Assembly: GCA_965249675.1 (NCBI GenBank) | Contig: OZ252250.1 | Coordinates: forward strand, 644,731-708,730 | Reading direction: 5' to 3' | Source: Dehalococcoidia bacterium | Lineage (GTDB): Bacteria; Chloroflexota; Dehalococcoidia; UBA2979 | Length of the DNA: 64,000 bases | Part shown: one piece after another, positions 1 through 64,000 of the stretch | Numbering within the stretch: the first letter of the stretch is position 1 | Layout of the letters: the number at the start of each line of letters is the position of its first letter | Made by a program: the position numbers and the translations under genes | The notes under the pieces: model-generated | The model's input: only the letters and a program-made list of their open reading frames with translations | What the model was told of the DNA's origin: nothing | Database searches by the model: none

Positions 1-874
1 GCTGCGGATGCCGGCCTTCGGCCTGAGCGGGCCGTACAAGAACTTCCGCGGGTTCGGCACCCACGTCGAGGGGATGATCGGGCACCACCTGCTGCGTTCC
101 TACGAGGACCTCGGGCCCGAGCACACGGGGGAGGCATTCACCGCCGATGCGATCGCCGGGGTGCTCGGTGCCTTCGCCGTCACCTCGGCGCTCCGGCACC
201 GCGCCCGCACGGGACAGGGGCAGCTAATCGAGATGCCACTCGCCGAGGCGTTCCTGCCGGTCCTCGGCGAATGGATCCTCGACTACACACTGAACGGCCG
301 GGTCGCCGGATCGCAGGGGAACCGGCACCGCAGCCACTCACCCCACGGGATCTATCCGACCAGCGGCGACGATCAGTGGATCGCGATCGATGTCGCGACC
401 GACGCTGAATGGACGGCTCTGACTGACGTGCTGGAGGCCGGGGCGCTCGGAGCCGACCTGCGGTTCGCGACGGCCGGAGCTCGCTACGAGGCACGGCTGA
501 TTCTGGACCAAGAGCTCGGCGACCACACGCGGCGGTGGGAGAAGTTCGAACTCTTCCATGCGTTGCAGGCCCGCGGGGTCGTTGCCGGCCCGGTGATGAG
601 CGAACTCGACGCCCTTGCATCCCCCCAGCTCGCCGCCCGCGAGTGGTTCAACGAACTGACGCAGCAGGGCGTCGGCACCCACCGGCATCCGGGCATCCTC
701 TTCAAGATGACCGAGACACCCAACCGGCTGCGCACCCCACCGCCGCTCCTTGGGGAACACAACGAAGAGGTCTACCTCGACCTGCTCGGCTACTCCCGCA
801 CGGAGTACGAGGAGCTGATCGAGAAGGGACTGGTCGGAACGACCTACCCGCCCGAACTCCTCCGCAACGCCTAG
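1..874 (+). CDS. CoA-transferase family III (CaiB/BaiF), 5'-truncated by the window edge (C-terminal ~290 aa present)
   Basis: The ORF runs to the window start and its translation has the family III C-terminal domain architecture. TAG stop at 872-874. A hairpin ccgatgcagcatcgg lies ~90 nt downstream. Confidence 0.8.
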   Translation, partial: LRMPAFGLSGPYKNFRGFGTHVEGMIGHHLLRSYEDLGPEHTGEAFTADAIAGVLGAFAVTSALRHRARTGQGQLIEMPLAEAFLPVLGEWILDYTLNGRVAGSQGNRHRSHSPHGIYPTSGDDQWIAIDVATDAEWTALTDVLEAGALGADLRFATAGARYEARLILDQELGDHTRRWEKFELFHALQARGVVAGPVMSELDALASPQLAAREWFNELTQQGVGTHRHPGILFKMTETPNRLRTPPPLLGEHNEEVYLDLLGYSRTEYEELIEKGLVGTTYPPELLRNA

Positions 875-1125
875 CTCGGTAGAGGGGTCGACCCACAGTC
901 CGGGGGAGGACGCTCGCACACCCGGCCGGAGGTCCACGCCCCCGAGCAGCGCTCGTCCACGACGCCGATGCAGCATCGGCGAGCTGCCATTCTCAGCGGG
1001 ACTTTCTCGGCGAATCGCGTGCGGACGCCCAGGGTAACTGTGCACCCCAGCGCGAAGTGGCGATGCTCCGTCGCGTTAGAGTGGGATCTCTGCCTGAGAG
1101 ATGGGGTCGAGGGAAGCGGAAATCG

Positions 1126-2430
1126 ATGTTCAGCGAACGACGCACGCGACTGATGGCTCTGCTCGCGGACCGTTCACCGGCCGCGGCGGCGCTCTTCCCC
1201 TCAGCACGCGAGCAGTCGCGAAACTCCGATGTCGATCACGAGTTTCGCCAGGAGTCCGGCTTCCACTACCTGACCGGGTTCGATGAGCCGGACAGCGTCG
1301 CGCTGCTCCGGCCCGGGAGCGACGCGCCGTTCGTGCTCTTCGTCCGGCCGGTCGACCCGGAGATGACGATCTGGGTGGGTGCTCGCGCTGGCATCGAGGG
1401 GGCGCTCGAACGGCACGGCGCCGATGAGGCCTACCCGATCGACGAGCTGGAGAGCCGCCTGCCCGGCCTGCTCAGCGGGCACTCGGATCTCTACTACGCG
1501 CTCAGCTCAGATCCGGAACTCGACCAGCTCGTCGCCACTCAGATCGCCTCCCGGCGCCGGGGCGCACAGCGCGGCGCTCGGCCACTGGAGGCACTGCGCG
1601 ATCCGAGCCCGCTGGTCGACGGTCTGCGCCTGATCAAGAGTGAAGCCGAAATCGCGGCGCTGACGAGGGCGGTCGAGATCACCGGGCTGGGCTTTCGGCG
1701 GGCTCTCGAAGCGACCCGACCGGGTCAGCACGAATACCAGGTGCAGGCTGCGATGGAGGCCGAGTTCCGCCGCCACGGCTCAGCCCGTAACGGCTATCCC
1801 TCGATCGTCGCCGCGGCCGACGATTCATGCACCTTGCACTACACGAGCAACCGCAAGGAGCTGCGGGATGGCGACCTGCTGCTGATCGATGCCGGCGCCG
1901 AGTATGACTACTACACCGCGGACGTGACCCGAACCTGGCCGGTCAACGGCCGCTACAGCCCCGAGCAACGCGCCGTCTACGACGTCGTGCTGGAGGCTCA
2001 GCTGGCGGGGATCGCCTGTGCCACGCCGGGTCGGCGCTTCGACGATGTCCACCGCGCGACGGTGCGCACGTTGACCGAAGGACTCAGAACACTCGCGATC
2101 CTCAAAGGCGCCACGGACGACCTCATCGAGCAGGCCGCCTATCGACCCTTCTACATGCACTCCACCTCCCACTGGCTCGGCCTGGACGTCCATGACGTCG
2201 GGCGCTACCGCCAGGGAGACGAGTCGGTGGTGCTAGAGGCAGGCATGTGCTTCACAATCGAACCGGGGCTCTATCTGGCGCCCGACAACGCTGACATCCC
2301 GCCAGCCCTGCGCGGCATCGGGATCCGTATCGAGGACGACATCGTCATCACTGAGTCGGGCTCCCTCAATCTCAGCGCCGGGATCCCGAAGGATGCTGAC
2401 GACCTGACCTCGATCCTGGCCGAGGTCTGA
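1126..2430 (+). CDS. pepP: Xaa-Pro aminopeptidase (M24B family)
   Basis: N-terminal creatinase-like domain (HEFRQESGFHYLTGFDEPDS) plus the M24 catalytic core (DGDLLLIDAGAEYDYYTADVTRTW, HSTSHWLGLDVHD, IEPGLY). Preferred start is ATG 1126 after GAGGGAAG; the ORF track begins at 1057. Confidence 0.85.
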   Translation: MFSERRTRLMALLADRSPAAAALFPSAREQSRNSDVDHEFRQESGFHYLTGFDEPDSVALLRPGSDAPFVLFVRPVDPEMTIWVGARAGIEGALERHGADEAYPIDELESRLPGLLSGHSDLYYALSSDPELDQLVATQIASRRRGAQRGARPLEALRDPSPLVDGLRLIKSEAEIAALTRAVEITGLGFRRALEATRPGQHEYQVQAAMEAEFRRHGSARNGYPSIVAAADDSCTLHYTSNRKELRDGDLLLIDAGAEYDYYTADVTRTWPVNGRYSPEQRAVYDVVLEAQLAGIACATPGRRFDDVHRATVRTLTEGLRTLAILKGATDDLIEQAAYRPFYMHSTSHWLGLDVHDVGRYRQGDESVVLEAGMCFTIEPGLYLAPDNADIPPALRGIGIRIEDDIVITESGSLNLSAGIPKDADDLTSILAEV

Positions 2431-2467
2431 GGAGAGCCCCCCTCTCTCACGCAACCCGGCCGCTTCA

Positions 2468-2514
2468 GTTTCTGATATATTCCTGTCCCCCTGCTTCGCA
2501 CAATGTGCCTAGAC
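2468..2514 (+). promoter_or_regulatory. Candidate tandem NrdR boxes in the nrdJ leader
   Basis: Two AT-rich imperfect palindromes (tctgATATATtcc and gCACAATgTGcc) about 30 bp apart, ~110 bp upstream of nrdJ in a GC-rich background. They only loosely match the acaCwAtATaTwGtgt consensus. Confidence 0.3.
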
Positions 2515-2621
2515 AGGTGAACAGTTTCCGCCAGCTCGCGGGATCAGGCTATCGTTTCGCCGCTCACCGCGAGCCAGCCGGCTTACGCGTCGGCGCGTAA
2601 GATCTTCCATGGAGTCCTGTT

Positions 2622-5600
2622 ATGCGTATCGGTCGCCGCTTCACCACCGCCGGACACAATCCCTACACGGGCATCCCCTTCGAGGGGCGCCTCTCGCGGA
2701 TTGTCAACCCGGACGGTTCCGTCGTCTTCGAGGCCCGCGACATCGAGATGCCGGCCCAGTTCTCTCAGGTAGCAACCGATATCATGGCTCAGAAGTACTT
2801 CCGCAAGGCCGGCGTACCAGCGGAGACCACGGCGGTGCCTGAAGAGGGCGTCCCCGAGTGGCTCGAGCGACGCGAGGCCGTGCCCGGCTCCCCGCTCAGC
2901 AGCGAGACCGACGCTCGCCAGGCGTTCCACCGACTGGCCGGTACCTGGGCCTACTGGGGAACCAGATACGGCTACTTCGACACGGACGAAGATGCGCGCT
3001 CCTTCTACGACGAGCTCGTGCACATGATGGCCAGCCAGCGCGCCGCCCCGAACTCGCCTCAGTGGTTCAACACGGGCCTCCACTGGGCCTATGGCATCGA
3101 GCGCCCCGCCCAGGGGCATTCCTATGTCGACCCCGGGACCGGCGAGCTAACCATGTCGCGCGGGGCATACGAACACCCCCAGCCGCACGCCTGCTTCATC
3201 CAGTCCGTCAAGGACGACCTGGTGAACGACGGCGGGATCATGGACCTGTGGACCCGCGAGGCTCGCATCTTCAAGTACGGCTCGGGCACCGGTTCGAACT
3301 TCTCGGCGATCCGCGGATCTGCCGAGGGGCTCTCGGGCGGTGGGAACTCGTCGGGGCTGATGTCGTTCCTCAAGATCGGCGACCGGGCCGCCGGCGCGAT
3401 CAAGTCAGGTGGCACGACTCGTCGCGCCGCCAAGATGGTGATCGTCGACGCCGACCACCCCGACATCGAAGAGTTCATCGACTGGAAGGTGTCTGAGGAG
3501 CAGAAGGTAGCCGCGCTGGTGGCCGGTTCCCGGCTGGTGCGCCGTCACCTGAGCGCGATCTTCGAGGCGACCGAGGGCGGACACGACCCCCGCCAGAACC
3601 GAGCGCTCCGCCGCGCGATCTCGCGGGCACGCCGTGACGCGGTGCCCGAGGGGTACCTGCAGCGAGTGCTCCAGCTGGCCGAGCAGGGCGAGGCGGAGAT
3701 CGACTTCCGCGAGTTCGACACGGACTGGCAGGGCGAAGCCTACGTCACCGTCTCCGGGCAGAACTCCAACAACTCGGTGCGCGTCTCGCAGGCCTTCATG
3801 TCCGCCGTCGCCAGCGACCGCGAGTGGCAGCTGACCCGGCGCACCGACGGCGCCGTCCACCGCACCGTGCGCGCCCGGGACCTCTGGGACCGGATCGGCC
3901 GTGCTGCCTGGAACTCAGCCGATCCGGGCCTGCAGTTCGATACAACCATCAACGAATGGCACACCACGCCAGCAGGCGGGCGCATCAACGGCTCCAACCC
4001 CTGCAGCGAGTACATGTTCCTGGACGACACCGCCTGCAACCTCGCCTCGATCAACCTGCTCGCCTTCACCGATCTGGAGAGCGGCGAGTTCGACCTCGAC
4101 GGCTACCGCCACGCGATCCGGTTGTGGACGATCGTCCTTGAGATCTCGGTGCTGATGGCCCAGTACCCGAGCGCGGAGATTGCCCGCCGCTCCTACCAGT
4201 ACCGCACCCTCGGTCTCGGCTACGCCAATTTGGGCGCTCTCTTGATGCTGGAGGGCCTTCCCTACGACTCTCCCGATGCACTGGGGTGGAGCGGGGCGCT
4301 CTCGGCGATCTTGACCGGCGAGTCCTACGCTACCTCCGCCGAACTGGCCGAACAGCTCGGTGCGTTCCCGTCCTACCCGGAGAACCGGGAAGAGATGCTG
4401 CGGGTCGTTCGCAACCACCGGCGGGCAGCCTACAAGGCGACCGCTGGCGAATACGAGCAGCTGTCCGTGCTGCCCCACGGGATCGATCCGGCAGACACGC
4501 CGGAGACGCTGCTGGAGGCCGCGCGCAGCGCCTGGGACCGCGCTCTCTCCCTCGGCGAGCAGCACGGCTACCGCAACGCGCAGACCACCCTGCTCGCCCC
4601 GACCGGCACCATCGGCCTCCTGATGGACTGCGACACGACCGGCGTCGAGCCAGACTTCGCCCTGGTCAAGTTCAAGAAGCTCGCCGGCGGCGGCTACTTC
4701 CGGATCATCAACCAGTCCGTCCCGACCGCGCTGCGCCGGCTCGGCTACTCACGCTCGGAGAGCGAGCAGATCGTCGCTTACACCGTCGGAACCCAGCACC
4801 TTGAGAGCTCCCCGTTCATCAACCGCACGACGCTCGCCGATCGCGGCTTCACCCGCTCGGCGCTCGATCGTCTCGACGATGCACTCGGTTCCGCCTTCCA
4901 CCTCAGCTTCGTCTTCAACCGCTACCAGCTCGGGGACGACTTCTGCCGCGACGGGCTCGGTCTCAGCCAGGCCGATCTCGACAGCCCCGGCTTCGACATT
5001 CTCACCGCGCTCGGCTTCACCCCCGAGCAGGTCGAAGCGGCAAACGACCACATCCTCGGACGCATGACGATCGAGGGGGCACCGCACCTGCGCCCGGAGC
5101 ACTACGCCGTCTTTGACTGTGCCAACCGCTGCGGCAAGTACGGGACCCGTTTCATCGCGCCGCTCGCCCACGTCCGCACCATGGCCGCGGTGCAGCCGTT
5201 TATCTCTGGCGCGATCAGCAAGACGATCAACATGCCGGCCGAGGCGACGATCGAAGAGGTCAAGGACGTCTACCAGTCCGCGAACGACTCGATGGTCAAG
5301 GCGCTGGCGCTCTACCGCGATGGTTCAAAGCTCTCCCAGCCGCTCGCCGCCACCGCCTGGGACGACCTGGACGACTACGACCTCGCCGAGGACGAGGAGG
5401 CCGAGATGCTCGAGCACCCGGCCGTGCGTGCCGCCGAGCAGATGCTCACCGAGCTACAGCGGGGCAAGCGAGAGATGCTGCCCTCCCGCCGCTCCGGCTA
5501 CTCGCAGAAGGCGAAGGTCGGCGGGCACACGATCTACATCCACACGGGCGAATTCGAAGGGGCGGCGGGTGACAGGCCACGCCTCGGCGAGGTCTTCATC

Positions 5601-6140
5601 GACACCGCCAAGGACGGTGCGGCGTTCCGCAGCCTGATGAACTGCTTCGCGATCGCCGTCTCGATGGGCCTGCAGTACGGCGTACCGCTGCAGAAGTTTG
5701 TGGACACGTTCGTCTTCACCAAGTTCGAGCCAAACGGGATCGTGACCGGCCACGACCGCATCCAGTTCTCAAGCTCGATCATCGACTACATCTTCCGCGA
5801 GCTCGCCGTGACCTACCTCGACCGCGAAGAGCTGGCCCACCTCGGGCCGATCGACCTTGCCACGGACCCGACCGCCGACGATGAGCCGCCGGCCGACATT
5901 ACGCCGCTCGCTCGCGTGGTCGCGCCACCCCCTGCGGAGGCGCCGACGCCGGTTACGCCCGCTCGTCAGGCCGTCGCCGAAGCTGCGCTCGAGCAGCAGC
6001 GGCAGGCGACGCTGATCCAGCAGGCTCGCGAACGCGGGTTCGAAGGCGACCCCTGCCCGGAATGTGGCCAGCTGATGATGGTGCGGAGCGGTACCTGCCT
6101 GAAGTGCATGGCCTGCGGTACGACCACCGGCTGTAGCTAG
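2622..6140 (+). CDS. nrdJ: Class II adenosylcobalamin-dependent ribonucleoside-diphosphate reductase with C-terminal zinc-ribbon
   Basis: 1172 aa with RNR class II hallmarks (NPCSEYMFLDDTACNLASINL; TIGLLMDCDTTGVEPDFAL; QPFISGAISKTINMP). C-terminal CPECGQLMMVRSGTCLKCMACG zinc ribbon. GGAG RBS 8 nt upstream of the ATG. Confidence 0.95.
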   Translation: MRIGRRFTTAGHNPYTGIPFEGRLSRIVNPDGSVVFEARDIEMPAQFSQVATDIMAQKYFRKAGVPAETTAVPEEGVPEWLERREAVPGSPLSSETDARQAFHRLAGTWAYWGTRYGYFDTDEDARSFYDELVHMMASQRAAPNSPQWFNTGLHWAYGIERPAQGHSYVDPGTGELTMSRGAYEHPQPHACFIQSVKDDLVNDGGIMDLWTREARIFKYGSGTGSNFSAIRGSAEGLSGGGNSSGLMSFLKIGDRAAGAIKSGGTTRRAAKMVIVDADHPDIEEFIDWKVSEEQKVAALVAGSRLVRRHLSAIFEATEGGHDPRQNRALRRAISRARRDAVPEGYLQRVLQLAEQGEAEIDFREFDTDWQGEAYVTVSGQNSNNSVRVSQAFMSAVASDREWQLTRRTDGAVHRTVRARDLWDRIGRAAWNSADPGLQFDTTINEWHTTPAGGRINGSNPCSEYMFLDDTACNLASINLLAFTDLESGEFDLDGYRHAIRLWTIVLEISVLMAQYPSAEIARRSYQYRTLGLGYANLGALLMLEGLPYDSPDALGWSGALSAILTGESYATSAELAEQLGAFPSYPENREEMLRVVRNHRRAAYKATAGEYEQLSVLPHGIDPADTPETLLEAARSAWDRALSLGEQHGYRNAQTTLLAPTGTIGLLMDCDTTGVEPDFALVKFKKLAGGGYFRIINQSVPTALRRLGYSRSESEQIVAYTVGTQHLESSPFINRTTLADRGFTRSALDRLDDALGSAFHLSFVFNRYQLGDDFCRDGLGLSQADLDSPGFDILTALGFTPEQVEAANDHILGRMTIEGAPHLRPEHYAVFDCANRCGKYGTRFIAPLAHVRTMAAVQPFISGAISKTINMPAEATIEEVKDVYQSANDSMVKALALYRDGSKLSQPLAATAWDDLDDYDLAEDEEAEMLEHPAVRAAEQMLTELQRGKREMLPSRRSGYSQKAKVGGHTIYIHTGEFEGAAGDRPRLGEVFIDTAKDGAAFRSLMNCFAIAVSMGLQYGVPLQKFVDTFVFTKFEPNGIVTGHDRIQFSSSIIDYIFRELAVTYLDREELAHLGPIDLATDPTADDEPPADITPLARVVAPPPAEAPTPVTPARQAVAEAALEQQRQATLIQQARERGFEGDPCPECGQLMMVRSGTCLKCMACGTTTGCS

Positions 6141-6232
6141 CGGGGGCGCTCGCTGGGGCGAGCTGCTCCCACGCAGGCCGTCACTCCCGGTGCTAGTCTG
6201 TCTCCTCGCGCTCCACCGAAAGGGTGTGTGCT

Positions 6233-6562
6233 ATGGCAGGGACCAACGAGCAGGAGAACCGGACCTGGAGCGGGATCGCCCGGGTCATCGCTCCCGATGG
6301 CGCGGTCGTGATCGAGGTGGCCGCCGAGTTGTGGGCGCATCATGAGCGAGGCCGCGGCGGTCAGTGGGGTGGACACCTGGTCGCTCCGGCGCAGCTTGAG
6401 ACCCCGCATCTCCCCGACGCCGAGGACCGCTATACGCTCCGCTTGATCGGGGCCGGCGAGGGCACGGTCACGACTCACGGTCCGGTCAAGATGCATCTCT
6501 TCGAGAATACCGAGCCGACCGAAGAGGTCGAGATCCTGGGGATCGGCGAGGCGCCCTTCTAG
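6233..6562 (+). CDS. Hypothetical small protein (~109 aa)
   Basis: ORF with GAAAGGG RBS 9 nt upstream of ATG 6233, convergent with the GNAT gene. A shared hairpin GCTCAG-ccgctt-CTGAGC lies downstream. No recognisable domain. Confidence 0.4.
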   Translation: MAGTNEQENRTWSGIARVIAPDGAVVIEVAAELWAHHERGRGGQWGGHLVAPAQLETPHLPDAEDRYTLRLIGAGEGTVTTHGPVKMHLFENTEPTEEVEILGIGEAPF

Positions 6563-6610
6563 GCCGGCCCTGCGAACGCGGGCCACCTGCCCCCTACCTG
6601 CTCTTCACGG

Positions 6611-6628
6611 GCTCAGCCGCTTCTGAGC
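6611..6628. terminator. Weak bidirectional hairpin between convergent genes
   Basis: 6-bp stem gctcag/ctgagc with a 6-nt loop between the 6233-6562(+) and 6690-7313(-) genes. No U-tract. Confidence 0.25.
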
Positions 6629-6689
6629 TCAGGAAGCCGGGGCTGCTGCTGGCGGTGGATCCCCGGCGGCGATGGGCCTCGGGCCAGAG

Positions 6690-7313
6690 TCAGACCGAGC
6701 GCGGACGCTCCGCCTCCCAGCGGCGGCGTTCGGCGGGCCACTCATCTGAGATGATCGACATCATGTACGCATCAACGTACCGCCCATGTTTGAATGCGTG
6801 GTGGCGAAGCACGCCATCGGCGCGGAAGCCGGCCTTCTCGTAGGCGCGGATCGCTCGCGCGTTCGCCACCTCGGGATCGATCGACACGATGTGGATGCCC
6901 CTCACCCCGAACAGATAGGACAGCATCGTGCGCACCGCCTCGGTGCCGAGTCCACGGTCGCGCGCGCCGGGCTCTCCGATCAGGATGTCGACCGCGGCCG
7001 TCCAGACGAATTCGGCGCCCGGGTAGGGATGCCCGTACTGGATCTCGCCGATCCCCTCCCCATCTTCTTCGATCACAAAGCGCCAGACCGGGTTGACGCC
7101 CCGCTCCAGGTAGTCCTCGCGCAGCTCGCCGATCGAGTCGGGCCGCTCCCCGTAGAACCGCCGTACCTCGGGGTCCCCCAGCCAGCGCCAGAGACCGGGG
7201 AGGTCGGCCTCCTCAAGTGGCTTGAGCCGCAGCCGTGGGCCGACGATCGGTTCGTGATCGCCGGGGAGCGGAACCTCGCCGCGACCGCTCATCTCCGCTT
7301 CACTGGCAGGCAC
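6690..7313 (-). CDS. GNAT family N-acetyltransferase
   Basis: GNAT acetyl-CoA binding core (RGLGTEAVRTMLSYLF...ANARAIRAYEKAGF). Its start lies 6 nt downstream of the DtxR stop, so it is likely co-transcribed. Confidence 0.85.
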   Translation of the reverse strand: MPASEAEMSGRGEVPLPGDHEPIVGPRLRLKPLEEADLPGLWRWLGDPEVRRFYGERPDSIGELREDYLERGVNPVWRFVIEEDGEGIGEIQYGHPYPGAEFVWTAAVDILIGEPGARDRGLGTEAVRTMLSYLFGVRGIHIVSIDPEVANARAIRAYEKAGFRADGVLRHHAFKHGRYVDAYMMSIISDEWPAERRRWEAERPRSV

Positions 7314-7319
7314 CGTGTG

Positions 7320-8000
7320 TCACGGCCGGTCGTCGTGCAGCCAGATCTGATGTGCGACCGCCAGCCCAACGACGATCTCGGCACCACCGGTATCGCCGAC
7401 CCGGAGCTTGACGGTGCCGAGGTAGCTCGCCACCTCGATCACCCGCACCGGCGCGCCGGGGCGAATGCCCTCGGCATCGAAGAAGCGCAGGAGTTCCTCG
7501 TCTTCCTCGAAGACCCGTTCGATCTCCCCCACTTCTCCGTCGGTCAGATCGCTGACGCGACGAGTCGACATCACCAGGTTTCCGTTCGTACCGGGAATCG
7601 GGTAGCCGAACGGGGAGGATTCCGGCGCGGAGAGCAGCTCGATGATCAGGGGTTCGGTGACATCGGAGATGGAGTGCTCCATCAGGTGCGCCTCTTCATA
7701 GGCACGCCACCACTCCAGCTGCAGGACGTTCACGAGCAGGCACTCGGCCAACCGGTGACGACGCACCATCTGTTCGGCGCGCTGGAAGCCCGAGCGAGTG
7801 AGCGAGACGTGCTTGCGAGCGTCGATCGCGACCAGCTGGTCGCGGCGCAGTCGTGACAGCATCCCTGCTACCGAGGCCGGACGTGTCCCCAGACGTTCAG
7901 CGATGCGCGCTGCGATGGGCTCTTCACCCTCATCGTGGGAGAGACGGTAAATCGTTGTCAGGGCATCATCGGCTGCAACGTTAGTGACCTGCTTAGGCAC
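7320..8000 (-). CDS. DtxR/IdeR/MntR-family metal-dependent transcriptional repressor with C-terminal FeoA/SH3-like domain
   Basis: Winged-HTH N-terminus (TTIYRLSHDEGEEPIAARIAERLGTRPASVAGMLSRL), metal-binding/dimerisation region, and a C-terminal FeoA-like domain. GTG start at 8000 is preceded by GAGGAGG; the ORF track's upstream ATG at 8054 is less likely. Confidence 0.85.
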   Translation of the reverse strand: MPKQVTNVAADDALTTIYRLSHDEGEEPIAARIAERLGTRPASVAGMLSRLRRDQLVAIDARKHVSLTRSGFQRAEQMVRRHRLAECLLVNVLQLEWWRAYEEAHLMEHSISDVTEPLIIELLSAPESSPFGYPIPGTNGNLVMSTRRVSDLTDGEVGEIERVFEEDEELLRFFDAEGIRPGAPVRVIEVASYLGTVKLRVGDTGGAEIVVGLAVAHQIWLHDDRP

Positions 8001-8225
8001 GAGACCTCCTCTCGGCCGACCGTGCCACGCTGGAGTTTCGCGCCGGGCGGTCACCGCCTCCCCGGGGTATGATCTGGAGCGGCCACTGCCGAACAGGCTG
8101 GCGACCGTTGGCAGTCGGAGCCGATCTTAGCACCGCGTCAGGCAGCTCGTGCACAGGCGCAGGGGGTCACTACCGGACCAGCGGTCCAGTGAGTTGCACT
8201 CCGATCGGATGAGAGGTCAGCAGGG

Positions 8226-8804
8226 TTGACGAACGATCTTCCCTCATCAGCGCAGGACGCCGCACTCGGGAGCGTCGCCCGTCTGATCGAAGAGGCCGCC
8301 GACCGCTCGCCGTGGGCGCTGGTCGGCAGCGCCGCACTGCGCCTGCAGGGCGTGGCGACCGACGCACAGAACCTCGAGTTCATCACCAGCAGCGACGTCG
8401 CCACGACACTCAGCCAGGTGCTGGGGATCGAGCCTGGCTGGAACCAGGGACCGCACCTGGCCTCCGGGTCTCTGCGCTTCCTGCGGCACGGCGTACCGGT
8501 CTTTGTCCTCGCCGATCCGGTCTTCCATGGCCCCTACGAGACACTCAAGCCGATGGAGATCCCCTCGTTCTGGGACGCGCGCATCCACCGGCACTCGGCG
8601 GCGGACGGTGTCCCCTGCTCGACAACGGAGTGGGAGCTGGTGCTCGCCGTGGTGACCGGGGCCCGCGACCGATCTGACCTGCTCGGCCGGCACCTGAGGA
8701 CCGAGGGATTCGACAGCCGATTGGTCGTCCGGCTGCTCCGGGAAGGCCGTGTCGAGCGGGAGACTGAAGAGGCGGTCTGGTCCATCTTGGAACGGGGCGA
8801 GTGA
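8226..8804 (+). CDS. Hypothetical protein with a nucleotidyltransferase-like N-terminus (resembles ANT(2'')-type aminoglycoside nucleotidyltransferase fold)
   Basis: PWALVGSAALRLQGV...NLEF is arranged like the LPLWIGGGWAIDARLG...DIDL nucleotidyltransferase motif. The similarity is weak. Confidence 0.4.
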   Translation: MTNDLPSSAQDAALGSVARLIEEAADRSPWALVGSAALRLQGVATDAQNLEFITSSDVATTLSQVLGIEPGWNQGPHLASGSLRFLRHGVPVFVLADPVFHGPYETLKPMEIPSFWDARIHRHSAADGVPCSTTEWELVLAVVTGARDRSDLLGRHLRTEGFDSRLVVRLLREGRVERETEEAVWSILERGE

Positions 8805-8840
8805 GTTTGCCCTCCTGAACCGATGTCGAAGGGAAGTCCA

Positions 8841-9893
8841 ATGTCGATGCTCATCAGCGGCGGGATCAACTCCAGTGACATGCACTCGATCCCCGAGCGG
8901 GTCAAGCGGCTTGAGGATCTCGGCTGGAACTCGGTGAGCGTCGGGGAGACCTCGCACAACCCGTTCCTGCCCCTCGTGCTCGTCACCGAGCACACGCGCG
9001 AGATGCAGTTCGCCACATCGGTCGCCATCGCCTTCCCTCGCGTCCCCCACATCAGCGCGAACCTCGGCTGGGACCTCTCGAAATACTCGGGCGGGCGCTT
9101 CGTCCTCGGCCTCGGCACGCAGGTCAAGGGGCACAACGAGCGACGGTTCTCCGTGCCCTGGGCGCCGCCCGGGCCGCACCTCCGCGACTACATCCGTTGC
9201 GTGCGAGCGATCTGGGACTCCTGGCAGAACGGCACCCGACCCGACTACGAGGGCGAGTACTACCAGTACAAGCTGACGAGCCCCTTCTTCAATCCCGGCC
9301 CGATCGAGCATCCCGACATCAAGATCATTGTGTCGGCCGTGAACCCCTTCAACGCCCGTCTCGCCGGCGAGGTCGCGGACGGGATCGCGATCCACGGCTT
9401 CAGCACGTTCCAGTACATCCGCGAGGTGTTGATCCCCGCCGTGCACGAAGGCGCGCGGCGCGCTGGCAAGAACCCGGCCGACCTGCAGATCCGTGGCGGC
9501 GGGATGCTCGCCACCGGCCGCAGCGAGGAGGAGGTCCGGGCCGGACGCGAGGTGATCCGTCGCCGGATCTCCTTCTACGGTTCGACGCGGTCCTACTCAA
9601 ACGTCCTCAAGCTGCACGGCTGGGACGATGAAGCCGCCCACCTGCACCGCCTGTCGATCGATGGCAAATGGGACGAAATGGTCGGCGTTGTGACCGACGA
9701 CATGGTCGAGGAGTTCGCCGTCAGCGGCACCTGGGACGTGATCGCCGGCAAGCTCCGCGAGGCTTACGCCGGCATCAATACGCAGATCGGCTTCGAAGCC
9801 AGCCCCCGGAATCCCGATGAAGAGGACCAGGTTCGCGAGATCCTCGCCGACATCAAGGAGATCCCGACGGTCGGCCAGGCGACCGCCTCCTAG
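8841..9893 (+). CDS. LLM-class (luciferase-like) F420-dependent oxidoreductase
   Basis: TIM-barrel LLM signature (RFVLGLGTQ, GFEASPRNPDE) and overall family similarity. ATG 8841 with GGGAAG RBS is preferred over the track's ATG 8823. Confidence 0.8.
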   Translation: MSMLISGGINSSDMHSIPERVKRLEDLGWNSVSVGETSHNPFLPLVLVTEHTREMQFATSVAIAFPRVPHISANLGWDLSKYSGGRFVLGLGTQVKGHNERRFSVPWAPPGPHLRDYIRCVRAIWDSWQNGTRPDYEGEYYQYKLTSPFFNPGPIEHPDIKIIVSAVNPFNARLAGEVADGIAIHGFSTFQYIREVLIPAVHEGARRAGKNPADLQIRGGGMLATGRSEEEVRAGREVIRRRISFYGSTRSYSNVLKLHGWDDEAAHLHRLSIDGKWDEMVGVVTDDMVEEFAVSGTWDVIAGKLREAYAGINTQIGFEASPRNPDEEDQVREILADIKEIPTVGQATAS

Positions 9894-9926
9894 CACCGAG
9901 AGCGACGGGCCCGCGGCGCAGGGGGT

Positions 9927-11108
9927 CTACCGCTCCTGCCGCGCGGGCGCGATCCGGGTCTCACGCAGCCTCGGACCGACCTCACCGGCGATCCGGCGCC
10001 AGCGGTCGGTGGCGGCACGCTGAACCTGGTCGAAGGTCGGGACAGCCTCGACCATCGCCCCGCACAACGCCACGAGATGCTCCAGATCGCCGAGGTCAAT
10101 CGTCTCCGCGCGCACCCGCCCTCTGGGGCCGGCGTTGTGCCAGTTGCCGAGTGCGAGACAGGCGGCACCGGTCTCGTAGCCGAGGAGATCGAAGGCGGTC
10201 GCCTCGGTCGTGCCGGCGTCCATCAGCTTCCGCTGGTACCGGAAGTCGGGATCGGTCTCGCTCAGCGCGGCCGCGATCCCGGTCATCCAGCCGGTCATGG
10301 CGGGTGAGAAGATGTGACCGCGATCACCGACGCGGATGATCCCGCCGCCCCCGGACCGGGCGCGACCGCCAGCGCTCGATGAGGTCTCAATTGCCACGAC
10401 CAGGGCATCGTGCGGCAATGTGCCGGCATCGGCAGCGGCTGCCGCACCCTCCAGACCGACCTCTTCAGCACGGGTAAAGAGGCCGATCAGATCGCCATCG
10501 CCTGCCCGAGCGCAGAGGCGATCGAGCACTGCGAGCACCGTCACGCAGCCCGCCAGGTCATCACACTGCCGCGCATAGACCCGGCTCCCGCGGATTCGGC
10601 AGCGGTCGACATCCCAGAGTGCCAGGTCGCCCGGGGCGATCTCCTCCCCTTCAGTTTCGAGCACCGCGCGCGCCCCGAGGATACGAGCCGGCCCGGACCC
10701 TGCAGCCGTCGAGGAGATGACCCGGGTCACCCTCGCCCGTCCGCTCGCCTCTGGCGAGCCTGGTCGATAAATGCGGAGTCGTTCACCATCTCCGTAGGCG
10801 GCCGAGAGCCCGCCCCGGAATTCGAGTGTGAGCTCCGGGCCCCGCACCTCGGTCACGACGAAGCCGGGGTGGTCGGTGTGCGCCTGCAGCACCAGCGGTC
10901 GCCGCTGCTCGCCCGCCCGATAGCGAACCGTGACGTTTCCGAAGTCGTCCTCGGCCGTCTCGAGTCCGCGAGCGCCCGCGAACCTCCGGACAAACTCGAG
11001 CACCTGATGTTCGTGATGAGGAGCGGTCGGGATCGGCAGCACCTCGCGCAGGAGGTCAGGCAGGGGCACCGGATGGTGGGGCGGCGTCTGATCTGTCGGC
11101 TCGTTCAT
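9927..11108 (-). CDS. M42 family metallopeptidase (glutamyl aminopeptidase/FrvX-like)
   Basis: LQAHTDHPGFVV and the DD(L/I)AG / VGLEGAAAAA motifs typical of the M42 family. 393 aa. Confidence 0.85.
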   Translation of the reverse strand: MNEPTDQTPPHHPVPLPDLLREVLPIPTAPHHEHQVLEFVRRFAGARGLETAEDDFGNVTVRYRAGEQRRPLVLQAHTDHPGFVVTEVRGPELTLEFRGGLSAAYGDGERLRIYRPGSPEASGRARVTRVISSTAAGSGPARILGARAVLETEGEEIAPGDLALWDVDRCRIRGSRVYARQCDDLAGCVTVLAVLDRLCARAGDGDLIGLFTRAEEVGLEGAAAAADAGTLPHDALVVAIETSSSAGGRARSGGGGIIRVGDRGHIFSPAMTGWMTGIAAALSETDPDFRYQRKLMDAGTTEATAFDLLGYETGAACLALGNWHNAGPRGRVRAETIDLGDLEHLVALCGAMVEAVPTFDQVQRAATDRWRRIAGEVGPRLRETRIAPARQER

Positions 11109-11203
11109 CTTCCCCTCACGCGGCTCTGGTCAATGCTATCGGAGCGGACGGCGCCACCGAGTCGAATATCGACCGAAGGGCACCCTCCCTGTAGCGTCGG
11201 GGG

Positions 11204-12508
11204 ATGCAGACATCCCCTCAGACGGTCAGGCTGCCTGCCCCCCGGGTTCCAGAACCGATCCCCAGGCGACGGCACCGCAAGGACCGACACCTCCATAACC
11301 GCCCGCTCGTGCCTATCGAGCTTGAGCTCACGGGCTTCGCGGCCGGTGGGCGAGCGATCGGCCATGCCCTGGACGGCCGGGTGGTCTTCGTCGAGTACGG
11401 CATCCCGGGCGAGCGGGTCGTCGCCGAGATCACGTGGGATGGCCCGAGCTTCATCGAGGCGACAGCCGTCCTCGTGCTGAGATCCGCCGCGGCACGGGTC
11501 GACGCACCGTGCGGCTACTTCGGACGGTGCGGCGGCTGCCAGCTGCAGCACATCGACTACCCGGAGCAGCTGCGCCTGAAGACCGAGATCGTGCGCGATC
11601 AGCTGATGCGGCTCGGCGGCTTCGCCGAGGACGAGGTCCGATCGCTCGTGCTCGGAATGATCGGCATGGACGACCCGTGGCACTACCGCAACCACATGCG
11701 CTTCACGGTCCGCCGCGATGGACAGGTCGGCTTCATGCAGCGCGGTAGCCACCGCTTCCTGCGGATCGACAAATGCGAGATCGCCGGGGATCGGGCCAAT
11801 GAGCTGCTCGGTGCCGTGCAGGACCGTACGATGCAGACGGCCCAGATCTCGATCCGCGTCGGCGAGCACGCAGACGACTTCCTGATCCAGCCCCACCTCA
11901 AGTGGCGGCCGCGGGCCACCGGCGCTCGCCCCTCAAGCGGTCAGCGGTCCTATCACGAGGAGCTTGGGGGTCACCGCTACCGCATCTCTTCAGCAGCCTT
12001 CTTCCAGGTCAACACTCGCCAGGCAGAGCAGCTCGTGCGGCTCGTCGTCGAGCGGGTGCTCGAGGCTCGCCCGGACGTAGTGATCGATGCCTACTCCGGC
12101 GTCGGGACCTTCGCAGCGCAGCTCGCACCAGAAGTCACGCGTCTCCTCACGATCGAGCTCTCGGCGGCGGCCGATGGTGATGCTGCGGTCAACCTTGCCG
12201 CGTTCGACAACATCGAGCGCCTCGAGGGGACGGTCGAACGTCTGCTCCCCGATCTACGCTCCGGCGACGTCGTGATCATCGACCCGCCACGCTCAGGCCT
12301 CGAGCAGGTCACGGTCGAAGCGATACTGAGCTCCAGAGCCAGGCGCGTCGTCTACATCTCCTGTGACCCGGGGACGCTGGCTCGAGACCTGCGCCTCTTC
12401 CGAGCCGGAGGTCTTGCGATCGTCGACATCCAACCGCTCGACATGTTCCCGCACACCCAGCACATCGAGTGCATCACCACCCTCGATCGACCGACGGGCG
12501 CGGCTTAG
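11204..12508 (+). CDS. 23S rRNA (uracil-5)-methyltransferase RumA/RlmD-like (TRAM + 4Fe-4S + class I SAM MTase)
   Basis: TRAM domain (GRAIGHALDGRVVFVEYGIPGERVVAEI), Fe-S cysteines (CGYFGRCGGCQLQH), SAM-binding (DAYSGVGTF), and C-terminal catalytic Cys region (YISCDPGTLARD). The true start may be internal (GTG/TTG). Confidence 0.8.
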   Translation: MQTSPQTVRLPAPRVPEPIPRRRHRKDRHLHNRPLVPIELELTGFAAGGRAIGHALDGRVVFVEYGIPGERVVAEITWDGPSFIEATAVLVLRSAAARVDAPCGYFGRCGGCQLQHIDYPEQLRLKTEIVRDQLMRLGGFAEDEVRSLVLGMIGMDDPWHYRNHMRFTVRRDGQVGFMQRGSHRFLRIDKCEIAGDRANELLGAVQDRTMQTAQISIRVGEHADDFLIQPHLKWRPRATGARPSSGQRSYHEELGGHRYRISSAAFFQVNTRQAEQLVRLVVERVLEARPDVVIDAYSGVGTFAAQLAPEVTRLLTIELSAAADGDAAVNLAAFDNIERLEGTVERLLPDLRSGDVVIIDPPRSGLEQVTVEAILSSRARRVVYISCDPGTLARDLRLFRAGGLAIVDIQPLDMFPHTQHIECITTLDRPTGAA

Positions 12509-12556
12509 TCGCAGGTCGCATTCCGAGATCGGGCGCGATTTGGAATGAGGTCCGAT

Positions 12557-13258
12557 ATGAGCGAGCCAATCATCAGTGTCGACGGCCTGGTCAAGACCTA
12601 CGAGAGCGGCGAGGTCGTGGTCCAGGCGCTCCGCGGAGTAGACCTCCGTGTCGAGCGCGGCGAGATGGTCGCGATCATGGGGCCCTCGGGCTGCGGCAAG
12701 ACGACCCTGCTCAACTGCGTCTCCGGCATCGATGATGCGACGGCCGGACAGGTCGTGATCGAGGGGTCCGACCTCGACGACCTCGACGACAACTCGAAGA
12801 CGAGCTACCGCGCCCGGCGCATGGGATTCATCTTCCAGTTCTACAACCTGCTTCCGGTCCTGAGTGCCGTCGAGAACGTCGAGCTGCCGCTGCTCGTCTC
12901 CGGCTCACCACAGGCTGAGGCCAGGGAGCGAGCAGCCGCGGCGCTTGAGCGCATGGGCCTCGCGGACTGGGCCTCACACAAGCCGGCGCAGCTCTCAGGT
13001 GGACAGCGCCAGCGCGTCACCATCGCTCGTGCTCTCGTCAACAACCCGGCGATCGTCTGGGCCGACGAGCCGACCGGCGACCTCGACACGGCAACGGCCG
13101 ACAGCATCATGGCGCTGATGCAGGAACTCAACCGAGAGCAGCACCAGACCTTCGTGATCGTCACCCACGACCCGTCGATCGCTGCCCGCTGCCACCGCAC
13201 CATCCACATGGTCGACGGCCTGATCGAGCGCGAGGAAGTGATGGCGACCGGTGGATAG
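12557..13258 (+). CDS. ABC transporter ATP-binding protein (MacB/LolD-like)
   Basis: Walker [10 protein letters not shown], signature [15 protein letters not shown], Walker [14 protein letters not shown]-loop. Overlaps the permease start by 8 nt. Confidence 0.9.
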
Positions 13259-16200
13259 CCTCTTCGGAGTCCCGATCAACTCGATCATGATCGGGCTCCT
13301 CGTGCTGATGAGCATCTCCTTCGCCGTGCTTGGCTGGATCGCCTACCGACAGCCACTGCTGGTGCGGATGGGGTTCCGAAACATCCGCCGCCGCGTCTCC
13401 CAGACGATCCTGATCGTGGTTGGAATGATGCTCGCGACCCTCATCATCAGCGCCGCGTTCGCCACCGGGGACACCGTCGGCTACTCCGTCACGAACTCCA
13501 TCTACGAGCAGTTCGAGGAGGCCGACTTCGTCATCGTCCTCGATGACGATGACGCAGCGAACCGCCCTGAGGACTTCAGCGAGATCGCATTCCTCGAGGA
13601 CCTCCAGGCCACGTTCTCAGATGACCCGGGCATCGATGGCATCACCGGCTCGGTCGGGCGAACGTTGCCGGTCCTCAACCTCGCGGCTCGTCTCTCTGAG
13701 CCCTCGGCTCTGGTCGTTGGACTCGAACCGGAGACAGCCGACGAGTTCGGGGGCCTGCGCTCGCTCGACGGCAGTCCAGCCATGACCGCCGCGCTCTCCG
13801 GCGACGCCGCCTACATCACCGAGAACCTGTCCGAGGAGATCGACGCTGCTCCCGGCTCGACCGTGACCGTCTTCTTCGAGGGCGAGAGCATCGATGTTCA
13901 GGTCTTGGACGTGGTCCGCGATAGCGCAGTAACCAGCCAGAACGGCACCAGCACCGGCGGACTGGTCCTGCACATCGACAGTGCCCGGGCGCTCTTCGGC
14001 GAGGAGGACTCGGTCGACGCGATCGTCATCTCTGCGACCGGTGGCGTTCGCGACACGCTAGAGATCAGCGATGAGGTCCAGGGCCGCCTCGAGACGTTCC
14101 TGGAGGCACGGCCCGAGTCGGGCGCTGAGATCGCCGTCACGAAGAAGGAATTCGTCAGCCTCGGCGAGCTGATCGGTTCGCTCTTCGTCACGATCTTCCT
14201 GATCTTCGGCCTGTTCTCGATCTCGGCCGGGATCCTCTTGATCTTCCTGATTTTCATCATGCTGGCCGCCGAGCGACGGTCGGAGATGGGAATGGCTCGG
14301 GCCGTCGGCATGAGCCGGCTGAATCTGACGCAGACCTACATCGCTGAGGGCATGGCCTACAACATCGGGGCGGCGCTGGTGGGGGCGCTGCTCGGGCTCG
14401 GAGTCTCATGGCTTCTGATCCAGATCCTCGGGCAGGCGCTGAACGACCCGTCCATCGGCTTCGCCATCGCGTTCCACGCCAGTCCGCAGCCGTTCGTGAT
14501 CGCCTACGCCAGCGGGATCACCATCACCTTCGCCACGATCGCCTTCTCAGCGTGGCGCGCCGCCAATCTCAACATCGTGCGGGCAATCCGAGACCTCCCG
14601 GAACCACAGCCGCTGAGCAGTCGCAATGCATCGTGGTCCGAACTCCTGCGGGCTACGGCCGGGGCCCTCTGGCTCGTGGCCTGGATCGCGCTGCTGACCC
14701 TACTCGTCACTCTCGGCCTGGCCCAGGGGGTGTTCCTGCTGACCCTCTTCTACGGCCTGCCGCTACTCGCCATCGTGCCCATCGGGTTCTTCTACGTGTC
14801 TGGGATGAGAGACGCTGCAGCCAGCAGACGGCGCTGGCTGTTCTGGCTCTGGCTCGTCTTGCTGCTACCCCTTTCCCTTCCCTCCTTCGGCCTCCTCAAG
14901 GCGAAGGGCTGGGCGGACCGGCACCGCAGCGGGGGCGGCTGGGCGGTCGTGATGCTCCTGCTCGGAACCGCCCTGACGTACTTCGGCGGCTGGCAATGGG
15001 GTCAGGCCTTCGCCTACGCCAGTGGCATCTCGCTGGTCGTGCTGGCTGCGGGGATGCTCGCCGTCTACTGGGGTGTCAGTGCCAACCGCTCGCTCTCGAT
15101 CGCCAGCCTCGCCCTCGTCTGGTTCTGGCTGCTCCCGCTGCCGTTCTCGCTCCTCTGGGAGGGCGGCAAGGGCTGGATCGACCCGATCGACGGGTTACTC
15201 TCGCCGTTCGGGTTGGGGCCTCGTGAGATCGCCGGGAACATCGAGATGTTCTTCGTCTCCGGGGTCTGCATCACGACCGCGGCGACGATCGCGGTCGTCT
15301 TCAACTCGGAGTTCATCCTCGGCCTGGCCTCACGCTGCGGGCGCTTCATGGGGGGCGTGGCGCCGGCAATCCGAACCGCGATCGCCTACCCACTGGCCGC
15401 CAAGTTCCGCACCGGCCTGACCATCGCCATGTTCGGCCTGATCGTCTTCAGCCTGGTCGTGATGGCGTTCCTCAACTACAACTTCTCCCAGCTCTTCATC
15501 GGGGCGGAGGCGGCCGCCGGGTTCGACGTCGTCGCGTCCGGAAACCCGTCCAACCGCATCTCCGACCTCGAAACGGAGCTCCGCACCGCGGGCTACGATG
15601 TCGACCGGAACCTGAGCGGTATCGGCAAGGTCGTCAGTAGCTTCCCCGAGTTCCGCGAGGTGGGCACAGATGGCCCCTCCGGTGGGTTCCCGCTGCGCGG
15701 TGGGAACCAGGAGTTCTTCAGCCTTGCAGAGATGCCGCTGCAACAGCGCGCGCAGGGATACCCATCCGACGAGGCCGTGATGGCAGCCCTTGCCGCCGAT
15801 CCAACGCTCGTCATCGCCAGCGCGGAGATCCTGGGGAGCGACGATCCGTTCGGTGACGACGACCAGTTCCGGGTGGGCCTGCCGCCCGACGACCCGGCGC
15901 GCGAGGTCGGATTCGAGCCGGTCGGGTTGATCGCGCAGGACCCGTCCAGCGGCGAGACGCAGGAGCTCTCGCTGATCGGCGTCTTCGAGCCCCAGGTGAG
16001 CGGAATCCTGCTGGGGCTGATCGGCATCTTCGGCCAGGAGCAGACCGCGGAAGCACTCCCCGGCGGGAGCTCGAGCGAGCGCTACTACATCCGCGCCGTC
16101 GACCGCTCGAAATCGTCGGAGATCCAGACCGCCCGCGCGATTGAGTCGACTCTTCTTGAGCGGGGGATCGAGGCGTACTCGATCGAGCAGGACATCGACG

Positions 16201-16625
16201 CTGCGGCCGAACAGTCCACGAGCTTCCAGCTGCTCTTCGAGGGCTTCATGGGTCTCGGGTTGATCGTCGGTATCGCCGCACTGGGCGTGATCGCCTTCCG
16301 CACGGTCGTCGAGCGCCGCCAGCAGATCGGTATGCTCCGTGCGATCGGTTACTCAAAGCGGCTCGTCGCCACCTCCTTCTTCTTCGAGTCGAGCTTCATC
16401 GCCCTGACCGGCGTCGTGATGGGCGTGGTCCTTGGCTCAGCCCTCTCCTACAACCTCCTCACCAGCCCCGAATTCACGGGGGGCACCGAGCTCGACTTCC
16501 AGGTTCCCTGGGTTCGTCTCGCACTGATCGTCGGCATCGCCTATGTCGCCAGCGCCCTGACGACGATCTGGCCGGCGAGAAGCGCCGCCTCAGTCGCTGC
16601 TGCTGAGGCGCTCCGCTACGAGTAA
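13251..16625 (+). CDS. ABC transporter permease with two FtsX domains (MacB-like, 1124 aa)
   Basis: N-terminal MacB_PCD-like region and two FtsX-like 4-TM blocks. Highly hydrophobic. Overlapping start suggests translational coupling to the ATPase. Confidence 0.85.
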
Positions 16626-16799
16626 CCACGGCGGTCGGGGTCGTTGGCGGGTAGCGCACTGACAGCGGGCCGTGAGATCGCCAGCGCGACCCGCTGTTCT
16701 GGCAGTGGGTGGCGGGGACCGTCTACCGCGATCGCGGCAGTCGCCTCTGGGCGCGCCTGAGCTCGGCTCGTCGTGCGGCTGGGTGCGGTTGGGTGGTCG

Positions 16800-19700
16800 C
16801 TAGCGGGCTGCCGCCGCCTGCTCCCGTAGCTGGCGTACCGCGCGCAGATGACGCTCGGTCACCGTCATCGCGCCGCCTTCGGTGACGGCGAACTTGGGCG
16901 CCACCTTCCAGAACTGCGGCAGGCGGCGGCGCCAATCGGAGAGCAACTCCGTCGCTCGGGGCGACCCGGTCTCCTCCTGGTGACGGCGGACCAGCGCCTC
17001 GAGCAGCTCGATGTCCTCTGGAACCGTCACCTGCTCAAGGCCCACCAGCTCCTGGTTGACGCGCGAGCGGAAGTCCCCGCGCTCGTCCAGCACGAAGGCC
17101 ACGCCGTTGGACATTCCGGCGCCGAAGTTGCGGCCGGTCTCGCCGAGGATCACGACTACACCGTCGGTCATGTACTCACAACCGTGGTCGCCGATCCCCT
17201 CGACGACGGCGAGCGCTCCTGAGTTTCGGACGCCGAAGCGTTCGCCGGCGCGTCCGGCAACGAAGAGGCTGCCGCCGGTCGCCCCGTAGAGCACCGTGTT
17301 GCCGACCAGTACCGTCTCGTGTGTTCGGGTCGGCTGCAACGGGTGGGGGCGGACCATGATCGCGCCGCCGCTCATCCCCTTCGCCACGTAGTCATTGGCC
17401 TGACCCGTCAGGTGCAGGCGGACGCCGCGCGTCAGGAAGGCGCCGAACGACTGACCGGCCGTGCCGTCGAAGTTGATGTTGATCGTCCCGAAGGGCAGGC
17501 CGGTGTCACCGTAGCGCAGGGCGATGCGCCCGGACAGACGCGCGCCCACGGTTCGGTTGGTATTGCGAATCGGATAGCGCCGCTGCACCGGGATGCGATG
17601 CTCGATCGCGTCCTGGACATCCTCGATGATCTGCTCGTCGAGCACGACATCCTCATGGCGGTCGTTGCGGGTCGAGAGCGCCATGTGGGGTTTCGACCGC
17701 TCGGGATCAATGGGGGTGACAAGGCGCGTCAGGTCGATCTGGTCGGATCGCTGACCGCCGCGCACCGGACGCTGGCGAAGCAGGTCGGATCGACCAATCA
17801 GCTCGTCGATCGAGCGGTACCCCAGCTCGGCGAGCGTCGTGCGGACCTCGTCTGCGACGTGAACGAAAAACGAGATCAGCATCTCCGGCGTGCCGAAGTA
17901 CTTCTCCCGGAGGTCCGCACGCTGGGTCGCCACGCCTACCGGACAGGTGTTGAGGTGGCACTGGCGGGCCATCTTGCAGCCGACGGCGAGCATCGCCGTC
18001 GTGCCGAAGCCGTACTGCTCGGCCCCGAGCATCGCAGCCATCACGACGTCGCGGCCGCGCTTGAAGCCACCGTCGGTCCGGACCGTCACCCGACCGCGCA
18101 GGTTGTTGTTGACCAGCACTTCTTGGGTCTCGACGAGGCCGAGCTCCCAGGGTGAGCCTGCGTACTTCATCGAAGAGAGTGGCGACGCGCCGGTCCCACC
18201 CTCGGCACCGCTGATCTGGACGACGTCGGCGTAGGCCTTGGCGACGCCTGCAGCGATCGTCCCGACGCCCTCGCAGGAGACCAGCTTTACGCAGACGCGC
18301 GCCTCCGGGTTGACCATCTTGAGGTCGTAGATCAGCTGCGAGAGGTCCTCGATCGAGTAGATATCGTGGTGTGGCGGCGGTGAGATCAGAGGCGTGCCGG
18401 GCATCACGTGACGGAGCTCGGCAATGTATGAGTTGACCTTGAAGCCGGGGAGCTGTCCGCCCTCGCCGGGTTTCGACCCTTGCGAGATCTTGATCTCGAG
18501 CTCGGACGCAGCGGCGAGATAGGAGGTGGTCACACCGAAGCGACCCGACGCCACCTGCTTGACCTGCGAGTTGGCGTCGAGCTTGTCGCCGTCGGGCAGG
18601 TAACGCCTCGGATCCTCCCCGCCCTCACCGGTGTTCGATCGAGCTCCGAGCTGGTTCATCGCGCGGGCGATGTCCTCGTGGGCCTCCGGGCTGAGCGCGC
18701 CCAGCGACATCGCACCGGTCTGGAATCGCTTCGTGATCTCGTCTGCGGGCTCGACCTCTTCCAGCGGGATCGGTGGGCGATCGGGAGCGAATTCGAGGAG
18801 GTCGTGGGGAGAGGCCGGAGGTGCCTGCTCGAGGATGTCGAGATACTGCCGGTACTCGGCACCACTGCCGCCCTGCACCGTGCGGTGGAGGGCGCGCCAC
18901 ATCTTCGGCGAGTGACCGTGGTGGTCGGCGTTGCGGCGGAACTTGTACCAGCCGCCGCTCGGCAGGTCGCCTGCCTCGGGGAAGGCGCGCGCGTGGCGCT
19001 CGAGCACATCGTGAGCGATGTCCTGCCAGTCGATGCCACTGATGCGAGAGGTGGTACCGGCGAAGCAGCGTTCGATCACATCTCGGCCGACCCCGACCGC
19101 TTCGAAGATCTGGCCGCCGTGGTAGGAGGAGACGGCCGAGATGCCCATCTTCGACATGATCTTGAGGATCCCGGTATCGACGGCCTGGTAGTAACGGCGG
19201 AAGACCTCCTGCAGGGAGGCCTCCCCGAACTCGCCACGCTCAACCAGTCCACGCAGCAGATCGAAGGCCAGGTAGGGGATCACCGCGCTGGCGCCAAAAC
19301 CGATCAGTGCGGCGAAGTGGTGGACGTCCCTGGCGTCGCCGGTCTCGGCGATAATGCTGGCACGCATTCGTTTGCCAGTCTGGATCAGGTGGTGATGGAC
19401 CGCCCCGACCGCCATCAGCATCGGGATCGGCGCCCAGTCGCTGTCCACGAGTCGATCGCTCACCACCAGGATCGAGTGCCCCTCGTCGACCGAGAGGACA
19501 GCCGCCTCGCAGAGATCATCGATCGCCTGCTGCAGACCGGCGGCACCCTCCGCGGCGGGGAACCTCGCGTGCAGGGTTGCCACCCGGAAGTCGTCGATGC
19601 CCAGCCGGCGCAGCGCCGTCAGCTCCTCACCCATCATCAGCGGACTGGTCAGGTGGACCAGGCGCGCCGCCTCCGGCGCAGTCTCCAGCACCGAGCACCG

Positions 19701-21476
19701 ACGACCGAGGTACATGTCCAGCGACATCACGATCTCTTCGCGGATCGAGTCGATCGCCGGATTGGTGACCTGGGCGAACCGCTGCTTGAAGTAGGTGTAG
19801 AGCAGCCGCCCTTCGTTCTGCAGTGCCGAGAGAGGCGTATCGTCACCCATCGACCCGACCGGCTCCTTGCCGTCTCGCGCCATCGGCTTGATCACCGTCT
19901 CGATCTCTTCCCGCGTGTAGCCGTGGAGCTGCTCCATCGCCAGGATGTCGGACACGGGCGCGCCCCCGCGCATACCACTGCGGTCGTCCGCCATCAGGTG
20001 GACGAGGTTGCGGTCGACCCACTGGGCATAGGGCTGTGCTTCGACGAGCTCTCGTGCGATCTCCTCTGTGTGCAGGAAGCGTCCGCGCTCGTTGTCGATC
20101 GCGATCATCTCGCCCGGACCGAGTCGTCCGGACTCCACGATCTCGTGGAAGGGTGTATCGACGAGGCCGACCTCGGAGCCCATGATCACGAGGCCGTCGC
20201 TGGTCACCTGGTAGCGGGCCGGACGCAGCCCGTTCCGGTCCATCACGGCCGCCGTCACGCGCCCGTCAGTAAAGGCGACGGCTGCCGGCCCGTCCCACGG
20301 CTCCATCAGCGTTGCGTGATATTCGTAGAAGGAGCGCAACGCCGGGTCGATGTTCGGCATGTTCTCCCACGCCTCGGGGATCAACATGCGCATCGAGTGG
20401 AGGAGTCCGCGCCCGGACTGCACGAGCAACTCGAGCGCCTCATCGAGTGAGGCGGTGTCCGATCCGATGGGCGAGATCACCGGGAGCAGCGCCTCGAGCT
20501 CGTCCCCCCAGAGCTCGGAGGTGAGATCGGCCTCGCGCGCCGTCATCCAGTTGCGGTTCCCGACGAGCGTGTTGATCTCCCCGTTGTGGGCGACGTAGCG
20601 GAATGGCTGTGCGATCTTCCACTGCGGCAGGGTGTTCGTCGCGTAGCGCTGGTGGAAGAGCGCGGTGCTGGACACCGTCCTCGGGTCGGCCAAGTCAGGA
20701 AAAAATATCGCCACGCGGGGGGCGACCATGAGACCCTTGTAGACGACCGTCCGGGCCGACATCGAAACGATGTAGCCGTCGAGCCGGCGTTCGCGGAAGG
20801 TGCGCTCGGCCCGCCTCCTCGCGAGGTAGAGCAGGCGCTCGAATCGGGCATCATCGAGACCCGGTGGCCTGCGCACCAGCAGCTGTTCGATCCCCGGGAG
20901 CGAGGCGAGGCTCTGCGGCCCGAGTTGGCTCGGATCGTGTGGCACCGGGCGCCAGCCGATCAGGCCGATGCCGAGTGCGCGCACCTGCTCCTCTAGCGCC
21001 TGCCGTGCCGCTGGCCGGTCCGCCTCGAGCGGGGGCAGGAAGACCATCGCCACGGCGAGGTCGGCGGGATCTGAGATCGGGTGGCCGAGGCGCTCACATT
21101 CCGGCGCCAGCAACTCAAAGGGCACCTCCACCGTGATGCCGGTGCCGTCTCCGGTGAGCGGGTCGGCGTTGACGGCCCCGCGATGGGTGAGCGAGATCAC
21201 CGCCTCGACGGCCAGCGCCACCACACGGTGTGATCGCTGGCCGGAGATGCTGGCAATGAAGCCCGTGCCGCAGGCGTCGTGACCGGGCCCAGGCGGCGCA
21301 AGCAGACCACCAGCCTCGGGGTTCAACGGGGAAACCGGGCCCGCGAGGGGCCGGCTCAGGTCATCAGCCACGGCAGACCATTTCCATCCACGGACGAACG
21401 CGCAGTCCGCAGGGGGCCGATCATCGTAATCGATCGGCGGCGCGGGCGTTATCCCCCATATTGCGCGAGTTGTCAC
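16800..21476 (-). CDS. gltB: Glutamate synthase large subunit (GltB/Fd-GOGAT-like, ~1500 aa)
   Basis: N-terminal Ntn amidotransferase with catalytic Cys (ACGTGFIAS), FMN domain, and C-terminal GXGXG domains. About 70 codons of open frame precede the catalytic Cys, so the true start is uncertain. No gltD is adjacent. Confidence 0.9.
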   Translation of the reverse strand: MTTRAIWGITPAPPIDYDDRPPADCAFVRGWKWSAVADDLSRPLAGPVSPLNPEAGGLLAPPGPGHDACGTGFIASISGQRSHRVVALAVEAVISLTHRGAVNADPLTGDGTGITVEVPFELLAPECERLGHPISDPADLAVAMVFLPPLEADRPAARQALEEQVRALGIGLIGWRPVPHDPSQLGPQSLASLPGIEQLLVRRPPGLDDARFERLLYLARRRAERTFRERRLDGYIVSMSARTVVYKGLMVAPRVAIFFPDLADPRTVSSTALFHQRYATNTLPQWKIAQPFRYVAHNGEINTLVGNRNWMTAREADLTSELWGDELEALLPVISPIGSDTASLDEALELLVQSGRGLLHSMRMLIPEAWENMPNIDPALRSFYEYHATLMEPWDGPAAVAFTDGRVTAAVMDRNGLRPARYQVTSDGLVIMGSEVGLVDTPFHEIVESGRLGPGEMIAIDNERGRFLHTEEIARELVEAQPYAQWVDRNLVHLMADDRSGMRGGAPVSDILAMEQLHGYTREEIETVIKPMARDGKEPVGSMGDDTPLSALQNEGRLLYTYFKQRFAQVTNPAIDSIREEIVMSLDMYLGRRCSVLETAPEAARLVHLTSPLMMGEELTALRRLGIDDFRVATLHARFPAAEGAAGLQQAIDDLCEAAVLSVDEGHSILVVSDRLVDSDWAPIPMLMAVGAVHHHLIQTGKRMRASIIAETGDARDVHHFAALIGFGASAVIPYLAFDLLRGLVERGEFGEASLQEVFRRYYQAVDTGILKIMSKMGISAVSSYHGGQIFEAVGVGRDVIERCFAGTTSRISGIDWQDIAHDVLERHARAFPEAGDLPSGGWYKFRRNADHHGHSPKMWRALHRTVQGGSGAEYRQYLDILEQAPPASPHDLLEFAPDRPPIPLEEVEPADEITKRFQTGAMSLGALSPEAHEDIARAMNQLGARSNTGEGGEDPRRYLPDGDKLDANSQVKQVASGRFGVTTSYLAAASELEIKISQGSKPGEGGQLPGFKVNSYIAELRHVMPGTPLISPPPHHDIYSIEDLSQLIYDLKMVNPEARVCVKLVSCEGVGTIAAGVAKAYADVVQISGAEGGTGASPLSSMKYAGSPWELGLVETQEVLVNNNLRGRVTVRTDGGFKRGRDVVMAAMLGAEQYGFGTTAMLAVGCKMARQCHLNTCPVGVATQRADLREKYFGTPEMLISFFVHVADEVRTTLAELGYRSIDELIGRSDLLRQRPVRGGQRSDQIDLTRLVTPIDPERSKPHMALSTRNDRHEDVVLDEQIIEDVQDAIEHRIPVQRRYPIRNTNRTVGARLSGRIALRYGDTGLPFGTININFDGTAGQSFGAFLTRGVRLHLTGQANDYVAKGMSGGAIMVRPHPLQPTRTHETVLVGNTVLYGATGGSLFVAGRAGERFGVRNSGALAVVEGIGDHGCEYMTDGVVVILGETGRNFGAGMSNGVAFVLDERGDFRSRVNQELVGLEQVTVPEDIELLEALVRRHQEETGSPRATELLSDWRRRLPQFWKVAPKFAVTEGGAMTVTERHLRAVRQLREQAAAAR

Positions 21477-22906
21477 AAACTAGCAAGAACACGCTCACCG
21501 CAGGTCCGTGGCCCGGACGCGGTCTCGAACCGGTGCGCCGGCAAGCCGCGAGAGAACCTCCGGTACCGATCTGCGTGGACGTACCGGTGGCCGCCCCGGC
21601 GGTTTGCGCGGGCATCGACTCGGTGCGGGCAGAGGAGTGGATCAACGCCTTCGACTACGACTACGACCTGTCACCAGACGACGTTAGCTTCGCAATCACG
21701 AGCGATGTCGTGGAGCACCCGCTCGGCGGCGGCCGGCACCTGGCCCGCGTCACCTTCCAGGCGCCCCGCGTGCGCGACGAGGCGCCCCTGAACGTGACGC
21801 TGGTGCTCGACGCCTCGGGCTCCATGGCCGACGGGAACCGTGTCGCCATCGCCCGGGAGGCGGCGGAGACGATCCGCCAGAGCCTGAGCGAACGCGACCG
21901 CATCGCCGTCGTCCAGTTCAGCAGCGACGTTCTGCGCTCCTTGACCGTCGAACACACCCGGCCCGATGATCGCGATGCCGAGTGGTCGATCCAACAGCTC
22001 GAGCCGGGCGGGAGCACGAACGTACAGGCCCGGCTCAACCTCGGCGTGCGGCTCGCCGACGAGGCTCGCCGGGAGCGACCAGATGCATTCAACTACATCA
22101 TCCTGATGTCCGACGGCGTCGCGAACGTGGACGCCACTGACCCCTTCGCGATCCTTGAGTCCTCACGGGAGACCGACCCCCGCAACCCGCTGCGGCTCAT
22201 CACCATCGGCGTCGGTATCGCCAACTACAACGACTACCTGCTCGAGCAGCTGGCCCAGCACGGCAACGGCTGGTAGCGCTACCTCGACGACACGGCGCAG
22301 GCACGCGCGACCTTCAGCCGCGAGAATTGGCTCGCGCTCTCCACGCCGTTCGCCGACCAGACACGCGCGCAGGTGAGCTGGGACCCGCGCCTGGTGGATG
22401 CATGGCGCATCGTCGGCTACGAGAACCGGATCTCACCGGACCACACCTTCGAGCAGAACCGCCAGGAGTTCGCCGAGTTTCCCTCGGGGGCCGCGACGAC
22501 GGTCTTCTACGAGCTGGTGCTGCGCGATCGCGCGCTCGGCCACTCGGTCGTGCTGGCCGAGGTTGAGGCGCGTTGGGTCCACCCGAGCACCGGGGAGACG
22601 TGGAGCCAGCGTTCCGAGGTTGCAGGGCGGACGGACGCGCCCTTCGATAGCAGGGACCGCTACCTCCGCCTAGGCGCGATCGTGGGTCTGGCCGCGGACC
22701 GCTACAGCGCGCTCTCACCGCAGCACGAGAACGCGGAGGTCGATGCGGGGGGAGTCGCTTCCGATCTCGCTGCACTGCTGGAGGAGTTCGACTCGCTGGC
22801 AGCGCGTCTCGGGTCGCTCGACGCCTACCGCGACTTCCGCTTCCTGCTGGAGTGGCTCTCGGCGAACGCCGAGGAGCTGGCGCCTTCCTCGGGCTACAGC
22901 CAGTGA
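21461..22906 (+). pseudogene. YfbK-family vWA-domain protein interrupted by an in-frame TAG at 22274-22276 (two ORF pieces, same frame)
   Basis: INAFDYDYDLSP N-terminal motif, vWA MIDAS (LVLDASGSM), the GNG-W-*-RYLDD block (YfbK-family consensus GNGNYAYID), and C-terminal DUF3520 (WRIVGYENR...FYELV). The amber codon sits at a conserved Tyr position. The start is uncertain because the annotated TTG overlaps an AT-rich promoter-like stretch. Confidence 0.7.
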
Positions 22907-22945
22907 CCGGGCCCACCTGGCGCCGGGGCGATCGATGCGGTCGGC

Positions 22946-23021
22946 GCCCCGGCAGCGAAGGTGGCGCGCGCACGACGACCGATGCCCCGGCAGCGGAGGT
23001 GGCGCGCACACGACGACCGAC
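22946..23021. repeat. Two tandem 38-bp direct repeats (3 mismatches) in a convergent intergenic region
   Basis: gccccggcagcgaaggtggcgcgcgcacgacgaccgat followed immediately by gccccggcagcggaggtggcgcgcacacgacgaccgac. Confidence 0.55.
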
Positions 23022-23135
23022 GCTCCGGACGGGCGGTGACGTCCCGCCTCGATCACGAGTCGGGAACGACGCGATCGGGGCGGGCGGCAGAACAGCCGAC
23101 CGGCCGGTGAGCGCAGCGGGCCCATGTCTCGGGGT

Positions 23136-24404
23136 TCACCCCAGTTCGATCGCTGCCCGCTCCTCAAACACGATGCCGCGCTCAACCAGCCCGTCGAGTT
23201 GGTTCTCGCTGGTCCCCAGGAGCTCGGACAACACCTCTCGGCTGTGCTCCCCCATGTCGGGGGAGGTGCCCTTGATCCCGCCAGGCGTCCGCGACATTCG
23301 GACCGGCGTGTTCGGTAGCGGAATCGATCCGAGCGTGTGGTGTTCGACCGGGACCAGCATCTCTCTGGCGGCGACCTGCGGCAGCGCCGCCGCGGTCGGG
23401 ATGTCGTTGAGTGGGCCGCACGGAATCCCGTAGCGCTGGAGCGCTTCCACCCACTCGGCAGTCGTCCGACCGGCGAGGGCCCCGGTGAGCAGCCGCTCCA
23501 GCTCCGGATGATGCCACGAGCGCTCCTGGGCCGTCGAGAAGCGTGGGTCGTCGATCAGCTCGGGCAGCTCCAGCTCGGCGCAGAGTAGCCCCCACTGGTT
23601 GGGCACGCCCCATGAGAGGGCGATCACGAGGTGCCCGTCGGCGGTCGGGAATGCCTGGAACGGGACCGCCGTCGGATGTCGCGTCCCGAGCTTCTCAGGC
23701 GTCTTGCCGGTCACGTGGTAGCGCATGTAGGCGTTCTCGAGCACTGCCAGCTGACAGTCGAGCATCGAGATGTCGACGAGCTGGCCACGGCCGGAGCGCT
23801 CTCGCTCCCGCACCGCGGCCAAGATGCCGACAGCGCAGTAGAGCCCGGCTGCCAGATCCCCCAGCGAGAAGCCGGGACGGATCGGACCGCCGCCCGGCTC
23901 GCCCGTGATCGACATCACACCACCGGCCCCCTGCACAACCACATCGAGCGCCGGCAGAAGGCGCATCGGTCCGGTCTGCCCGTATCCGGAGATCGCCGCG
24001 TAGACGAGGCGCGGGTGAAGCACCGACAGCGCCTCATAGCCGAGGCCGAGGCGATCCATGGCCCCCGGTGTGAAGTTCTCAACGAGCACATCGACCTCGC
24101 CGACCAGCTCTCGGAAGAGTTCCTTGCCGGTGTCCGATTTGAGGTCGATGGAGAGCGAGCGCTTCCCGCGGTTGACCGAGAGGAAGTAGCCCGACTCGCC
24201 ATCGACGACAGGACCTGTCGTGCGCGACACATCGCCCCAGGGGGGCCGCTCGAGCTTGATCACGTCTGCACCGAGATCGCCCAGCGTCATCGTCGCGAAG
24301 GGCCCGGAGAGCACCCAGGTCAGATCGAGGATTCGCAGTCCCGCCAGGGGACCGGTGGTGGGAAGTGCCGGCATCGTCGGAGGCTCCTCGCTACGACCGC
24401 TCAA
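23136..24404 (-). CDS. CoA-transferase family III (CaiB/BaiF)
   Basis: N-terminal LAGLRILDLTWVLSGPFATMTLGDLGADVIKLE Rossmann motif and catalytic Asp region. 422 aa. Confidence 0.85.
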   Translation of the reverse strand: MSGRSEEPPTMPALPTTGPLAGLRILDLTWVLSGPFATMTLGDLGADVIKLERPPWGDVSRTTGPVVDGESGYFLSVNRGKRSLSIDLKSDTGKELFRELVGEVDVLVENFTPGAMDRLGLGYEALSVLHPRLVYAAISGYGQTGPMRLLPALDVVVQGAGGVMSITGEPGGGPIRPGFSLGDLAAGLYCAVGILAAVRERERSGRGQLVDISMLDCQLAVLENAYMRYHVTGKTPEKLGTRHPTAVPFQAFPTADGHLVIALSWGVPNQWGLLCAELELPELIDDPRFSTAQERSWHHPELERLLTGALAGRTTAEWVEALQRYGIPCGPLNDIPTAAALPQVAAREMLVPVEHHTLGSIPLPNTPVRMSRTPGGIKGTSPDMGEHSREVLSELLGTSENQLDGLVERGIVFEERAAIELG

Positions 24405-24549
24405 CCCCCTGAGGCTACCGGCGATCGTCTCTCCGGTCCCTCCGGGGCGCCGGATCGCACGCCTCCTGGGCGGCAGCGCCGGCGGGCCGGAGATTGACAG
24501 GTCGCGATCGGGACCGGAAAGATGGTCGGGTTGGCAAGGGGGCGCGCCG

Positions 24550-25413
24550 GTGCAACTGGGAGTGGTCTTTCCGCAGACGGAGATCGGAGCCGATCCGGCG
24601 GGCGTGCGAGACTACGCGCTCGCCGCCGAGGCCGCCGGCTACGAGCACCTGCTCGCCTACGACCATGTGCTCGGCGCCGACCCCGGTCGGCCGGGCGGCT
24701 TCCGTCGCCCCTACACGCACGAGTCCCTCTTCCATGAGCCACTCGTGCTCTTCGGCTTCCTGGCCGCCCTGACCGCCCGCCTCGAGCTCGTGACGGGCAT
24801 CCTGATCCTGCCGCAGCGGCAGACCGCGCTGGTCGCCAAGCAGGCAGCGGAGGTCGACGTCCTCAGTGGTGGCCGGCTGCGCCTCGGGATCGGCGTCGGC
24901 TGGAATGCCGTCGAGTACGAGGCGCTGGGCGAGGAGTTCGGCAATCGCGGCCGGCGCGTCGAGGAACAGATCGCGCTCTTGCGCCAGCTCTGGGCGGAGC
25001 CGGTGATCACGTTCGCCGGGCGGTACCACACGATCACGCGTGCCGGCCTGAAGCCGCTGCCGCCCGGCCGCTCGATTCCCATCTGGATCGGCGGAATGTC
25101 CGATCGCGTGAAGGAGCGACTGGGCCGACTCGGCGACGGATGGTTCCCGCAGTACCAGGACCCGGCACAGCTGGCCGCGGGCGTCGCCGAGATCCGCGAA
25201 GCGGCCCTGGCGGCAGGGCGTGACCCCGAGGCGATCGGGATCGAGCCGCGGCTCAACCTGACCGACGACCTCTCGGCCGACACCGCGCTGGCAGAGAGGT
25301 GGCGCGAGGCCGGCGCCACCCATCTCTCCGTCAACACGATGGGTCGTGGGCGCGAAGGCGTCCGCCAGCACATCCTCGCGATCGAGCGGTTCAAGGCCGC
25401 CTACCCGCAATAG
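24550..25413 (+). CDS. LLM-class F420-dependent oxidoreductase (~287 aa)
   Basis: VQLGVVFPQTEIG...LRLGIGVGWN...IWIGG typical of LLM F420 oxidoreductases. GTG 24550 with AAGGGGG RBS. The ORF track's 5' extension to 24220 is antisense to the neighbouring gene and rejected. Confidence 0.8.
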   Translation: MQLGVVFPQTEIGADPAGVRDYALAAEAAGYEHLLAYDHVLGADPGRPGGFRRPYTHESLFHEPLVLFGFLAALTARLELVTGILILPQRQTALVAKQAAEVDVLSGGRLRLGIGVGWNAVEYEALGEEFGNRGRRVEEQIALLRQLWAEPVITFAGRYHTITRAGLKPLPPGRSIPIWIGGMSDRVKERLGRLGDGWFPQYQDPAQLAAGVAEIREAALAAGRDPEAIGIEPRLNLTDDLSADTALAERWREAGATHLSVNTMGRGREGVRQHILAIERFKAAYPQ

Positions 25414-25433
25414 TCACCCACGGAGGGATCACG

Positions 25434-26753
25434 TTGACAACCACGGCAGAGCCGCAACTGGACTGGAACGCACTGACCGAGGAGGCCACGGCATGGCTCT
25501 CCGACTACATCCGCGTCGACACCGTCAACCCACCGGGGAATGAGACCCGTGCCGCGCGGTGGTTCGCCGAGATCCTCGATGCCGAAGGGATCGAGTATCA
25601 GACCTTCGGCCGCACCGACAGCCGGCAGAGCCTGGTCGCCCGGTTGCCGGGCGACGGCTCACGGGGCGACGCGCTGATCCTGCTCAACCACACAGACGTC
25701 GTCCCGTTCGAGATCGAGCACTGGACGAAGGAGCCGCTCGCCGGCGAGGTCAGCGATGGCTTCATCTGGGGCCGCGGCGCCGTCGACATGAAGGGGATGG
25801 GGATCATGGAGTTCGTCTCCTTCCTCCTCCATCACCGCTACAACCTCCCGCTCAAGCGAGACCTGGTGTTCATGGCCGCTGCCGATGAGGAAGCCGGATC
25901 GGACTACGGGGTCGAGTTCTTCGACCGCGAACACCCCGAATTGCTCAAGTGTGACTACGTGATCAATGAGGGGGCCTGCGGAACGGTCGACATCCTCGGT
26001 AAGGAGCGGCCCACCTTCAACATCGGCGTCTCCGAGAAGGGCCCCTTCTGGCTGACGCTGCGCACCACCGGCAGGCCCGGCCACGGCTCGGTGCCGACCG
26101 ACGACAACGCCGCGGTGCGGCTCGTGCGGGCGCTCGATCGCATCAGCGAGTGGGAGCGGCCGCTCCTGCCGACGCCGGTGGTGAGCGAGTATTTCCAGCA
26201 GCTTCACGACCATGGCGTCCTGGACGAACCACCGAGCGAAGAGGTGCTCGCCCGCCTGGCCGAGCAGCACCCGCGCCTCAGATCGCTCCAGACGAACTCG
26301 ATCTCACTCACGATGCTCGATGCCGGCGTCAAGATGAACGTCATCCCCGCCCACGCCACGGCCACCCTGGATTGCCGGTTGGTGCCGGGCTACGACCGCG
26401 AGCAGTTCATCGAGGAGCTGCGCAGCGTGATCGACGACCCTGAGGTGGAGATCACGCGCGAATTCGAGTCATCGACCGAACCGTCCACCATGGACACCGA
26501 GCTCTACCGGTTGATGACCGCCACGGCGAAGGATGCGGTCGAGGACGCGATCGTCGTGCCGAGCGTCTCGACCGGCTTCACCGACTCCAGGGTCTTCCGG
26601 CGGCGGGGTGTTCCGGCCTACGGCTTTATCCCGGTCCTGCTCGGACCGGAGGAGAACGGTACCGCCCACGGCAACGACGAGTGTCTCTCGATCGAGAATC
26701 TGCGGATGGGGATCCAGATCCTGCACCGCACGATCCGCGGCATCTGCGGGTAA
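25434..26753 (+). CDS. M20 family metallopeptidase (ArgE/DapE/CPG2-like)
   Basis: LLNHTDVVP, GRGAVDMKG, AADEEAGS metal-ligand motifs and the dimerisation domain. TTG 25434 follows a GGAGGG RBS. Confidence 0.85.
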   Translation: MTTTAEPQLDWNALTEEATAWLSDYIRVDTVNPPGNETRAARWFAEILDAEGIEYQTFGRTDSRQSLVARLPGDGSRGDALILLNHTDVVPFEIEHWTKEPLAGEVSDGFIWGRGAVDMKGMGIMEFVSFLLHHRYNLPLKRDLVFMAAADEEAGSDYGVEFFDREHPELLKCDYVINEGACGTVDILGKERPTFNIGVSEKGPFWLTLRTTGRPGHGSVPTDDNAAVRLVRALDRISEWERPLLPTPVVSEYFQQLHDHGVLDEPPSEEVLARLAEQHPRLRSLQTNSISLTMLDAGVKMNVIPAHATATLDCRLVPGYDREQFIEELRSVIDDPEVEITREFESSTEPSTMDTELYRLMTATAKDAVEDAIVVPSVSTGFTDSRVFRRRGVPAYGFIPVLLGPEENGTAHGNDECLSIENLRMGIQILHRTIRGICG

Positions 26754-26789
26754 CCGGGCGCCGCAACCGGGCCGGGCCCTCGCCTGGCT

Positions 26790-27569
26790 CTACTCGCCGG
26801 GCTCAACCGTGAAGCGGCCGCTATCGGAGCGCCCGAATACCTCGGGGAAATAGGTCTCCTGGGCATGCGTGGGGGCGACGAAGAAGTCGTCTGGCGCCGT
26901 GGCGCGCGCGTAGTAGACGTACTCGTGGACACCTCTCGGGAGCCGCGCGGCGTGCAGCGTCAGCCGGTCGTCGCGAATGTCTACCTGGTCCCAGGGGCTG
27001 TAGTACCAGCGGTACCAGGGGGCGGCGTACGACTGCCCGCCTCCCTGGACGGCCTCCGCGCGCTCTGCCTCAAGCTGCCGCTTGAGCCAGTCGGAAACGA
27101 TGTTGAGGCGCGGATCGATGGGCTCCAGCCCGGCGGGCAGGAAGTCCTCGACCCTGGCGAAGAGGCGGTCGGCCGGCGCCACCATCGTCACGGTCACCCG
27201 CACCACGTCGCCTAGCCGGACAGTCGTGACCGCTCGGTCAGGCTCATCAAGGAGCGAATAGCGATGAGAGACCGAGAAGCCGCGGTTGAGCGCCTCAACC
27301 TCGCTCGCCGGGGTCAGGTATCTGAGGTTGAGGCCGTAGTACATGCGCCCTGGGCCGCTCGTGTCTCGCTCGAACTGAAGGCGGGCCACCTCGCCGAGCG
27401 GCAGCTCCCCGAGCGCGACCAGCGCACCGTCGCGATCGTCGCCCCCGGGTACGTCAAAGTGGCCCTGGAGCAGCTGGCGGGTGTCCAGCCAGACCGCGTA
27501 GTCGTAGACCCCCCGGGTTAGGCGCCGGATAGCGTCTCGCCCCCGGGCATCACACCCGCCGATCGCACC
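26790..27569 (-). pseudogene. Stand-alone alpha-2-macroglobulin C-terminal (MG/receptor-binding-like) fragment of ~200-260 aa; the rest of the usually >1500-aa protein is absent
   Basis: DIRDDRLTLHAARLPRGVHEYVYYARATAPDDFFVAPTHAQETYFPEVFGRSDSGRFTV matches the bacterial A2M C-terminal consensus (D.RDDRV.LF...L..G.H...Y..RA..PG.F..PP..AE.MYYPE). The open frame runs to a TAG at 27570-72 and the first start codon is GTG 27389. No upstream A2M ORF exists. Confidence 0.55.
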
Positions 27570-27605
27570 CTACCGCGTTCTCGGGGGGCTTACCGGTCCG
27601 ACCTG

Positions 27606-28487
27606 TCAGGGCTGGTGGACGGCGACGAGCCGATCGAGCACCTCCCGCAGGTCGGACTCACTGAGCGGGCCGAACGCCCGGTCGCCGGCAGTGTCGGGAC
27701 CGCTATTCGGCGGCACGGTCGCAAATGCCGGGTGGCGGGCCACGCCCATCTCCCCCGCCAGGGAGCGCTGGTCACGATCATCGAAGTCGAGGATCACGAA
27801 GTTGACTTGTGATTGGTATTCCAGCCTGAGCCCGTTCACGACGGGCCGCGTCAACGCGCAGGACGGTCACCAGATGGCATCGACGAAGACCAGCGTCGCT
27901 TTCCCGTTGGTCGGGAGATAGGCCCCGGTGTGGTCCACGTAGTCGGTCGGCAGTTCGTAGTCGGCCGAGATCGTGCGGGCCGGTCCGGTTGGGAAGTCGT
28001 AGACGACCGCCGGCTCGGGGGTTGCGGTCGCTCCGGGCGTCGGCGTTGCGTGCACCAGTGTCGGCGTCGCCGTCGGCACGGCAGTGGCCGGCGTCGCTGT
28101 CGGCGCGGCTGGTGCCCCAGTGGTCGGCGTCGCTGTCGGCGCGGCTGGTGCCGCAATGGTCGGCGTCGCTGTGGTTGCCGCCGTGGCCGGTGCCGGCGTC
28201 GCCGCCGGCGTCGTCACCCCGGCCTGGGTCGACTCTACGGTCGGCGCCGCCCGGGCGGCCGTCGTCTGTTGCGGTGCCGAGGGCGCCGTCGGCGCCTGGC
28301 TGCTCGCCTCTGCCGTGGAGGTCTCGGTCGCCCGCCCTGCCGCCGGCGTTCCGACGGTCTCTGCGGTCGCGGCCGTTGCAACCGGGCTCACCGCCGCCGG
28401 AGCATCGTCACCGCCGCCGCTGCAAGCCAGTGACGCCACCACGACCAGCACACCAGCCAGCCACGACGCGCGCCGCACGTCGCCCAT
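27606..28487 (-). CDS. Thioredoxin-fold lipoprotein with in-frame TGA at the first Cys of the CxxC motif (W-[TGA]-P-S-C): candidate selenocysteine UxxC thiol-disulfide oxidoreductase, or opal-disrupted pseudogene
   Basis: Signal peptide plus lipobox (MGDVRRASWLAGVLVVVASLAC|SGG) and an Ala/Thr/Pro-rich tandem-repeat linker. The thioredoxin fold (TLVFVDAIW-TGA-PSCALTRPVVNGLRLEYQSQVNFVILDFDD...HPAFATV...) continues in the same frame across TGA 27867-69. Confidence 0.6.
27830..27858 (-). ncRNA. Two hairpins 9-37 nt downstream of the in-frame UGA (candidate bacterial SECIS-like element)
   Basis: mRNA: UGA CCGUCCUG [CGCG-UUGA-CGCG] [GCCCGU-CGUGA-ACGGGC]. Second hairpin has a perfect 6-bp stem with a G/U-containing 5-nt apical loop ~27-31 nt after UGA. 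Confidence 0.3.
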
Positions 28488-28574
28488 GGTCGAACTCCCG
28501 GCAGCCAACAGAGAGGCGCACAGTGGACCGCCCACCAGACGATCAGTCTATGTCAGTCCCCTGGCAGGTCACAG

Positions 28575-29450
28575 TTAGGGCACCCGACTCCTCGCCCATC
28601 GGTCTCCCAGCAGATGCTTGGCGAGCTCTGACCCGCCCGGCGCATCGGGGTCGTCCTTGAACCGTTCGAGCCGGCGATAGACATCGGCCGCCGCCCGGTG
28701 GAAGCCGTCGGGCAGCTGGTTCGCCTCAAAGGTCTGCGCCATCTCCTCCATCTCGCCGACGAAGCGCCACGCCTTGGCGGCCGCGACGGGTAGACCTCGC
28801 CGGGAGCGCTCGAGCAGCTGTGGCTGGGACTGCTCCCACTCCTCGGTGAGCGGCTCGAGTACGCCCTCGGCGAGGGCCAGCGCCCAGATGTTCGCGAGCA
28901 GCGCACTCGTACCCTTGGTCCATGCTGAATAGGCCATCTTCAGAGCCGAGGCGGCGCCGATACGGTTGCCCATGCATCTCACGCCGAGGTCCCCGCCACT
29001 GAGTAGCAGCGCCACCTGCTCGGCCTGGTCGCCCGAGAGATAGAGTCGGGTCGATCCGGGTTGCCGGGCCGGGGGACCGATAAGGCTGCCATCGACGTAG
29101 CTCCCGTGGTTTCGCTCCACGATCTCCCCGATCGCGCGAGACGTCTCGGGTGCAATCGCGTTGGCGTCGACGTAGATCCCGCGGTAGCCAAGCCCGCAGA
29201 CCTCCTCGGCAACGTCCGTCGCGAATTCCGGCGGACAGACCGAGATGATGACGCGGCTCTGGTTCACGAGCGCGTTGAGCCAGAAAACGTCCTCAAGCCC
29301 GTCCGCCTCGGCACGCGCCACCGACGCCTCGCTACGCCCCTCGGAGACCCAGGCCACGCGCACCCCGGAGGCCTTCGCCGCCGCACCGATCGAAGAGCCC
29401 ATTGCCCCCGGATGGAGGAGTCCGACCGTGGTCACATCAGGATCCTGCAT
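28575..29450 (-). CDS. NAD(P)-binding oxidoreductase, 6-phosphogluconate/3-hydroxyisobutyrate dehydrogenase-like N-domain with DUF1932-like C-domain
   Basis: VGLLHPGAMGSSIGAAA Rossmann motif. Start ATG overlaps the stop of the upstream MBL gene (GCTGATGCAG). Confidence 0.7.
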   Translation of the reverse strand: MQDPDVTTVGLLHPGAMGSSIGAAAKASGVRVAWVSEGRSEASVARAEADGLEDVFWLNALVNQSRVIISVCPPEFATDVAEEVCGLGYRGIYVDANAIAPETSRAIGEIVERNHGSYVDGSLIGPPARQPGSTRLYLSGDQAEQVALLLSGGDLGVRCMGNRIGAASALKMAYSAWTKGTSALLANIWALALAEGVLEPLTEEWEQSQPQLLERSRRGLPVAAAKAWRFVGEMEEMAQTFEANQLPDGFHRAAADVYRRLERFKDDPDAPGGSELAKHLLGDRWARSRVP

Positions 29451-30349
29451 CAGCCCGTCTCCGCACGGAAGGTCTCGTAGAGGTTGCCGATGTTCATCTC
29501 CTTACGTTCGGCCTCGGGCCACTTCGCCCAGTCCCCGATGTCGATCGCGCGGGCGGCGTCGGCCTCGGACAGGCCATTCTCGAAACAGTCCCTCGCCCGA
29601 TCGACCATGAACTCCATGAACTCCTGCATGTCCTGGAGCTGCCGCTTGCCGCCGGGCGGACCGTGGCCGGGGATGATGGTCTCCACGTCCATGCCGCGGA
29701 TCAGGTCGCAGATCCGCACCCAGTTGGGCATGTCGCCGCGGCACAGGGGCATTGCGTAGAAGAAGGCGAGGTCACCTGTGAACAGCACCTTCGCCTCGGG
29801 AAAGTAGACCAGTGAATCGCCGAGCGTGTGGGCCGGCCCATGGTGGGAGAGCCGCGCTTCCCGCTGCCCGTAGTGCAGGGTCAGACGGCTATCGAAGGTG
29901 GTCTCCGGCATGACCGGATGCACGTCAGCCAGCTCTTCCCACCACGAGTCCTGGATCCAGAACGGCCGGGGACCGCGATCCCCGGGCGCCCTGGCGCGCG
30001 CCTGTTCGCGGGCGAACTCGTCGGCGGCCACCATCTCCCGGCGGCAGCCTTCGGAGGCGACGATCTCCGCCCCCTCGATGAACTGGTTGCCGTTCGTATG
30101 GTCGGCGTGCATGTGCGTGTTGACGAGATGGCGAAATGGCAGTGGGCTGATCTCCCGCATCGAGCGGACGAAGGCGTTGGTCATCTGGGGGGCCATCAGG
30201 GCGTCGATCACGAGCAGCCCCTCTTCACCGACGGCGAAACCGGCGTTGCTGATGCCCCAGCCACCATCCCACTGCAGGTAAGCGTAGAGATCCTCGCCGA
30301 CCTCAACGGGGCCGGTCTCGTAGGCGGGCATCGGGTGGTAGGTCGTCAT
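29450..30349 (-). CDS. MBL-fold metallo-hydrolase
   Basis: HxHxDH motif (NTHMHADHTNG) and downstream His/Asp ligands. Preferred start at MTTYHP; the track ORF extends to 30484. Confidence 0.8.
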   Translation of the reverse strand: MTTYHPMPAYETGPVEVGEDLYAYLQWDGGWGISNAGFAVGEEGLLVIDALMAPQMTNAFVRSMREISPLPFRHLVNTHMHADHTNGNQFIEGAEIVASEGCRREMVAADEFAREQARARAPGDRGPRPFWIQDSWWEELADVHPVMPETTFDSRLTLHYGQREARLSHHGPAHTLGDSLVYFPEAKVLFTGDLAFFYAMPLCRGDMPNWVRICDLIRGMDVETIIPGHGPPGGKRQLQDMQEFMEFMVDRARDCFENGLSEADAARAIDIGDWAKWPEAERKEMNIGNLYETFRAETG

Positions 30350-30523
30350 GGCGTGCTCCTCCCGCCGGAAGATAGCAGCGCCGTCGACTGGCTGCCGTCC
30401 CGGGTGGTGGGGATGCCCTCCAGATGCCGTGCCGGACGCCCGAAGTGCACCGGACGCCGAGATGCGGCGGGGGCTCCGCCGCATCTCATGCGCCCGGGGG
30501 GCGGCTGCGGTCTGGCTCGCTCC

Positions 30524-32188
30524 CTAGTGAGCAGCGCTCGTCAACCAACCAAACTTCTGCGGTTTCCGCTTGGCATCGGCGGCGATCGGCACGTTGATCA
30601 GGGATGGTCGGTCAAGCGTGAGCGCCTCGGCCAGCGCGGCATCGAGCTCCTCGATCGTTTCGGCGTTGTAGCCGACGCCTCCCAGGCCCTCCATCATCAC
30701 GTCGTAGCGGGCGGCCGGATTCATCGCACCGGGCGGCACCATACCGCTGTCGATCTGCTCCTGAGTGTGGCCACCAATCCCGCCGTTGTTGAAGACGACC
30801 CAGACGATCGGCAGGCCGTAGCGGACGGCCACCTCGCACTCGGTGCCGGCGAAGCCGAATGCCGCGTCCCCCTGCAGGCAGAGGATCTTGCGATCCGGGT
30901 GCTCAACGGCCGCCGCCACGGCGAAACCGTGTCCCAGACCCATAGACCCGAACGAACCGGCGTCGAGACGCGTGCGCGCCTCGTAGTTGTTGAGCACCGT
31001 CCTGCTGATGTCCATCGTCGAAGCGCCCTCGGCAACGATGATCGCATCGTTCGGTAGCGCATTGTCGATCGACTTCAGGGCGGGGTAGTACTGCAGCGGT
31101 GTCGAGTGATCGGCGTACATCGCCTCGATCGCCTCGGCGTTCTGGCGAGCCTCGGCCCTGACGGAGTTGAGCCACTCAGAGTCCTGCGGGAACTGCCACG
31201 GCTCCTCATCAAGGGCATCGAGCAGCTGCCCGAGCGTCGCCCTGGCGTCGCCAATCATCGCCACCTCGGAGGGGACGTTGACGCCGATCTCCTCGGGGTT
31301 GAAGTCGAGCTGCACGACCCGCACATCCGCGCGGAAGCGCGGCGGCAACCCGAAGTGCAACATCCAGTTGAGCCGGGCGCCGGCCAGGAAGATCAGGTCG
31401 GCGTTGGAGAGCACGAACGATCGCGCCGCTGCGGCCGCCTGCTCGTGGTCGTCCGGGAGAATGCCCTTGGCCATCGGCATCGCCAGGTAGGGGATGCCGG
31501 TCGCCTCGACGAAGCGGCGCATCTCGGCCTCGGCGCGTGAGGCGGCGATCCCCTTACCGATGATAATCAGCGGCTGTTCGGCGCTCTTCAGTGACTCGAG
31601 CGCCGCCTGCACGTCGCTGGGATCGGACATCAGCCGACTGGCGTCGGGCACGCGCGGCGCCCACTGGACGTCCTCCTCCTCCACCTGGCCAGTGATGACG
31701 TCACCGGGCAGATCGAGGTAGGCGGGCCCCGGAACACCCATGAGGGCCTTCTTGACGGCCTCAGCGATGTAGATCGGGAGGCGCTCGACCGACTCCGCTC
31801 GCTTGGCGTACTTGGCATACGGCGCCATCGCCGCCACCTGCTCGGCCTCCTGAAAGAAGCCCATGTCGACACCGCTCTGCTCACCGGCGCCGCCGAGCAA
31901 GAGCAGCGGCCAGCGGTTCGACCAGGCGTTGGCGAAGGCGGCGACCGCGTTCAGGGCGCCCGGGCCGGAGACCAGGAGTGCCGCGCCGATGCGGCCGGAG
32001 ATGTAGGAGCTGGCCTGCGCAGCGTAGGTCGCCGGCATCTCGTGCCGCATCCCTACGTAGTTGATGCCCTCACGCTGGGCCGAGCCCGCGATGATGGCGA
32101 CGGGGATACCGACCACCCCGTACATGTTCTTGACACCCTGCGTCTTGAGCGCCTTCGCGATGATCTGGTGCCCGCTGATCTTGCCCAC
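30524..32188 (-). CDS. oxc: Oxalyl-CoA decarboxylase (ThDP-dependent)
   Basis: Full-length similarity to Oxc: N-terminal ThDP PYR domain (MYGVVGIPV...GPGALNAVAAFANA), ThDP binding (LQGDAAFGFAGTE...NNGGI), C-terminal YDVMMEGLGGVGY. GTG 32188 with GGGAGG RBS gives ~555 aa. Confidence 0.85.
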   Translation of the reverse strand: MGKISGHQIIAKALKTQGVKNMYGVVGIPVAIIAGSAQREGINYVGMRHEMPATYAAQASSYISGRIGAALLVSGPGALNAVAAFANAWSNRWPLLLLGGAGEQSGVDMGFFQEAEQVAAMAPYAKYAKRAESVERLPIYIAEAVKKALMGVPGPAYLDLPGDVITGQVEEEDVQWAPRVPDASRLMSDPSDVQAALESLKSAEQPLIIIGKGIAASRAEAEMRRFVEATGIPYLAMPMAKGILPDDHEQAAAAARSFVLSNADLIFLAGARLNWMLHFGLPPRFRADVRVVQLDFNPEEIGVNVPSEVAMIGDARATLGQLLDALDEEPWQFPQDSEWLNSVRAEARQNAEAIEAMYADHSTPLQYYPALKSIDNALPNDAIIVAEGASTMDISRTVLNNYEARTRLDAGSFGSMGLGHGFAVAAAVEHPDRKILCLQGDAAFGFAGTECEVAVRYGLPIVWVVFNNGGIGGHTQEQIDSGMVPPGAMNPAARYDVMMEGLGGVGYNAETIEELDAALAEALTLDRPSLINVPIAADAKRKPQKFGWLTSAAH

Positions 32189-32648
32189 TCTGCCTCCCAG
32201 TCTGCTGATGAATCTCGTCCAGGTAACCGTCACCCCAGCTCGGGTCGGCACGCACGATGCTGATGATACACGTCCGCCCCACTTCGCGCGGCCCCTGTCC
32301 GCTCTGGCGCGGACGCCGTATCGGCCCCGGCTTGAGGAACTCCGTCTGCGCCCCGGGGCGGGGCGCCGGCTCGCGTCGAGACGGGCATCCAGTCGCCCTG
32401 CTGGCCGCCGGCCCGGCTCGGCTGTGGAGGCTGTTGTCCTCGTTCTCCTTCTTCCTCCGTGCGCTCTGACTTGCGATCACTGCGCCCTGAGCCGGCTGGC
32501 GAGTACGCTACCGGGAGCGGTGCTGTCGATCGGCCACGAGGCCGGGTGGTGCGCACCGGCCGGAAGCGGAGGCCGCACCACTACCGCCCCGTGCCACCAA
32601 GAAGGAGCAAGGGGTCGGGCGGACGACAGCCACAGTGGGAGTGTGCCA

Positions 32649-33869
32649 ATGGCCCGTCCGGACCTTGACCCGCCGAGCGGCGAGGGAGAGCCGCGCTCGG
32701 CCCTGAGCGGCATCCGCATCTTGGACTTCACCCGCTACCAGCAGGGTCCGTTCGCGACGATGCTGCTCGCCGAGATGGGCGCCGAGGTGATCAAGGTGGA
32801 GGAGCCCGGGGGAGAGCCCGGCCGCGCCAACGGGCGGGACGCGAGCGGGTTCTCCGCCTACTTCGAGGGATACAACCGCAGCAAGAAGTCGATGACGCTG
32901 AACCTGCGCACCGATCGAGCGCGCGATGTTGTCCGCCGCCTCGTCCCGAGCTGCGACGCCATCGTCGAGAACTTCCGACCCGGCCAAATGGAGCGCTGGG
33001 GCCTCGGCTACGAGGATCTGCGCGAACTGCACCCCACCATCATTGTCGGCTCCGGCTCCTCGTGGGGACGCCACGGGCCGTGGGCCAACCGACCGGGCTA
33101 CGACCACGTCGGGCAGGCACTGAGCGGCATCATGTACGAGCAGGGCGAGGGGCCGGGCGGCGAACCGCACGCCCTGGTCGGGGGGTTTGCCGACCAGATC
33201 GGGGCGATGCTGCTCGCCTTCGGCGTCAGTACAGCGATCGTCGCTCGCGAGCGGTTCGGGGTCGGTCAGCACGTCGATGTGTCGCTGATCGGCGGGATGA
33301 CGGCGCTCCAGTCGATGCAGTTCACGCGCTACTTCCGGACCGCCTTCCAGAGCGGCTTTCAGCGGCGCCGGGCCGCCACCTACACCAACTACGAGTGCCA
33401 GGACGGCGGGCACATCGCCATCGCCGCCAACACACAGCGGTTCTGGGAGCGTCTCTGCGAGGCGATCGGACACCCGGAACTGCGGACGGATCCGCGGTTC
33501 TCGAACCCATTCGGGCGCGCCGAACACAAGGACGAACTGGTCGCGACGCTCGGGTCGATCTTCCTCGAGCGGCCACTGGCGGACTGGCTCGAGCCGATCA
33601 GCTCGGCGGATGTCCCGAACGCCCCGGTGCTCGACTACGCGGGCGTGACCGAACATCCCCAGTTCTGGGCGAACGACTACTTCCAGGAGATCACCCACGC
33701 CCAGCTCGGTCCGATGCGTGTCCCCGGTCCCCCCGTGCAGATGAGCGAGACCCCGCCCCAGATCAGGGGCGGCAGCCCTGAACTGGGTATGCACACCGAG
33801 GAACTCCTGCTCGAGGCGGGCTACGACTGGCCAGAGATCAGCGAGCTCCGCGACGGCGGGGCGATCTAG
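32649..33869 (+). CDS. CoA-transferase family III, divergent from oxc (candidate formyl-CoA:oxalate CoA-transferase, Frc/YfdW-like)
   Basis: LSGIRILDFTRYQQGPFATMLLAEMGAEVIKVE family III motif. ATG 32649 after a GGGAG RBS. ~400 bp shared divergent leader with oxc. The 5' extension in the ORF track is rejected. Confidence 0.8.
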   Translation: MARPDLDPPSGEGEPRSALSGIRILDFTRYQQGPFATMLLAEMGAEVIKVEEPGGEPGRANGRDASGFSAYFEGYNRSKKSMTLNLRTDRARDVVRRLVPSCDAIVENFRPGQMERWGLGYEDLRELHPTIIVGSGSSWGRHGPWANRPGYDHVGQALSGIMYEQGEGPGGEPHALVGGFADQIGAMLLAFGVSTAIVARERFGVGQHVDVSLIGGMTALQSMQFTRYFRTAFQSGFQRRRAATYTNYECQDGGHIAIAANTQRFWERLCEAIGHPELRTDPRFSNPFGRAEHKDELVATLGSIFLERPLADWLEPISSADVPNAPVLDYAGVTEHPQFWANDYFQEITHAQLGPMRVPGPPVQMSETPPQIRGGSPELGMHTEELLLEAGYDWPEISELRDGGAI

Positions 33870-33871
33870 CG

Positions 33872-34531
33872 GTGGCGACACCCCGAATCGACATCGTCGT
33901 CTTTGATCTGGGCGGGGTCCTCGTCGAGATCGCGAGGGACTGGCGCGAGGCTCACTCCCTGGCCGGCCTCGGGCCGGGCCATCCAGGCCTCGCCTCGGCG
34001 GCCTTCCACGAGCACGGCCCAAAGCTGGCCGATGCCCATCAGCGCGGCGAGATGACGCCCCCCGAGTGGGCTCGTGCCATCTCCCAGGCCTCCGGGGGTG
34101 CCTACAGCGAGGCCGAGGCGATCAGCATCCTCGATGCCTGGACCATCCGCGAGTACCCGGGCATCGTGAACGTCATTGACGCGATCCACGACGCGGGCCT
34201 GGCCACCGCCGCGCTCTCCAACACCAATGCCCGCCACTGGGAGCTGCTCGGCGTGACCGGCGGAGACTTCAGAAACTACCCGACGCTCCAGCGGATCGGG
34301 CAGCTCCATGCCAGCCACGTGCTCGGGGCGATCAAGCCCGACCGCGAGATCTTCGAGGCCTTCACCGGCGCTGCCGGCCTCGGGCGAGCGAGGGTCCTCT
34401 TCTTCGACGACCTCTCACCCAATGTCACAGCGGCAAGGCGTTACGGCTGGGCCGCCCGCCAGATCAACCACCTGGGCGACCCGGCGGCGCAGATGATGGC
34501 CGCCCTCAGGCAGCACCGGATCGTCGACTAG
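33872..34531 (+). CDS. HAD-superfamily hydrolase (subfamily IA-like)
   Basis: Motif I DIVVFDLGGVLV, motif IV FFDDLSPN. Starts 2 nt after the CoA-transferase stop. Confidence 0.75.
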   Translation: MATPRIDIVVFDLGGVLVEIARDWREAHSLAGLGPGHPGLASAAFHEHGPKLADAHQRGEMTPPEWARAISQASGGAYSEAEAISILDAWTIREYPGIVNVIDAIHDAGLATAALSNTNARHWELLGVTGGDFRNYPTLQRIGQLHASHVLGAIKPDREIFEAFTGAAGLGRARVLFFDDLSPNVTAARRYGWAARQINHLGDPAAQMMAALRQHRIVD

Positions 34532-34553
34532 ACCCTCGGGCGACCGGCCGCGG

Positions 34554-36113
34554 CTACGGGCGTGTGCCCCTCGCCTTCGGACCGACGATCACCCCAAGCG
34601 AACGATAGACCAGCTCTACCCACTCGCAGAGCAGCGGTCTCGTATCACGAGGATCGATGATGTCCTCGATGTTGAACGCCTCGGCGGTCCGGAACGGAGA
34701 CCGCAGCGCGTTGAGGTTGGCCTCGATCTCCGCGCGACGCGCATCCGGATCCGGCGCCGCCTCGATGTCGCGCCGGTAGGCCGCCATCACACCACCCTCG
34801 ATCGGTAGCGAGCCCCAGTCTCCCGACGGCCAGGCAATCCGGTAGTTCCAGCGAGAGTGGTTCTGATGCCCGGCGCCCGCCACGCCGTAGGCGCGCCGCA
34901 CGACCACCGACGCCCATGGCACCACCGCCTGGTTGACGGCCGCCAGCGCGCGCACACCGCGGCGGGCGACACCGGACGACTCGGCAGCAGTGCCGAGCAT
35001 GAAGCCGGGTTGATCGACGAAGTTCACGACCGGCAGGTTGAAGGTGTCAAAGAGATCGACGAAGCGAGCGAACTTGTCTGAGGCCGCTCCGTCCATCGAC
35101 CCACCGAGTTTCGTCGGGTCGTTGGCCAGGATGCCGACCGGGCGGCCGCCGAAGCGCGCCAGGCCGACCACGAGCGACGGACCGAAGTGTCGCGCGATCT
35201 CGAAGAAGCTGTCGCGATCGACGATCAGCTCGAGTAGCTTGCGAATGTTGTGCGGGCGGCGACGGTCGCGCGGGATGACCGACAACAGCTCTTCCTCGCG
35301 ACGGTCGGCCGGGTCGGAGGCGTCGCCCACGGGCGGCAGTTCCCATGCGTTGGATGGCAGGTAGGAGAGGAACTGCCGGATCTGCTCGAACGCCTCCTCC
35401 TCGCTGTCGACCTCGTTGTCGACCACACCACTCCCGTGCGCATGAATCTGAGAGCCGCCCAGTTCCTCTTTCCCGATCGGCTTGCTGAAGGCGCGCTCGA
35501 CAACGGGCGGTCCGGCGATGAAGACCTGCGAGTTCCCCTTGATCATGATCGAGAAGTGACTGGCCGCCACCCGCGCCGCGCCGATCCCGGCAATCGACCC
35601 CAGCGCCGTCGCGATCATCGGAATCTCGGACATTGCGTTCACCAGCGTGTCCCAGTTGGTATTCCCGGGGATGTAGGTCCGCCCGATGTCCTCGATCGTC
35701 TTCACCGACCCGCCGCCGCCGGTGCCGTCCACCAGCCGAATCACCGGGACTCGCAGCTCGCGTGCCATCCGCTCGGCGTGGCCGGCCTTGCCGCCGACCG
35801 CCCCGTCGGCTGCTCCACCGCGCACGGTGAAATCATCGCCACCGGCCACCACCGGCCGGCCGTCGATCTTCGCGACGCCCATCACGTAGTTGGAGGGGAT
35901 GAAGTCGCTCAGCGAGCCGTCTTCGTCATAGGTCGCTTTTCCGGCCAGCACCCCGCGCTCACGGAACGTGTCACGGTCGACGAGGAGCTCCATCCGCTCG
36001 CGCACCGTCAGGTGACCGCGATCGCGGTGACGCTGCACGCGATCGGGGCTACCCATGCGGTGGGCGATCTCGCGCCGTCGTTCGAGTTCGTCGACCTCAG
36101 CCTGCCAGACCAT
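34554..36113 (-). CDS. Acyl-CoA carboxylase carboxyltransferase subunit (PccB/AccD5/transcarboxylase 12S-like)
   Basis: Two crotonase-like CT halves (GGSMDGAASDKFARFVDLFDTFNLPVVNFVDQPGFMLG and the N-terminal GRPVVAGGDDFTVRGG). 519 aa. Confidence 0.9.
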   Translation of the reverse strand: MVWQAEVDELERRREIAHRMGSPDRVQRHRDRGHLTVRERMELLVDRDTFRERGVLAGKATYDEDGSLSDFIPSNYVMGVAKIDGRPVVAGGDDFTVRGGAADGAVGGKAGHAERMARELRVPVIRLVDGTGGGGSVKTIEDIGRTYIPGNTNWDTLVNAMSEIPMIATALGSIAGIGAARVAASHFSIMIKGNSQVFIAGPPVVERAFSKPIGKEELGGSQIHAHGSGVVDNEVDSEEEAFEQIRQFLSYLPSNAWELPPVGDASDPADRREEELLSVIPRDRRRPHNIRKLLELIVDRDSFFEIARHFGPSLVVGLARFGGRPVGILANDPTKLGGSMDGAASDKFARFVDLFDTFNLPVVNFVDQPGFMLGTAAESSGVARRGVRALAAVNQAVVPWASVVVRRAYGVAGAGHQNHSRWNYRIAWPSGDWGSLPIEGGVMAAYRRDIEAAPDPDARRAEIEANLNALRSPFRTAEAFNIEDIIDPRDTRPLLCEWVELVYRSLGVIVGPKARGTRP

Positions 36114-36262
36114 CGCGACCCCCTACGGGCAACACCCCGCCCTGCCAACATCGTACCCGCTTGTACAGCGCGTTAACAACTCAGGACACTAGCGGCATCG
36201 GTATGCCACCTGTACCTGAGGTCTCGGTCGTCGTGCGCTGCCCGACCGAAGGGGCGGCTTGC

Positions 36263-36490
36263 CTAGTCGGGACGATCGAGGCGAACGAGCAGCCCGCCTT
36301 CGTCCACGTAATCGTCCACGGCGACGGAGATCTCGGCGACCGTACCTGCCGCCGGCGCCTCGACCGGAGTCAGCATCTTCATCGACTCCAGTGTGACCAG
36401 CTCATCGCCGTCGGCAACGACGGCTCCGGCGGTGACGTGGATCTCGGCCACCCGGCCCGGCCACTCCGCGACTACCTCGATCGTTGCCAT
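36263..36490 (-). CDS. Biotin carboxyl carrier / biotinyl-domain protein (75 aa)
   Basis: Biotin attachment motif ESMKM in a lipoyl/biotinyl hybrid fold. Immediately upstream of the carboxyltransferase on the same strand. Confidence 0.8.
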   Translation of the reverse strand: MATIEVVAEWPGRVAEIHVTAGAVVADGDELVTLESMKMLTPVEAPAAGTVAEISVAVDDYVDEGGLLVRLDRPD

Positions 36491-36634
36491 GCTGCCTCCA
36501 TTGACCAGGCCGGACGGACGAACCCGCCGGTACCTTCTCAGCGCGGCGCCCGCAACGTCAAGATGAGCGAACGGGGTCGGGGGACCGCGCCGGCCGCGCG
36601 GCTGTCAGCGGCGCAGGAGGCGGGGGCGCGGCCG

Positions 36635-37030
36635 TCAGCCGCCCAGCACCACCTCGAGGGGCAAGGCGACAACTTCAGCGCCCCCAACGGTCAGCTTCGC
36701 CTCGTGTGGCCCGGCCGTCGTGAACTTCGCGTTCGCGATCTGCACGATGATGTTCGCCCGGGAGATCCCCGATGCCTCATCGGCGCGCACCTTGAACTCC
36801 CCCTGCACAAGGGGTGTCACCCGGCGTCCGTCGGGACCGATCAGCTCGATCGAGAACGACTGCTGGTGGCTGTCCTCAAGGTCGAACGCGACTCTCGTTA
36901 CCAGCGCGAGCTGCGGGTGGGCTTGTGGTAGCTCGCGAACGACGACCCGATCGATACCGATGCCGAGCGCGTTGAGCTTGCCGCCAGCCTCGGTCGCCGC
37001 GTCAGAGAGGAAGGCGAAGTCGATCTTCAT
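36635..37030 (-). CDS. Hypothetical protein (131 aa)
   Basis: Clean ORF between the TlpA-like gene and the biotin carrier gene on the same strand. No recognisable motif. Confidence 0.4.
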   Translation of the reverse strand: MKIDFAFLSDAATEAGGKLNALGIGIDRVVVRELPQAHPQLALVTRVAFDLEDSHQQSFSIELIGPDGRRVTPLVQGEFKVRADEASGISRANIIVQIANAKFTTAGPHEAKLTVGGAEVVALPLEVVLGG

Positions 37031-37063
37031 CTGATCCCGCCCCTCCTCGGCTCTCCGCTCGGC

Positions 37064-37639
37064 CTATGTGCCCCCGGCAAGCGCCACGCCGGCCTGGAGC
37101 TGCTCCAGTTCGAGTGGGCCCAGCACCTGAGACCGTAGCACCCCCTCGGCGTCGACGAAGAGGGTCACCGGCAGCCCCGGCAGCCCGTACCGCTCGTAGA
37201 CCTCGCCGTCCGGGTCGAGTGCAACCGTGAAGGTGAGCTTCGTCTGCTTGAGGAACTGCCGCACCCGTTGAGGGTCGTCCCGCCAGTTGACCGCCAGGAT
37301 GATCAGGTCGCCCTGGCCACCTTCGGCCTGCCAGAAGCTCTCGAAGATCGGCAGCTCGGTCAGGCACGGCTCGCACCACTCCGCCCAGAAGTTCAAGACC
37401 ACCGTCTGGCCGCGGAAGTCGGAGAGCCGAACCTCCGCTCCGTCGGGTGCCCCGAGCGTGAAGTCGGGCAGGGGTCGCCCGACTTCGATCACGATCTGCC
37501 GCTCGGCCGCCGCGATCGCCGCCCGTTCGGGAGTCCGCTCTTCCTCAAGAGGCCATCCACGCCAGACGAGGAGGACCGCTAGCGCCACCAGCAGCGCGGC
37601 TGTGGCGAGTAGCGGCGGGATCGCGGCATGGACTCTCAC
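37064..37639 (-). CDS. TlpA/ResA-family thiol-disulfide oxidoreductase (membrane-anchored thioredoxin-like)
   Basis: N-terminal TM anchor and canonical VVLNFWAEWCEPC...GLPVTLFVD thioredoxin-fold motifs. Confidence 0.85.
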   Translation of the reverse strand: MRVHAAIPPLLATAALLVALAVLLVWRGWPLEEERTPERAAIAAAERQIVIEVGRPLPDFTLGAPDGAEVRLSDFRGQTVVLNFWAEWCEPCLTELPIFESFWQAEGGQGDLIILAVNWRDDPQRVRQFLKQTKLTFTVALDPDGEVYERYGLPGLPVTLFVDAEGVLRSQVLGPLELEQLQAGVALAGGT

Positions 37640-37720
37640 GCGGCCGGCCTCCTCCGCGATCCTACGGTCCGAGCGGTTGCCCGGCTACCATCAACCGGTG
37701 CTCGCCGGTAACCTCAACAG

Positions 37721-38539
37721 GTGCCAGATACTCCCGATCTCAACGCCCATCGCGACGCCCTCGACCGGGCCGCCGACCTCCTCGTCGCCGCCCGGCGCAC
37801 GGTCGTTCTCGCCGGCGCCGGCATGTCCAAGGAGTCCGGAATCCCGACGTTTCGTGGGGAGGGGGGGCTGTGGACGATCCACGGTGAGCCCCCGCTCAAC
37901 CAGTACGACACCTTCCAGGACGACCCCAAGCGCTGGTGGGAACGACGGCTGGAAGAGGGACGGAACGACGACTTCGCCCGGGCGCTCGAGAGCTCGGAGC
38001 CCAACCCCGGGCACATCGCTCTGGCGGAGCTTGAGCGGATGGGCATCGTCTCGCACCTGATCACGCAGAACATCGACGACCTGCACAGGCGGGCCGGGCA
38101 GACCTCGATCACCGAGATCCACGGCAACCGCTACTGGCTCCGCTGCGTAGGCTGTGAGCAACGCTGGCCGCGGCAGGAGTTCCCGATCGATGAACAGGCG
38201 CTGCCGCCGACCTGTGATCGCTGCTCTGAGGTCGTCAAGAGTGACACCGTGATGTTCGGCGAACCGATCCCGCCGTCCGCACTGAGCCGCTCATCTCTCG
38301 AGACGGCGATGGCTGACCTCTTCATGACGATCGGCACCTCGGCGGTGGTCTACCCGGCAGCCCAGTATCCGGTCGATGCGCTGAGACGGGGTGTGCCGCT
38401 GATCGAGGTGAACCCCGAGCCCACACCGCTGACCGAGTTCGCAACCGTCGTCGTAGCAGCCCCATCGGGGCAGGCACTGCCGGAGATCGTCTCGCGAGTG
38501 GTCGCCCGCCGCCGGGCCGACGACGGGCTCGGAGGCTGA
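37721..38539 (+). CDS. cobB: NAD-dependent protein deacylase, Sir2 family (CobB-like sirtuin with Zn ribbon)
   Basis: GAGMSKESGIPTFRG, QNIDDLH, HGN, and a Cys4 zinc module (CVGCEQ...CDRCSE). Confidence 0.9.
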   Translation: MPDTPDLNAHRDALDRAADLLVAARRTVVLAGAGMSKESGIPTFRGEGGLWTIHGEPPLNQYDTFQDDPKRWWERRLEEGRNDDFARALESSEPNPGHIALAELERMGIVSHLITQNIDDLHRRAGQTSITEIHGNRYWLRCVGCEQRWPRQEFPIDEQALPPTCDRCSEVVKSDTVMFGEPIPPSALSRSSLETAMADLFMTIGTSAVVYPAAQYPVDALRRGVPLIEVNPEPTPLTEFATVVVAAPSGQALPEIVSRVVARRRADDGLGG

Positions 38540-38540
38540 G

Positions 38541-39494
38541 GTGCTGGGGATTCTGCTCGCCGTCGACGACGGGCTACTGCAGGTGATCCCGGGCGCCGAG
38601 CCCAAGCGATCGGTCGATGGGCCCCGCATGAGCCAGGTCGACTACCGGGATGGGCTCGCGATCGCCGCGGCGCCTGGAGAGGGTCTGTGGGTGTACGACG
38701 ACGAGCGCTGGGAGCAGCGCTGGAAGGGCGATCCGAGCTTCGCCCGGATCGCGCCGGGCGGCACCGTGTGGGTCGGAACGCACGGCGCCCAGCTCCATCT
38801 CTCCGAAGACCGGGGCCGCAACTGGCAGGAGATGGACGGGCTACAGAACGTCATCAAACACCGCCGCATCGGCATCCCCCTGGGGTACCGGCAACCCTAC
38901 GTGGCCGGCGTGATCTTCCCCAAGCTCGGTGCACTGATCGGGCTCGCCGGTGGTGGCGCATGGCACACGCGCGACGGTGGCCGCAGCTGGCTCGAGCGCT
39001 CAGACGGCCTCGATAGCATGCTTCACCAGCTGGCCGAGCACCCCGAGCAGGCCGATCGCCTCTTCGCCACCAGCGGTACCGGGGTCTACAGATCGGACGA
39101 CGGTGGCTTCAGCTGGGTGCAGTCCCTGGGTGGCCTCGATCGCTCGTGGGGTGGCTCACTGGCGATCCTGCCCGGTTCACCGGACGTCCTGCTGCTGGCC
39201 GCCGCCCGCCACCCGCCGGGAGCCGAGGGCGCCCTCTTCCGCTCCCCCAACGGCGGCGTCACGTGGGCCCGCGTGCAGCTCGGAGATCCGCCCTCCAGCC
39301 GCTCCTCAAGTGACCGCGGCGCCGGAGGCGACGAGTGGGAACGCATCCCCTGCGTGGCCCGCCTGTGGGATTCGGAGGATACCGCTTTCGCATCGGCCGG
39401 CAACACCGTCTGGGCCTCGCACGACACCGGCCGCAGCTGGACGCCGCTGGCGACGGGTCTCCCGCCCGCTAACGCGATCGTGGCGGCCCTCTAG
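38541..39494 (+). CDS. BNR/Asp-box repeat beta-propeller protein (Ycf48/sialidase-like)
   Basis: Repeated S-x-D-x-G-x-(T/S)-W motifs (SEDRGRNW, TRDGGRSW, SDDGGFSW, SPNGGVTW, SHDTGRSW). GTG start lies 2 nt after the sirtuin stop. Confidence 0.6.
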   Translation: MLGILLAVDDGLLQVIPGAEPKRSVDGPRMSQVDYRDGLAIAAAPGEGLWVYDDERWEQRWKGDPSFARIAPGGTVWVGTHGAQLHLSEDRGRNWQEMDGLQNVIKHRRIGIPLGYRQPYVAGVIFPKLGALIGLAGGGAWHTRDGGRSWLERSDGLDSMLHQLAEHPEQADRLFATSGTGVYRSDDGGFSWVQSLGGLDRSWGGSLAILPGSPDVLLLAAARHPPGAEGALFRSPNGGVTWARVQLGDPPSSRSSSDRGAGGDEWERIPCVARLWDSEDTAFASAGNTVWASHDTGRSWTPLATGLPPANAIVAAL

Positions 39495-39527
39495 TGCCGG
39501 CCGCCCGAAGCCGGAGAGGGGGCGCCT

Positions 39528-40199
39528 GTGGAAGTCGCGAGTGAACTGATGGTTCGTGGGATCGTCGTCGGAGTCTTTCAGGAAAACTGCTGGGTGATCG
39601 GCAACCGCCGGAGCGGCGAAGCGATCTGCATCGACCCCGGCGATCAGCCGGACGAGGTCTTGGCCCTCGCGCGCGACATGGGCGTCACGATCAAGGTGAT
39701 CGCGAACTCCCACGCACACATCGACCACATCCTCGGCGTCGCCGGGGTGCACCGCGCCACCGGTGCCAGCTTCCTCCTCCATGAGGACGACCTGGACCTC
39801 CTGCGCACCGGCTGGCGGGAGTCGGCCGCCCGCTTCGGGTTCGACCTCGACGAGCCGCCGCCCGACCCGGCAGCGTTCGTTCGGCACGGCGACGTGGTGG
39901 AGGTCTCCGGGCTTCGCCTGCAAGCGATCGCCACGCCCGGTCACACGCCCGGGAGTGTCAGCTACTACGCCGACGAGGGGTTGCTCTTCAGCGGCGACAC
40001 GCTCTTCCGCGGCTCGATCGGGCGCACCGACTTCCCGGGCGGGGACTTCGCACAGGAGATGCAGAGCATCTGTGATCGGCTGCTGGCACTGCCTGATCAG
40101 ACGCGTGTCCTGCCCGGGCACATGGCAGAAACCACGATCGGCTTCGAGCGCGATCACAACCCCTTCGTCGCCGACTGGCTGAGGCGGCGGGAGCCCTGA
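39528..40199 (+). CDS. MBL-fold hydrolase (glyoxalase II / hydroxyacylglutathione hydrolase-like)
   Basis: ANSHAHIDHILG motif plus GHTPGS and D...GGD ligand positions. Confidence 0.8.
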   Translation: MEVASELMVRGIVVGVFQENCWVIGNRRSGEAICIDPGDQPDEVLALARDMGVTIKVIANSHAHIDHILGVAGVHRATGASFLLHEDDLDLLRTGWRESAARFGFDLDEPPPDPAAFVRHGDVVEVSGLRLQAIATPGHTPGSVSYYADEGLLFSGDTLFRGSIGRTDFPGGDFAQEMQSICDRLLALPDQTRVLPGHMAETTIGFERDHNPFVADWLRRREP

Positions 40200-40486
40200 A
40201 CCCACCTCCAGGTGCCCGGGGTCCCGGCCGATCCGTCGGGCGCCGCCCGTGAGTTCGCCCGGCGACAGCGATCCACGGGCTGCACGGAAGGCCAGGCGTT
40301 CCCCGAACCGGTGGCTGCCGGACGCCAGCAACCGGGGGAGCCTTCGGGAGTCGGCGTGATCGGGCATGTTCGCCCTGAGCACATCACTCGATTCGCCCGG
40401 ACGAGGCTCTCATGACAACCTGAGTCCGACAGCTGCGGCACCCCGGGGCGGTGCAGGCTGGCACCGCGCTCTGGAGGCAGCGGCCG

Positions 40487-41761
40487 ATGGCGACAGGACG
40501 GCGAGAGCGGCGAGCAGCGGCGTCGCGGCAGGCAGCCGCCGGACGCAACCCGATCCAGGAATTGATGGCGCTCCCCGACTTCCGGTTCTACTGGGGTGCA
40601 CAGTTCCTCGCCGCCTTGATCAGCGGCATCACCCGCTTCGCCTTCGTCTGGGTGGCGCTCGAGATCAGCGATCGCGCGGTGGCGCCAGCTCTCCTCGGGT
40701 TTGCCGTTGGCCTTCCCGGCCTGGTCGTCTCGCTCCCAGCCGGCGTCGCGTCAGACCGCATGGACCGCCGTCGCCTCGTGATCGGCGTCTCGCTGGTCGG
40801 GGCCGGCATGCTTGCCCTTACCGCCCTGGCGATCGCCGTTGACGCCGCCAATCTGCCGGTCGCAATGGTGCTCGCGTTCGCGGTCGGGACGACCGTGGCA
40901 GTCATCACGCCGGCACTCCAGGCGATGGTGCCACAGCTGGTGCCGACGGAACGCCTGATGAGCGCCGTTGGCCTCCAGAACATGGGCCAGGGGGTCGCCC
41001 ACATCGCCGGCGCTCTCGTCGGCGGCGGTGCGATCCAGCTTTTCGGGCTGGCTCCCGCCTTCGCCATCTTCGCCGTGATCATGCTCAGTTCGACCGCGCT
41101 TATGTCGCGCTGCAACCTGCCGCCCTACGTTGCGGTCGAGCGGGCGGCGGGCGGCTTCATCGCCTCGATGACCACCGACATCTGGCGCGGTCTGAGGTAC
41201 GCCGGGGGACGAGAACCCCTGCGATCCCTGATCATCGTCGGCCTCTTCATGGGATCGGGGGTCGGCGCCTACGGCATCCTCATGCCCGACATCGCCAAGA
41301 ACGAGCTCGGCCAGGGCGCCTTCACGACCTCGCTCCTGCTCGGCGTGCTCAGCGTGGGCATGCTCACGACTTCGTTCTATCTCGCCTCCCTCAGGCAGGT
41401 TAGCCGCCGCGGGCTGATGTTCCTGGCAGCATTCAACGGCTTTGGACCGGGGCTGATGGCAATCGGGTTGTCGAACGAATACTGGATGACCGCCGTGATC
41501 ATGGTCATCTGGGGTGGATGCGGTGGAGTCCTGATGACCTCCCAGCGGACCCTCCTCCAGGCCCATACGGAGCCCCCGATGATGGGTCGCGTGATGTCGC
41601 TCTTCGCCCTCACCTTCAACGGGCTGCTGCCGATCTCGGCCGTCTACGTCGGCCTGATGCGCGGCTACTTCGGGGCCGGCGACACGCTCGCGATCATGGG
41701 CGCCGTGATGATGCTCGGGGCCATGGCGATCGCCTCTCGCTCGCAGCTGCGACACCTCTAG
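40487..41761 (+). CDS. MFS transporter
   Basis: 12 predicted TM segments with MFS-type loop motifs. ATG 40487 (MATGRRER) follows GGAGG; the track start is at 40451. Confidence 0.8.
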   Translation: MATGRRERRAAASRQAAAGRNPIQELMALPDFRFYWGAQFLAALISGITRFAFVWVALEISDRAVAPALLGFAVGLPGLVVSLPAGVASDRMDRRRLVIGVSLVGAGMLALTALAIAVDAANLPVAMVLAFAVGTTVAVITPALQAMVPQLVPTERLMSAVGLQNMGQGVAHIAGALVGGGAIQLFGLAPAFAIFAVIMLSSTALMSRCNLPPYVAVERAAGGFIASMTTDIWRGLRYAGGREPLRSLIIVGLFMGSGVGAYGILMPDIAKNELGQGAFTTSLLLGVLSVGMLTTSFYLASLRQVSRRGLMFLAAFNGFGPGLMAIGLSNEYWMTAVIMVIWGGCGGVLMTSQRTLLQAHTEPPMMGRVMSLFALTFNGLLPISAVYVGLMRGYFGAGDTLAIMGAVMMLGAMAIASRSQLRHL

Positions 41762-41839
41762 ACGCCGGCCGCCAGAGACCGCGGGGAGTGGCGGCGATTC
41801 CCCGTTGCGTCTACCTTTCTGGCCAAGCGGGGAGCAGGC

Positions 41840-42725
41840 CATGCCAGTTCGGAACACGATCTCTATCGGCGATGCTCGCGTCACGCTCGTCGAAGAGCTG
41901 GTGATGCCCACCTCGGCTCGCTGGATGCTCCCCGATCACCCCGAACCCTGGAATTTGCTCGACCGCTGTCGCCCGTGGCTTGAGGATCACTTCCTCAACG
42001 AGCGCGGGCACATCTTGCAGTCGATGCACAGCTGGGTGATCGAGGCCGATGGGATGACGATCGTCGTTGATACGGCGATCGGGAACGACAAGGATCGTGC
42101 GGGCGGCGGCTTCGACGGCTGGCACATGCGCCAGGGGCCGTTCCTCGAGGAACTGACAGGAGCCGGCGCCGCGCCGGGGGATGTCGACATCGTCCTCAAC
42201 ACCCATCTCCACACCGACCACGTCGGCTGGAACACCCGCTGGGTGGACGGCGCCTGGGTGCCCACCTTCCCGGCGGCGCGCTACCAGCTGGTCGAGCGTG
42301 AGTGGCGCTACTGGAGCGAGCTGCCCGAGCCGCCGGGGATCATCGAGGACAGCGTCCGACCGGTGGTCGATGCGAGCCAGGTCGACCTCGTCGCTGCCGA
42401 TCACCGCGTCAGCGACTCGCTCTGGCTGGAGCCGAGCCACGGGCACACCCCCGGACACGTCTGCGTCAGGATCAGTTCGAGGGGCCAGGACGCCGTGATC
42501 CTGGGCGACGTCATCCACAGTCCGATCCAGTGCGCTGCCCCCCACGAACGGCCACCGCTCGACAGCGACCCCCAGCCCGCCCGGGAGGCGCGCCTCGCCT
42601 TCCTCGAGCGCTACGCGGACACGCGCACGGTCGTACTAGGCACGCACTTCCATCAACCCGCTACCGGCCTCATCAAGCGCGACGGCGGAGCCTACCGCTA
42701 CGAGGTGGTCCGGGCCGCGCCCTGA
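41840..42725 (+). CDS. MBL-fold hydrolase, N-acyl-homoserine-lactonase-like subfamily
   Basis: NTHLHTDHVGW motif and TPGH / D...H ligand positions. Preferred start MPVRNT. Confidence 0.7.
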
Positions 42726-42843
42726 GGCCGATGTCCGACCGGCGATTAGCGACGCGACACGGGGGTCTGGGAGCCCGCTCGGGCCGCCCGAAATCAGCAT
42801 CTGACCGCCACCACGAGCCCTGCGCCAGGGCGAGGAGCAACTC

Positions 42844-44823
42844 ATGTCCCGACCGATCGACCCCGGCATCGTCACCGAGCTTGAGGTGGTCGCCTCCCCC
42901 GCGCTCCGCCCCGACGGGCGCACGATCGCCTACGTGCGCCAGGGCGTTGAGCCCGGGACACTGCGGCGCTGGTCCTTCATCGAACGCGCCCCCTTCCCGG
43001 AGGGTGACGACGAGTCGGCGACCGTTCGCCGGCTCACGCAGGGCCCACTCGACTCGGCCCCGCTCTGGTCACCAGACGGCGGCAGCCTTGCCTTCCTGCG
43101 CTCGGCCAGGGAGCCGGGCGGCACGGTTGGGCCTCCGCAGCTCTGGCTGCTCCCCGCCGACGGCGGTGAGGCCTGCCAGCTGACCGATCTGGCCGGCGCG
43201 GTGCGATCGATCACCTGGCTGCCAGACGGCTCTTCCCTGGTGATCGCGGCCGAGGTCGATCCCGATCAGCCCGGCCCGGACGCCGACCCGGAGATCCCCA
43301 CCGTCAGACGCGTCAACCACATCTACTACCGCGCCGACGGCATCGGTTGGCGCGGCGACACGCACCGACAGCTCTTCCGCGTCGACGCCAGGGAGGGCGG
43401 GGTGCGACAGCTGACGAGCGACGACTACGACTGCTACTTCCCCGCGCCATCTCCAGACGGCAGGCTGGTCGCCTTCGCCTCGGGCGACCGCTCAGGTGAA
43501 CGGGAGCGCCGTACGCCGGGCAAGCTCGAGCTCTGTGTTGTCCCGACAGGCGGCGGAACGGTCGAGCGGTTGGTGACAGGCCTGAGCGGGCTCGGCCCGA
43601 TCACCTGGTCCCCCGACGGACGGCGGCTGGCATACGTCTCCGGTGGCGACGAGCCCTCCTACTCACAGAGCTACCTGTGGACACTCGACCACCAGCCGGA
43701 GGCGCGCCCTGTTTGCCTCAGCCCCGACCGTTTGCAGCCGACCGGCGGCGGACCACCCCTGACCGAGCCGCCCCCGCTCTCGTGGCGAGCGGGGGAGATC
43801 ACCTTCGCTGCGGAGCGACGCGGGTCGAGTGGCCTCTACCGGATCGCCGAGGCCGGGGGCGAGGTGACGGTGCTCCACGAGGCGGACGAGCTCTCAAGTG
43901 GGCTCTCTCTCTCGGCGGACGCTCAGCGCGGCGCCACCGTCGCCTCGACGGTCGACCGGCCCGGGGAGGTGATGACGCTCGACCTCGACCGCGGAACCGG
44001 CCAGCGGCTCACGCGGGTCAGCGACGGCTACCTCACCACCCACCCGCCGGCCGCCACCGAGCGCTTCACCTTGCGGCGGGCAGACCTCGAGATCGAGTGC
44101 TGGCTGACCTTCCCGCTCGACTTCGACCCTCAGCGCAGCTATCCCCTGGTGCTCGAGGTGCATGGCGGACCAAACGGCTTCTTCGGCAACGGCTGGATGC
44201 CGCTCCACCAGATGCTGGCCGGCGCCGGCTACCTGGTTCTGGCGACCAATCCTCGCGGTTCGTCGACCTACGGACAGGATTTCGTCTCGCGCGTCTTCGG
44301 GGACTGGGGAGGAGAGGACTATCTCGACCAGATGGCGGCCGTCGACCAGGTGCTCGAGCGCGGTTATGTGGACGCGGACCGGCTCGCCATCCACGGCTAC
44401 TCCTACGGCGGGTTCATGACCTCATGGACGATCGGTCACACCACTCGCTTCCGCTCGGCGATCGTGGCGGCGCCGGTGACGAATCTCGTCTCGATGTACG
44501 GACAGACCGACATCGCCGTGCAGTTCGGCGAGCAGCAGTGGGGAGGCACCCCCTGGGAGCGCGCCGACGCCTACGTTCGGCACTCGCCCATCACCTACGC
44601 GCCGCGTGTCGAGACGCCGGTGCTCCTGCTCCACGGCGAAGCAGACATCCGCTGTCCGATCTCCCAGTCCGAGGAGTACTACACCGTGCTCAAGCGGCTC
44701 GGAAAGCCGGTTGAGTTCGTGCGCTTCCCCGGAGGTTTCCACGGCTTCGTACGCAGCGGACACCCGGCGATGGTCCGCGCCTACCACGAGCACGTGCTGG
44801 AGTGGTTCGGGCGCACGCTCTAG
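42844..44823 (+). CDS. S9 family serine peptidase (acylaminoacyl-peptidase/prolyl oligopeptidase-like) with N-terminal beta-propeller
   Basis: Repeated WSPDG propeller motifs. C-terminal alpha/beta hydrolase with GYSYGG nucleophile elbow, plus Asp and His catalytic positions. GAGGAG RBS. Confidence 0.9.
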   Translation: MSRPIDPGIVTELEVVASPALRPDGRTIAYVRQGVEPGTLRRWSFIERAPFPEGDDESATVRRLTQGPLDSAPLWSPDGGSLAFLRSAREPGGTVGPPQLWLLPADGGEACQLTDLAGAVRSITWLPDGSSLVIAAEVDPDQPGPDADPEIPTVRRVNHIYYRADGIGWRGDTHRQLFRVDAREGGVRQLTSDDYDCYFPAPSPDGRLVAFASGDRSGERERRTPGKLELCVVPTGGGTVERLVTGLSGLGPITWSPDGRRLAYVSGGDEPSYSQSYLWTLDHQPEARPVCLSPDRLQPTGGGPPLTEPPPLSWRAGEITFAAERRGSSGLYRIAEAGGEVTVLHEADELSSGLSLSADAQRGATVASTVDRPGEVMTLDLDRGTGQRLTRVSDGYLTTHPPAATERFTLRRADLEIECWLTFPLDFDPQRSYPLVLEVHGGPNGFFGNGWMPLHQMLAGAGYLVLATNPRGSSTYGQDFVSRVFGDWGGEDYLDQMAAVDQVLERGYVDADRLAIHGYSYGGFMTSWTIGHTTRFRSAIVAAPVTNLVSMYGQTDIAVQFGEQQWGGTPWERADAYVRHSPITYAPRVETPVLLLHGEADIRCPISQSEEYYTVLKRLGKPVEFVRFPGGFHGFVRSGHPAMVRAYHEHVLEWFGRTL

Positions 44824-44913
44824 CGAAGAGACGCCGGGCGTGCCCCCGCGCCGCTCCCTCGACCCGGCGCGGCCTGGCGAGCCGTCCGGATCCCGGGGAA
44901 GCAGCGAGCGTTG

Positions 44914-45327
44914 CTATGCGGGCACGAACACCGGCACCGGGTACTCCCCGTCGTCCTGCTCCTCGAACTGGACGCGGACGCGCTGGCCGCAGGAGACATC
45001 GGCGAGCGGGTTGTCGACTCCGGTGACGTTGCTCATCATCCGGAACCCCTCATCGAGGTCGATGTAGGCCAGGGCGTAGGCACCGAGGTCGGCGAAGGCC
45101 GGGTTCCGGTTCTGGCGGACCACCGAATAGGTGTAGACGGTTCCCTCACCGGCTGAGACCTTCCACTCAAGGTCGTCGCTTCCGCAGGCGTTGCAGTTGC
45201 TGCGGGGGTAGAAGACGACCTCGTTGCAGGCCGAGCACTGCTGGTAGGTGAGCTCGCCACGCTTGCATGCGTCCCAGAAGGGCTGCGTGTCGGGCTCGGG
45301 GAATTGCGGCATCGATCGGTTTGGCAT
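44914..45327 (-). CDS. Zn-ribbon/OB-fold protein DUF35 (thiolase-associated, SCP-x partner)
   Basis: CxxC...CxxC rubredoxin-like ribbon (CSACNEVVFYPRSNCNACGS) followed by an OB fold. ATG 45327 after GAGGAG. Sits 25 nt downstream of the thiolase. Confidence 0.75.
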   Translation of the reverse strand: MPNRSMPQFPEPDTQPFWDACKRGELTYQQCSACNEVVFYPRSNCNACGSDDLEWKVSAGEGTVYTYSVVRQNRNPAFADLGAYALAYIDLDEGFRMMSNVTGVDNPLADVSCGQRVRVQFEEQDDGEYPVPVFVPA

Positions 45328-45352
45328 CTCTTCGCTCCTCGGGTGTCCGCTG

Positions 45353-46537
45353 CTAGTCCGCTGCCAGCACGATCGTGCCGCCGGTGTGAGAGCCACCGAG
45401 CAGTCCGCCATTGCCATGGGCGACGGCCAGCTTGGCGTTCTCCGCCTGTGAGGTGGATTCACCGCGCAGCTGGCGCGCGCTCTCCAGCAGCAGAAAGATG
45501 CCGCGCATCCCCGGATGGTTCGAGGAGAGGCCGCCACCGTCGGTGTTGAGTGCCGGGCCGCCGGGCATGTCGTAGCGTAGCTTGCCGTCGGAGACGTAGT
45601 CCCCAACCTCGCCCTTCTTGCAGAACCCGAGGTCTTCGAGGCAGACCGCCACCGTGATCGAGAACGAGTCGTAGATCATCGCGATGTCCATCTCGGCGGC
45701 CGACAGGCCCGCCTCGGCGAAGGCGATCGGCGAGCCCTGCGCACCGGCGCTGGTCGTGATATCCGCCCGGTTCTCGCGGTACTTGGTGGCCTCGCCGCTG
45801 CCGATCAGCCAGACCGGGGTCTTGGCCGTATCGCGCGCGACGTCCCCGGAGGCGATGACCACGGCGCCGCCGCCGTCACTGACCATGCAGCACTCCAGGA
45901 GGTGCAGCGGGTCGGCGATGACCCGCGATTCGAGCACGTCGGCTACGGTGATCTCGTTGACGCCGACGAACTGCAGGTCGGTCATCGCCTGCACCGCCTG
46001 TGGATTGCGCATCGCATGGTGGCGCGTCGCCACCGAGATCTGTGCAAGCTGCTCGCTGGTCGTGCCGTACTCGTGCATGTGGCGGTGCGCCACCATCGCG
46101 TAGTTGGCGATCAGCGTGGCGCCGTAGGGCGCCTCCATGTTGCTCTGCCAGCTACCGCCGCCTGAGGCGCCGCCGGTGCCGATCGGCCTGCGCAACGAGG
46201 CCGCCTTGGAGCCGTACGACAGCACGGCGACGTTGGCCTTGCCGGCAGCGATGTCACGCATCGCGTGGGCCGCCTGGAACTCGTACGACGAGCCGCCAAC
46301 CTGGGTCGTATCGATCACCGTTGGCTTGATGCCGAGATAGGCCGAGAGGCCGAGACCACCACCGCCCTCACCATCGTTCGCATCGTAGAGCGCATCGACA
46401 TCGCTCCACTTCAGCCCGGCGTCGCCGAGAGCCGCCCTGATCGACGACGCCTTGATGTTCATTGCCGACACGTCGGGCGCGTACCTGCTCGGGTACTCGT
46501 GTATCCCGACGATCGCGGCCTCTCGTTGCTGTGCCAC
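45353..46537 (-). CDS. Thiolase-like protein (SCP-x type / nonspecific lipid-transfer-protein thiolase)
   Basis: Thiolase N- and C-domain similarity (catalytic Cys region AHAMRDIAAGK..., C-terminal GGGL...HPGMRG). Confidence 0.85.
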   Translation of the reverse strand: MAQQREAAIVGIHEYPSRYAPDVSAMNIKASSIRAALGDAGLKWSDVDALYDANDGEGGGGLGLSAYLGIKPTVIDTTQVGGSSYEFQAAHAMRDIAAGKANVAVLSYGSKAASLRRPIGTGGASGGGSWQSNMEAPYGATLIANYAMVAHRHMHEYGTTSEQLAQISVATRHHAMRNPQAVQAMTDLQFVGVNEITVADVLESRVIADPLHLLECCMVSDGGGAVVIASGDVARDTAKTPVWLIGSGEATKYRENRADITTSAGAQGSPIAFAEAGLSAAEMDIAMIYDSFSITVAVCLEDLGFCKKGEVGDYVSDGKLRYDMPGGPALNTDGGGLSSNHPGMRGIFLLLESARQLRGESTSQAENAKLAVAHGNGGLLGGSHTGGTIVLAAD

Positions 46538-46678
46538 TCTTGTCCTCCGTCTCCTACCTGCGCAGGTTATAGCAGGAGTCCGGGCCCCGGCACCGCAACC
46601 GGGACGTGCACGCGCGTATGATCGCGCTGTCCCCTGACGGCACCCCTAGCGGCGGCGTGCCCTATCTCTGGAGCAGCT

Positions 46679-47635
46679 GTGAGCGTTCGCATCGGCATCG
46701 GCCTCGCCAACCTGCCCTTCGCCTCCGCCCGCGAGCTGTGGCGCTGGGTCGACCTCCTGGAGGACGGCGACGTCGACTCCCTGTGGCAGACGGACCGGCT
46801 GATCAGCCGCACGCCGATCCTCGAGTCGATGAGCCTGATGGCGGCGCTGGCGGGGCGCACCGAACGCCTCAAATTCGGAATGAATGTGGTGGTGGTGCCG
46901 TTCCGTGATCCGCTGGTCCTGGCCAGGCAGTGCGCCACCATCGACTATCTCTCCAACGGTCGCCTGCTGCCGGCATTCGGCGTCGGCCGCGCGATCTCTC
47001 CCGAGTTCGGGCGCGTCGATCGCTCGAGCCGAGGGCGCGGAGGCCGAACGAACGAGGTGCTCGAGGTGATGGCGCGGCTGTGGAGCGAGGACGATATCAG
47101 CTTCTCAGGCGAGCACCTCTCCTACCGTGGCGTCACGATCGAGCCGAAGCCGGTGCAGTCGCCGCTGCCGATCTGGATCGGCGGATCGTCGCCAGCGGCC
47201 GTCCGGCGCACCGCGCACTACGGCACGGGCTGGCTCGGCGGCGTGCAGTCGCCCGTGCAGATCGCGCCCGTAATCCGGGCGATCAGCGAGCAGTCGCGGG
47301 CGGCCGGGCGGCCGGTCGACCCCGATCACTACGGTGCCGGGATGCCCTTCCGATTCGGCTCGTGGAACGACCCGATCGTGCAGCAGGCCGCCGGAGCCAT
47401 GAACCGGCTGGCCGACGCCGGAGACCCGCGCCGGATGATGGGCGTCGGCGATGCCGCCGCCATCATCGCCCGCATCGACGAGTACATCGCCGCCGGCGCC
47501 TCCAAGTTCGTGCTGCGACCGCTGGCCGAGAGCGGCGCCGAATTCGTCAGGCAGACCGAGCGGCTGATCGAAGAGGTGATTCCGCTGGTGCACTCCACCC
47601 GCGTCACCGCTCCCCTCTCGCTCGTGGCTCCCTAG
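46679..47635 (+). CDS. LLM-class F420-dependent oxidoreductase
   Basis: MSVRIGIGLANLPF...KFGMNVVVVP...RLLPAFGVGR...IWIGGSS family motifs. Confidence 0.8.
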   Translation: MSVRIGIGLANLPFASARELWRWVDLLEDGDVDSLWQTDRLISRTPILESMSLMAALAGRTERLKFGMNVVVVPFRDPLVLARQCATIDYLSNGRLLPAFGVGRAISPEFGRVDRSSRGRGGRTNEVLEVMARLWSEDDISFSGEHLSYRGVTIEPKPVQSPLPIWIGGSSPAAVRRTAHYGTGWLGGVQSPVQIAPVIRAISEQSRAAGRPVDPDHYGAGMPFRFGSWNDPIVQQAAGAMNRLADAGDPRRMMGVGDAAAIIARIDEYIAAGASKFVLRPLAESGAEFVRQTERLIEEVIPLVHSTRVTAPLSLVAP

Positions 47636-47639
47636 CGCC

Positions 47640-48616
47640 CGGATCCGGGCGCTAGGCTCGGTGGCACGACCGAGCGGGCGGCGTGATCGCCTCCATGGGC
47701 GATCCGCACCTCGCTGCAGTAGCTGGCCCCGCAATGGATAGCCCCAGTGGATGCCGGGGCTTCGGTGACGCGGCCGCGATCGAGGCGGCCGCCGGGAAAC
47801 GGTCAGGTGCGGGCAGCAACGAGCGCTGCGTACTGATCGAGCCTCGCGCGCCGCATGCCCTCCGTCAGACCGCCGAGCCCCGCATCGTGAAGCTGCTCGA
47901 GCGCCGACGGAGCAGCGAGCACTTCGACGCGGGCGAGCGCGTCCATGCGGGGGTCCTGCCGCGCGCCCGAACTGGCCTCGTAGGCAAGTCGAGAGCGCTC
48001 GGCGGCAACGACCCCGGGGGGACTGGGCCAGATTCTGCCGGCACCAGCCCGCGTCGATCCCCGGTGGGCCGACGGATGCGTTCACCCAGTCCACGACGCC
48101 GCTCAGCTGCGAGCCCTGCCAGAGGACGTTCATCGGGTGGAAGTCACGATGGGATCATCCCCTCCCTATCGCCCTCGTGAAGATCGCCGCCACCGTCCGC
48201 GCTGCCGACCGTAGGCCGCCACTCCCGCGCCTGCTCGATCACGCCCGCCGATGCCGGCCGCTTCTGAGACCAGGTGGGCGGGGCGAGCGCGGAGAGATCG
48301 ACCCGGGGTCGGTAGCGCGGGAGCGTGTCGCCTCGGGAGCCGTCACCTCGTGGATCGGCGGCAGCGCCTCGGCCATCTGGCCGAGCCAGTGTTCCAGGTT
48401 GGGCGGCGCCATCACCAGCCGTCCCGGGAGGCGGGTCATCAGAACCGCGGGGACGCCCGCGCCAGTGGACGGCGGACTAGGTGCCGCCGCGCAGGTGCCG
48501 GACCGAGGCGACTCGCGCTCGCGCCGATACCTGCCGTTCGGCCCATCTGAGCGCCCGGGACGGCGGCGGAACGCGCAGGGCCTCAAGAGCGGGCCGATCG
48601 CCGACGCCGGGGCCAC
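47640..48616 (-). pseudogene. Aminoglycoside-phosphotransferase/protein-kinase-like (PF01636-like) gene broken by in-frame stops and frameshifts
   Basis: GTG 48616 with GGGAAG RBS, then a Brenner motif split by a stop (...*IHRDFHPMNVLWQGSQLSGVVDWVNASVGPPGIDAGW). Sub-ORFs 48239-48616 and 47105-48133 share a frame separated by TGA codons, and both flanks turn to junk. Confidence 0.5.
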
Positions 48617-48645
48617 CTTCCCGGGGGCTCACTCGCCAGAGCTAG

Positions 48646-49824
48646 GGACGCTCTGAACTGGCCGCGAAATGCGGCCGATCAGGCTCTTCTGGGGCGTTCA
48701 ATCGCTTGATGGTCAGGAATGCGGCCTGATCGGGGCTCGCGAGCGGCTCTGCGAGTGCCGTTTGGCGCTCGCTGCGGGATTCTGGGCGCACTGCGCCGTT
48801 GTTACGCAGCAAGTTGGCGCTCCGCTCGAACCATGTTGGCCAGCCCCAACAGCAACGCGAGCCGCTGCGTGTTCTTGAACAATCCGCGGTAGCGGACCTT
48901 GGCGTAGCCGAAGCGCACCTTCACGATCTGGAACGGATGCTCGACCTTCGCACGCACGGAGGCCTTGCGCTTCTCTTCGAGCCACTCCTCACCCTCCCGG
49001 TCGAGCAGTCGCCGCTTGCCCGGTCGCATGGCAACCTGCCACTGCACCGCACGCTCGCGCTGCTCCAGACGTTTTCCGATGCCCTGGTAGCCCGCATCGC
49101 CACAGACCAGCCTTTCGTTGCCGTGCAGCAGGTCGGGCGCCGCGGTGATGTCGCTCACGTTCGCCGCCGTCGTGTGGAGGCTGTGCACGATGCCGCTCTC
49201 AGAGTCCACCCCGATGTGCAACTTCATCCCGAAGTACCACTGGTTTCCCTTGCGCGTCTGGTGCATCTCGGGATCCCGTGCTCTGGTCGACGAGGGGGCG
49301 CTGATGATACTGGCATCAACCACAGTCCCCTGTCTCAACTGCAGTCCTTCCGCCTCCAGATGGCGGTTGATCTCCTCGAGCAACCCCCTCCCCAGCGCGG
49401 CCGCCTCCAGCCGGTGGCGGAAGTTGAGAATCGTCGTCTCATCGGGGATCGCGTCCGATAGCCTGAGCCCCACGAAGCGCTGCACGGTGAGATTCTCGTA
49501 CAGCGCGTCCTCCATCGCCGGGTCGCTGAGGTTGTCGACCAGTTGCACGATGTGCACCCGCAGCATCAGTGACAGTGGGTAGGGCTGGCGCCCCCGTCCC
49601 GGCATCGGGTAGTGGGGCGCAATGCGCTGCTCGAGTTGCCGCCACGGAACCAGCCGATCGAGTCGTTCCAGAAACCGCTCCCGGCGAGTCGTTCGCTTCT
49701 TCGCGTCGTAGTACAGCTCCGCGAACGTTGCCTCGCCCATCGCGCTCACCTCGTCATCTGGTCGAATGCCATACCATCCCGTGTAGGCATCTTAACAGAT
49801 CATGCGGGTCTGTTCAGAGCGTCC
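48646..49824 (-). mobile_element. IS5-family insertion sequence (IS5 group), ~1179 bp, with 13-bp terminal inverted repeats GGACGCTCTGAAC and a 4-bp CTAG target-site duplication
   Basis: IRL at 48646-48658 and IRR at 49812-49824 are perfect inverted copies, flanked by CTAG at 48642-45 and 49825-28. Encodes a full-length IS5-like DDE transposase. Confidence 0.85.
48802..49749 (-). CDS. IS5-family DDE transposase (315 aa)
   Basis: Collinear with E. coli IS5 transposase (RQPYPLSLMLRVHIVQ..., NLSDPAMEDALYE, DPEMHQTRKGNQWYFGMKLHIGVD, DAGYQG, RAKVEHPF). Confidence 0.9.
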   Translation of the reverse strand: MSAMGEATFAELYYDAKKRTTRRERFLERLDRLVPWRQLEQRIAPHYPMPGRGRQPYPLSLMLRVHIVQLVDNLSDPAMEDALYENLTVQRFVGLRLSDAIPDETTILNFRHRLEAAALGRGLLEEINRHLEAEGLQLRQGTVVDASIISAPSSTRARDPEMHQTRKGNQWYFGMKLHIGVDSESGIVHSLHTTAANVSDITAAPDLLHGNERLVCGDAGYQGIGKRLEQRERAVQWQVAMRPGKRRLLDREGEEWLEEKRKASVRAKVEHPFQIVKVRFGYAKVRYRGLFKNTQRLALLLGLANMVRAERQLAA

Positions 49825-51204
49825 CTAGCGGGCAAGCGCCCCCATCGGGTCCCACGGCGGCAGCACGATCGGCTCGAGTCCGAGCGCATCCTGGAGGTCC
49901 TCCGGGAGATCCTGACGCCGCACCGCCACCTCGAACATGTACTGATCGAACCAGGAGTCGTTCATCACGTAGAAGCCCTTGCGGCCGTTCTTTTCGCCCC
50001 AGCTGTTCTCCACACGCCAGCGCCGCGCGGAACCGTCCACCACATCAACGCCGGTGAAGAGCATGGCGTGAGTCATGAAGGTCTGGTGGTAGCGCAGGCG
50101 TTCGGCCTTGTCGAGATCGAACTCGGTCCCATACAGCGCGCCGTACTCAAACATCTGAGCGTCCCAGATCCCCTCATCACGCTGCATCATCTTGCCGACG
50201 TCGCAGCCCATCCAGACCGGCTCGCCGCGCTCGACGATGGAGCGCCTGGTGAGCTCCTTCATCATGTCGACCTCGACGTTGAGATAGTGGACCGGCGCGC
50301 CGCCGACCACGTTGCTCAGGTACTCCACCGTGTAGGTACGCCCGTAGGGGCTGCCCGGCCTGGGGTCATTGACGAGCGTCACGTAGTCGTCGACCGGCCG
50401 GTCGACGTAGCGCCGGGCGAACTCGAGCGGCGTCAGTTCGCCGTCACGATGGAAGTGGTTGTCAGCGTCCTGCCACTGCCAGTTGAATCGCTCAGGTGGC
50501 GTTCCGAGGTGGATGGCGAGGATGCGGTAGATGGTCCCCACCACCCGGTCCTTGGTCTCCCTGAGCGAGGCCACAGACCCCCCGGCCTCGTACCCGAGGC
50601 GGAGGTCCCGCGCCCCCTCCCTTAGCTTCTCAACGAGGTCCCGGTTCATCGGCCTCGTGCTCTCGGAGCTCTTCGTCTCCGGCATCACCGCCTTCGGCAC
50701 GAGACCATACTTCTGAACCAGGCTCGCGAACATGTTCCACTGGCCGCCGTCGTCCAGCGGGTGGCTGAGGAGCCAGGCGACGGTGCGGTCATCGATCGGA
50801 CGACCGGCGGTCTCGATGATCGCCTCGAGGAAGTAGTTGGCACGCTCGAACTTGTCCCAGAAGAAGAGGTAGTTCTGGCTGAACTCGAACCCCTTGAGGC
50901 CCATCTGCTCCATCGCGCCGACACGGAAGAGATTCATCCCGGCGAAGAGCCAGCAGCGCCCGGACTGCTTCTGATCGGTCACGGCCCAACGGTCGAGCAG
51001 GTGAGAGAAGGTGTGATCGGTCTCGGTCACGACCTGTCGGTTGACCGCGAGCTGATCGATCTGTGTGCGCGTCACGGCGTTCTGGGCGAGGCGGAGCCCG
51101 GGATCGGCCTCGAACGCCGAACGGAGGATCTGCACGCGCTCCCGGTCGAGGGCGCCGCCGTGCTGGTCCGCGCTCTCCGTCTTGGCCACAGTCTCAGTCG
51201 TCAC
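49825..51204 (-). CDS. pepC: Aminopeptidase C / bleomycin-hydrolase-like C1B cysteine peptidase
   Basis: QKQSGRCWLFAG catalytic Cys motif, plus C-terminal His and Asn region. GTG 51204 after GAGGAGG. Its TAG stop is the right copy of the IS5 CTAG duplication. Confidence 0.85.
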   Translation of the reverse strand: MTTETVAKTESADQHGGALDRERVQILRSAFEADPGLRLAQNAVTRTQIDQLAVNRQVVTETDHTFSHLLDRWAVTDQKQSGRCWLFAGMNLFRVGAMEQMGLKGFEFSQNYLFFWDKFERANYFLEAIIETAGRPIDDRTVAWLLSHPLDDGGQWNMFASLVQKYGLVPKAVMPETKSSESTRPMNRDLVEKLREGARDLRLGYEAGGSVASLRETKDRVVGTIYRILAIHLGTPPERFNWQWQDADNHFHRDGELTPLEFARRYVDRPVDDYVTLVNDPRPGSPYGRTYTVEYLSNVVGGAPVHYLNVEVDMMKELTRRSIVERGEPVWMGCDVGKMMQRDEGIWDAQMFEYGALYGTEFDLDKAERLRYHQTFMTHAMLFTGVDVVDGSARRWRVENSWGEKNGRKGFYVMNDSWFDQYMFEVAVRRQDLPEDLQDALGLEPIVLPPWDPMGALAR

Positions 51205-51289
51205 CAGGTACCTCCTCGCACCAACAACGCCAACGGCAGATCCGCCGGCCGACCGGCGAGCCGGCCCGGGGAACCCTCGGGCCACGGGG

Positions 51290-52546
51290 CTAGAAGAGCA
51301 CCCGTTCAGCCATCAGCCCACCGATCTCATCTCCCGACAGACCCAGGATCTCAGTTGCCACCTCGACGGTGTGTTCACCCAGCAGCGGGGCCGCTCTCTG
51401 CGGCTCACACGGGGTCAGCGACATCTTGAAACCGGCACCGTCATAGGCTCGGTGACCGGCTTCTGAGTGGTCGAGATAGCGGAAATACTCCCGCGCACGG
51501 AGCTGCTCATCGCCGAGCATTTCGGTGGCGTTGAGCACCAGCCCGGCCGGCACGCGGGCCGCCTGGAGTGCCGCCAGCGCCTCGTCACCGTCTTGGCCGG
51601 CCGCCCACGCCGCCACCAGCTCGTCGAGCGCGCCCTCGTTCGCCTTGCGACTCTCAAGCCCGGTAAACCTGGAGTCTCGGTTCCACTCCGGGCGTCCCAT
51701 CACCTCGCTCGCCCGCTGCCACTGCTCTTCGTCGAGGCAGGCGATTGCCAGCCAGCGGTCGCTCCGATCTGAGCGATCGCGCACGCGGTAGGCGGAGTGT
51801 GGCGACGCGTAGGCGACGTGGTTACCCGCGCGCTGGTAGTCAGGCCCGCCGTTCGCCGCGGCAAAGAGGGGGCCGGCGGTCGCCGCCACCGAGGACTCGA
51901 GCTGCGACATGTCGATCATCTGTCCCTCGCCGGTGCGCCGGCGATGGAAGAGCGCGGCCAGGAGCGCGGTCGCGGCATGCATCGGGTTGACGACGTAGTC
52001 GGGGTAGTTGGTCCCGACACCGGCCGGTGGGTGACCCTCGGAGCCGGAGAGGTAGTTGACACCACAGATGGTCGACAGCACCGCGCCGAAGCCGCCGAAC
52101 TCTGAGTGGGGACCGCTCATCCCCTGCATCGGCTGGTAGAGCGCGATGATCTCGGGGTTCACTCCCGAGACCGTCTCCCACGTCATCCCGATCTGGCGGA
52201 CGGCCCGCGGCGTCATGTTGGTCATCATGATGTCGGCCCAGCGGACCAGTTCGAGGCCCAGCTCGTGCCCTCGCTCGGTGGTCAGATCGATCGTGATGCT
52301 CTTCTTGTCGCTGTTGAAGTTGTTGTAGTAGCCAGAGAGGTTGTAACCCTGTGCGCCCTCGGGGCGGGGCGGCGCAACGCGCAGGCCGTCGGGCCGCTTC
52401 TCGGTCTCGACCCGCACCACCTCGGCACCCATCCCCGCCAGGGTCCTCGTGCAGATCGGCCCGGCGCCGAACCAGGTCAGATCGAGCACTCGCACTCCAT
52501 CGAGCACGCCGGCGCTCTCAACCGCCATCGCCGCTTTGGTCGTCAT
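51290..52546 (-). CDS. CoA-transferase family III
   Basis: LDGVRVLDLTWFGAGPICTRTLAGMGAEVVRVE motif. 418 aa. Confidence 0.85.
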   Translation of the reverse strand: MTTKAAMAVESAGVLDGVRVLDLTWFGAGPICTRTLAGMGAEVVRVETEKRPDGLRVAPPRPEGAQGYNLSGYYNNFNSDKKSITIDLTTERGHELGLELVRWADIMMTNMTPRAVRQIGMTWETVSGVNPEIIALYQPMQGMSGPHSEFGGFGAVLSTICGVNYLSGSEGHPPAGVGTNYPDYVVNPMHAATALLAALFHRRRTGEGQMIDMSQLESSVAATAGPLFAAANGGPDYQRAGNHVAYASPHSAYRVRDRSDRSDRWLAIACLDEEQWQRASEVMGRPEWNRDSRFTGLESRKANEGALDELVAAWAAGQDGDEALAALQAARVPAGLVLNATEMLGDEQLRAREYFRYLDHSEAGHRAYDGAGFKMSLTPCEPQRAAPLLGEHTVEVATEILGLSGDEIGGLMAERVLF

Positions 52547-53808
52547 GCCTGGGTCTCCCTTCTGGCCGCCCCCCCACCGCCGGCCAGTTCAGCGAAGATC
52601 TCTTCGTTGTGCTGCCCGAGAAGCGGCGCCGGACGGCGTAGCACGACGGGCGTCTTCTGCAGTTTCCACTGGGGCCCGGGGTAGCGGAACGTAACGCCGC
52701 GGCCCGGATCCTCCAGGGTCTGGAACCAGTCGCGCGCGGCCAGCTGTTCGCTCTCGAGAATGTCTTCGGGCCGGTTGACGATGCCGACAAGAATGCGGCG
52801 CTCCTGTCCGCCCTCGTAGAGGTAGCGCTTGGGGTGCTTACGGCAGAACGCGCGCACCACCTCATCGAGGTGGGCGAGGATCTCGAACATCGGCTCGGCC
52901 AGCTCGGGATCGGCGGCCATCGCCATGATGAAGCTTGTGTTCATCCGCTCATGGATGAAGCTCAGGTATGGCTCCTGGTCAAGGTCTGCCTGATCGCCAC
53001 TCTCCTGCATGAAGCCGAGGAGTCCGACGAAGCCGGTGCCGGCCAGCCCCGAGGCGACCAGGAAGACGTGACCATCGGCCGCCTCGTGCAGCCCCAGACC
53101 GGGCAGGTTGAGACCACGCATCGGCACGCCGCGTTCGCGATTCGTGCCGAGGATGTCGGCCTGCATCATGGCCGTCTCCTGTGCGATCGAGAGCGCCTCC
53201 TGCATCGACACCTCAACGCGCTGCCCCAGGCCTGTGGCCTGGCGGTGGAGCAATGCTCCCATCGTCCCCGCCGCCGCGTCGATCGATGCGCAGTGGTAGC
53301 CCTGCGTGTCCGGCAGCTGCTCAGGCGGACCGTCGGACCGTCCGGCCAGCTGCATCACGCCCGACATCGCGCAGCCGACGATGTCGGCGTAGGCCCAGTT
53401 GGCGCGCGGGCCGCTCAACCCCCAGCCGGTCACTGAGGTGTGAATGAGGGATGGATTGGCCTCGCCGAGATCGCTGGTCGTGAGCCCGAGCCGCTCGGCC
53501 TCCGCGGGGCTGAGCGAGTCGAGCACGACGTCGGCCGTCGCCGCCAGGGCGAGGTATCGCTCGCGGTCGGCGGCCTGCCCCAGGTCGAGCGTCATGCCTC
53601 GCTTGTTGGCGTTGAGCAGCAGGAACTGCAGCGCCGACTCCGGGAGGGCAACGCCGGGCAGGAACGGGCCCCAACCTCTCGCCGGATCTCCCTCGGGCGG
53701 CTCGACCTTGATCACATCGGCGCCGAGATCGGCCAGCAGCCGACCGGCGTAGTGGCCGATCGGCGCGCTCGCATCGATGATCCGAACGCCCTCCAGTGCC
53801 ATAGGCAT
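52543..53808 (-). CDS. CoA-transferase family III (tandem paralogue, 4-nt overlap ATGA with the downstream gene)
   Basis: LEGVRIIDASAPIGHYAGRLLADLGADVIKVE motif. 421 aa. Confidence 0.85.
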   Translation of the reverse strand: MPMALEGVRIIDASAPIGHYAGRLLADLGADVIKVEPPEGDPARGWGPFLPGVALPESALQFLLLNANKRGMTLDLGQAADRERYLALAATADVVLDSLSPAEAERLGLTTSDLGEANPSLIHTSVTGWGLSGPRANWAYADIVGCAMSGVMQLAGRSDGPPEQLPDTQGYHCASIDAAAGTMGALLHRQATGLGQRVEVSMQEALSIAQETAMMQADILGTNRERGVPMRGLNLPGLGLHEAADGHVFLVASGLAGTGFVGLLGFMQESGDQADLDQEPYLSFIHERMNTSFIMAMAADPELAEPMFEILAHLDEVVRAFCRKHPKRYLYEGGQERRILVGIVNRPEDILESEQLAARDWFQTLEDPGRGVTFRYPGPQWKLQKTPVVLRRPAPLLGQHNEEIFAELAGGGGAARRETQA

Positions 53809-54002
53809 GGGCTGCCTCCTCCGCCCGAATTATGCGCGCACCGTCACCCGGCTGGCGAACGGCACCCCCAGGGGGCCGATCCGGGCCCGCGCCCCGGCTC
53901 ACTCAGGCTGCCTGCGAATCGACTACGATTCGAGTGAAACACAGCCGGCCGAGGCATCTCGCCCGTGCCCGGGACAACCTGCCACAGCGAAGAGAGGTGA
54001 TC

Positions 54003-55061
54003 ATGAAACTGGGACTGTCGATCGGCTACTCCGGGGCCGAGATGGCGCTACCTGTCGAGCTCGTCAAGCAGGCCGAGCGGCTCGGCTATGACTCGATCTG
54101 GACGGCCGAAGCCTACGGGTCCGACGCGATCTCACCGCTCGCCTTCCTGGCCGCCCAGACCGAACGGATCAGGCTCGGCACCGGGATCATCCAGCTCGCC
54201 GCTCGAACGCCGGCGGCCGCCGCGATGGCGGCCCAGACCGTCGACGCCATGGCCGGCCGGGGCCGTTTCATCCTCGGGCTCGGCGTCTCCGGCCCGCAGA
54301 TCGTCGAGGGGTGGTACGGACAGCCCTGGGGAAAGCCCTACTGGCGGATCCGCGACTACGTCTCGATCATGAAGAAGATCTTCGCGCGGGAGGCCCCGGT
54401 CAGCCATGACGGTCCGGAGATCTCCCTTCCCTTCACAGGCGAGGGTGCGCTCGGCATCGGCAAGCCCCTGACGTCGATCCTGCATACCAACCCCGACCTG
54501 CCGATCTGGCTGGGCAGTGGCGGCCGCGCGAACGTGCGCATGGCCGGCGAGCTCTGCGACGGCCTGCTGCCGCTGGGATTCGTCCCCAGCCGCGCAACGC
54601 AGTACTGCCAGTGGATCGAGGAGGGGTTCGCGCGGGCCGGGAACGGCAAGGGCTGGGACAGCTTCGAGATGCAGGCCAGCGTCTCAGTCAACATCACCGA
54701 CGACGTCCGTGGGGCGCTGCGCGCCCTCAAGCCGGGCGTCGCGCTCTACGTCGGCGGCATGGGCCATCGCACCATGAACTTCCACAAGGAGCAGATGATC
54801 CAGCGTGGCTACGGCGAGGCGGCCGAGCGGATCCAAGAGCTCTACCTCGCCGGACGCAAGGCCGAGGCGCTTGAAGAGGTGCCCGACGACTTCCTCGACG
54901 AGGGCGCCCTGATCGGACCGCCGGACAGGATTCGCGAACGCTACCGTGCCTGGGCCGACTGCGGCCTCACCGGCATCACGGTCGACACGCGCCAGCCCGA
55001 GGCGCTTGAGTTCCTCGCCGACGTCGCCGAGATCCGGCCGCCCGTGGGGGCCCGTGCTTGA
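54003..55061 (+). CDS. LLM-class F420-dependent oxidoreductase
   Basis: MKLGLSIGYSG...RFILGLGVSGPQ...IWLGSGG motifs. ATG 54003 after GAGAGG. The track's 5' extension is rejected. Confidence 0.8.
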   Translation: MKLGLSIGYSGAEMALPVELVKQAERLGYDSIWTAEAYGSDAISPLAFLAAQTERIRLGTGIIQLAARTPAAAAMAAQTVDAMAGRGRFILGLGVSGPQIVEGWYGQPWGKPYWRIRDYVSIMKKIFAREAPVSHDGPEISLPFTGEGALGIGKPLTSILHTNPDLPIWLGSGGRANVRMAGELCDGLLPLGFVPSRATQYCQWIEEGFARAGNGKGWDSFEMQASVSVNITDDVRGALRALKPGVALYVGGMGHRTMNFHKEQMIQRGYGEAAERIQELYLAGRKAEALEEVPDDFLDEGALIGPPDRIRERYRAWADCGLTGITVDTRQPEALEFLADVAEIRPPVGARA

Positions 55062-55651
55062 GCCCGCGGGCGATCTACACGCGTACCGGTGATCGGGGCG
55101 AGACCGGCCTCTTCGGCGGGCCGCGCCTGCCCAAGGACGACATCCGGATTGAGGCCTACGGCACCGTCGATGAGCTCAACTCCCTGCTCGGCGTGGCCGC
55201 CGCGGGCATCGCCGACCGTGATCTTGGGGACTACCTGCGGGTGATCCAGTCGAAGCTCTTCGACCTCGGTGGTGAACTCGCCACGCCGGGCATCGAGCAG
55301 CGAATCGAGCGCGGGCAACCGGTCGGGCCGCGCGTCGAGGCCGAGGACGCAGCGGAACTCGAGCGCTGGATCGACCGGCTCGATGGCGAACTTGAGCCGC
55401 TGACGCGCTTCATCCTGCCCGGTGGCGACCCGGTTGCGGCGCAGCTGCACCACGCCCGCACGGTCTGCCGGCGTGCCGAGCGGCGGGTCGTCTCGCTGGC
55501 CGCTGCCGAGGAGGTTGCCGCGCCGCTCATTCGCTACCTGAACCGGCTCTCCGACCTGCTCTTCACGCTCGCCCGCTGCATCAACGCCCGGGCCGGCCAG
55601 GTCGAGCCCGAATGGCAGGGCCTCGCGCGGGCGGACGAGCCGCCCCGCTAG
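55058..55651 (+). CDS. ATP:cob(I)alamin adenosyltransferase, PduO-type
   Basis: IYTRTGDRGETGLFGG N-terminal motif and helical-bundle core. TTG start overlaps the preceding gene's stop. Confidence 0.85.
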   Translation: MSPRAIYTRTGDRGETGLFGGPRLPKDDIRIEAYGTVDELNSLLGVAAAGIADRDLGDYLRVIQSKLFDLGGELATPGIEQRIERGQPVGPRVEAEDAAELERWIDRLDGELEPLTRFILPGGDPVAAQLHHARTVCRRAERRVVSLAAAEEVAAPLIRYLNRLSDLLFTLARCINARAGQVEPEWQGLARADEPPR

Positions 55652-55718
55652 GCCCCGGAAGCTGACGACACCCGCGGGGGCCGGACGGGGCTCAAGGGTC
55701 GGCCGGAGGGGGCGTGCG

Positions 55719-56993
55719 GTGTCGGGCGAGCGCGGTAGAGACAGCGTAGCTCCGCCTGCGGGCGGGATCCCCCACGTGGCGATCGCCGCTCTCGGCCTCG
55801 TCACGATCTCGGTCTACGGCTCGACCTTCTATGCCTTCGGTGTCCTGCTCGAGCCGATCCTCGACGAGACCGGCTGGTCGGAGCCGCTCGTCACCGGCGC
55901 GTTCTCAGCGGCCTCACTGTCGGGGGCCCTGGCGGCCGGGTTCGTCGGCCGCCTCGTCGACGCACAGGGCGCTCGCCGGGTGATGCTCGTGGGCGGCATC
56001 GTCGGCTGCCTCGCCCTGGTCGCGGCCGCCCGGGCCCCCAACGTGCTCCTCTTTGCCGCCACCTACGCCGCCGGCGGTGGGCTGCTCTCGGGGGTCGGCT
56101 TCTACCACGTCACCCAGGCATCGGCGGCTCGCGTCGCACCCCACGATCCCAGACGCGCGATCATGCTGCTGACCCTCTACGGGGCGTTTGCCGGACCGAT
56201 CTACCTGCCCGTCACCGGCTTCCTGGTCGAGGCCACCGAGTGGCGGACGACCCTCCTGGCGCTGGCGATCAGCGCAGCGGTCGGGTTGCTCCTCGCGGCT
56301 GCTGCACTTGACGGACAGCCGAGCACCAGCGGCCGGCGCGGTCCGACACCGTCGGTGTGGAGTTTGCTCGCCGATCGGCGCGCTCGTGCGCTCATGATCT
56401 CGGCCCTAGTCGGCAGCCTCGGCCTGAGCACGCTGATGGTCTACCAGGTGCCACTGATGGTGGCGGCGGGCCTGCCGCTCGCAACCGCCGCCTCGATCGC
56501 CGGACTGCGAGGCTTCGCACAGTTCGGCGGACGGGTCGTGGTGATGGGGATGATCCGCCGCGTCTCACCGAGACGAATGCTGGCAGCCACCTACCTGGTG
56601 GGGGCGCTCGCGGCGGTGCTGCTCTCGGTGAGCGGCACGGTGCCACTGGCGCTCCTCTACATCGTCGTCGCCGGCGTTGGCATCGGCGTCTGGTCACCGA
56701 TGGAGGCGATCTACGCCTCTGAGGTCTTTCCGGCGGAACGGGTCGCAACCTTCCTCGGAACACAGCGCATGATCGTCGGGATCGGAGGGGCAATCGGGCC
56801 GGTCACTGCCGCAGTGATCGCCGAGACCAGCGGCAGTCGTGGACCGACGATCGTGCTCATGGCGGTCGCTGCGGTAGCCGCCGCCGCGATCCTGGCCGCC
56901 GGGGAGCGGGGCCAGCAGATCAGCGAGCGTGCGAGCGCCGAGGAGGCTCCGCCCGCATCGGCTCCGGGGCTGGAACGATCAGCGCGGGAGTGA
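55719..56993 (+). CDS. MFS transporter
   Basis: 12-TM hydropathy profile and G-rich MFS loop motifs. Confidence 0.75.
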   Translation: MSGERGRDSVAPPAGGIPHVAIAALGLVTISVYGSTFYAFGVLLEPILDETGWSEPLVTGAFSAASLSGALAAGFVGRLVDAQGARRVMLVGGIVGCLALVAAARAPNVLLFAATYAAGGGLLSGVGFYHVTQASAARVAPHDPRRAIMLLTLYGAFAGPIYLPVTGFLVEATEWRTTLLALAISAAVGLLLAAAALDGQPSTSGRRGPTPSVWSLLADRRARALMISALVGSLGLSTLMVYQVPLMVAAGLPLATAASIAGLRGFAQFGGRVVVMGMIRRVSPRRMLAATYLVGALAAVLLSVSGTVPLALLYIVVAGVGIGVWSPMEAIYASEVFPAERVATFLGTQRMIVGIGGAIGPVTAAVIAETSGSRGPTIVLMAVAAVAAAAILAAGERGQQISERASAEEAPPASAPGLERSARE

Positions 56994-57024
56994 AGGCAAG
57001 GTACGGCCGGCGGAGGGGGCAGCG

Positions 57025-58311
57025 TCAGGCGAGCCGGGAGAGCACCTCGCCTCCTGCAGCGGCGACCAGCACGACCGACCAGGCCGGTGCCCGCCAGGCA
57101 AAGAGTAGTCCGAAGCAGCCCAGGGCCAGACCGAAGTCGGCCGGTCCTCCGATGGCGTTACTCCACACCGGGTCATAGAGTGCCGCCAGCAACAGCCCGA
57201 CGACAGACGCACCGATGCCCCTGAGGGCGGCCTGCACGGCCGCTCGCCGCCGCAGCCGCTCCCAGAAGGGCAGCGCTGCGGCCAGCAGCAGGAAGGACGG
57301 CAGGTAGATTGCGCCGAGGGCGAGTACCGCCCCCGCCCAGCCTCCGGGCGCGGGCCATGCGATCCAGCCGAGGTAGGCCGAGAAGGCGAAGAGCGGGCCC
57401 GGTACCGCCTGGGCTGCGCCGTAGCCGGCCAGGAACTGATCGGTGCTCACCCAGCCCGTCCCCACGACCTCCGATTCGATCAGGGGCAGGACCACGTGAC
57501 CGCCGCCGAAAACGAGCGAACCGGTCCGGTAGAAGCTGTCGACGAGGGCGAGCGGTTGCCAGTCAGTGAGCTGGCGGGCGGCAGGCAGTGCAACCAGGAG
57601 CGCGACGAAGAGGGTCAGCGCCGCCACGGCGAGCGGCGTCCCAAACCGCCAGCCCGCCCGCTGACCCGCATCACCCCGTCCCGAGTCCGGTACCGACACG
57701 TTCGCCAGCAGCCGCCACCCGATCAGGCCGCCGGCTGCGATCACCAGCAGCTGCGAGAGTGCGCTCCGCTCGACCAGCACGACCACCGCGGCCGCGATCG
57801 CCAGCGTGATTCGGGCGCGATCGGGGGAGAGGGTCCTCGCCATCCCCCAGAGTGCGTTCGCCACGACCGCCACGGCGGCGACCTCGAGTCCGGCGAGCCA
57901 TCCAGCACCGCCGAGATCGAGCGCCCCGACACCGGCCGCGAAGAGCGCGAGGGCGAGCGCTGACGGCAATGTGAAGCCCAACCACGCCAGAAACCCGCCG
58001 AGGAGGCCGGCCCGCAGCCAACCGATCGCGATGCCGAGCTGGCTGCTGGCGGGTCCGGGCAGGAACTGGCAGAGGGCGACGAGATCGCCGAATTCGGCGT
58101 CATCCAGCCAGCGTCGCCGCTCCACGTACTCGCTGCGGAAGTAGCCGAGATGCGCTACCGGTCCGCCGAACGACGTGAGGCCGAGTCGCAGGGCGACCAG
58201 CAGGACCTCGAATGGGCGGCGCCAGCTCACCAGAAGTACATCATTCCCGGGGTCACCCCCATCATCACCCGTCGTCCCGCACCACTCGCCCCGGACGCTC
58301 GCCTGGAGCAT
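57025..58311 (-). CDS. chrA: Chromate efflux transporter (two CHR domains)
   Basis: Duplicated CHR motif (GLTSFGGPVAHLGYF... and GSLVFGGGHVVLPLIE...). ~428 aa from ATG 58311; GTG ~58230 is an alternative. The ORF track's longer extension to 59343 is rejected. Confidence 0.8.
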   Translation of the reverse strand: MLQASVRGEWCGTTGDDGGDPGNDVLLVSWRRPFEVLLVALRLGLTSFGGPVAHLGYFRSEYVERRRWLDDAEFGDLVALCQFLPGPASSQLGIAIGWLRAGLLGGFLAWLGFTLPSALALALFAAGVGALDLGGAGWLAGLEVAAVAVVANALWGMARTLSPDRARITLAIAAAVVVLVERSALSQLLVIAAGGLIGWRLLANVSVPDSGRGDAGQRAGWRFGTPLAVAALTLFVALLVALPAARQLTDWQPLALVDSFYRTGSLVFGGGHVVLPLIESEVVGTGWVSTDQFLAGYGAAQAVPGPLFAFSAYLGWIAWPAPGGWAGAVLALGAIYLPSFLLLAAALPFWERLRRRAAVQAALRGIGASVVGLLLAALYDPVWSNAIGGPADFGLALGCFGLLFAWRAPAWSVVLVAAAGGEVLSRLA

Positions 58312-58450
58312 AGGCGGCCGGTGCACCAGCGTGGGAGCCGAGAGCCGCCGGGCGATCGCCAGCGGTCGGGGCCGGCCAACCCCGTTCGTGCTAGACGTCC
58401 TCGGCTTCCGAGGCACCGTCCGTCGGGGGCCTCGGAAGCGGCGCGGGCCG

Positions 58451-58800
58451 TCACTTCGGTTCCTCCCCCGCTCGCTCGCCGATCGCCAGAATGCCACCGG
58501 GGAGCTCCGCCTGCTGTGCGACCCGTGCCAGCCCCAGTCCGCTCCCGCTGCCCGCGGCACAGACCCTCGCTCAAAGGGGTCGAGCACCCGCAGTCCCTCT
58601 GACCAGGCCCGGGTCAGGGGCGGCTCCGACCGCACATCCAGGTCGATCTGAGCTTCGGAGAAACGCACCTGCAGCCGCGCCACCTCCGCGTCGATCAGCT
58701 CGGCGAGGTCCGTTCCCTCGAAGAGATCCGCGACCGCTGCGACCGATCCTCCGAAGGGCGCCAGCGCTTGACCGGCGGCATGAGAGACCGCTGAGAGATC
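58451..58800 (-). pseudogene. Degenerate histidine-kinase C-terminal remnant (needs a frameshift; N-box/G1 missing)
   Basis: TDLAELIDAEVARLQVRFSEAQIDLDVRSEPPLTRAWSEGLRVL in one frame, then G2-box-like AAGSGSGLGLARVAQQAELPGGILAI...* in another frame ending at TGA 58451. Too short for a full kinase; wedged between chrA and purK. Confidence 0.3.
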
Positions 58801-58888
58801 GGCTGTCCGCCCAGCACTCGCCGATTCGCGAGCCCTCGGGGGCGGTGGGCCCTGTTCAGGAACGGCCCGGGGGGCGAAACTGGCCCGA

Positions 58889-60070
58889 ATGTCGACCACA
58901 TCACCATCGACCGGCCGGGACCGACCGACCGTCGGCATTGTCGGCGCGGGCCAGCTCGCCCGGATGATGATCGAAGCCGCTACACCGCTAGACATCCCGA
59001 TCGTCCTGTTGGCCGCCGATCCCCGGGATGGCGCGGCGCAGATCTGGCCGTTCGTTGAGCTCGGGCAGCCCAAGTCGGCGAGCGATCTGACTCGCTTTGC
59101 CGAGCGCTGCGATGTCATCACCTTCGACCACGAGCTGGTCGATCTCGACGCGATCCGCACCATCGAGGCGACCGGGAAGCGCGCGTTTCCCTCACCGGCC
59201 ACCCTCCTGCACGCCCAGGACAAGCTGCACCAGAGGCGCCGGTTCAGCGAGCTCGGGTTGCCGGTGCCACGCTTCCGTGCGGTCGCGACCGGCCCCGAGA
59301 TCGAGGCCTTCGCGGCAGACTGTGGCTGGCCAGTCGTCTGCAAGGCGCAGCGGGACGGCTACGACGGCCGCGGCGTCTGGGTTGTGCACGACGCCAGCCA
59401 GGCGCACGCACTCGTTCTTGAAGCGTCCGACAACGGCGTGGCGCTGCTCTGCGAGGAGTTCGTCCCGATCGAGCGGGAGCTCGCGGGCCTGATCGCCCGG
59501 CGGCCCAGCGGCGAACACGTTCTCTACCCGATCGCTGAGACCGTCCAGCGGGACGGGATCTGCACCGAGGTGATCGCCCCGGCCGCGATCTCGCCCGGGC
59601 TACACGAGCAGGCCGCACATCTGACCCGAACGGTCGCCGACGCGATCGACCTGGTCGGCATCATGGCGCTCGAACTCTTCGAAAGCGCCGGTCGGCTGCT
59701 CGTCAACGAGATCGCCACCAGGCCGCACAACTCGGGTCACTTCACGATCGAGGCATGCCAGACCTCGCAGTTCGAAAATCACCTGCGCGCCATCCTCGAT
59801 TGGCCGCTCGGCCCGACCACGCTGCGGAGCCCGGTTGCGGTCATGGCCAACCTGCTCGCCGAGGGGACACAGATGCCGGCTCCCGGCCGGATCGCGCTGC
59901 CGGCCGGGCAGCTGGCGGAACTCTCCATCCACCTCTACGGCAAGAGCTCGCGTCCGGGACGCAAGATCGGGCACGTCACCGCGCTCGGTCGGGAGCGGGA
60001 GGCGACCTCGCAGCGTGCCCGCCTGGCAGCCAGGCAGCTGATGTCACAGACTACGGATCAAGCCAGCTGA
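58889..60070 (+). CDS. purK: N5-carboxyaminoimidazole ribonucleotide synthase
   Basis: ATP-grasp with VGIVGAGQLARMM N-terminal motif and overall PurK collinearity. Confidence 0.9.
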   Translation: MSTTSPSTGRDRPTVGIVGAGQLARMMIEAATPLDIPIVLLAADPRDGAAQIWPFVELGQPKSASDLTRFAERCDVITFDHELVDLDAIRTIEATGKRAFPSPATLLHAQDKLHQRRRFSELGLPVPRFRAVATGPEIEAFAADCGWPVVCKAQRDGYDGRGVWVVHDASQAHALVLEASDNGVALLCEEFVPIERELAGLIARRPSGEHVLYPIAETVQRDGICTEVIAPAAISPGLHEQAAHLTRTVADAIDLVGIMALELFESAGRLLVNEIATRPHNSGHFTIEACQTSQFENHLRAILDWPLGPTTLRSPVAVMANLLAEGTQMPAPGRIALPAGQLAELSIHLYGKSSRPGRKIGHVTALGREREATSQRARLAARQLMSQTTDQAS

Positions 60071-60082
60071 GGGGAGATAGCG

Positions 60083-60610
60083 ATGGCCCAGCAGCAGCCC
60101 ATCGTCGGGATCGCAATGGGCAGCGACTCTGATCTGACCGTGATGCGGAATGCGGCGGACATCTGTGAGCAGTTTGCCATCCCATTCGAGGTGCGAGTCC
60201 TGTCGGCCCACCGCACACCGGAGGGCATGTTCGAGTACGCCCGCGAGGCTCGCGGGCGGGGACTGTTGGTGATCATCGCCGGCGCCGGCGGCGCCGCTCA
60301 CCTGCCGGGGATGATCGCCTCGGCCACAACACTGCCCGTGATCGGCGTGCCGGTGCCCCTGGCGCGGCTCGACGGTCTGGACTCGCTCCTGTCGATCGTG
60401 CAGATGCCGGGCGGGGTGCCGGTCGCTACGGTCGGCATCGGCAACGCCCGCAACGCCGGGTTGCTCGCGGTCCGCATCCTGTCTGCCACTGACCAGCGGC
60501 TCGCTGCCGCCATCGATGACTTCGCCGCCGCGATGCGGGCGGAGACTGCCGAGAAGGACCAGCGCGTGCGCACCCAGTTCTCTCCCGAGGCGAGGTTGAG
60601 CCGACCCTAG
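60083..60610 (+). CDS. purE: N5-carboxyaminoimidazole ribonucleotide mutase
   Basis: [29 protein letters not shown] motifs. GAGGGGAG RBS. Confidence 0.95.
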
Positions 60611-60813
60611 TTCACAAGGACCGCTTCGCAAACCGGAAGCTGGAGCGATCCCAGCGATGCGCCGGTCCGCAGAGGTCGTACGAAGGTGCCGGAGCCAGCC
60701 GCAGCTCACCGAGCGGTGCGGGCACGGTCTGGCACGGGTGCCCGAGGCGGTGTCGGGAGCCGACCTCGGGCCAGCGGCTCCGTCTCGGCCGAAGCGTTCA
60801 AAGCATGACGCCC

Positions 60814-61494
60814 TTACAGATCCTCGAGGATGCGGGCGCGGCGCTCCTCGTACTGCTCCCCGGTGATCAGTCCCTCGTTGCGCAGGCTCTGCAACTCGCG
60901 CAGTCGATCGGCGGCGCTACTCTCGGGCATCGTCGACGTGGTGTCACCTGTGTCCCCTCTCACGGCGTGCCCTGGCGATCCGGCCAGCGGTTCGCTCGAA
61001 CCTGTCGAGGTGGCGGCCGGTTGCTCTCCACCGAGCTCCAGATCGACTGCGGTCAGGGGGCGGAATCCGAGCGCTGAGTACGCAACGTAGGTGGAGGTGA
61101 TCTTGTCCCAGAGGCACTGCCGCTCGCGGTCCCAGAGGCACCACAGCGGGGCGAGAAACCAGAGCAGGGCGACCCAATCGGCGGTCAGCCCGCTGATGAT
61201 GCTGATCCCGATGCCGAACAGCAGCCACTTGACGACGACCTCGCGGAGCCAGGTGTAGCCGCCACCGGCGCGGGTGCCGTCCTCGCGCATGATGTACATG
61301 CCGAGCAGCGCCTTGCCTGGCGTCTGCCCCCGCGGAGCCACCACCGCGAACCAGATCAGCCAGCCCATGCCCAGTGTCAGAATCCCGATGAGCGCATCCA
61401 GCGCCCAGCCACCGAGGCGGCGACCTTGCGCGGCCGTTTGAAGTTGCCGACGTGCGTAGAACTCCTCGATGCGTCGCGGCGGCGGCGCAGCCAT
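60814..61494 (-). CDS. RDD-family membrane protein with C-terminal SHOCT domain
   Basis: RDD region (RRLGGWALDALI...), TM segments, and a SHOCT-like tail (LRELQSLRNEGLITGEQYEERRARI). Confidence 0.7.
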   Translation of the reverse strand: MAAPPPRRIEEFYARRQLQTAAQGRRLGGWALDALIGILTLGMGWLIWFAVVAPRGQTPGKALLGMYIMREDGTRAGGGYTWLREVVVKWLLFGIGISIISGLTADWVALLWFLAPLWCLWDRERQCLWDKITSTYVAYSALGFRPLTAVDLELGGEQPAATSTGSSEPLAGSPGHAVRGDTGDTTSTMPESSAADRLRELQSLRNEGLITGEQYEERRARILEDL

Positions 61495-61674
61495 CGGATC
61501 CCCCTCGCGCGCCCACTCGCGGCCCGTGGAGCTTCAGCATCCCCTGTGCCGCCCCGGCCGATGGCCCTGAGCGGACGAGCTGCATTCTAGCCGCAGGGCC
61601 GGCACGGAGCTCGGCTGGGGGCCAGGCGCCGGGCCGACCGAGCTCCTCTCCCCATGCCGACTACCCCGCGGGAA

Positions 61675-62154
61675 CTAGAGACTACGCCGCCTGCCAGAGA
61701 TCCCGGCCCAGCGGGACAGTCGTCCGCGCTGCCCGGCGACGAGCCGGTAACCGAGCTCCCGCAGGCCGCGCAGCACCGGCCAGTCCAGCACTGCCGCCAC
61801 CTGGCCGCCCGGAACGAGATGCAGCGCCTGTGTCACGCTCTCGCCGCCGTGGTACTCAAACCCCCGCCGGTCGACCAGGTGAGCGCTGCCGCGCACCTCG
61901 TCCTCGCTCAGCTCGGTGAGCAGGCCCGGCCTGGGCAGAGCCGAAAATGGCACGAGCTCGAGATCCTCGCCCGCCCGGGCCCGCACGAGGGTGGCGAGAC
62001 GCTGGCAGAGGCCGCAGTCATCGTCGTAGACGAGGAGCGCCCGTCCGGGGGGTTCCAACGATCGCGTGCACGACCGGCCCAGCCAGAGAGCTGCCAGTTC
62101 CAGCGAAACGGCCCCGAGGGCCAGCGCCGCCATCCACGCGAAGGACCTGCTCAC
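61675..62154 (-). CDS. DCC1-like thiol-disulfide oxidoreductase (DUF393)
   Basis: LLVYDDDCGLCQ motif. Confidence 0.75.
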   Translation of the reverse strand: MSRSFAWMAALALGAVSLELAALWLGRSCTRSLEPPGRALLVYDDDCGLCQRLATLVRARAGEDLELVPFSALPRPGLLTELSEDEVRGSAHLVDRRGFEYHGGESVTQALHLVPGGQVAAVLDWPVLRGLRELGYRLVAGQRGRLSRWAGISGRRRSL

Positions 62155-62203
62155 CAGCCAACCCCGGGTTTGGCCTCAACCCCCACTGGCCGCGGGGGCC
62201 CGA

Positions 62204-62932
62204 TCATGGTGAGAGCTCACGACCAAGCGCTCCCAGCAGAATCGCGGCAGCACTCGCAACGTTGAGCGATCGCACCTGCGCTTCCGGCGCGGGCCTGACC
62301 GCTACCAGCTCATCGCACACGCCGGCGATCCTCCGGCGCAGACCGTCCTGCTCGTTCCCCAGGACCAGCACCCACGGCCTCCCCGTATCCAGCTCATAGA
62401 CGCTACGGGCGGCGTGCTCGCTGCTGCCGACGATCCAGAGCCCGGCGTCACGCATGCGAACGAGCGCTCGATGGAGATTGGTCTCGACCGCCGCGGGAAC
62501 CGCCTCAACACCCCCGCTGGCGACGTCGGTCACGGTCGCGTCGAGCGCGACCGACCGGTCACGAGCGGTGACAACGCCCCGCACCCCGAAGAAGGCGGCC
62601 AGGCGGAAGATCGCGCCGACGTTCTGGGGATCGTGGAGCGAGTCCAGAGCCAGCCAGCGACCGGTCCCATCGCCCTGCGCGCGGATCAGGTCGTCGAGGG
62701 GAACAGGAGGCCGCGGCGCCACGACGGCAAACCCAGCGCCGCCCCGACCGCCTCCGTCAGGCGCTCGACCGGGGGGATCACCCGGCTCCAGCGCCACACC
62801 CTGCTCGCGTGCAGTCCTCAGTACATCCTGCCAGGCGGGGCCACCCCCACCGGACGGCGGCCGCACGAGCTCGACATCGGCGGGGCGGGCCAGCAGCGCC
62901 GCCAGGATGCTGTGAGGGTTGCGCAGCTCCAC
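62204..62932 (-). CDS. SpoU/TrmH-family RNA 2'-O-methyltransferase (RlmB-like)
   Basis: SPOUT motifs (LDSLHDPQNVGAIFRLAAFFGV; LVLGNEQDGL; SLNVASAAAI). Confidence 0.85.
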   Translation of the reverse strand: MELRNPHSILAALLARPADVELVRPPSGGGGPAWQDVLRTAREQGVALEPGDPPGRAPDGGGRGGAGFAVVAPRPPVPLDDLIRAQGDGTGRWLALDSLHDPQNVGAIFRLAAFFGVRGVVTARDRSVALDATVTDVASGGVEAVPAAVETNLHRALVRMRDAGLWIVGSSEHAARSVYELDTGRPWVLVLGNEQDGLRRRIAGVCDELVAVRPAPEAQVRSLNVASAAAILLGALGRELSP

Positions 62933-63017
62933 CCGACAGGCTCCTTGCCATCGTCACCGCGGCTGCGGATCGCGACGCCAACGATAGCAACGCGCCAGGG
63001 CGGGGAGGCGAGAATTA

Positions 63018-63533
63018 CTAGAAGGCGCAGCCCTGGGGTTGCGGGTCGATTGTCTCGAGCTCTCCACCGAAGTCGGCAGCTGGCTCAAAGGGCCGCAGCC
63101 CTGAGGCGATCGACCCGCGCAGCGCCGTCCCGCTGTAGCCGAAGCGGTTGCTGTGCGCTCGCACCACCAGCGGCGTGGCGGAATCGATGGCGAGCGGGCC
63201 ACCACTCTGTTCAAACGGCTGTTCATCGACGTGGCTGTGCTCGAGGATGCGCCGGTAGATGAGCATCGAACCGTCCTCGTTCGTCACCTCCCACCAGTCC
63301 GCGTACTGCTCGCAGCCGGTGTCGGGACTGCTAATCGTGACGCTCAGCCGGTAGCCGCCCGTGGTCCCACTCGCCACGGCGGTCAGCACATCGGCGCGTG
63401 AAACGGCTACCGGTTGCCCGCGCTCGGCGAGCGGCGAGGTCGGCGGGGGCGACCCGGGCGTGCAGGCCAACAGCATCACCGAGAAGGCGAGTGCCACGGG
63501 GATGGCGAGCAGCGCATCGACAGCCGTCTTCAT
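63018..63533 (-). CDS. Hypothetical lipoprotein
   Basis: Signal peptide with lipobox (MKTAVDALLAIPVALAFSVMLLAC|TPG). The ATG lies 7 nt after the upstream gene's stop. Confidence 0.55.
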   Translation of the reverse strand: MKTAVDALLAIPVALAFSVMLLACTPGSPPPTSPLAERGQPVAVSRADVLTAVASGTTGGYRLSVTISSPDTGCEQYADWWEVTNEDGSMLIYRRILEHSHVDEQPFEQSGGPLAIDSATPLVVRAHSNRFGYSGTALRGSIASGLRPFEPAADFGGELETIDPQPQGCAF

Positions 63534-63540
63534 GACGCGT

Positions 63541-64000
63541 CTAGAACTCTTCCTGGCAGAACGGCCGGTAAACGGTCCGAAAGAGCGCGTCGGCGGTGGC
63601 CAGTACGCGCCGACCTGGAGCATCGAGCAGCTCCATACGTGCGAGCTCCCCGGGGCTTGCGTAGCCGCTCAGGAGCTGCGCCAGCCGCTCCACCGAAAGC
63701 GTCAGATCGGCCTCGTCCGAGGTCCTGGTGAGCTCCGTCTCGCTGCCCTCGGTCTCGATCCGATAGATCCCCCGATTCCAGTCGCAGAGCTCGTCGACGA
63801 CCGCGACCGTCAGCACACCGGACGCGCCGTAGGGCCGCTGGGCGAGGGCCAGCTCTGCCCACGTTGGTGATTCCAGTCATCGGTACCGGGGGCCGTTGAG
63901 TCGCCCGCGGAGCGGGAAGGAGCCGTAGGTCGAAACGAGTTGCCCATCGACGAAGGCGCAGATCGTCCGCGACGGATCGAAGTCCCATCGCCTCCGGTGG
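63541..64000 (-). CDS. Partial gene at the window edge; C-terminal SCP2-like domain resembling Eis/GNAT-family acetyltransferase tails
   Basis: ELCDWNRGIYRIETEGSETELTRT...LSVERLAQLLSGYASPGELARMELL resembles the Eis C-terminal sterol-carrier-like domain. The N-terminus runs out of the window. Confidence 0.35.

Follow-up and report, generated by a model that had tools for sequence, protein, structure and literature searches.

A Dehalococcoidia locus built around a 2-hydroxyacyl-CoA lyase, probably devoted to CoA-transferase-fed cleavage of 2-hydroxyacyl-CoA rather than to oxalate

The window, meaning the whole 64-kb stretch of Dehalococcoidia DNA that was analysed, contains a minus-strand run of genes separated by a divergent intergenic region from a CoA-transferase and a HAD hydrolase (Table 1). 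Every gene listed in an earlier note on this DNA was recovered at or near its reported position, the family assignments were correct, and the gene set is indeed non-canonical. The note had also described overlapping genes and 40-nt gaps: the metallo-hydrolase (MBL) stop and the DUF1932 start do overlap by one base (TGATG), but gaps of 40 nt appear only with alternative starts. With the MBL start at 30349, which both the alignment of orthologues and independent gene predictions on contigs 99.4–99.9% identical support, the ThDP–MBL gap is 174 nt, and it shrinks to ~40 nt only with an Arg-rich upstream ATG (30484); the DUF1932–thioredoxin gap is 87 nt (ATG 28487) or 39 nt (GTG 28535). On the other strand, the HAD gene begins 2 nt past the CoA-transferase stop. 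Searches of the region for Rfam families, sigma-70-like promoters and intrinsic terminators came back empty, and the 64-kb window as a whole lacks tRNA genes.

Table 1. Genes and sequence features of the locus (window positions).
Feature	Position	Strand	Basis or remark
bMG10 (A2M) fragment	26790-27389	-	PF17973 sole Pfam match
Thioredoxin-fold (TlpA-like) lipoprotein, 293 aa, predicted selenocysteine in W-U-P-S-C	27606-28487	-	in-frame TGA, coding conserved on both sides
UGA codon, predicted selenocysteine	27867-27869	-	gives W-[TGA]-P-S-C
SECIS-like hairpin GCCCGU-CGUGA-ACGGGC	27830-27846	-	stem begins 21 nt 3' of UGA
NAD(P)-binding 6PGDH/HIBADH-like protein, DUF1932 C-terminal domain	28575-29450	-	PF09130
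MBL-fold metallo-hydrolase (HxHxDH), 299 aa	29450-30349	-	PF00753
ThDP enzyme, 2-hydroxyacyl-CoA lyase type	30524-32188	-	three ThDP domains (Pfam)
Divergent intergenic region, 460 bp	32189-32648	strandless	between ThDP gene and CoA-transferase
Family III (CaiB/BaiF) CoA-transferase, not Frc	32649-33869	+	PF02515, 391 bits
HAD-IA hydrolase, atypical motif I FDLGGVL	33872-34531	+	PF00702
Acyl-CoA carboxyltransferase subunit (MmdA/PccB-like)	34554-36113	-	PF01039; convergent with HAD
Biotin carboxyl-carrier protein, 75 aa	36263-36490	-	PF00364; upstream of carboxyltransferase; gene call on near-identical contigs

The ThDP enzyme, previously read as an oxalyl-CoA decarboxylase (Oxc), misses both NCBIfam Oxc equivalogs (520.7 against a cut-off of 557, and 487.9 against 739.4). 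Among PDB entries it ranks first with CfhHACL/S (8vzk, 912 bits), followed by RuHACL (535), EcOxc (413) and OfOxc (360); it is 71% identical over its full length to CfhHACL/S, whose source gene is locus L047, and ~40% identical to EcOxc. The match to NF058623 is also below cut-off (299 against 600), and the 2-hydroxyisobutyryl-CoA lyase clade reaches 221 bits in the PDB. At the catalytic Tyr-Glu of Oxc the enzyme carries Phe-Gln, the swap that separates HACL from OXC (PMC7154664), with Gly at Oxc Tyr483 and a C-terminal lid that is shorter than, and unlike, the Oxc lid bearing Ser553. Because it falls below the Oxc cut-offs, ranks with the HACL/S enzymes and has Phe-Gln and Gly at the catalytic positions, the protein is a predicted 2-hydroxyacyl-CoA lyase of the HACL/S subfamily, not an Oxc.

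These comparisons make a variant oxalate locus very improbable, that is, one in which the ThDP enzyme would decarboxylate oxalyl-CoA made by a family III transferase, and the MBL protein would hydrolyse formyl- or oxalyl-CoA. The enzyme does belong to the Oxc/HACL superfamily, its best NCBIfam match by name is Oxc, Oxc and HACL share a common ThDP intermediate and are both promiscuous (PMC7154664), and no oxalyl-CoA test of the HACL/S clade was found in the literature surveyed. However, characterised HACL/S enzymes resemble it far more than any Oxc does, and mutating the Tyr-Glu/Tyr483-type catalytic residues abolishes Oxc activity (PMC8411744), such mutations cutting it by orders of magnitude. 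Oxalyl-CoA decarboxylation by human HACL proceeds at <1 per min, whereas OXC reaches 98 per s (PMC7154664).

The transferases give the oxalate reading little more. The divergent enzyme scores 211 against the Frc equivalog (cut-off 504), with only its N-terminal half aligned, and shares 29% identity with EcFrc and 32% with EcYfdE; in the PDB it comes closest to SUGCT, YfdE and 10uh (185–202 bits). The window does hold the four further family III CoA-transferases reported earlier: 51290-52546 and 52543-53808 (confirmed by Pfam), the truncated 8-874 (identified by BLAST) and 23136-24404 (matched by NCBIfam family III models below their cut-offs). The last is 42% identical to the E. coli acetyl-CoA:oxalate CoA-transferase YfdE, which would suit an oxalate locus, but the match to that model is again below cut-off (328 against 522). 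The proposed oxc/frc pairing fails, as none of the five window transferases is an Frc orthologue (22–34% identity), and no oxalate:formate antiporter was found nearby in the window. As a positive control for Oxc/Frc recognition, the same scan recovered a genuine Oxc–Frc pair at L066, in which the Oxc motifs are present and the Frc shares 62% identity with EcFrc.

Nor does the MBL protein resemble a known MBL thioesterase, as the formyl- or oxalyl-CoA thioesterase role suggested for it would lead one to expect. Its AlphaFold model (pLDDT 95.5) resembles an uncharacterised Burkholderia MBL (8d2z, TM 0.78), chlorothalonil dehalogenase (Chd, 0.74) and alkylsulfatases (0.65–0.73); neither glyoxalase II nor another MBL thioesterase was named among the 50 Foldseek matches listed, and a SoxH-related model gave 129 bits against a cut-off of 280. 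Of the earlier chemistry, formyl-CoA is retained and oxalate as the substrate is not.

Gene order was surveyed across 70 Dehalococcoidia loci, upstream counts being taken over 45 and downstream counts over 43. Relatives carry a fuller cluster, CarbT / HAD-CoAT / thiolase-DUF35-HACL-ACAD-MBL, of which the window is a reduced version lacking Thl-DUF35 and ACAD. In many relatives the position of the 460-bp intergenic region holds thiolase-like and DUF35 genes, as in L004, where ORFs 8298-9476 and 9469-9900 separate CoAT from HACL. Thl-DUF35 lies upstream of the lyase in 14/45 loci and an ACAD within 6 kb downstream in 25/43; L047 itself has ACAD and DUF1932 downstream. The MBL gene follows the lyase, usually past an ACAD, in 12/43 loci and is a recurrent partner of the lyase cluster. 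Orthologues of the CoA-transferase (66–81% identity) diverge from the lyase in 12/45 loci, and the CoAT-HAD pair is conserved in those 12; elsewhere HAD alone is divergent from the lyase (16/45). The HAD motif I Asp+2 is Gly in 11/12 orthologues. Carboxyltransferase orthologues occupy the matching position in five loci, and L111 lacks both this gene and the lyase block, so the carboxyltransferase (319 bits to the mmdA subfamily model, below cut-off) is a possible member of the block.

Shared position may, of course, be no more than inherited chromosomal synteny, the lyase working with unlinked partners, and CoAT, HAD, MBL, DUF1932 and thioredoxin each doing an unrelated job. We consider this rather unlikely. 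Gene content in and around the cluster varies between species: L109 has five unrelated genes between the ThDP gene and DUF1932, L111 keeps the backbone without the lyase block, the lyase stands without any partner in many loci (e.g. L020, L027, L034, L036), and distant MBL (45–51% identity) and DUF1932 homologues occur in unrelated or other contexts. Since family III CoA-transferases are dense here (5 in 64 kb), chance adjacency is likely, and we estimate that it could account for a CoA-transferase beside the lyase in ~40% of cases. On the other hand, L111 suggests that CarbT-HAD-CoAT-lyase-MBL is gained or lost as one block; HACL-ACAD-MBL persists in a separate lineage of 45% GC as closely packed genes on one strand, with housekeeping genes on either side; non-orthologous family III transferases repeatedly adjoin the lyase directly (L009, L024, L048-50, L056, L060, L061); and the closely spaced and overlapping genes of the window point to co-transcription.

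L111 also bears on the genes downstream of MBL. There DUF6941-DUF1932-M20 peptidase-CoAT-gltB is intact and the whole BCCP/CarbT-to-MBL block is absent. As DUF1932 and the thioredoxin keep their place without the lyase block, these two and the M20 peptidase are probably backbone neighbours and not pathway members. The supposed oxc-MBL-DUF1932 synteny recurs (MBL as above, DUF1932 in 15/43 loci, no further than 6 kb downstream of the lyase) without implying a shared pathway for DUF1932, and the same locus argues against the suggested reductase and extracytoplasmic redox partner. For DUF1932, whose best PDB match is 1i36, the exclusion is uncertain because of its 1-nt overlap with MBL and its operonic arrangement with a Thl-DUF35 pair on a Rokubacteria contig. 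The bMG10 fragment is an isolated C-terminal remnant of a bacterial alpha-2-macroglobulin, outside the cluster: it is absent from 70/70 related loci and present only in near-identical strains; in strain L104 an integrase (rve) gene was called in that stretch in place of bMG10.

The thioredoxin lipoprotein, earlier marked with a queried selenocysteine, looks like a real selenoprotein, with W-U-P-S-C as its predicted motif. The TGA is kept in 37/40 orthologous loci, two others having TGC and one being a degenerate copy, and 13 full-length Cys homologues show WCPxC, PF00085 and an ACS lipobox. Database fragments of the protein end or begin at the TGA, appearing as two 'hypothetical proteins'. TGA is an ordinary stop in 10/31 confident window genes, so the genetic code is not reassigned. 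Across the 37 Sec-form sequences the hairpin pairs in 94.8% of cells, against at most 47% in slid controls, with compensatory changes in three of its six pairs and 0/500 shuffles reaching the observed value; it is broken in both Cys-form genes. The earlier guess is thus strongly supported, and the protein would be a TlpA-like thiol-disulfide oxidoreductase that is exported and has selenocysteine in place of the first active-site Cys, inserted through the UGA and downstream hairpin. Selenocysteine-containing thioredoxin-fold proteins (Trx-like 1 / thiol-disulfide isomerase-like cd02966; PMC2398784, PMC13188914) likewise have UxxC at the CxxC position, Cys homologues, a bacterial-type SECIS with apical-loop guanosines just downstream, and a marine and metagenomic distribution; unlike them, this is a Dehalococcoidia lipoprotein with a long Pro/Thr/Ala linker.

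For the lyase block itself, the divergent family III CoA-transferase would convert a free 2-hydroxy-carboxylic acid to its CoA thioester without spending ATP, perhaps taking CoA from formyl-CoA as happens in the Frc/Oxc cycle. The ThDP enzyme would then split C1–C2 of the 2-hydroxyacyl-CoA, releasing formyl-CoA and leaving an aldehyde shortened by one carbon, as suggested by CfhHACL/S, which has been shown in the reverse, condensing direction; the formyl-CoA may be recycled by the transferase or hydrolysed. Because Thl-DUF35 and ACAD are absent, the route in this window may be truncated or of another kind, and the window showed no enzyme, for example a PhyH-type dioxygenase, that could supply the 2-hydroxyl group.

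The lyase could instead run synthetically, joining formyl-CoA to an aldehyde in detoxification or C1 assimilation, with the CoA-transferase freeing the 2-hydroxy acid. HACL/S enzymes, active with formyl-CoA and C1–C3 aldehydes, were selected and characterised for condensation, CfhHACL/S being assayed only in that direction and only with C1–C3 aldehydes (PMC11271303), and SAR202 has C1-oxidation genes (Landry et al., PMC5395668). Nevertheless, this direction is highly unlikely, given that the KM values quoted for both formaldehyde and propionaldehyde are millimolar or higher (PMC11271303), that the partners in relatives (ACAD, thiolase-like/DUF35) are catabolic, and that no formyl-CoA-generating enzyme, e.g. 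an acylating formaldehyde dehydrogenase, was found in the window.

Cleavage of a CoA-transferase-fed 2-hydroxyacyl-CoA thus remains the preferred reading, and several known systems resemble it in part. The HACL/S enzymes, three of the crystallised ones coming from the same phylum, share the subfamily and the Phe-Gln and Gly signature; they are known as condensation-direction biocatalysts, and the literature surveyed gave neither a physiological role nor a gene context for these enzymes. Oxc/Frc systems (O. formigenes, E. coli oxc-frc-yfdE) have in common the ThDP superfamily, the family III fold, the formyl-CoA product and plausible ATP-free CoA recycling, but the window lacks the Oxc catalytic Tyr-Glu/Tyr, an Frc orthologue and the oxalate/formate antiporter. 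The actinobacterial 2-hydroxyisobutyryl-CoA lyase–HCL ligase cluster of Actinomycetospora chiangmaiensis (PMC7176365, PMC8760513) also has a ThDP lyase that converts a CoA-activated 2-hydroxy acid to formyl-CoA and a carbonyl; its lyase is of a distant clade, an ATP-dependent ligase takes the place of the CoA-transferase, and cleavage yields a ketone (acetone). Peroxisomal alpha-oxidation (PhyH and HACL1) involves the same lyase reaction, with Phe-Gln as in human HACL1, but the window has no phytanoyl-CoA dioxygenase, the tested relatives of its lyase act on C1–C3 aldehydes, and its family III CoAT, HAD and MBL have no peroxisomal counterpart.

The pairing of lyase and generic CoA-transferase is found in many Dehalococcoidia (SAR202-type) Chloroflexi and is of a kind already described, SAR202 having putative alpha-oxidation genes that include a 2-hydroxyphytanoyl-CoA lyase (Landry et al. 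2017, PMC5395668). The composition of the fuller cluster would fit a route for branched or 2-hydroxylated acids in which alpha-oxidation alternates with beta-oxidation, and in these SAR202-like Chloroflexota the HACL/S-centred block probably serves CoA-transferase-fed 2-hydroxyacyl-CoA cleavage, not oxalate catabolism.

The three-domain ThDP enzyme at the centre of the locus, which the earlier note had named oxalyl-CoA decarboxylase (Oxc), is on sequence grounds a 2-hydroxyacyl-CoA lyase of the HACL/S type, and not an Oxc. It matches PF02776, PF00205 and PF02775 above the Pfam cut-offs, a fold that is common to the whole superfamily and therefore non-discriminating for Oxc. It reaches neither of the NCBIfam equivalog cut-offs for Oxc, scoring 520.7 bits with NF006721 (cut-off 557) and 487.9 bits with TIGR03254 (cut-off 739.4). 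Ranked against all PDB sequences, its nearest relatives are characterised HACL/S enzymes, rather than Oxc or HICL: 8vzk (912 bits), 8vzd (657), 8vzj (642) and 8vzc (590), the 8vz entries being the HACL/S enzymes of PMC11271303, and RuHACL (6xn8, 535). Lower scores were obtained with the Oxc structures from E. coli (413 bits), M. extorquens (~376) and O. formigenes (360), and with the actinobacterial 2-hydroxyisobutyryl-CoA lyase, AcHACL (221).

The active site points in the same direction. In alignment, the E. coli Oxc motifs GDYEELDQ and NNGGIYRG correspond to GFFQEAEQ and NNGGIGGH in the window protein, whose C-terminal lid is shorter than that of Oxc and unlike it; the Phe-Gln motif GFFQE is common to the window protein and the three Dehalococcoidia homologues aligned with it. 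The Tyr-Glu pair replaced here is Y120-E121 of OfOxc and Y134-E135 of MeOXC, with Tyr483 equivalent to MeOXC Y497 (residue roles: PMC8411744, PMC7154664). In Oxc these residues (Tyr, Glu, Tyr and Ser) hold catalytic waters, and their replacement removes Oxc activity (PMC8411744). The active-site floors of OXC and HACL are identical except for the change of Tyr-Glu to Phe-Gln in human HACL, and oxalyl-CoA is decarboxylated at 98 per second by OXC and at <1 per minute by HACL (PMC7154664); Gln113 is the corresponding residue in Dhc/TbHACL/S (PMC11271303). For CfhHACL/S, encoded at the related locus L047 and 71% identical to the window enzyme, 2-hydroxyacyl-CoA chemistry with formyl-CoA and aldehyde has been demonstrated (PMC11271303), and by analogy we infer that the window protein would act as a lyase on 2-hydroxyacyl-CoA. 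By contrast, the appearance of a real oxalate locus in this data set is that of L066, an alphaproteobacterial locus from the same scan, in which a ThDP enzyme (39% identical) keeps the Oxc motifs and the next gene encodes a transferase with 62% identity to E. coli Frc.

Neither is the divergent family III (CaiB/BaiF) CoA-transferase the formyl-CoA transferase (Frc) of an oxalate pair. It covers PF02515 at full length (391 bits, profile positions 1-366), and scores 210.9 bits with the Frc model TIGR03253 (cut-off 504.2), where the best aligned stretch takes in only residues 17-220, in the N-terminal half. Its identity is 29% with EcFrc and 32% with EcYfdE, and the structures nearest to it, scoring 185-202 bits, are those of human SUGCT, YfdE and a 409-aa “formyl-CoA transferase” that is unpublished; its catalytic Asp region, RPGYDHVGQALSG, aligns with APAYDTIIQAMSG of YfdE. 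The proposal that one of the four further family III transferases may supply the second transferase activity of the pathway gains no support, as all five in the window are 22-34% identical to EcFrc and none is an Frc. The best YfdE-like member (23136-24404, 42% identity) stays under the YfdE model cut-off and scores 250.8 bits against the Frc cut-off of 504.2. Given these low identities and sub-threshold scores, the substrates of the transferases are not assignable by homology.

All of the genes listed in the earlier note are present, as confirmed by a six-frame ORF list with Pfam and NCBIfam scans.

Genes of the lyase locus and expanded paralogue families in the window
Feature	Position	Strand	Remark
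bMG10 domain, isolated	26790-27389	-	alpha-2-macroglobulin domain
Thioredoxin-like ORF	27606-28487	-	one in-frame TGA (27867-27869); predicted full product 293 aa
DUF1932 NAD(P)-binding protein	28575-29450	-	
Metallo-beta-lactamase (MBL)-fold hydrolase	29450-30349	-	
Three-domain ThDP enzyme (lyase, 554 aa)	30524-32188	-	
Family III CoA-transferase	32649-33869	+	divergent from ThDP enzyme, 460 bp between
HAD hydrolase (HAD-IA)	33872-34531	+	coupled to CoA-transferase
Carboxyltransferase subunit	34554-36113	-	
Biotin carrier	36263-36490	-	75 aa
Luciferase-like paralogues	8823-9893, 24556-25413, 46679-47635, 53832-55061		
CoA-transferase paralogues	8-874, 23136, 32649, 51290, 52543		
MBL paralogues	29450, 39528, 41805		

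The overlapping stop and start described previously is also found, the stop codon of MBL having one base in common with the start codon of DUF1932. The reported 40-nt gap between lyase and MBL genes holds only for an Arg-rich upstream ATG (~40 nt); the MBL start that is supported both by orthologues and by gene calls made independently on contigs of 99.4-99.9% identity leaves 174 nt. Across the whole window, Rfam at gathering thresholds matched neither a riboswitch nor a SECIS family, and a simple scan of 26500-34800 gave no sigma-70-like promoter or intrinsic terminator, so operon boundaries are drawn from spacing alone. The isolated bMG10 domain occurs in 0/70 related loci and only in near-identical strains; in strain L104 an integrase (rve) gene call takes its place in that stretch. 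The domain has the look of a remnant, left at a hot spot of rearrangement. At the other end of the locus, the carboxyltransferase subunit and biotin carrier have no biotin carboxylase nearby, and could belong to a decarboxylase-type complex or depend on an unlinked carboxylase.

Conservation of the arrangement was assessed in a one-genome-per-species scan that yielded 70 loci, nearly all from Dehalococcoidia, SAR202 or Chloroflexota MAGs, whose neighbourhoods were compared by tblastn, the queries being the window proteins plus four additional reference proteins. In the fullest arrangement (e.g. loci L002 and L007), the carboxyltransferase gene is followed on the opposite strand by HAD and CoA-transferase, then on the original strand by a thiolase-like/DUF35 pair, lyase, acyl-CoA dehydrogenase (ACAD), MBL, DUF1932 and thioredoxin, and finally by an M20 peptidase in the reverse direction. 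Downstream of the lyase, 43 loci extend for 4 kb or more; of these, 25 have ACAD within 6 kb, 15 DUF1932, 12 MBL and 8 thioredoxin. Upstream, 45 loci extend for 4 kb or more, of which 16 have HAD, 14 the thiolase-like/DUF35 pair and 12 the orthologous divergent CoA-transferase. Counting all loci at any flank length, the gene immediately 3′ of the lyase is ACAD in 21 and MBL in 4. A separate lineage of 45% GC carries a tight co-directional run of HIBADH-like, lyase, ACAD and MBL genes, followed by gapA and eno. The window thus contains a reduced form of the cluster, the 460-bp spacer standing in place of the thiolase-like/DUF35 pair and the 174-nt spacer in place of ACAD. A second thiolase-like (Thiolase_C_1) and DUF35 pair does occur in the window (44926-45300 and 45353-46537, -), and is a paralogue and not the missing orthologue, as it is 31-32% identical to the lyase-upstream pair of the relatives.

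The synteny of lyase, MBL and DUF1932 anticipated earlier is found in part of the relatives, but DUF1932 looks like a backbone gene. In locus L111 the backbone is that of the window flanks (Sortilin-like, SIR2, and further on AhpC/TSA, DUF6941, (GNAT), DUF1932, M20 peptidase, CoA-transferase and gltB), while the whole stretch from biotin carrier and carboxyltransferase through HAD, CoA-transferase and lyase to MBL is missing; in L109, the ThDP gene and DUF1932 have five unrelated genes between them. From these two loci, DUF1932, thioredoxin and M20 peptidase behave as backbone neighbours, and the carboxyltransferase/biotin carrier, CoA-transferase-HAD, lyase and MBL genes appear to come and go as one unit. 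Against the backbone reading of DUF1932 stand its overlap with the MBL stop codon in the window and a Rokubacteria homologue that is operonic with a thiolase-like/DUF35 pair; against the unit reading, the lyase is alone in many loci. Non-orthologous family III transferases adjoin the lyase directly in L009, L024, L048-50, L056, L060 and L061. A further caveat is the density of CoA-transferases in these genomes, five in 64 kb, at which chance adjacency is common.

The MBL protein, proposed earlier to be a thioesterase, is without specific sequence or structural similarity to one beyond the common MBL fold, leaving that assignment unsupported. It carries the HxHxDH motif, and its best family match is a SoxH-related metallohydrolase model (129 against a cut-off of 280). 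The closest Foldseek match to its predicted model (pLDDT 95.5) is 8d2z, an uncharacterised Burkholderia MBL (TM 0.78), with chlorothalonil hydrolytic dehalogenase (Chd) at TM 0.74, alkylsulfatases at TM 0.65-0.73, and class B lactamases also among the top matches. The 50 Foldseek matches listed name neither glyoxalase II nor any other MBL thioesterase, and sequence comparison with glyoxalase II gave 24.5 bits in the PDB search and 22.5 against an NCBIfam cut-off of 200.8. Homologues at 45-51% identity adjoin FAA-hydrolase and cupin, or luciferase-like and SDR genes, and no lyase; none of the distant homologues of MBL and DUF1932 checked had a lyase neighbour. Literature searches on PDB 8d2z, 10uh or 9zav gave irrelevant matches only.

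In HAD phosphatases, the residue at the Asp+2 position of motif I is the general acid/base. The HAD protein of this locus is atypical in that motif I reads FDLGGVL, with Gly at this position in 11/12 orthologues and the canonical DLD kept in the L001 orthologue. A motif I without the second Asp is as found in dehalogenases, and a 2-haloacid dehalogenase producing 2-hydroxy acids was considered; it found no support, given the phosphatase-type DD of motif IV and a score of only 20 bits with TIGR01428. The DUF1932 protein is 6PGDH/HIBADH-like, its nearest structure being the uncharacterised MTH1747. A homologue (55% identity) in the Rokubacteria contig L108 (5016-8409) lies in a co-directional run of 2-hydroxyacid dehydrogenase, DUF1932, thiolase-like and DUF35 genes, a hint that thiolase-like/DUF35 pairs may be the working partners of DUF1932 proteins.

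The thioredoxin-like lipoprotein, flagged with a query as a possible selenocysteine (Sec) protein, emerges as a well-supported predicted selenoprotein. The ORF reads ...TLVFVDAIW-TGA-PSCALTRPVV..., placing the TGA at the first Cys position of a WCxxC motif. Across 40 orthologous loci, including the window, this codon is TGA in 37 and TGC in two, with one degenerate copy; the genome loci have TGA in 9/10 and TGC in one, and the 29 metagenome loci comprise 27 intact TGA forms, one TGC and one TGA with an extra stop codon. Approximately 85 conserved codons follow the TGA in all of them. Protein databases hold 13 full-length Cys homologues (153-196 aa), one named a “TlpA family” protein and all but one matching PF00085; the nine placed in the alignment share WCPxC and an ACS lipobox. 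A further 13 database entries are partial, either stopping at ...FVDAIW or beginning just beyond the TGA, gene callers splitting the gene into 218-aa and 77-aa pieces on near-identical contigs. Shortly downstream of the UGA, a SECIS-like hairpin (stem GCCCGU/ACGGGC, loop CGUGA/C with an apical G) spans +24 to +40, the stem starting 21 nt past the UGA. In the 37 Sec-form sequences 94.8% of its cells are paired, against at most 47% in slid controls, with compensatory double changes in 3/6 pairs and a covariation value reached by 0/500 shuffles; in the two Cys-form genes it is reduced to 2-3 of 6 pairs. A reassigned genetic code was rejected as the source of the in-frame TGA, since TGA is an ordinary stop in 10/31 confident window genes. 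No tRNA gene is found in the window, nor any sel gene among the window proteins scanned. UxxC thioredoxin-fold selenoproteins are well documented, Trx-like and thiol-disulfide-isomerase-like families from marine metagenomes among them (PMC2398784, PMC13188914), so the window protein belongs to a known kind.

Several smaller observations concern the same gene. In a comparison of Sec forms with Cys forms (L096 and L062), the stretch over the hairpin encodes RPVV(N/H)GL in Sec forms and RPIFH(D/K)L in most Cys forms, and the protein sequence seems to be under constraint from the RNA structure; L096 has TGC, yet keeps RPVVHSL, and may be a recent Sec-to-Cys conversion. Metagenome locus L093 (~4139-4150) has a second stop codon three codons past the TGA and a diverged upstream motif, and is probably in decay. 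Inside the Pro/Thr/Ala linker of the lipoprotein lies a tandem repeat (28082-28172, -; 36-nt unit, 2.5 copies, 94% matches), and the N-terminal piece of 218 aa in near-identical strains, against 206 codons here (ATG 28487 to TGA), fits repeat-number polymorphism.

Beyond the locus, the paralogue expansions are interleaved with housekeeping genes (class II RNR, gltB, purE), and expansions of luciferase-like, CaiB/BaiF and MBL proteins are typical of SAR202-like Chloroflexota. An IS-type transposase (DUF772 + DDE_Tnp_1; 48802-49749, -) lies in the window, and DUF772/DDE_Tnp_1 or IS110-type transposases lie at other positions in related strains (L072, L104), so that insertion elements appear active in the population. 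The closest contig, at 6.98 Mb and ~68% GC, is large for Dehalococcoidia.

With these results the oxalate interpretation of the locus falls; what remains is a HACL-type lyase block and a well-supported selenoprotein, both of already known kinds. In the block, the divergent CoA-transferase would activate a 2-hydroxy acid as its CoA thioester, the lyase would split the 2-hydroxyacyl-CoA into formyl-CoA and an aldehyde one carbon shorter, and the formyl-CoA would be recycled by the transferase, or hydrolysed. The thiolase-like/DUF35 and ACAD genes of the relatives suggest that branched or 2-substituted acids undergo beta-oxidation with alpha-oxidation steps interleaved, in keeping with the expansion of CaiB/BaiF and the alpha-oxidation genes reported for SAR202 (PMC5395668). 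The wider content of the window (five luciferase-like monooxygenases, five CoA-transferases, three MBLs and two MFS transporters) agrees with such a lifestyle. No PhyH-type hydroxylase was found near the cluster among the window proteins scanned, and literature searches found nothing linking SAR202 specifically to the cluster or to selenoproteins. A bolder and rather unlikely reading is that the block recurring across Dehalococcoidia (carboxyltransferase/biotin carrier, HAD-CoA-transferase, and thiolase-like-DUF35-lyase-ACAD-MBL) encodes a bacterial route of alpha-oxidation, so far undescribed, that would act on branched or 2-substituted acids of refractory organic matter in the sea. The Chd/alkylsulfatase-like MBL would unmask or release a 2-hydroxy acid present as sulfate ester, halide or lactone, and the family III CoA-transferase and lyase would run a formyl-CoA-recycling cycle analogous to Frc/Oxc; if true, this would be a native role for bacterial HACL/S enzymes.

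HACL-type genes are routinely named “oxalyl-CoA decarboxylase”, including in PDB entries, and marine and groundwater Chloroflexi could thereby be credited with a potential for oxalate degradation; by their active-site signature, such genes encode HACL-type lyases. The selenocysteine lipoprotein, which appears in the databases searched as two split “hypothetical proteins”, is likewise a clean example for annotation correction, and its predicted Sec codon would indicate selenium use in the lineage. HACL/S enzymes are central to engineered one-carbon pathways, and the literature covered presents them as biocatalysts only, with no native role found there for the bacterial forms. The recurrent partners of the lyase, comprising the CoA-transferase with its atypical HAD, the thiolase-like/DUF35 pair, ACAD and MBL, provide a testable gene set for that role, and bear on the alpha-oxidation capacity proposed for SAR202.

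What the first reader, a model, noticed from the sequence alone, without database searches (positions are those of the whole stretch)
27606..28487. In-frame UGA exactly at the first Cys of a thioredoxin CxxC motif: candidate UxxC selenoprotein lipoprotein
On the minus strand, two ORFs (28535-27867 and 27854-27606) are in the same frame, separated only by TGA at 27867-27869. Read through, they give one protein: signal peptide and lipobox, an Ala/Thr/Pro-rich linker, then a complete thioredoxin fold (...ATLVFVDAIW-[TGA]-PSCALTRPVVNGLRLEYQSQVNFVILDFDD...HPAFATV...). In the canonical F-x-x-x-W-C-G-P-C alignment the TGA falls precisely on the N-terminal redox Cys. Bacterial selenoproteins of the thioredoxin fold have exactly this Sec-for-Cys UxxC substitution. 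The gene sits in the oxc operon, alongside other thiol-disulfide genes (TlpA-like at 37064, DCC at 61675). Counter-evidence: TGA serves as an ordinary stop elsewhere in the window, no selA/selB/selD/tRNA-Sec is visible, and other genes here are decayed, so a Cys(TGY)-to-opal pseudogene is a live alternative.
Basis: partly seen in the sequence, partly recalled or inferred. Interest (0 to 1): 0.85.

Follow-up and report, generated by a model that had tools for sequence, protein, structure and literature searches.

The report
Selenocysteine thioredoxin-like lipoprotein gene
The in-frame TGA is a real selenocysteine codon in a membrane-tethered thioredoxin-like protein of a Dehalococcoidia bacterium, a gene that automatic annotation splits into two fragments; it is a sound but unsurprising addition to a well-known class of selenoproteins.

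Summary
On the minus strand, one gene (28487..27606) encodes a signal peptide with lipobox, an Ala/Thr/Pro linker and a thioredoxin fold. TGA (27869..27867) sits on the first Cys of W-x-P-S-C.

In 41 non-redundant loci, all Dehalococcoidia/Chloroflexota MAGs except the unidentified window, 64 gene copies carry TGA at this codon and 5 carry TGC. The reading frame stays open for 81-92 codons after every TGA.

Nineteen nucleotides after the UGA lies a 7-bp hairpin with a 5-nt loop (27847..27829). The loop starts CGU in 64 of 64 Sec forms. Four of its 7 pairs show compensatory changes, and it is absent from the five Cys orthologues. It meets all four published bacterial SECIS criteria.

TGA is also an ordinary stop in this window, including for this gene, so the recoding is local.

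A pseudogene or a sequencing error is effectively excluded. The Sec machinery could not be checked: none lies in the 64 kb or in the related loci.

The likely function is an extracytoplasmic thiol-disulfide oxidoreductase. In many relatives the gene clusters with TlpA-like and DUF3179 lipoprotein genes.

I rate it a new member of a known kind (Trx-fold UxxC selenoproteins).

The parts
27606..28487 (-). Complete selenoprotein coding sequence: 293 residues plus a TGA stop at 27608..27606. Gene callers split it into a 5' fragment ending at 27867 and a 3' fragment.
   Evidence: sequence and frame; all Sec-form relatives in the protein database appear only as fragments ending ...DAIW or starting just after.
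28495..28499 (-). Shine-Dalgarno-like GGGAG, 7 nt upstream of the ATG at 28487.
   Evidence: Read directly; inferred, not tested.
28422..28487 (-). Lipoprotein signal peptide with lipobox (MGDVRRASWLAGVLVVVASLA-C22).
   Evidence: equivalent signal peptides ending in C followed by G/S/T-rich sequence occur in nearly all homologues. Lipidation is inferred.
28002..28421 (-). Ala/Thr/Pro-rich flexible linker (residues 23-162). It contains a 36-nt tandem repeat x2.5 at 28082..28172.
   Evidence: The linker is much shorter in relatives.
27609..28001 (-). Conserved domain (residues 163-293): an N-terminal conserved segment YDFPTGP...TGAYLPxNGK, followed by a thioredoxin fold (beta-alpha-beta-alpha-beta-beta-alpha).
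   Evidence: Pfam PF00085. Alignment A1. AlphaFold model of the Cys orthologue P0002 with domain pLDDT about 80. Foldseek best matches are classical thioredoxins, TM 0.72-0.75 and rmsd 1.6-2.0.
27867..27869 (-). UGA codon 207 = selenocysteine, the attacking residue of the W-U-P-S-C redox motif.
   Evidence: TGA in 64 of 69 family copies; TGC in 5. (aligns with the N-terminal active-site Cys of thioredoxin).
27858..27860 (-). TGC codon 210 = resolving Cys of the UxxC motif.
   Evidence: invariant column.
27829..27847 (-). SECIS hairpin: 7-bp stem (GGCCCGU/ACGGGCU) with the 5-nt apical loop CGUGA (27840..27836). The stem starts 19 nt after the UGA and the loop starts 26 nt after it. It overlaps the codons for R-P-V-V-N-G-L.
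   Evidence: RNAalifold consensus on 41 sequences. Pair counts: 98.6% of cells paired and 4 of 7 pairs with compensatory changes. MFE -11.3 kcal/mol. Absent in Cys forms. Loop starts CGU in 64 of 64.
27729..27734 (-). His252-Pro253, the position of the thioredoxin-fold cis-proline.
   Evidence: Invariant H-P in alignment A1. Aligned to the I-P of thioredoxin.

Best explanation
This is one intact gene for a selenocysteine-containing, lipid-anchored, extracytoplasmic thioredoxin-like protein of a Dehalococcoidia (Chloroflexota) bacterium.

**Decoding.** During translation the ribosome reaches UGA at codon 207. A 7-bp hairpin with a 5-nt loop lies 19 nt downstream, with an invariant C-G-U at the start of its apical loop. 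It acts as a bacterial SECIS: it recruits SelB-GTP-Sec-tRNA(Sec), so Sec is inserted instead of termination. A second UGA at the true end of the gene has no such hairpin and terminates. The UGA, the hairpin, its covariation and the Sec/Cys pairing are shown here. SelB binding and Sec insertion are inferred.

**Localisation and chemistry.** The product is exported and lipidated on Cys22. It is held on the outer face of the cytoplasmic membrane by a long Ala/Thr/Pro tether. Its W-U-P-S-C site carries out thiol-disulfide exchange: the selenolate of U207 attacks a substrate disulfide or an oxidised thiol, and Cys210 resolves the mixed selenenylsulfide. The enzyme is then re-reduced, presumably through a membrane thiol-disulfide relay. 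All of these steps are inferred from the fold, the motif and the gene neighbourhood.

**Context.** In many relatives the gene lies in a same-strand cluster: DUF3179 lipoprotein (CPLC), one or two TlpA/ResA-like reductases (WCxPC), then one to four Sec-Trx paralogues, often followed by MerR. This points to a dedicated cell-surface redox module.
For: 1. **Sec/Cys pairs.** 64 family copies in 41 non-redundant loci carry TGA and 5 carry TGC at the same codon. The Cys orthologue L048 lies in the same synteny of DUF1932, M20 peptidase, luciferase-like, EamA and CoA-transferase.
2. **Frame kept open.** The frame stays open for 81-92 codons after every TGA. Conserved residues follow the TGA: C210, R-P, H-P and F-G-P.
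3. **SECIS hairpin.** RNAalifold finds one hairpin independently. 98.6% of cells are paired, 4 of 7 pairs have double changes (18 cells), 0 of 500 shuffles reach this, and slid controls give 5-55%.
4. **RNA-level selection.** Three of the four covarying pairs couple a non-synonymous change with a synonymous third-position change: V to I with CAC to CAU, P to S with GGG to GGA, and G to R with CCC to CCU (read from alignment A2). Selection on the protein cannot explain this.
5. **Contrast with Cys forms.** Cys forms keep only 1-5 of the 7 pairs.
6. **Published bSECIS constraints.** All four constraints quoted in PMC13188914 are met: loop 5 nt, stem 7 bp, G at loop position 2 followed by U, spacing 26 nt, MFE -11.3 kcal/mol.
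7. **TGA is also a normal stop.** It terminates this gene and the MBL-fold gene, so this is not a reassigned genetic code.
8. **Sec use in relatives.** An unrelated curated selenoprotein family, UGSC (NF041046, 115.5 bits, just under its curated cut-off of 125, full-length profile match), has its own in-frame TGA on the same contig as a Sec-Trx gene in L047. BSepDB lists Dehalococcoidia MAGs with 46-49 selenoprotein genes (PMC13326102).
9. **Fold and active site.**
10. **Gene cluster with TlpA-like and DUF3179 lipoproteins.**
Against: - **No Sec machinery seen.** No selA, selB, selD or tRNA-Sec was found in the window or in about 0.8 Mb of related loci. The rest of this genome could not be retrieved. 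Machinery in this very genome is therefore assumed, not shown.
- **No Rfam match.** No Rfam family matches the hairpin.
- **Weak structure statistics for the window alone.** The window hairpin has z = -1.96 against shuffles. The support comes from the comparative data.
- **Crude pN/pS is not strongly low.** Downstream of the TGA it is 0.64, against 0.45 upstream. This is probably distorted by saturation and by the RNA constraint.
- **Function untested.** Direction (reductase or oxidase), substrate and electron donor are not tested. No conserved partner gene lies next to the gene in the window's own lineage.
- **Unmodelled segment.** The conserved N-terminal segment is modelled at low confidence.
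Confidence: 0.9

Rival explanations
1. Pseudogene or sequencing error: a recent Cys (TGY) to opal mutation or a base-call error truncated an ordinary CxxC thioredoxin-like lipoprotein.
For: TGC to TGA is a single-base change. Cys-form orthologues exist. TGA is a normal stop in this window. A lone bMG10 remnant next door suggests some gene decay.
Against: The same TGA is present in 64 copies from 41 loci, all from different assemblies and mostly different species-level genomes. All have the downstream frame intact for 81-92 codons. A conserved, covarying hairpin follows the TGA only in TGA forms. Independent identical nonsense mutations followed by preservation of the dead 3' half are not credible.
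Confidence: 0.01
2. Programmed UGA read-through or recoding to a standard amino acid (Cys, Trp or Gly) without selenocysteine. The hairpin would act as a generic read-through stimulator, or these bacteria would lack Sec machinery.
For: No Sec machinery was seen in the sequence available. Downstream hairpins can stimulate read-through in other systems (general knowledge).
Against: The recoded position is exactly the nucleophilic Cys of a CxxC motif, the classic Sec/Cys exchange site. The hairpin fits the SelB-type SECIS model, including the G-U in the apical loop and the spacing. A curated selenoprotein family (UGSC) shows the same kind of TGA on a shared contig. Dehalococcoidia are documented as Sec users with large selenoproteomes.
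Confidence: 0.04
3. Two separate gene products: an N-terminal lipoprotein ending at W206 and an independently initiated 77-82-residue C-terminal peptide, as the gene callers annotate.
For: Gene callers find GTG/TTG starts shortly after the TGA. Database entries exist for both fragments.
Against: The split would cut a thioredoxin fold through its active site, between beta1 and alpha1. Full-length Cys orthologues show it is one polypeptide. The downstream 'starts' differ between relatives (M-N-G..., M-A-R-P..., M-T-C-A...). The C-terminal piece would lack a signal peptide.
Confidence: 0.01

Closest known systems
Thioredoxin selenoprotein family (PF00085, UxxC; experimentally verified in Treponema denticola, as listed in Table 1 of PMC13188914)
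   Same: Thioredoxin fold. Sec replaces the N-terminal, attacking Cys of the CxxC motif. In-frame UGA followed by a coding-region SECIS. Cys-containing homologues exist.
   Different: Here the protein is a lipoprotein with a signal peptide and a long tether (extracytoplasmic), not a cytosolic Trx. The motif is W-U-P-S-C rather than U-G-P-C. His precedes the cis-Pro. A conserved roughly 45-residue N-terminal extension is present. It scores far below the TrxA equivalog model (TIGR01068, 24.9 against 96.8 bits).
[quoted passage not shown]
   Same: Extracytoplasmic thiol-disulfide oxidoreductases with UxxC. Predicted only by comparative genomics. Common in marine and metagenomic bacteria.
   Different: The present domain is a minimal Trx fold closest to classical thioredoxins. 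It gives no AhpC/TSA-Redoxin (TlpA-type) match, and PF13098 is below threshold (21.5 against 27). No curated NCBIfam selenoprotein model matches it. I could not compare it directly with the representative accessions of those families.
Surface or periplasmic thioredoxin-like reductases TlpA, ResA, CcmG/DsbE and StoA, and the pneumococcal lipoproteins Etrx1/Etrx2 (from general knowledge)
   Same: Membrane-anchored or lipoprotein Trx-fold proteins acting outside the cytoplasm. W-C-x-x-C-type motif (E. coli DsbE has W-C-P-T-C). Weak sequence similarity to DsbE and StoA. TlpA-like genes lie directly upstream in about half of the related loci.
   Different: Those proteins use Cys and have the TlpA-type insertion and AhpC/TSA-Redoxin signature. 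This one uses Sec and lacks that signature. A functional link is inferred from gene clustering only.
Bacterial SECIS element (E. coli fdhF type; consensus model of Zhang and Gladyshev as summarised in PMC13188914)
   Same: Stem-loop inside the coding region just after the UGA. G followed by U in the apical loop. Spacing within 16-37 nt. Stability below -7.5 kcal/mol.
   Different: The sequence is unrelated to fdhF. It is a short perfect 7-bp stem without an evident bulged U. It is embedded in the codons R-P-V-V-H/N-G-L, which it appears to constrain.

Membership tests
Bacterial selenoprotein gene (Sec-UGA plus bSECIS) | In-frame UGA aligned with Cys in homologues (Sec/Cys pair) | tested here: met
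   64 TGA against 5 TGC at the same codon. Cys orthologues P0001-P0011, one of them in conserved synteny.
Bacterial selenoprotein gene (Sec-UGA plus bSECIS) | Coding sequence conserved on both sides of the UGA | tested here: met
   The frame is open for 81-92 codons after the UGA in all 64 copies. There are invariant residues downstream. The coding signature on both sides is the highest in the window.
Bacterial selenoprotein gene (Sec-UGA plus bSECIS) | bSECIS model: 3-9 nt apical loop, 4-16 bp upper stem, G in the first two loop positions, 16-37 nt from UGA to loop, MFE <= -7.5 kcal/mol (PMC13188914) | tested here: met
   Loop 5 nt (CGUGA), stem 7 bp, G at loop position 2 followed by U, 26 nt spacing, -11.3 kcal/mol. 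Covariation in 4 of 7 pairs. Absent in Cys forms.
Bacterial selenoprotein gene (Sec-UGA plus bSECIS) | selA, selB, selC (tRNA-Sec) and selD present in the same genome | not testable with these tools
   None in the 64-kb window or in the 47 related loci fetched up to that point. The rest of the genome could not be fetched. Indirect support: a UGSC selenoprotein gene on the same contig as a relative's Sec-Trx gene, and Dehalococcoidia listed with 46-49 selenoproteins in BSepDB.
Bacterial selenoprotein gene (Sec-UGA plus bSECIS) | Selenium actually incorporated at the UGA | not testable with these tools
   Needs 75Se labelling or mass spectrometry.
Thioredoxin (PF00085) UxxC selenoprotein family | PF00085 domain above the gathering score | tested here: met
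   26.9 bits against 23.5 with U read as C. Precomputed PF00085 on the Cys orthologues.
Thioredoxin (PF00085) UxxC selenoprotein family | Sec at the N-terminal Cys of CxxC at the start of helix alpha1; cis-Pro loop present | tested here: met
   HMM alignment to solved thioredoxins. In the model of the Cys orthologue, strand 89-94, W97-C98-P-S-C101 and helix 99-115.
Thioredoxin (PF00085) UxxC selenoprotein family | Orthology with TrxA (cytosolic, W-C-G-P-C, TIGR01068 equivalog) | tested here: not met
   TIGR01068 scores 24.9 bits against a cut-off of 96.8. The motif is W-U-P-S-C. A lipoprotein signal peptide is present. It is therefore thioredoxin-like, not a TrxA.
TlpA/ResA/DsbE-type thiol-disulfide reductases (AhpC/TSA-Redoxin, cd02966) | PF00578 or PF08534 signature, or DsbE/StoA NCBIfam models above cut-off | tested here: not met
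   No PF00578 or PF08534 hit. DsbE 15-17 bits against 123, and StoA 17-19 against 210. By contrast the window's true TlpA-like gene at 37064-37639 scores 92 bits.
Curated NCBIfam thioredoxin-like selenoprotein families (SaoT NF040730, HUIPC-motif NF047660, VPGUxxT NF041383, DsbG-like NF041057) | Match to the family model | tested here: not met
   None of these models appears even at E <= 1 in the NCBIfam scan.
Bacterial lipoprotein | Signal peptide with a positively charged n-region and hydrophobic core, followed by a lipobox ending in Cys | tested here: met
   MGDVRRASWLAGVLVVVASLA-C, followed by SGGG. Analogous boxes in nearly all homologues. This is pattern inspection only: no dedicated predictor was run, and lipidation is inferred.

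The most novel reading that the evidence does not exclude
This may be a Dehalococcoidia-specific, paralogue-expanded family (up to four Sec copies per locus) of cell-surface 'seleno-thioredoxin' lipoproteins. It has no curated family model, and in the protein collection searched its Sec forms appear only as split fragments. Together with DUF3179 (CPLC) and TlpA-like lipoproteins and a MerR regulator, it would form a previously undescribed selenium-dependent extracytoplasmic redox module. In this family Sec is almost fixed (64 to 5), and the SECIS dictates part of the protein sequence (R-P-V-V-H/N-G-L).
Probability: 0.35. Interest if true: 0.5.

Novelty: new member of a known kind. Interest (0 to 1): 0.4.

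Why it matters
- **Annotation.** It shows that a gene appearing as two unnamed or 'hypothetical protein' fragments in the protein collection searched is one selenoprotein. It gives a simple rule (DAIW-UGA-xxC plus a CGU-loop hairpin 19 nt downstream) for re-annotating at least 64 copies in Dehalococcoidia MAGs.
- **Biology.** It adds a surface-tethered Sec-thioredoxin to the selenoproteome of an abundant, mostly uncultured marine and subsurface lineage. It also links it by gene order to TlpA-like and DUF3179 proteins, whose function is unknown.
- **RNA-protein constraint.** It is a clean natural example of a SECIS constraining the amino-acid sequence it overlaps.
- **Limits.** It does not change what is known about selenocysteine decoding or about the chemistry of UxxC proteins.

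Tried and rejected
- **Rfam.** At gathering thresholds on the whole window, and at E <= 10 around the site, nothing relevant was found.
- **tRNA-Sec.** ARAGORN found no tRNA-Sec in the window or in 42 related loci.
- **Sec synthesis genes.** tblastn with E. coli SelA, SelB and SelD against the window and all loci gave no hit. The query sequences were recalled from memory, so sensitivity is imperfect.
- **Retrieving the window's own genome.** The C-terminal fragment P0033 is identical to the window and is recorded on a 3,069,427-bp NCBI/ENA contig. The look-ups for it and for the DUF1932 neighbour returned nothing.
- **Database search for Dehalococcoidia SelA or SelD.** I decided against spending a search on this. 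With only a proteobacterial query, the word-based candidate collection would almost certainly not reach them.
- **Second selenoprotein gene in the window.** No credible candidate was found.
- **Upstream hairpin.** A possible hairpin at columns 12-23 (GCGCG-UUGA-CGCG) and a lower stem pairing columns 4-9 with 44-49 were considered and dropped. RNAalifold does not keep them, and several sequences break them.
- **L036/L038 candidate.** A conserved same-frame TGA there turned out to be two adjacent genes.
- **Structure prediction of the window protein.** The Cys orthologue P0002 was modelled instead.
- **pN/pS.** The crude estimate was not informative.
Full report
**1. The observation**

One ORF ends ...TNGKATLVFVDAIW at TGA 27869..27867. 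The same frame continues PSCALTRPVVNGLRLEYQ... for 86 more codons, to a stop at 27608..27606, which is itself TGA.

The probable start is ATG 28487, with GGGAG 7 nt upstream. This gives a 293-residue product. Residues 1-22 form a lipoprotein-type signal peptide (…VVVASLA-C). Residues 23-162 are an Ala/Thr/Pro linker, and residues 163-293 are the conserved domain.

With the TGA read as Cys, the domain passes Pfam's thioredoxin model (PF00085, 26.9 bits against a gathering score of 23.5). A profile of the family aligns to solved thioredoxins with the TGA on the N-terminal active-site Cys of W-C-G-P-C and H252-P253 on the cis-proline.

I scanned all in-frame TGAs of the 64-kb window for a coding signature on both sides. 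This codon ranks first, and it is the only one with both that signature and a SECIS-like hairpin.

**2. Relatives: a Sec/Cys family**

A protein search returned three kinds of hit:
- Full-length proteins with DAIW-C-P-x-C (P0001-P0011, 51-59% identical).
- Thirteen diverse N-terminal fragments that all end at ...KPTLVFVDAIW.
- C-terminal fragments that start just after that point.

The DNA behind two of the truncated entries shows TGA at that codon, and the frame continues.

A scan of one genome per species found 41 loci, all from Dehalococcoidia/Chloroflexota MAGs. The count covers non-redundant loci, the window, and three more Cys-form contigs. It gives 64 gene copies with TGA and 5 with TGC at this codon. 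Every TGA copy keeps 81-92 open codons downstream.

Several genomes carry two to four Sec-containing paralogues in one cluster. Their motifs include W-U-P-x-C and W-U-Q-F-C, and more divergent ones such as T-U-P-H-C.

The Cys orthologue in L048 lies in the same gene neighbourhood as the Sec forms: DUF1932, M20 peptidase, luciferase-like, EamA and CoA-transferase. These are therefore true Sec/Cys orthologue pairs. This alone rules out a recent nonsense mutation or a base error.

**3. The SECIS element**

I aligned 41 distinct Sec-form sequences from the TGA to +63 (A2). RNAalifold predicts a single hairpin at columns 23-29 and 35-41. In the window this is 27847..27829: GGCCCGU-CGUGA-ACGGGCU.

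Pair counting:
- 98.6% of cells are paired.
- 4 of 7 pairs have changes on both sides, in 18 cells.
- None of 500 shuffles reaches these values.
- Sliding the partner by 1-3 columns drops pairing to 5-55%.

Three of the four covarying pairs couple an amino-acid change with a synonymous third-position change. GUC (Val) to AUC (Ile) goes with CAC to CAU (His). CCC (Pro) to UCC (Ser) goes with GGG to GGA (Gly). GGG (Gly) to AGG (Arg) goes with CCC to CCU (Pro). This is read directly from A2 and points to selection on the RNA, not on the protein.

The loop begins C-G-U in 64 of 64 Sec copies. 57 copies keep 7 of 7 pairs and 7 keep 6 of 7. The five Cys forms keep only 1-5 of 7.

The published bacterial SECIS constraints are a loop of 3-9 nt, a stem of 4-16 bp, a G in the first two loop positions usually followed by G or U, 16-37 nt between the UGA and the loop, and an MFE of -7.5 kcal/mol or lower (PMC13188914). 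All are met: 5 nt, 7 bp, C-G-U, 26 nt and -11.3 kcal/mol.

Rfam has no model that matches.

**4. Local recoding, not a changed code**

In the window, TGA also terminates this very gene and the MBL-fold gene upstream. Other neighbours end in TAA or TAG.

**5. Sec machinery**

This is the one criterion I could not test. The window has no tRNA gene. The related loci have no tRNA-Sec. No selA, selB or selD was detectable in the window or in about 0.8 Mb of related loci (the queries were recalled from memory).

The window's own genome is probably a 3.07-Mb NCBI/ENA contig that encodes an identical C-terminal fragment, P0033. It could not be retrieved.

Two pieces of indirect evidence exist. A member of the unrelated, curated UGSC (seleno)protein family has its own in-frame TGA at the UGSC motif on the same 14-kb contig as a Sec-Trx gene in L047 (NF041046, E = 1.9e-33, full-length profile match). 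BSepDB lists two Dehalococcoidia MAGs among the ten bacteria with the most selenoprotein genes, with 49 and 46 (PMC13326102).

**6. What the protein is likely to do**

An AlphaFold model of the Cys orthologue P0002 has domain pLDDT of about 80. It shows a compact thioredoxin fold (beta-alpha-beta-alpha-beta-beta-alpha) with W-C-P-S-C at the start of helix 1. The best structural matches are classical thioredoxins, with target TM 0.72-0.75 and rmsd 1.6-2.0 Å.

The protein is not a TrxA orthologue (TIGR01068 scores 24.9 against 96.8 bits). It is not a TlpA/DsbE-type protein, and it matches no curated thioredoxin-like selenoprotein model.

The signal peptide and lipobox are present in almost all homologues. 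Together with the tether, they place the domain outside the cytoplasmic membrane.

In the window's lineage the gene has no conserved functional neighbour. The co-directional MBL, DUF1932 and oxalyl-CoA-decarboxylase-like genes are not kept together in relatives.

In about half of the related loci, however, the Sec-Trx genes lie directly downstream, on the same strand, of one or two TlpA/ResA-like genes (WCxPC). Those are usually preceded by a DUF3179 lipoprotein with a Y-C-P-L-C motif, and the cluster is often followed by a MerR regulator. DUF3179 is itself listed among the selenoprotein families.

My inference is a cell-surface thiol-disulfide exchange module. In it the selenolate of U207 is the attacking nucleophile and Cys210 is the resolving residue. 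From general knowledge, Sec gives faster exchange and resists irreversible over-oxidation, which would be an advantage outside the cell. The direction of electron flow and the substrates are not established.

**7. Comparison with what is known, and novelty**

Trx-fold UxxC selenoproteins are the most common type of bacterial selenoprotein. Thioredoxin (PF00085, UxxC) is experimentally verified, and several exported thiol-disulfide oxidoreductase selenoproteins are predicted (Table 1 of PMC13188914). Dehalococcoidia are already known to be rich in selenoproteins.

This gene is therefore a new member, and arguably a distinct lipoprotein sub-family, of a known kind. Its distinctive points:
- Near-fixation of Sec in the family.
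- Expansion into paralogues.
- A SECIS that constrains the R-P-V-V-H/N-G-L codons.
- Linkage to DUF3179 and TlpA-like genes.
- In the protein collection searched, every Sec form appears only as truncated fragments.

I could not check whether BSepDB already lists it.

**8. Verdict**

| Item | Verdict |
|---|---|
| Observation | Confirmed |
| Genuine selenoprotein gene | About 0.9 confidence |
| Extracytoplasmic thiol-disulfide oxidoreductase role | Plausible, roughly 0.6, but inferred |
| Interest | Moderate (0.4): a solid re-annotation and a tidy SECIS example, not a surprise to specialists |

Noticed in passing
window 28082-28172: A 36-nt tandem repeat (2.5 copies, 94% matches) lies inside the Ala/Thr/Pro linker of the selenoprotein. 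The linker is about 140 residues here against roughly 20-60 in relatives, which suggests a recent expansion of the tether.
   Followed up: partly
window 26790-27389 (minus strand): A 199-residue ORF directly downstream consists only of the MG10 domain of bacterial alpha-2-macroglobulin (PF17973, 83.7 bits). These proteins normally exceed 1500 residues, so it looks like a gene remnant or a stand-alone domain.
   Followed up: no
window 30524-32251 (minus strand): A TPP enzyme scores just under the oxalyl-CoA decarboxylase cut-off (NF006721, 520.9 against 557 bits).
   Followed up: partly
window 37064-37639 (minus strand); L014 7899-9146 and equivalents: A TlpA/ResA-like protein with W-C-E-P-C (AhpC/TSA 92 bits). 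Its homologues lie immediately upstream of the Sec-Trx genes, on the same strand, in about 21 of 40 related loci. In the window it is 9 kb away.
   Followed up: yes
L014 6366-7850 (and L009, L011, L015, L019, L020, L022, L025, L028, L029, L033, L034, L036, L038-L041): A DUF3179 lipoprotein with a Y-C-P-L-C motif heads the cluster of TlpA-like and Sec-Trx genes. DUF3179 is listed as a selenoprotein family (UxxC/T) in the literature, but the copy read in full (L014) carries Cys. A MerR-family regulator often follows the cluster.
   Followed up: partly
L047 9533 (minus strand): An in-frame TGA at the UGSC motif of a UGSC-family (seleno)protein (NF041046, 115.5 bits against a cut-off of 125, full-length profile match), on the same 14-kb contig as a Sec-Trx gene. 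This is an independent sign of Sec decoding in that relative.
   Followed up: yes
L020 11108, L028 11225, L033 11088, L035 11588, L038 9807, L040 10133: Further Sec-containing paralogues in which the residues before the Sec have diverged (SSET-U-PHC, GAQW-U-PHC, EEQT-U-PHC, DDVL-U-PAC, DDPG-U-PAC). Some have lost the Trp that precedes the active site, yet they keep the same SECIS hairpin.
   Followed up: partly
It gave no NCBIfam match at E <= 0.001.
   Followed up: partly
window 27606-27608 and the related loci: The true stop codon of the family's genes is TAG in 37, TGA in 8 and TAA in 7 of 52 copies. The window's copy uses TGA both for Sec and for termination.
   Followed up: partly

Follow-up and report, generated by a model that had tools for sequence, protein, structure and literature searches.

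The SECIS of Escherichia coli fdhF reportedly comprises a minimal 17-nt upper stem-loop (Liu et al. 1998, cited in PMC4607533) with a GU in the loop that is contacted by SelB. The upper stem of this element contains a bulged U, the GU is at nt 23–24 and the minimal hairpin is 11 nt past the UGA. In other bacteria, the common form is a hairpin of 5–6 bp with an invariant G in the loop (PMC4607533). The bacterial SECIS consensus (Zhang & Gladyshev 2005, bSECISearch; summarised in PMC13188914, Fig. 2A) lies within the ORF, directly 3′ of the in-frame UGA. It specifies a loop of 3–9 nt, an upper stem of 4–16 bp, at least one G in loop positions 1–2 that is usually followed by G or U, a UGA-to-loop spacing of 16–37 nt and an MFE of −7.5 kcal/mol or lower (PMC13188914). 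Known selenoproteins with UxxC include thioredoxin-like and thiol-disulfide oxidoreductase-like ones, in PF00085 (Trx), PF13098 (thiol:disulfide interchange protein) and PF13905 (thiol-disulfide isomerase-like) (PMC1088965, PMC9312934, PMC13188914). Among bacterial selenoproteomes, those of Dehalococcoidia include some of the richest known, two MAGs having 49 and 46 selenoprotein genes (PMC13326102).

The locus described here is in a 64-kb stretch of DNA, referred to below as the window, where a first-pass annotation had pointed out two tandem hairpins positioned like a bacterial SECIS immediately 3′ of a UGA. The sequence, the coordinates, the 4 bp and 6 bp stems and the CGUGA loop 27–31 nt past the UGA were all as described there. 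With the U of the UGA numbered nt 1, so that the window coordinate of nt n is 27870 minus n, the features of the locus are:

27606..28535, minus strand: complete predicted selenoprotein gene, from in-frame translation across the UGA
28422..28487, minus strand: predicted signal peptide, up to the lipobox-like Cys38 (..VVVASLA-C-SGGG), read from the translation
27702..27902, minus strand: PF00085 (Pfam Thioredoxin) region, spanning the UGA, in the read-through product with C for U
27869..27867, minus strand: in-frame UGA (Sec codon), at the first (nucleophilic) Cys of the thioredoxin W-C-x-x-C, here W-U-P-S-C
27858..27847, minus strand: hairpin 1 (CGCG-UUGA-CGCG), 4 bp, nt 12–23, within the spacer of 19 nt that separates the UGA from the stem of hairpin 2
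27847..27829, minus strand: hairpin 2, the probable SECIS core, with stem GGCCCGU/ACGGGCU, nt 23–41, from folding and conservation

The longest ORF starts with GTG 28535, and the likely translation start is ATG 28487 (M-GDVRRAS-WLAGVLVVVASLA-C). A signal peptide with a lipobox-like ...SLAC is followed by a Pro/Thr/Ala-rich linker and a thioredoxin domain. Homologues have L-V-A-C, L-A-A-C or V-A-A-C at the lipobox position. From the predicted signal peptide, the protein would be extracytoplasmic and membrane-anchored. Downstream of the Sec UGA the frame remains open for 86 further codons, to a terminal UGA (27608..27606) that has no SECIS-type hairpin 3′ of it. When C was substituted for U, the read-through product matched PF00085 over amino acids 212–278 (24.6 bits; cut-off 23.5) and PDB thioredoxins at E = 3e-6. 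In the alignment to thioredoxin 2l5l, the U position falls opposite the first Cys of WCGPC (WCpsC versus WCgpC). The model of a Cys homologue (P0008), which has a pLDDT of only 58.5, gave target-normalised TM values of 0.72–0.84 against classical thioredoxins. A search of NCBIfam returned no selenoprotein-specific model at E ≤ 0.1, with SaoT (NF040730) and the HUIPC-motif model (NF047660) both without a match; the only matches were to generic thioredoxin, StoA and DsbE models, all far under their cut-offs. The protein resembles known UxxC selenoproteins in its thioredoxin fold, in carrying Sec where CxxC has its N-terminal Cys, in its Cys-form orthologues and in the bacterial SECIS after the UGA. 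The family differs from them in its signal peptide or lipobox, its W-U-P-x-C motif and a conserved N-terminal extension, DFPTGPAxLV...TGAYLPxNGKPTLVFVDAIW.

Protein searches returned 11 full-length Cys forms and fragments of two kinds: 13 N-terminal ones, each with ...LVFVDAIW as its exact end, and 3 C-terminal ones. Among DNA sequences, 69 loci proved to be related, all from Dehalococcoidia/Chloroflexota where named. At least 73 of their gene copies, representing 57 distinct sequences, keep the TGA at this codon and have 82–93 open codons past it. The Sec position is occupied by TGC (Cys) in 8 gene copies, and the Cys forms fall in three separate positions among the Sec forms in an NJ tree drawn without support values. 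One to three nearby paralogues of the gene are found in Dehalococcoidia. In one close relative (L075), gene callers have placed two genes, of 218 and 77 aa, and public gene calls likewise give two ORFs, as would be expected if the UGA were a genuine stop, a lesion in a pseudogene or an error of sequencing. However, TGA at this codon recurs across dozens of MAGs and metagenomes, the frame downstream is open, conserved and codes for the rest of the thioredoxin fold, and truncation would take away the entire catalytic domain. The UGA replaces the catalytic Cys, and both it and the frame are conserved.

The minus strand at the site reads UGG-UGA-CCGUCCUG-CGCG-UUGA-CGCG-GCCCGU-CGUGA-ACGGGC-U. Hairpin 2 consists of six Watson–Crick pairs (nt 24–40, 27846..27830) and a closing G23.U41 wobble around the loop CGUGA (nt 30–34, 27840..27836), in which G31 is at 27839 and U32 at 27838, and codes for (R)-P-V-V-N-G-(L), the beginning of thioredoxin helix α-1. 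Both hairpins were retained in the RNAfold check proposed in the first-pass annotation, appearing in the MFE and centroid structures of 73-nt and 41-nt contexts. On its own, hairpin 2 folds with −10.7 kcal/mol (z = −3.2) and hairpin 1 with −3.7 kcal/mol. A scan for intrinsic terminators or promoters gave none at the hairpins.

Incidental hairpins could also have such values where coding sequence is conserved and rich in GC. Neither the 41-nt nor the 73-nt context is stabler than shuffled sequence (z = −0.33 and −1.19, respectively), and in this window (68% GC) a consensus-type hairpin of −7.5 kcal/mol or lower follows 13% of the 1543 TGA triplets, or 6.8% at −10 kcal/mol or lower. The earlier caution that GC-rich coding sequence readily forms hairpins was therefore well founded, with a single-sequence chance of 7–13% of TGA triplets. 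The hairpin in the single window sequence is not beyond chance, and its significance comes through comparative evidence alone.

Across the 57 distinct Sec-form sequences, hairpin 2 is 98.5% paired, and compensatory changes were found in 4/7 of its pairs: CG to UA at 25–39 (four times) and 27–37 (four times), GC to AU at 28–36 (ten times) and UA to GC at 29–35 (four times). There are 17 distinct variants, with loops of 5 or 3 nt and stems of 6–8 bp, and identical changes recur across separate clades. Double-change cells numbered 22, compared with 3.2 ± 1.4 in shuffles (0/500 as high), a control that overstates independence because the sequences are kin. Slid-partner controls, which paired at 55% or less, and the contrast between Cys and Sec forms are the stronger arguments. 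RNAalifold recovered helix 2 from the 57 sequences only weakly and partly mis-registered (−1.8 kcal/mol), and covariation was scored by explicit pair counting in its place. G31 and U32 are invariant (57/57), and the spacer between the UGA and hairpin 2 is of fixed length, without indels in any of the 57 sequences.

Codon choice within hairpin 2 follows the stem. The Pro codon is CCC or CCU and never CCG (0/52, versus 51% genome usage), for Gly only GGG and GGA occur, to the exclusion of GGC (49% genome usage), and the Arg codon is CGG in 54/57 sequences. In the Cys forms, Pro is CCG in 7/8. Helix 2 has been lost from all eight of them, with 1–5 of 8 scored pairs left and local folding of −2.8 to −6.4 kcal/mol, versus a mean of −12.1 kcal/mol in the Sec forms. 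Two Cys forms without helix 2 (L055 and L071) still code for R-P-V-V-H. As protein-level constraint cannot be the source of the compensatory changes and of the avoidance of CCG and GGC, we conclude that hairpin 2 is under RNA-level selection that is tied to Sec and not to Cys. The same changes and avoided codons, together with the disappearance of hairpin 2 exactly where TGA has become TGC, argue against incidental hairpins next to a true stop, a lesion or an error, an explanation to which we attach almost no credence. The view of the first-pass annotation that the UGA is a Sec codon and that the second hairpin, with G and U in its loop, behaves as a SECIS is borne out by the conservation of this hairpin, with compensatory changes, across the 57 distinct Sec-form sequences. 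Hairpin 2 is very probably a bacterial SECIS, embedded in the coding region for a thioredoxin-like (lipo)protein that is predicted to be exported.

The tandem arrangement fared differently. If the SECIS were tandem or bipartite, hairpin 1 would be functional, for example as a spacer helix or a ribosome pause element that sets the distance from the UGA to the SelB-binding loop. It is present in the MFE structure, is paired in 87.7% of cells across the 57 Sec forms and is retained through G.U wobbles (UGUG/CGCG) in two loci (L015 and L053); the invariant spacer length also fits such a role. However, the covariation is zero, with a score the same as in shuffles, and the departures are broken pairs only, the inner pairs being broken in 11 or 12 of the 57 sequences. 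Paralogues that code for C-E-I-A-R or C-A-P-A-R pair in this region only in a shifted register. The folding energy of hairpin 1 is small, and it would also lie in, or at the edge of, the ribosomal mRNA channel when the UGA is in the A site. The first-pass annotation had held that the same hairpins in Cys-containing orthologues would point to coding constraint: hairpin 2 is absent from all eight, whereas hairpin 1 is intact in six of the eight, which lack helix 2. The presence of hairpin 1 thus tracks the Cys-Ala-Leu-Thr/Ala-Arg codons and not Sec. It is most likely a by-product of Cys-Ala-x-x-Arg codons (UGC GCG xxx xCG CGG) and not a required part of the SECIS, and we consider a tandem element unlikely. 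Of the two SECIS-like hairpins first proposed, the second is upheld by covariation and by its loss in Cys forms, and the first is not.

As a single-hairpin SECIS, hairpin 2 agrees with the bacterial consensus in placement (in frame and translated, nt 23–41 after the UGA), in its 5-nt loop and 6–7 bp stem, in a loop that opens C-G-U, in a spacing of 26 nt in the window and in all relatives, and in an MFE below the threshold. The consensus also has a loop sub-pattern, with N1 and N2 paired around G[G/U]N, that only the triloops of relatives fit (C-GUC-G and C-GUU-G); in the window, N1.N2 is C.A. Compared with the ranges that the consensus allows, the family has a fixed spacing and a near-invariant loop, CGUG(C/A). 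The likeness to E. coli fdhF lies in a short, translated upper hairpin with GU in the loop at a set distance 3′ of the UGA. Unlike the fdhF element, hairpin 2 has a perfect stem without a bulged U, its GU is at nt 31–32, its stem begins 19–20 nt past the UGA and it has no conserved lower helix. A candidate E. coli-like lower helix (nt 6–11/55–60) is 90% paired in relatives, but it is paired in Cys forms as well and is absent from the window, and we set it aside as a coding by-product. Rfam gave no match at the gathering score in the whole window and no SECIS match at E ≤ 10 in 27500–28100, a null result that is uninformative because its family models capture bacterial SECIS poorly. When the window and all fetched loci were searched for further selenoprotein genes with a similar hairpin, there were no matches in a strict search and 22 in a loose one, none convincing.

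The UGA might instead be recoded otherwise than as Sec: a near-cognate tRNA for Trp, Cys or Arg could read through it with stimulation by the hairpin, or UGA could have been reassigned throughout the lineage. Structures downstream of a stop codon are able to stimulate read-through in other systems, and Sec machinery was not found in the 64-kb window, where motif scans and Pfam searches of 30 ORFs detected no selA, selB or selD. With ARAGORN, neither the window nor any of 55 related loci yielded a tRNA, bar a 93-nt ‘tRNA-Pro’ in one locus (L035) that lacks Rfam support and is a false positive. However, UGA serves as an ordinary stop elsewhere, ending 14/48 ORFs in the window and the selenoprotein gene itself, and hence has not been reassigned. 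The position is that of the nucleophilic Cys of a CxxC with Cys-form orthologues, the signature of Sec/Cys pairs (PMC1088965), and hairpin 2, whose small apical loop has an invariant GU, conforms to the SelB-type consensus (PMC13188914). The Dehalococcoidia are a class known to decode Sec (PMC13326102), and judging from its class the source organism probably does so too. We therefore regard recoding to another amino acid as very unlikely.

With hairpin 2 as the SECIS, Sec insertion would proceed by the known mechanism, which the element found here leaves unchanged. As the ribosome nears the UGA at 27869..27867, the 6–7 bp stem with its CGUGA loop, some 20 nt downstream, would be positioned by the mRNA entrance. 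SelB, loaded with GTP and Sec-tRNA(Sec), may then contact G31 and U32 of the loop through its C-terminal domain and so bring selenocysteine to the A site, where release factor 2 competes with it. The outcome would be a W-U-P-S-C redox centre. The ribosome would go on to melt hairpin 2, reading it as Arg-Pro-Val-Val-Asn-Gly-Leu at the beginning of helix α-1, and would terminate at the second UGA (27608..27606), which is without such a hairpin. That SelB binds, that selenium is in fact incorporated and that the protein is exported or lipidated are all predictions.

Hairpin 2 is a genuine but ordinary SECIS, an element of a well-known kind. For annotation, it follows that the called 222-aa hypothetical protein and 82-aa orphan belong to a single selenoprotein of 309 aa, which has a Sec-x-x-Cys redox centre. 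Dozens of Dehalococcoidia genomes contain the same split-gene error. The family is an unusually clear case of a bacterial SECIS proven by comparison: the pairs covary, rare codons are forced and every switch from Sec to Cys is accompanied by loss of the hairpin. The finding that the distal hairpin alone is of importance should help in training SECIS and selenoprotein predictors for GC-rich genomes, in which single-sequence hairpin criteria give 7–13% false positives.

More tentatively, thioredoxin-like seleno-(lipo)proteins with W-U-P-x-C may make up an undescribed family of exported proteins that occurs throughout the Dehalococcoidia, as one to three nearby paralogues per genome, and is systematically split by gene callers at the UGA. 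The family would share a lineage-typical SECIS, in which a perfect stem of 6–7 bp without a bulged U carries either a CGUG(C/A) pentaloop or a GUY triloop at a constant spacing of 26 nt. If this is correct, the lineage-typical form could define the SelB recognition motif of the Chloroflexota, and the repeated Sec-to-Cys switches would constitute a natural experiment on the constraint that a SECIS places on the protein (R-P-V-V-H-G-L versus R-P-I-F-H-D-L).

An ORF at 28535..27867 (minus strand) encodes 222 aa and ends ...GKATLVFVDAIW at a UGA, beyond which the frame goes on as PSCALTRPVVNGLRLEYQSQVNFVILDFDD...VAVHQP for 86 codons to a second UGA (27608..27606). With Cys put in for the first UGA, the 309-aa product matched Pfam Thioredoxin across that position (aa 212-278; 24.6 bits, cut-off 23.5) and also solved thioredoxins. 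The best alignment, to 2l5l, places aiWCpsC with adWCgpC, so the UGA falls at the nucleophilic first Cys of a CxxC centre. The N-terminus resembles a signal peptide and has a lipobox-like Cys (..VVVASLAC-SGGG). After it comes a Pro/Thr/Ala-rich linker, far longer here than in relatives, which holds a 36-nt tandem repeat (28082-28172, 2.5 copies, 94% match). The AlphaFold model of the Cys-form homologue P0008 is of low confidence (pLDDT 58.5), and in it the beta-alpha-beta-alpha-beta-beta-alpha order is that of the thioredoxin fold and CxxC lies at the N-terminal end of protein helix 1; against classical thioredoxins, target-normalised TM was 0.72-0.84 and rmsd 1.5-2.0 A.

A protein search returned 11 full-length homologues with Cys (WCPSC, WCPTC, WCPFC or WCFFC), 13 N-terminal fragments from different organisms, every one stopping exactly at ...LVFVDAIW, and 3 C-terminal fragments. 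At the DNA level, 41 loci were recovered from species-representative genomes, every one labelled as a Dehalococcoidia or Chloroflexota MAG, and a further 28 from metagenomes. In at least 73 gene copies (57 distinct 60-mers), here called Sec forms, TGA follows VDAIW with 82-93 open codons beyond, so that both its position and the frame are conserved; L015, L053 and L050 have the variant motifs VDSIW-U-MAC and VDAIL-U-PFC. Eight copies, the Cys forms, have TGC instead. Public gene calls, NCBI-held copies included, cut the family short; at L075, a locus 96% identical to this one, the gene has been split into separate ORF calls of 218 and 77 aa. No selenoprotein-specific NCBIfam model matched this thioredoxin-like family.

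The first-pass annotation had described tandem hairpins 3' of the UGA, placed like a bacterial SECIS, and its sequence, coordinates, stem lengths and distances were all correct on the minus strand, which reads ...GAU GCC AUC UGG UGA CCG UCC UGC GCG UUG ACG CGG CCC GUC GUG AAC GGG CUC AGG... With numbering from the U of UGA (nt 1; window coordinate = 27870 minus n), the features are:

Features downstream of the UGA
nt 1-3, 27869..27867, minus strand: UGA
nt 12-23, 27858..27847, minus strand: hairpin 1 (CGCG-UUGA-CGCG)
nt 24-40, 27846..27830, minus strand: hairpin 2 (GCCCGU-CGUGA-ACGGGC)
nt 23-41, 27847..27829, minus strand: hairpin 2 with the G23.U41 wobble extension
nt 30-34, 27840..27836, minus strand: loop CGUGA of hairpin 2

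As predicted, RNAfold kept both hairpins in the MFE structure, and also in the centroid. Folded separately, the hairpins gave -10.7 kcal/mol (hairpin 2, z = -3.2) and -3.7 kcal/mol (hairpin 1). Neither the 41-nt context (z = -0.33) nor the 73-nt context (z = -1.19) exceeded dinucleotide shuffles in stability. GC content of the window is 68%, and a SECIS-type hairpin (loop and spacing rules, <= -7.5 kcal/mol) follows 13% of its 1543 TGA triplets, or 6.8% at <= -10 kcal/mol. The single-sequence observation is therefore real, yet within chance. No promoter-like or terminator-like sites were found in 27300-28800.

Comparative evidence for helix 2 came from an indel-free alignment that covers the UGA to nt 60 in the 57 distinct Sec-form sequences. 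Scored as nt 23-29 with nt 35-41, helix 2 was paired in 98.5% of cases, and the compensatory changes looked for in the stem were present in four of its seven pairs:

Compensatory double changes in helix 2
25-39: CG to UA, 4 sequences
27-37: CG to UA, 4 sequences
28-36: GC to AU, 10 sequences (plus 2 G.U intermediates)
29-35: UA to GC, 4 sequences

Double changes fill 22 cells, compared with 3.2 +/- 1.4 in shuffles (0/500), the covariation score was 0.218 against 0.103 (0/500), and sliding the 3' partner by 1-3 columns left only 6-55% pairing. The same compensatory change is found more than once, in separate clades, and the 17 hairpin variants include 7-8-bp stems with GUC or GUU triloops; G31 and U32 of the loop are invariant in the 57 sequences. 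Several substitutions change the encoded residues (Val to Ile, Pro to Ser, Gly to Arg, Val-His to Gly-Ala), with partners that are synonymous or likewise non-synonymous, so selection is on the RNA. Codon choice in the stem says the same; CCG is used in 7/8 Cys forms.

Stem codons in Sec forms, and usage in window ORFs
Pro: CCC 47, CCU 5, CCG 0; CCG is 51% of Pro
Gly: GGG 46, GGA 4, GGC 0; GGC is 49% of Gly
Arg: CGG 54/57; CGG is 28% of Arg

Retention of the same hairpins in Cys orthologues had been named as evidence against a SECIS. Helix 2 is gone in all eight Cys forms, which keep just 1-5 of 8 scored pairs and have local fold energies of -2.8 to -6.4 kcal/mol, against a Sec-form mean of -12.1. 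Two of them, L055 and L071, lack helix 2 although R-P-V-V-H is still encoded, the 3' arm ACGGGC having become AUUCGC. In a rough NJ tree, without support values, Cys forms occupy three separate positions among Sec forms, so loss of helix 2 has gone with the Sec/Cys difference at least three times. Orthology is supported by the neighbours that the Cys-form locus L070 shares with window 23136-29450 (DUF1932 dehydrogenase-like protein, M20 peptidase and luciferase-like monooxygenase), in a different gene orientation.

The tandem reading was not supported for hairpin 1. Scored as nt 12-15 with nt 20-23, helix 1 was 87.7% paired in the 57 Sec-form sequences with zero compensatory changes, every departure being a broken pair; its covariation score equalled that of shuffles, and it is intact in 6/8 Cys forms. 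Thus, helix 2 tracks Sec and helix 1 tracks the Cys-Ala-x-x-Arg codons. A lower SECIS helix was also rejected: GUYCUG (nt 6-11) is complementary to CAGGAC (nt 55-60, Tyr-Gln-Asp codons) in 90% of Sec-form cells, but 4-6 of 6 pairs form in Cys forms and only 2/6 in the window (27864..27859, 27815..27810), which indicates a coding coincidence.

Several related Dehalococcoidia genomes carry 2-3 nearby paralogues (W-U-QFC, W-U-PxC and a third type), all with TGA and helix 2; in the window the gene is single-copy.

Loci with paralogues (positions)
Two: L003 (2481, 3129); L005 (2526, 3126); L008 (2516, 3126); L023 (1415, 3132)
Three: L009 (2513, 3126, 4535); L013 (2538, 3150, 4681); L035 (2491, 3129, 4627)

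In the bacterial SECIS consensus, the loop spans 3-9 nt and carries a G within its first two positions, most often with G or U next; the upper stem has 4-16 bp, the UGA lies 16-37 nt from the loop, and the MFE is <= -7.5 kcal/mol (PMC13188914). Hairpin 2 agrees with all five rules (5 nt, 6-7 bp, C-G-U, 26 nt, -10.7). It differs from the E. coli fdhF SECIS, which has a bulged U that hairpin 2 lacks, GU at nt 23-24 rather than nt 31-32, and a stem beginning 11 nt rather than 19-20 nt after the UGA. The E. coli minimal SECIS element is cited in PMC4607533. The proposed covariance-model comparison, run against Rfam, gave no match. Thioredoxin-fold UxxC proteins, which include thioredoxin, thiol:disulfide interchange protein and thiol-disulfide isomerase-like protein, are the commonest bacterial selenoprotein family type (PMC1088965, PMC9312934, PMC13188914). 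That hairpin 2 is an ordinary SECIS in a mis-annotated thioredoxin-like selenoprotein gene is very well supported.

A canonical bacterial Sec-recoding event is the best-supported explanation of the UGA and helix 2. We infer that helix 2 is bound at its apical loop by SelB.GTP.Sec-tRNA(Sec), which would decode the UGA lying 26 nt before that loop and so incorporate selenium into a W-U-P-S-C centre of a presumably exported or lipidated, extracytoplasmic thioredoxin-like oxidoreductase. Hairpin 2 would afterwards be opened and translated into the beginning of helix alpha-1. No SECIS-type hairpin was found at the gene's own stop, the second UGA, and UGA terminates 14/48 ORFs in the window, which together indicate the standard genetic code with local recoding. 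Among the 48 crude ORF calls, stops were TAG 29, TGA 14 and TAA 5; such a preponderance of TAG is unusual in a genome of 68% GC and might be related to heavy UGA use for Sec in the lineage. No Sec machinery was found within the 64-kb window. A 93-nt ARAGORN 'tRNA-Pro (ggg)' at L035 645-737 had no Rfam tRNA match and is a false positive, not tRNA-Sec.

The genes flanking it are ordinary metabolic ones: upstream a DUF1932 dehydrogenase-like protein, and downstream a bMG10-domain protein followed by M20 peptidase, luciferase-like monooxygenase and family III CoA-transferase, in an order common to L075. Overlapping plus-strand ORFs at the gene were rejected as Arg-rich antisense artefacts. The luciferase-like monooxygenase (24220-25413, plus) and M20 peptidase (25299-26753, plus) ORFs overlap by 115 nt in different frames, and L075 2770-4974 is a single 734-aa gene with both domains; this may be a frameshift or gene-fusion difference. 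An IS5-like transposase (DDE_Tnp_1 + DUF772) lies at 48802-49749 (minus), and a similar one near the homologous locus in L075 (7282-8056). Encoded in the window are at least four luciferase-like monooxygenases (8823-9893, 24220-25413, 46679-47635, 53832-55061) and at least four family III CoA-transferases (23136-24404, 32061-33869, 51290-52546, 52543-53808), a content we take to be typical of SAR202-type Dehalococcoidia.

At the level of the class, the ten richest selenoproteomes known from bacteria include those of Dehalococcoidia MAGs (49 and 46 genes; PMC13326102). The main value of the SECIS gene described here lies in annotation and in the clean comparative example that it provides.
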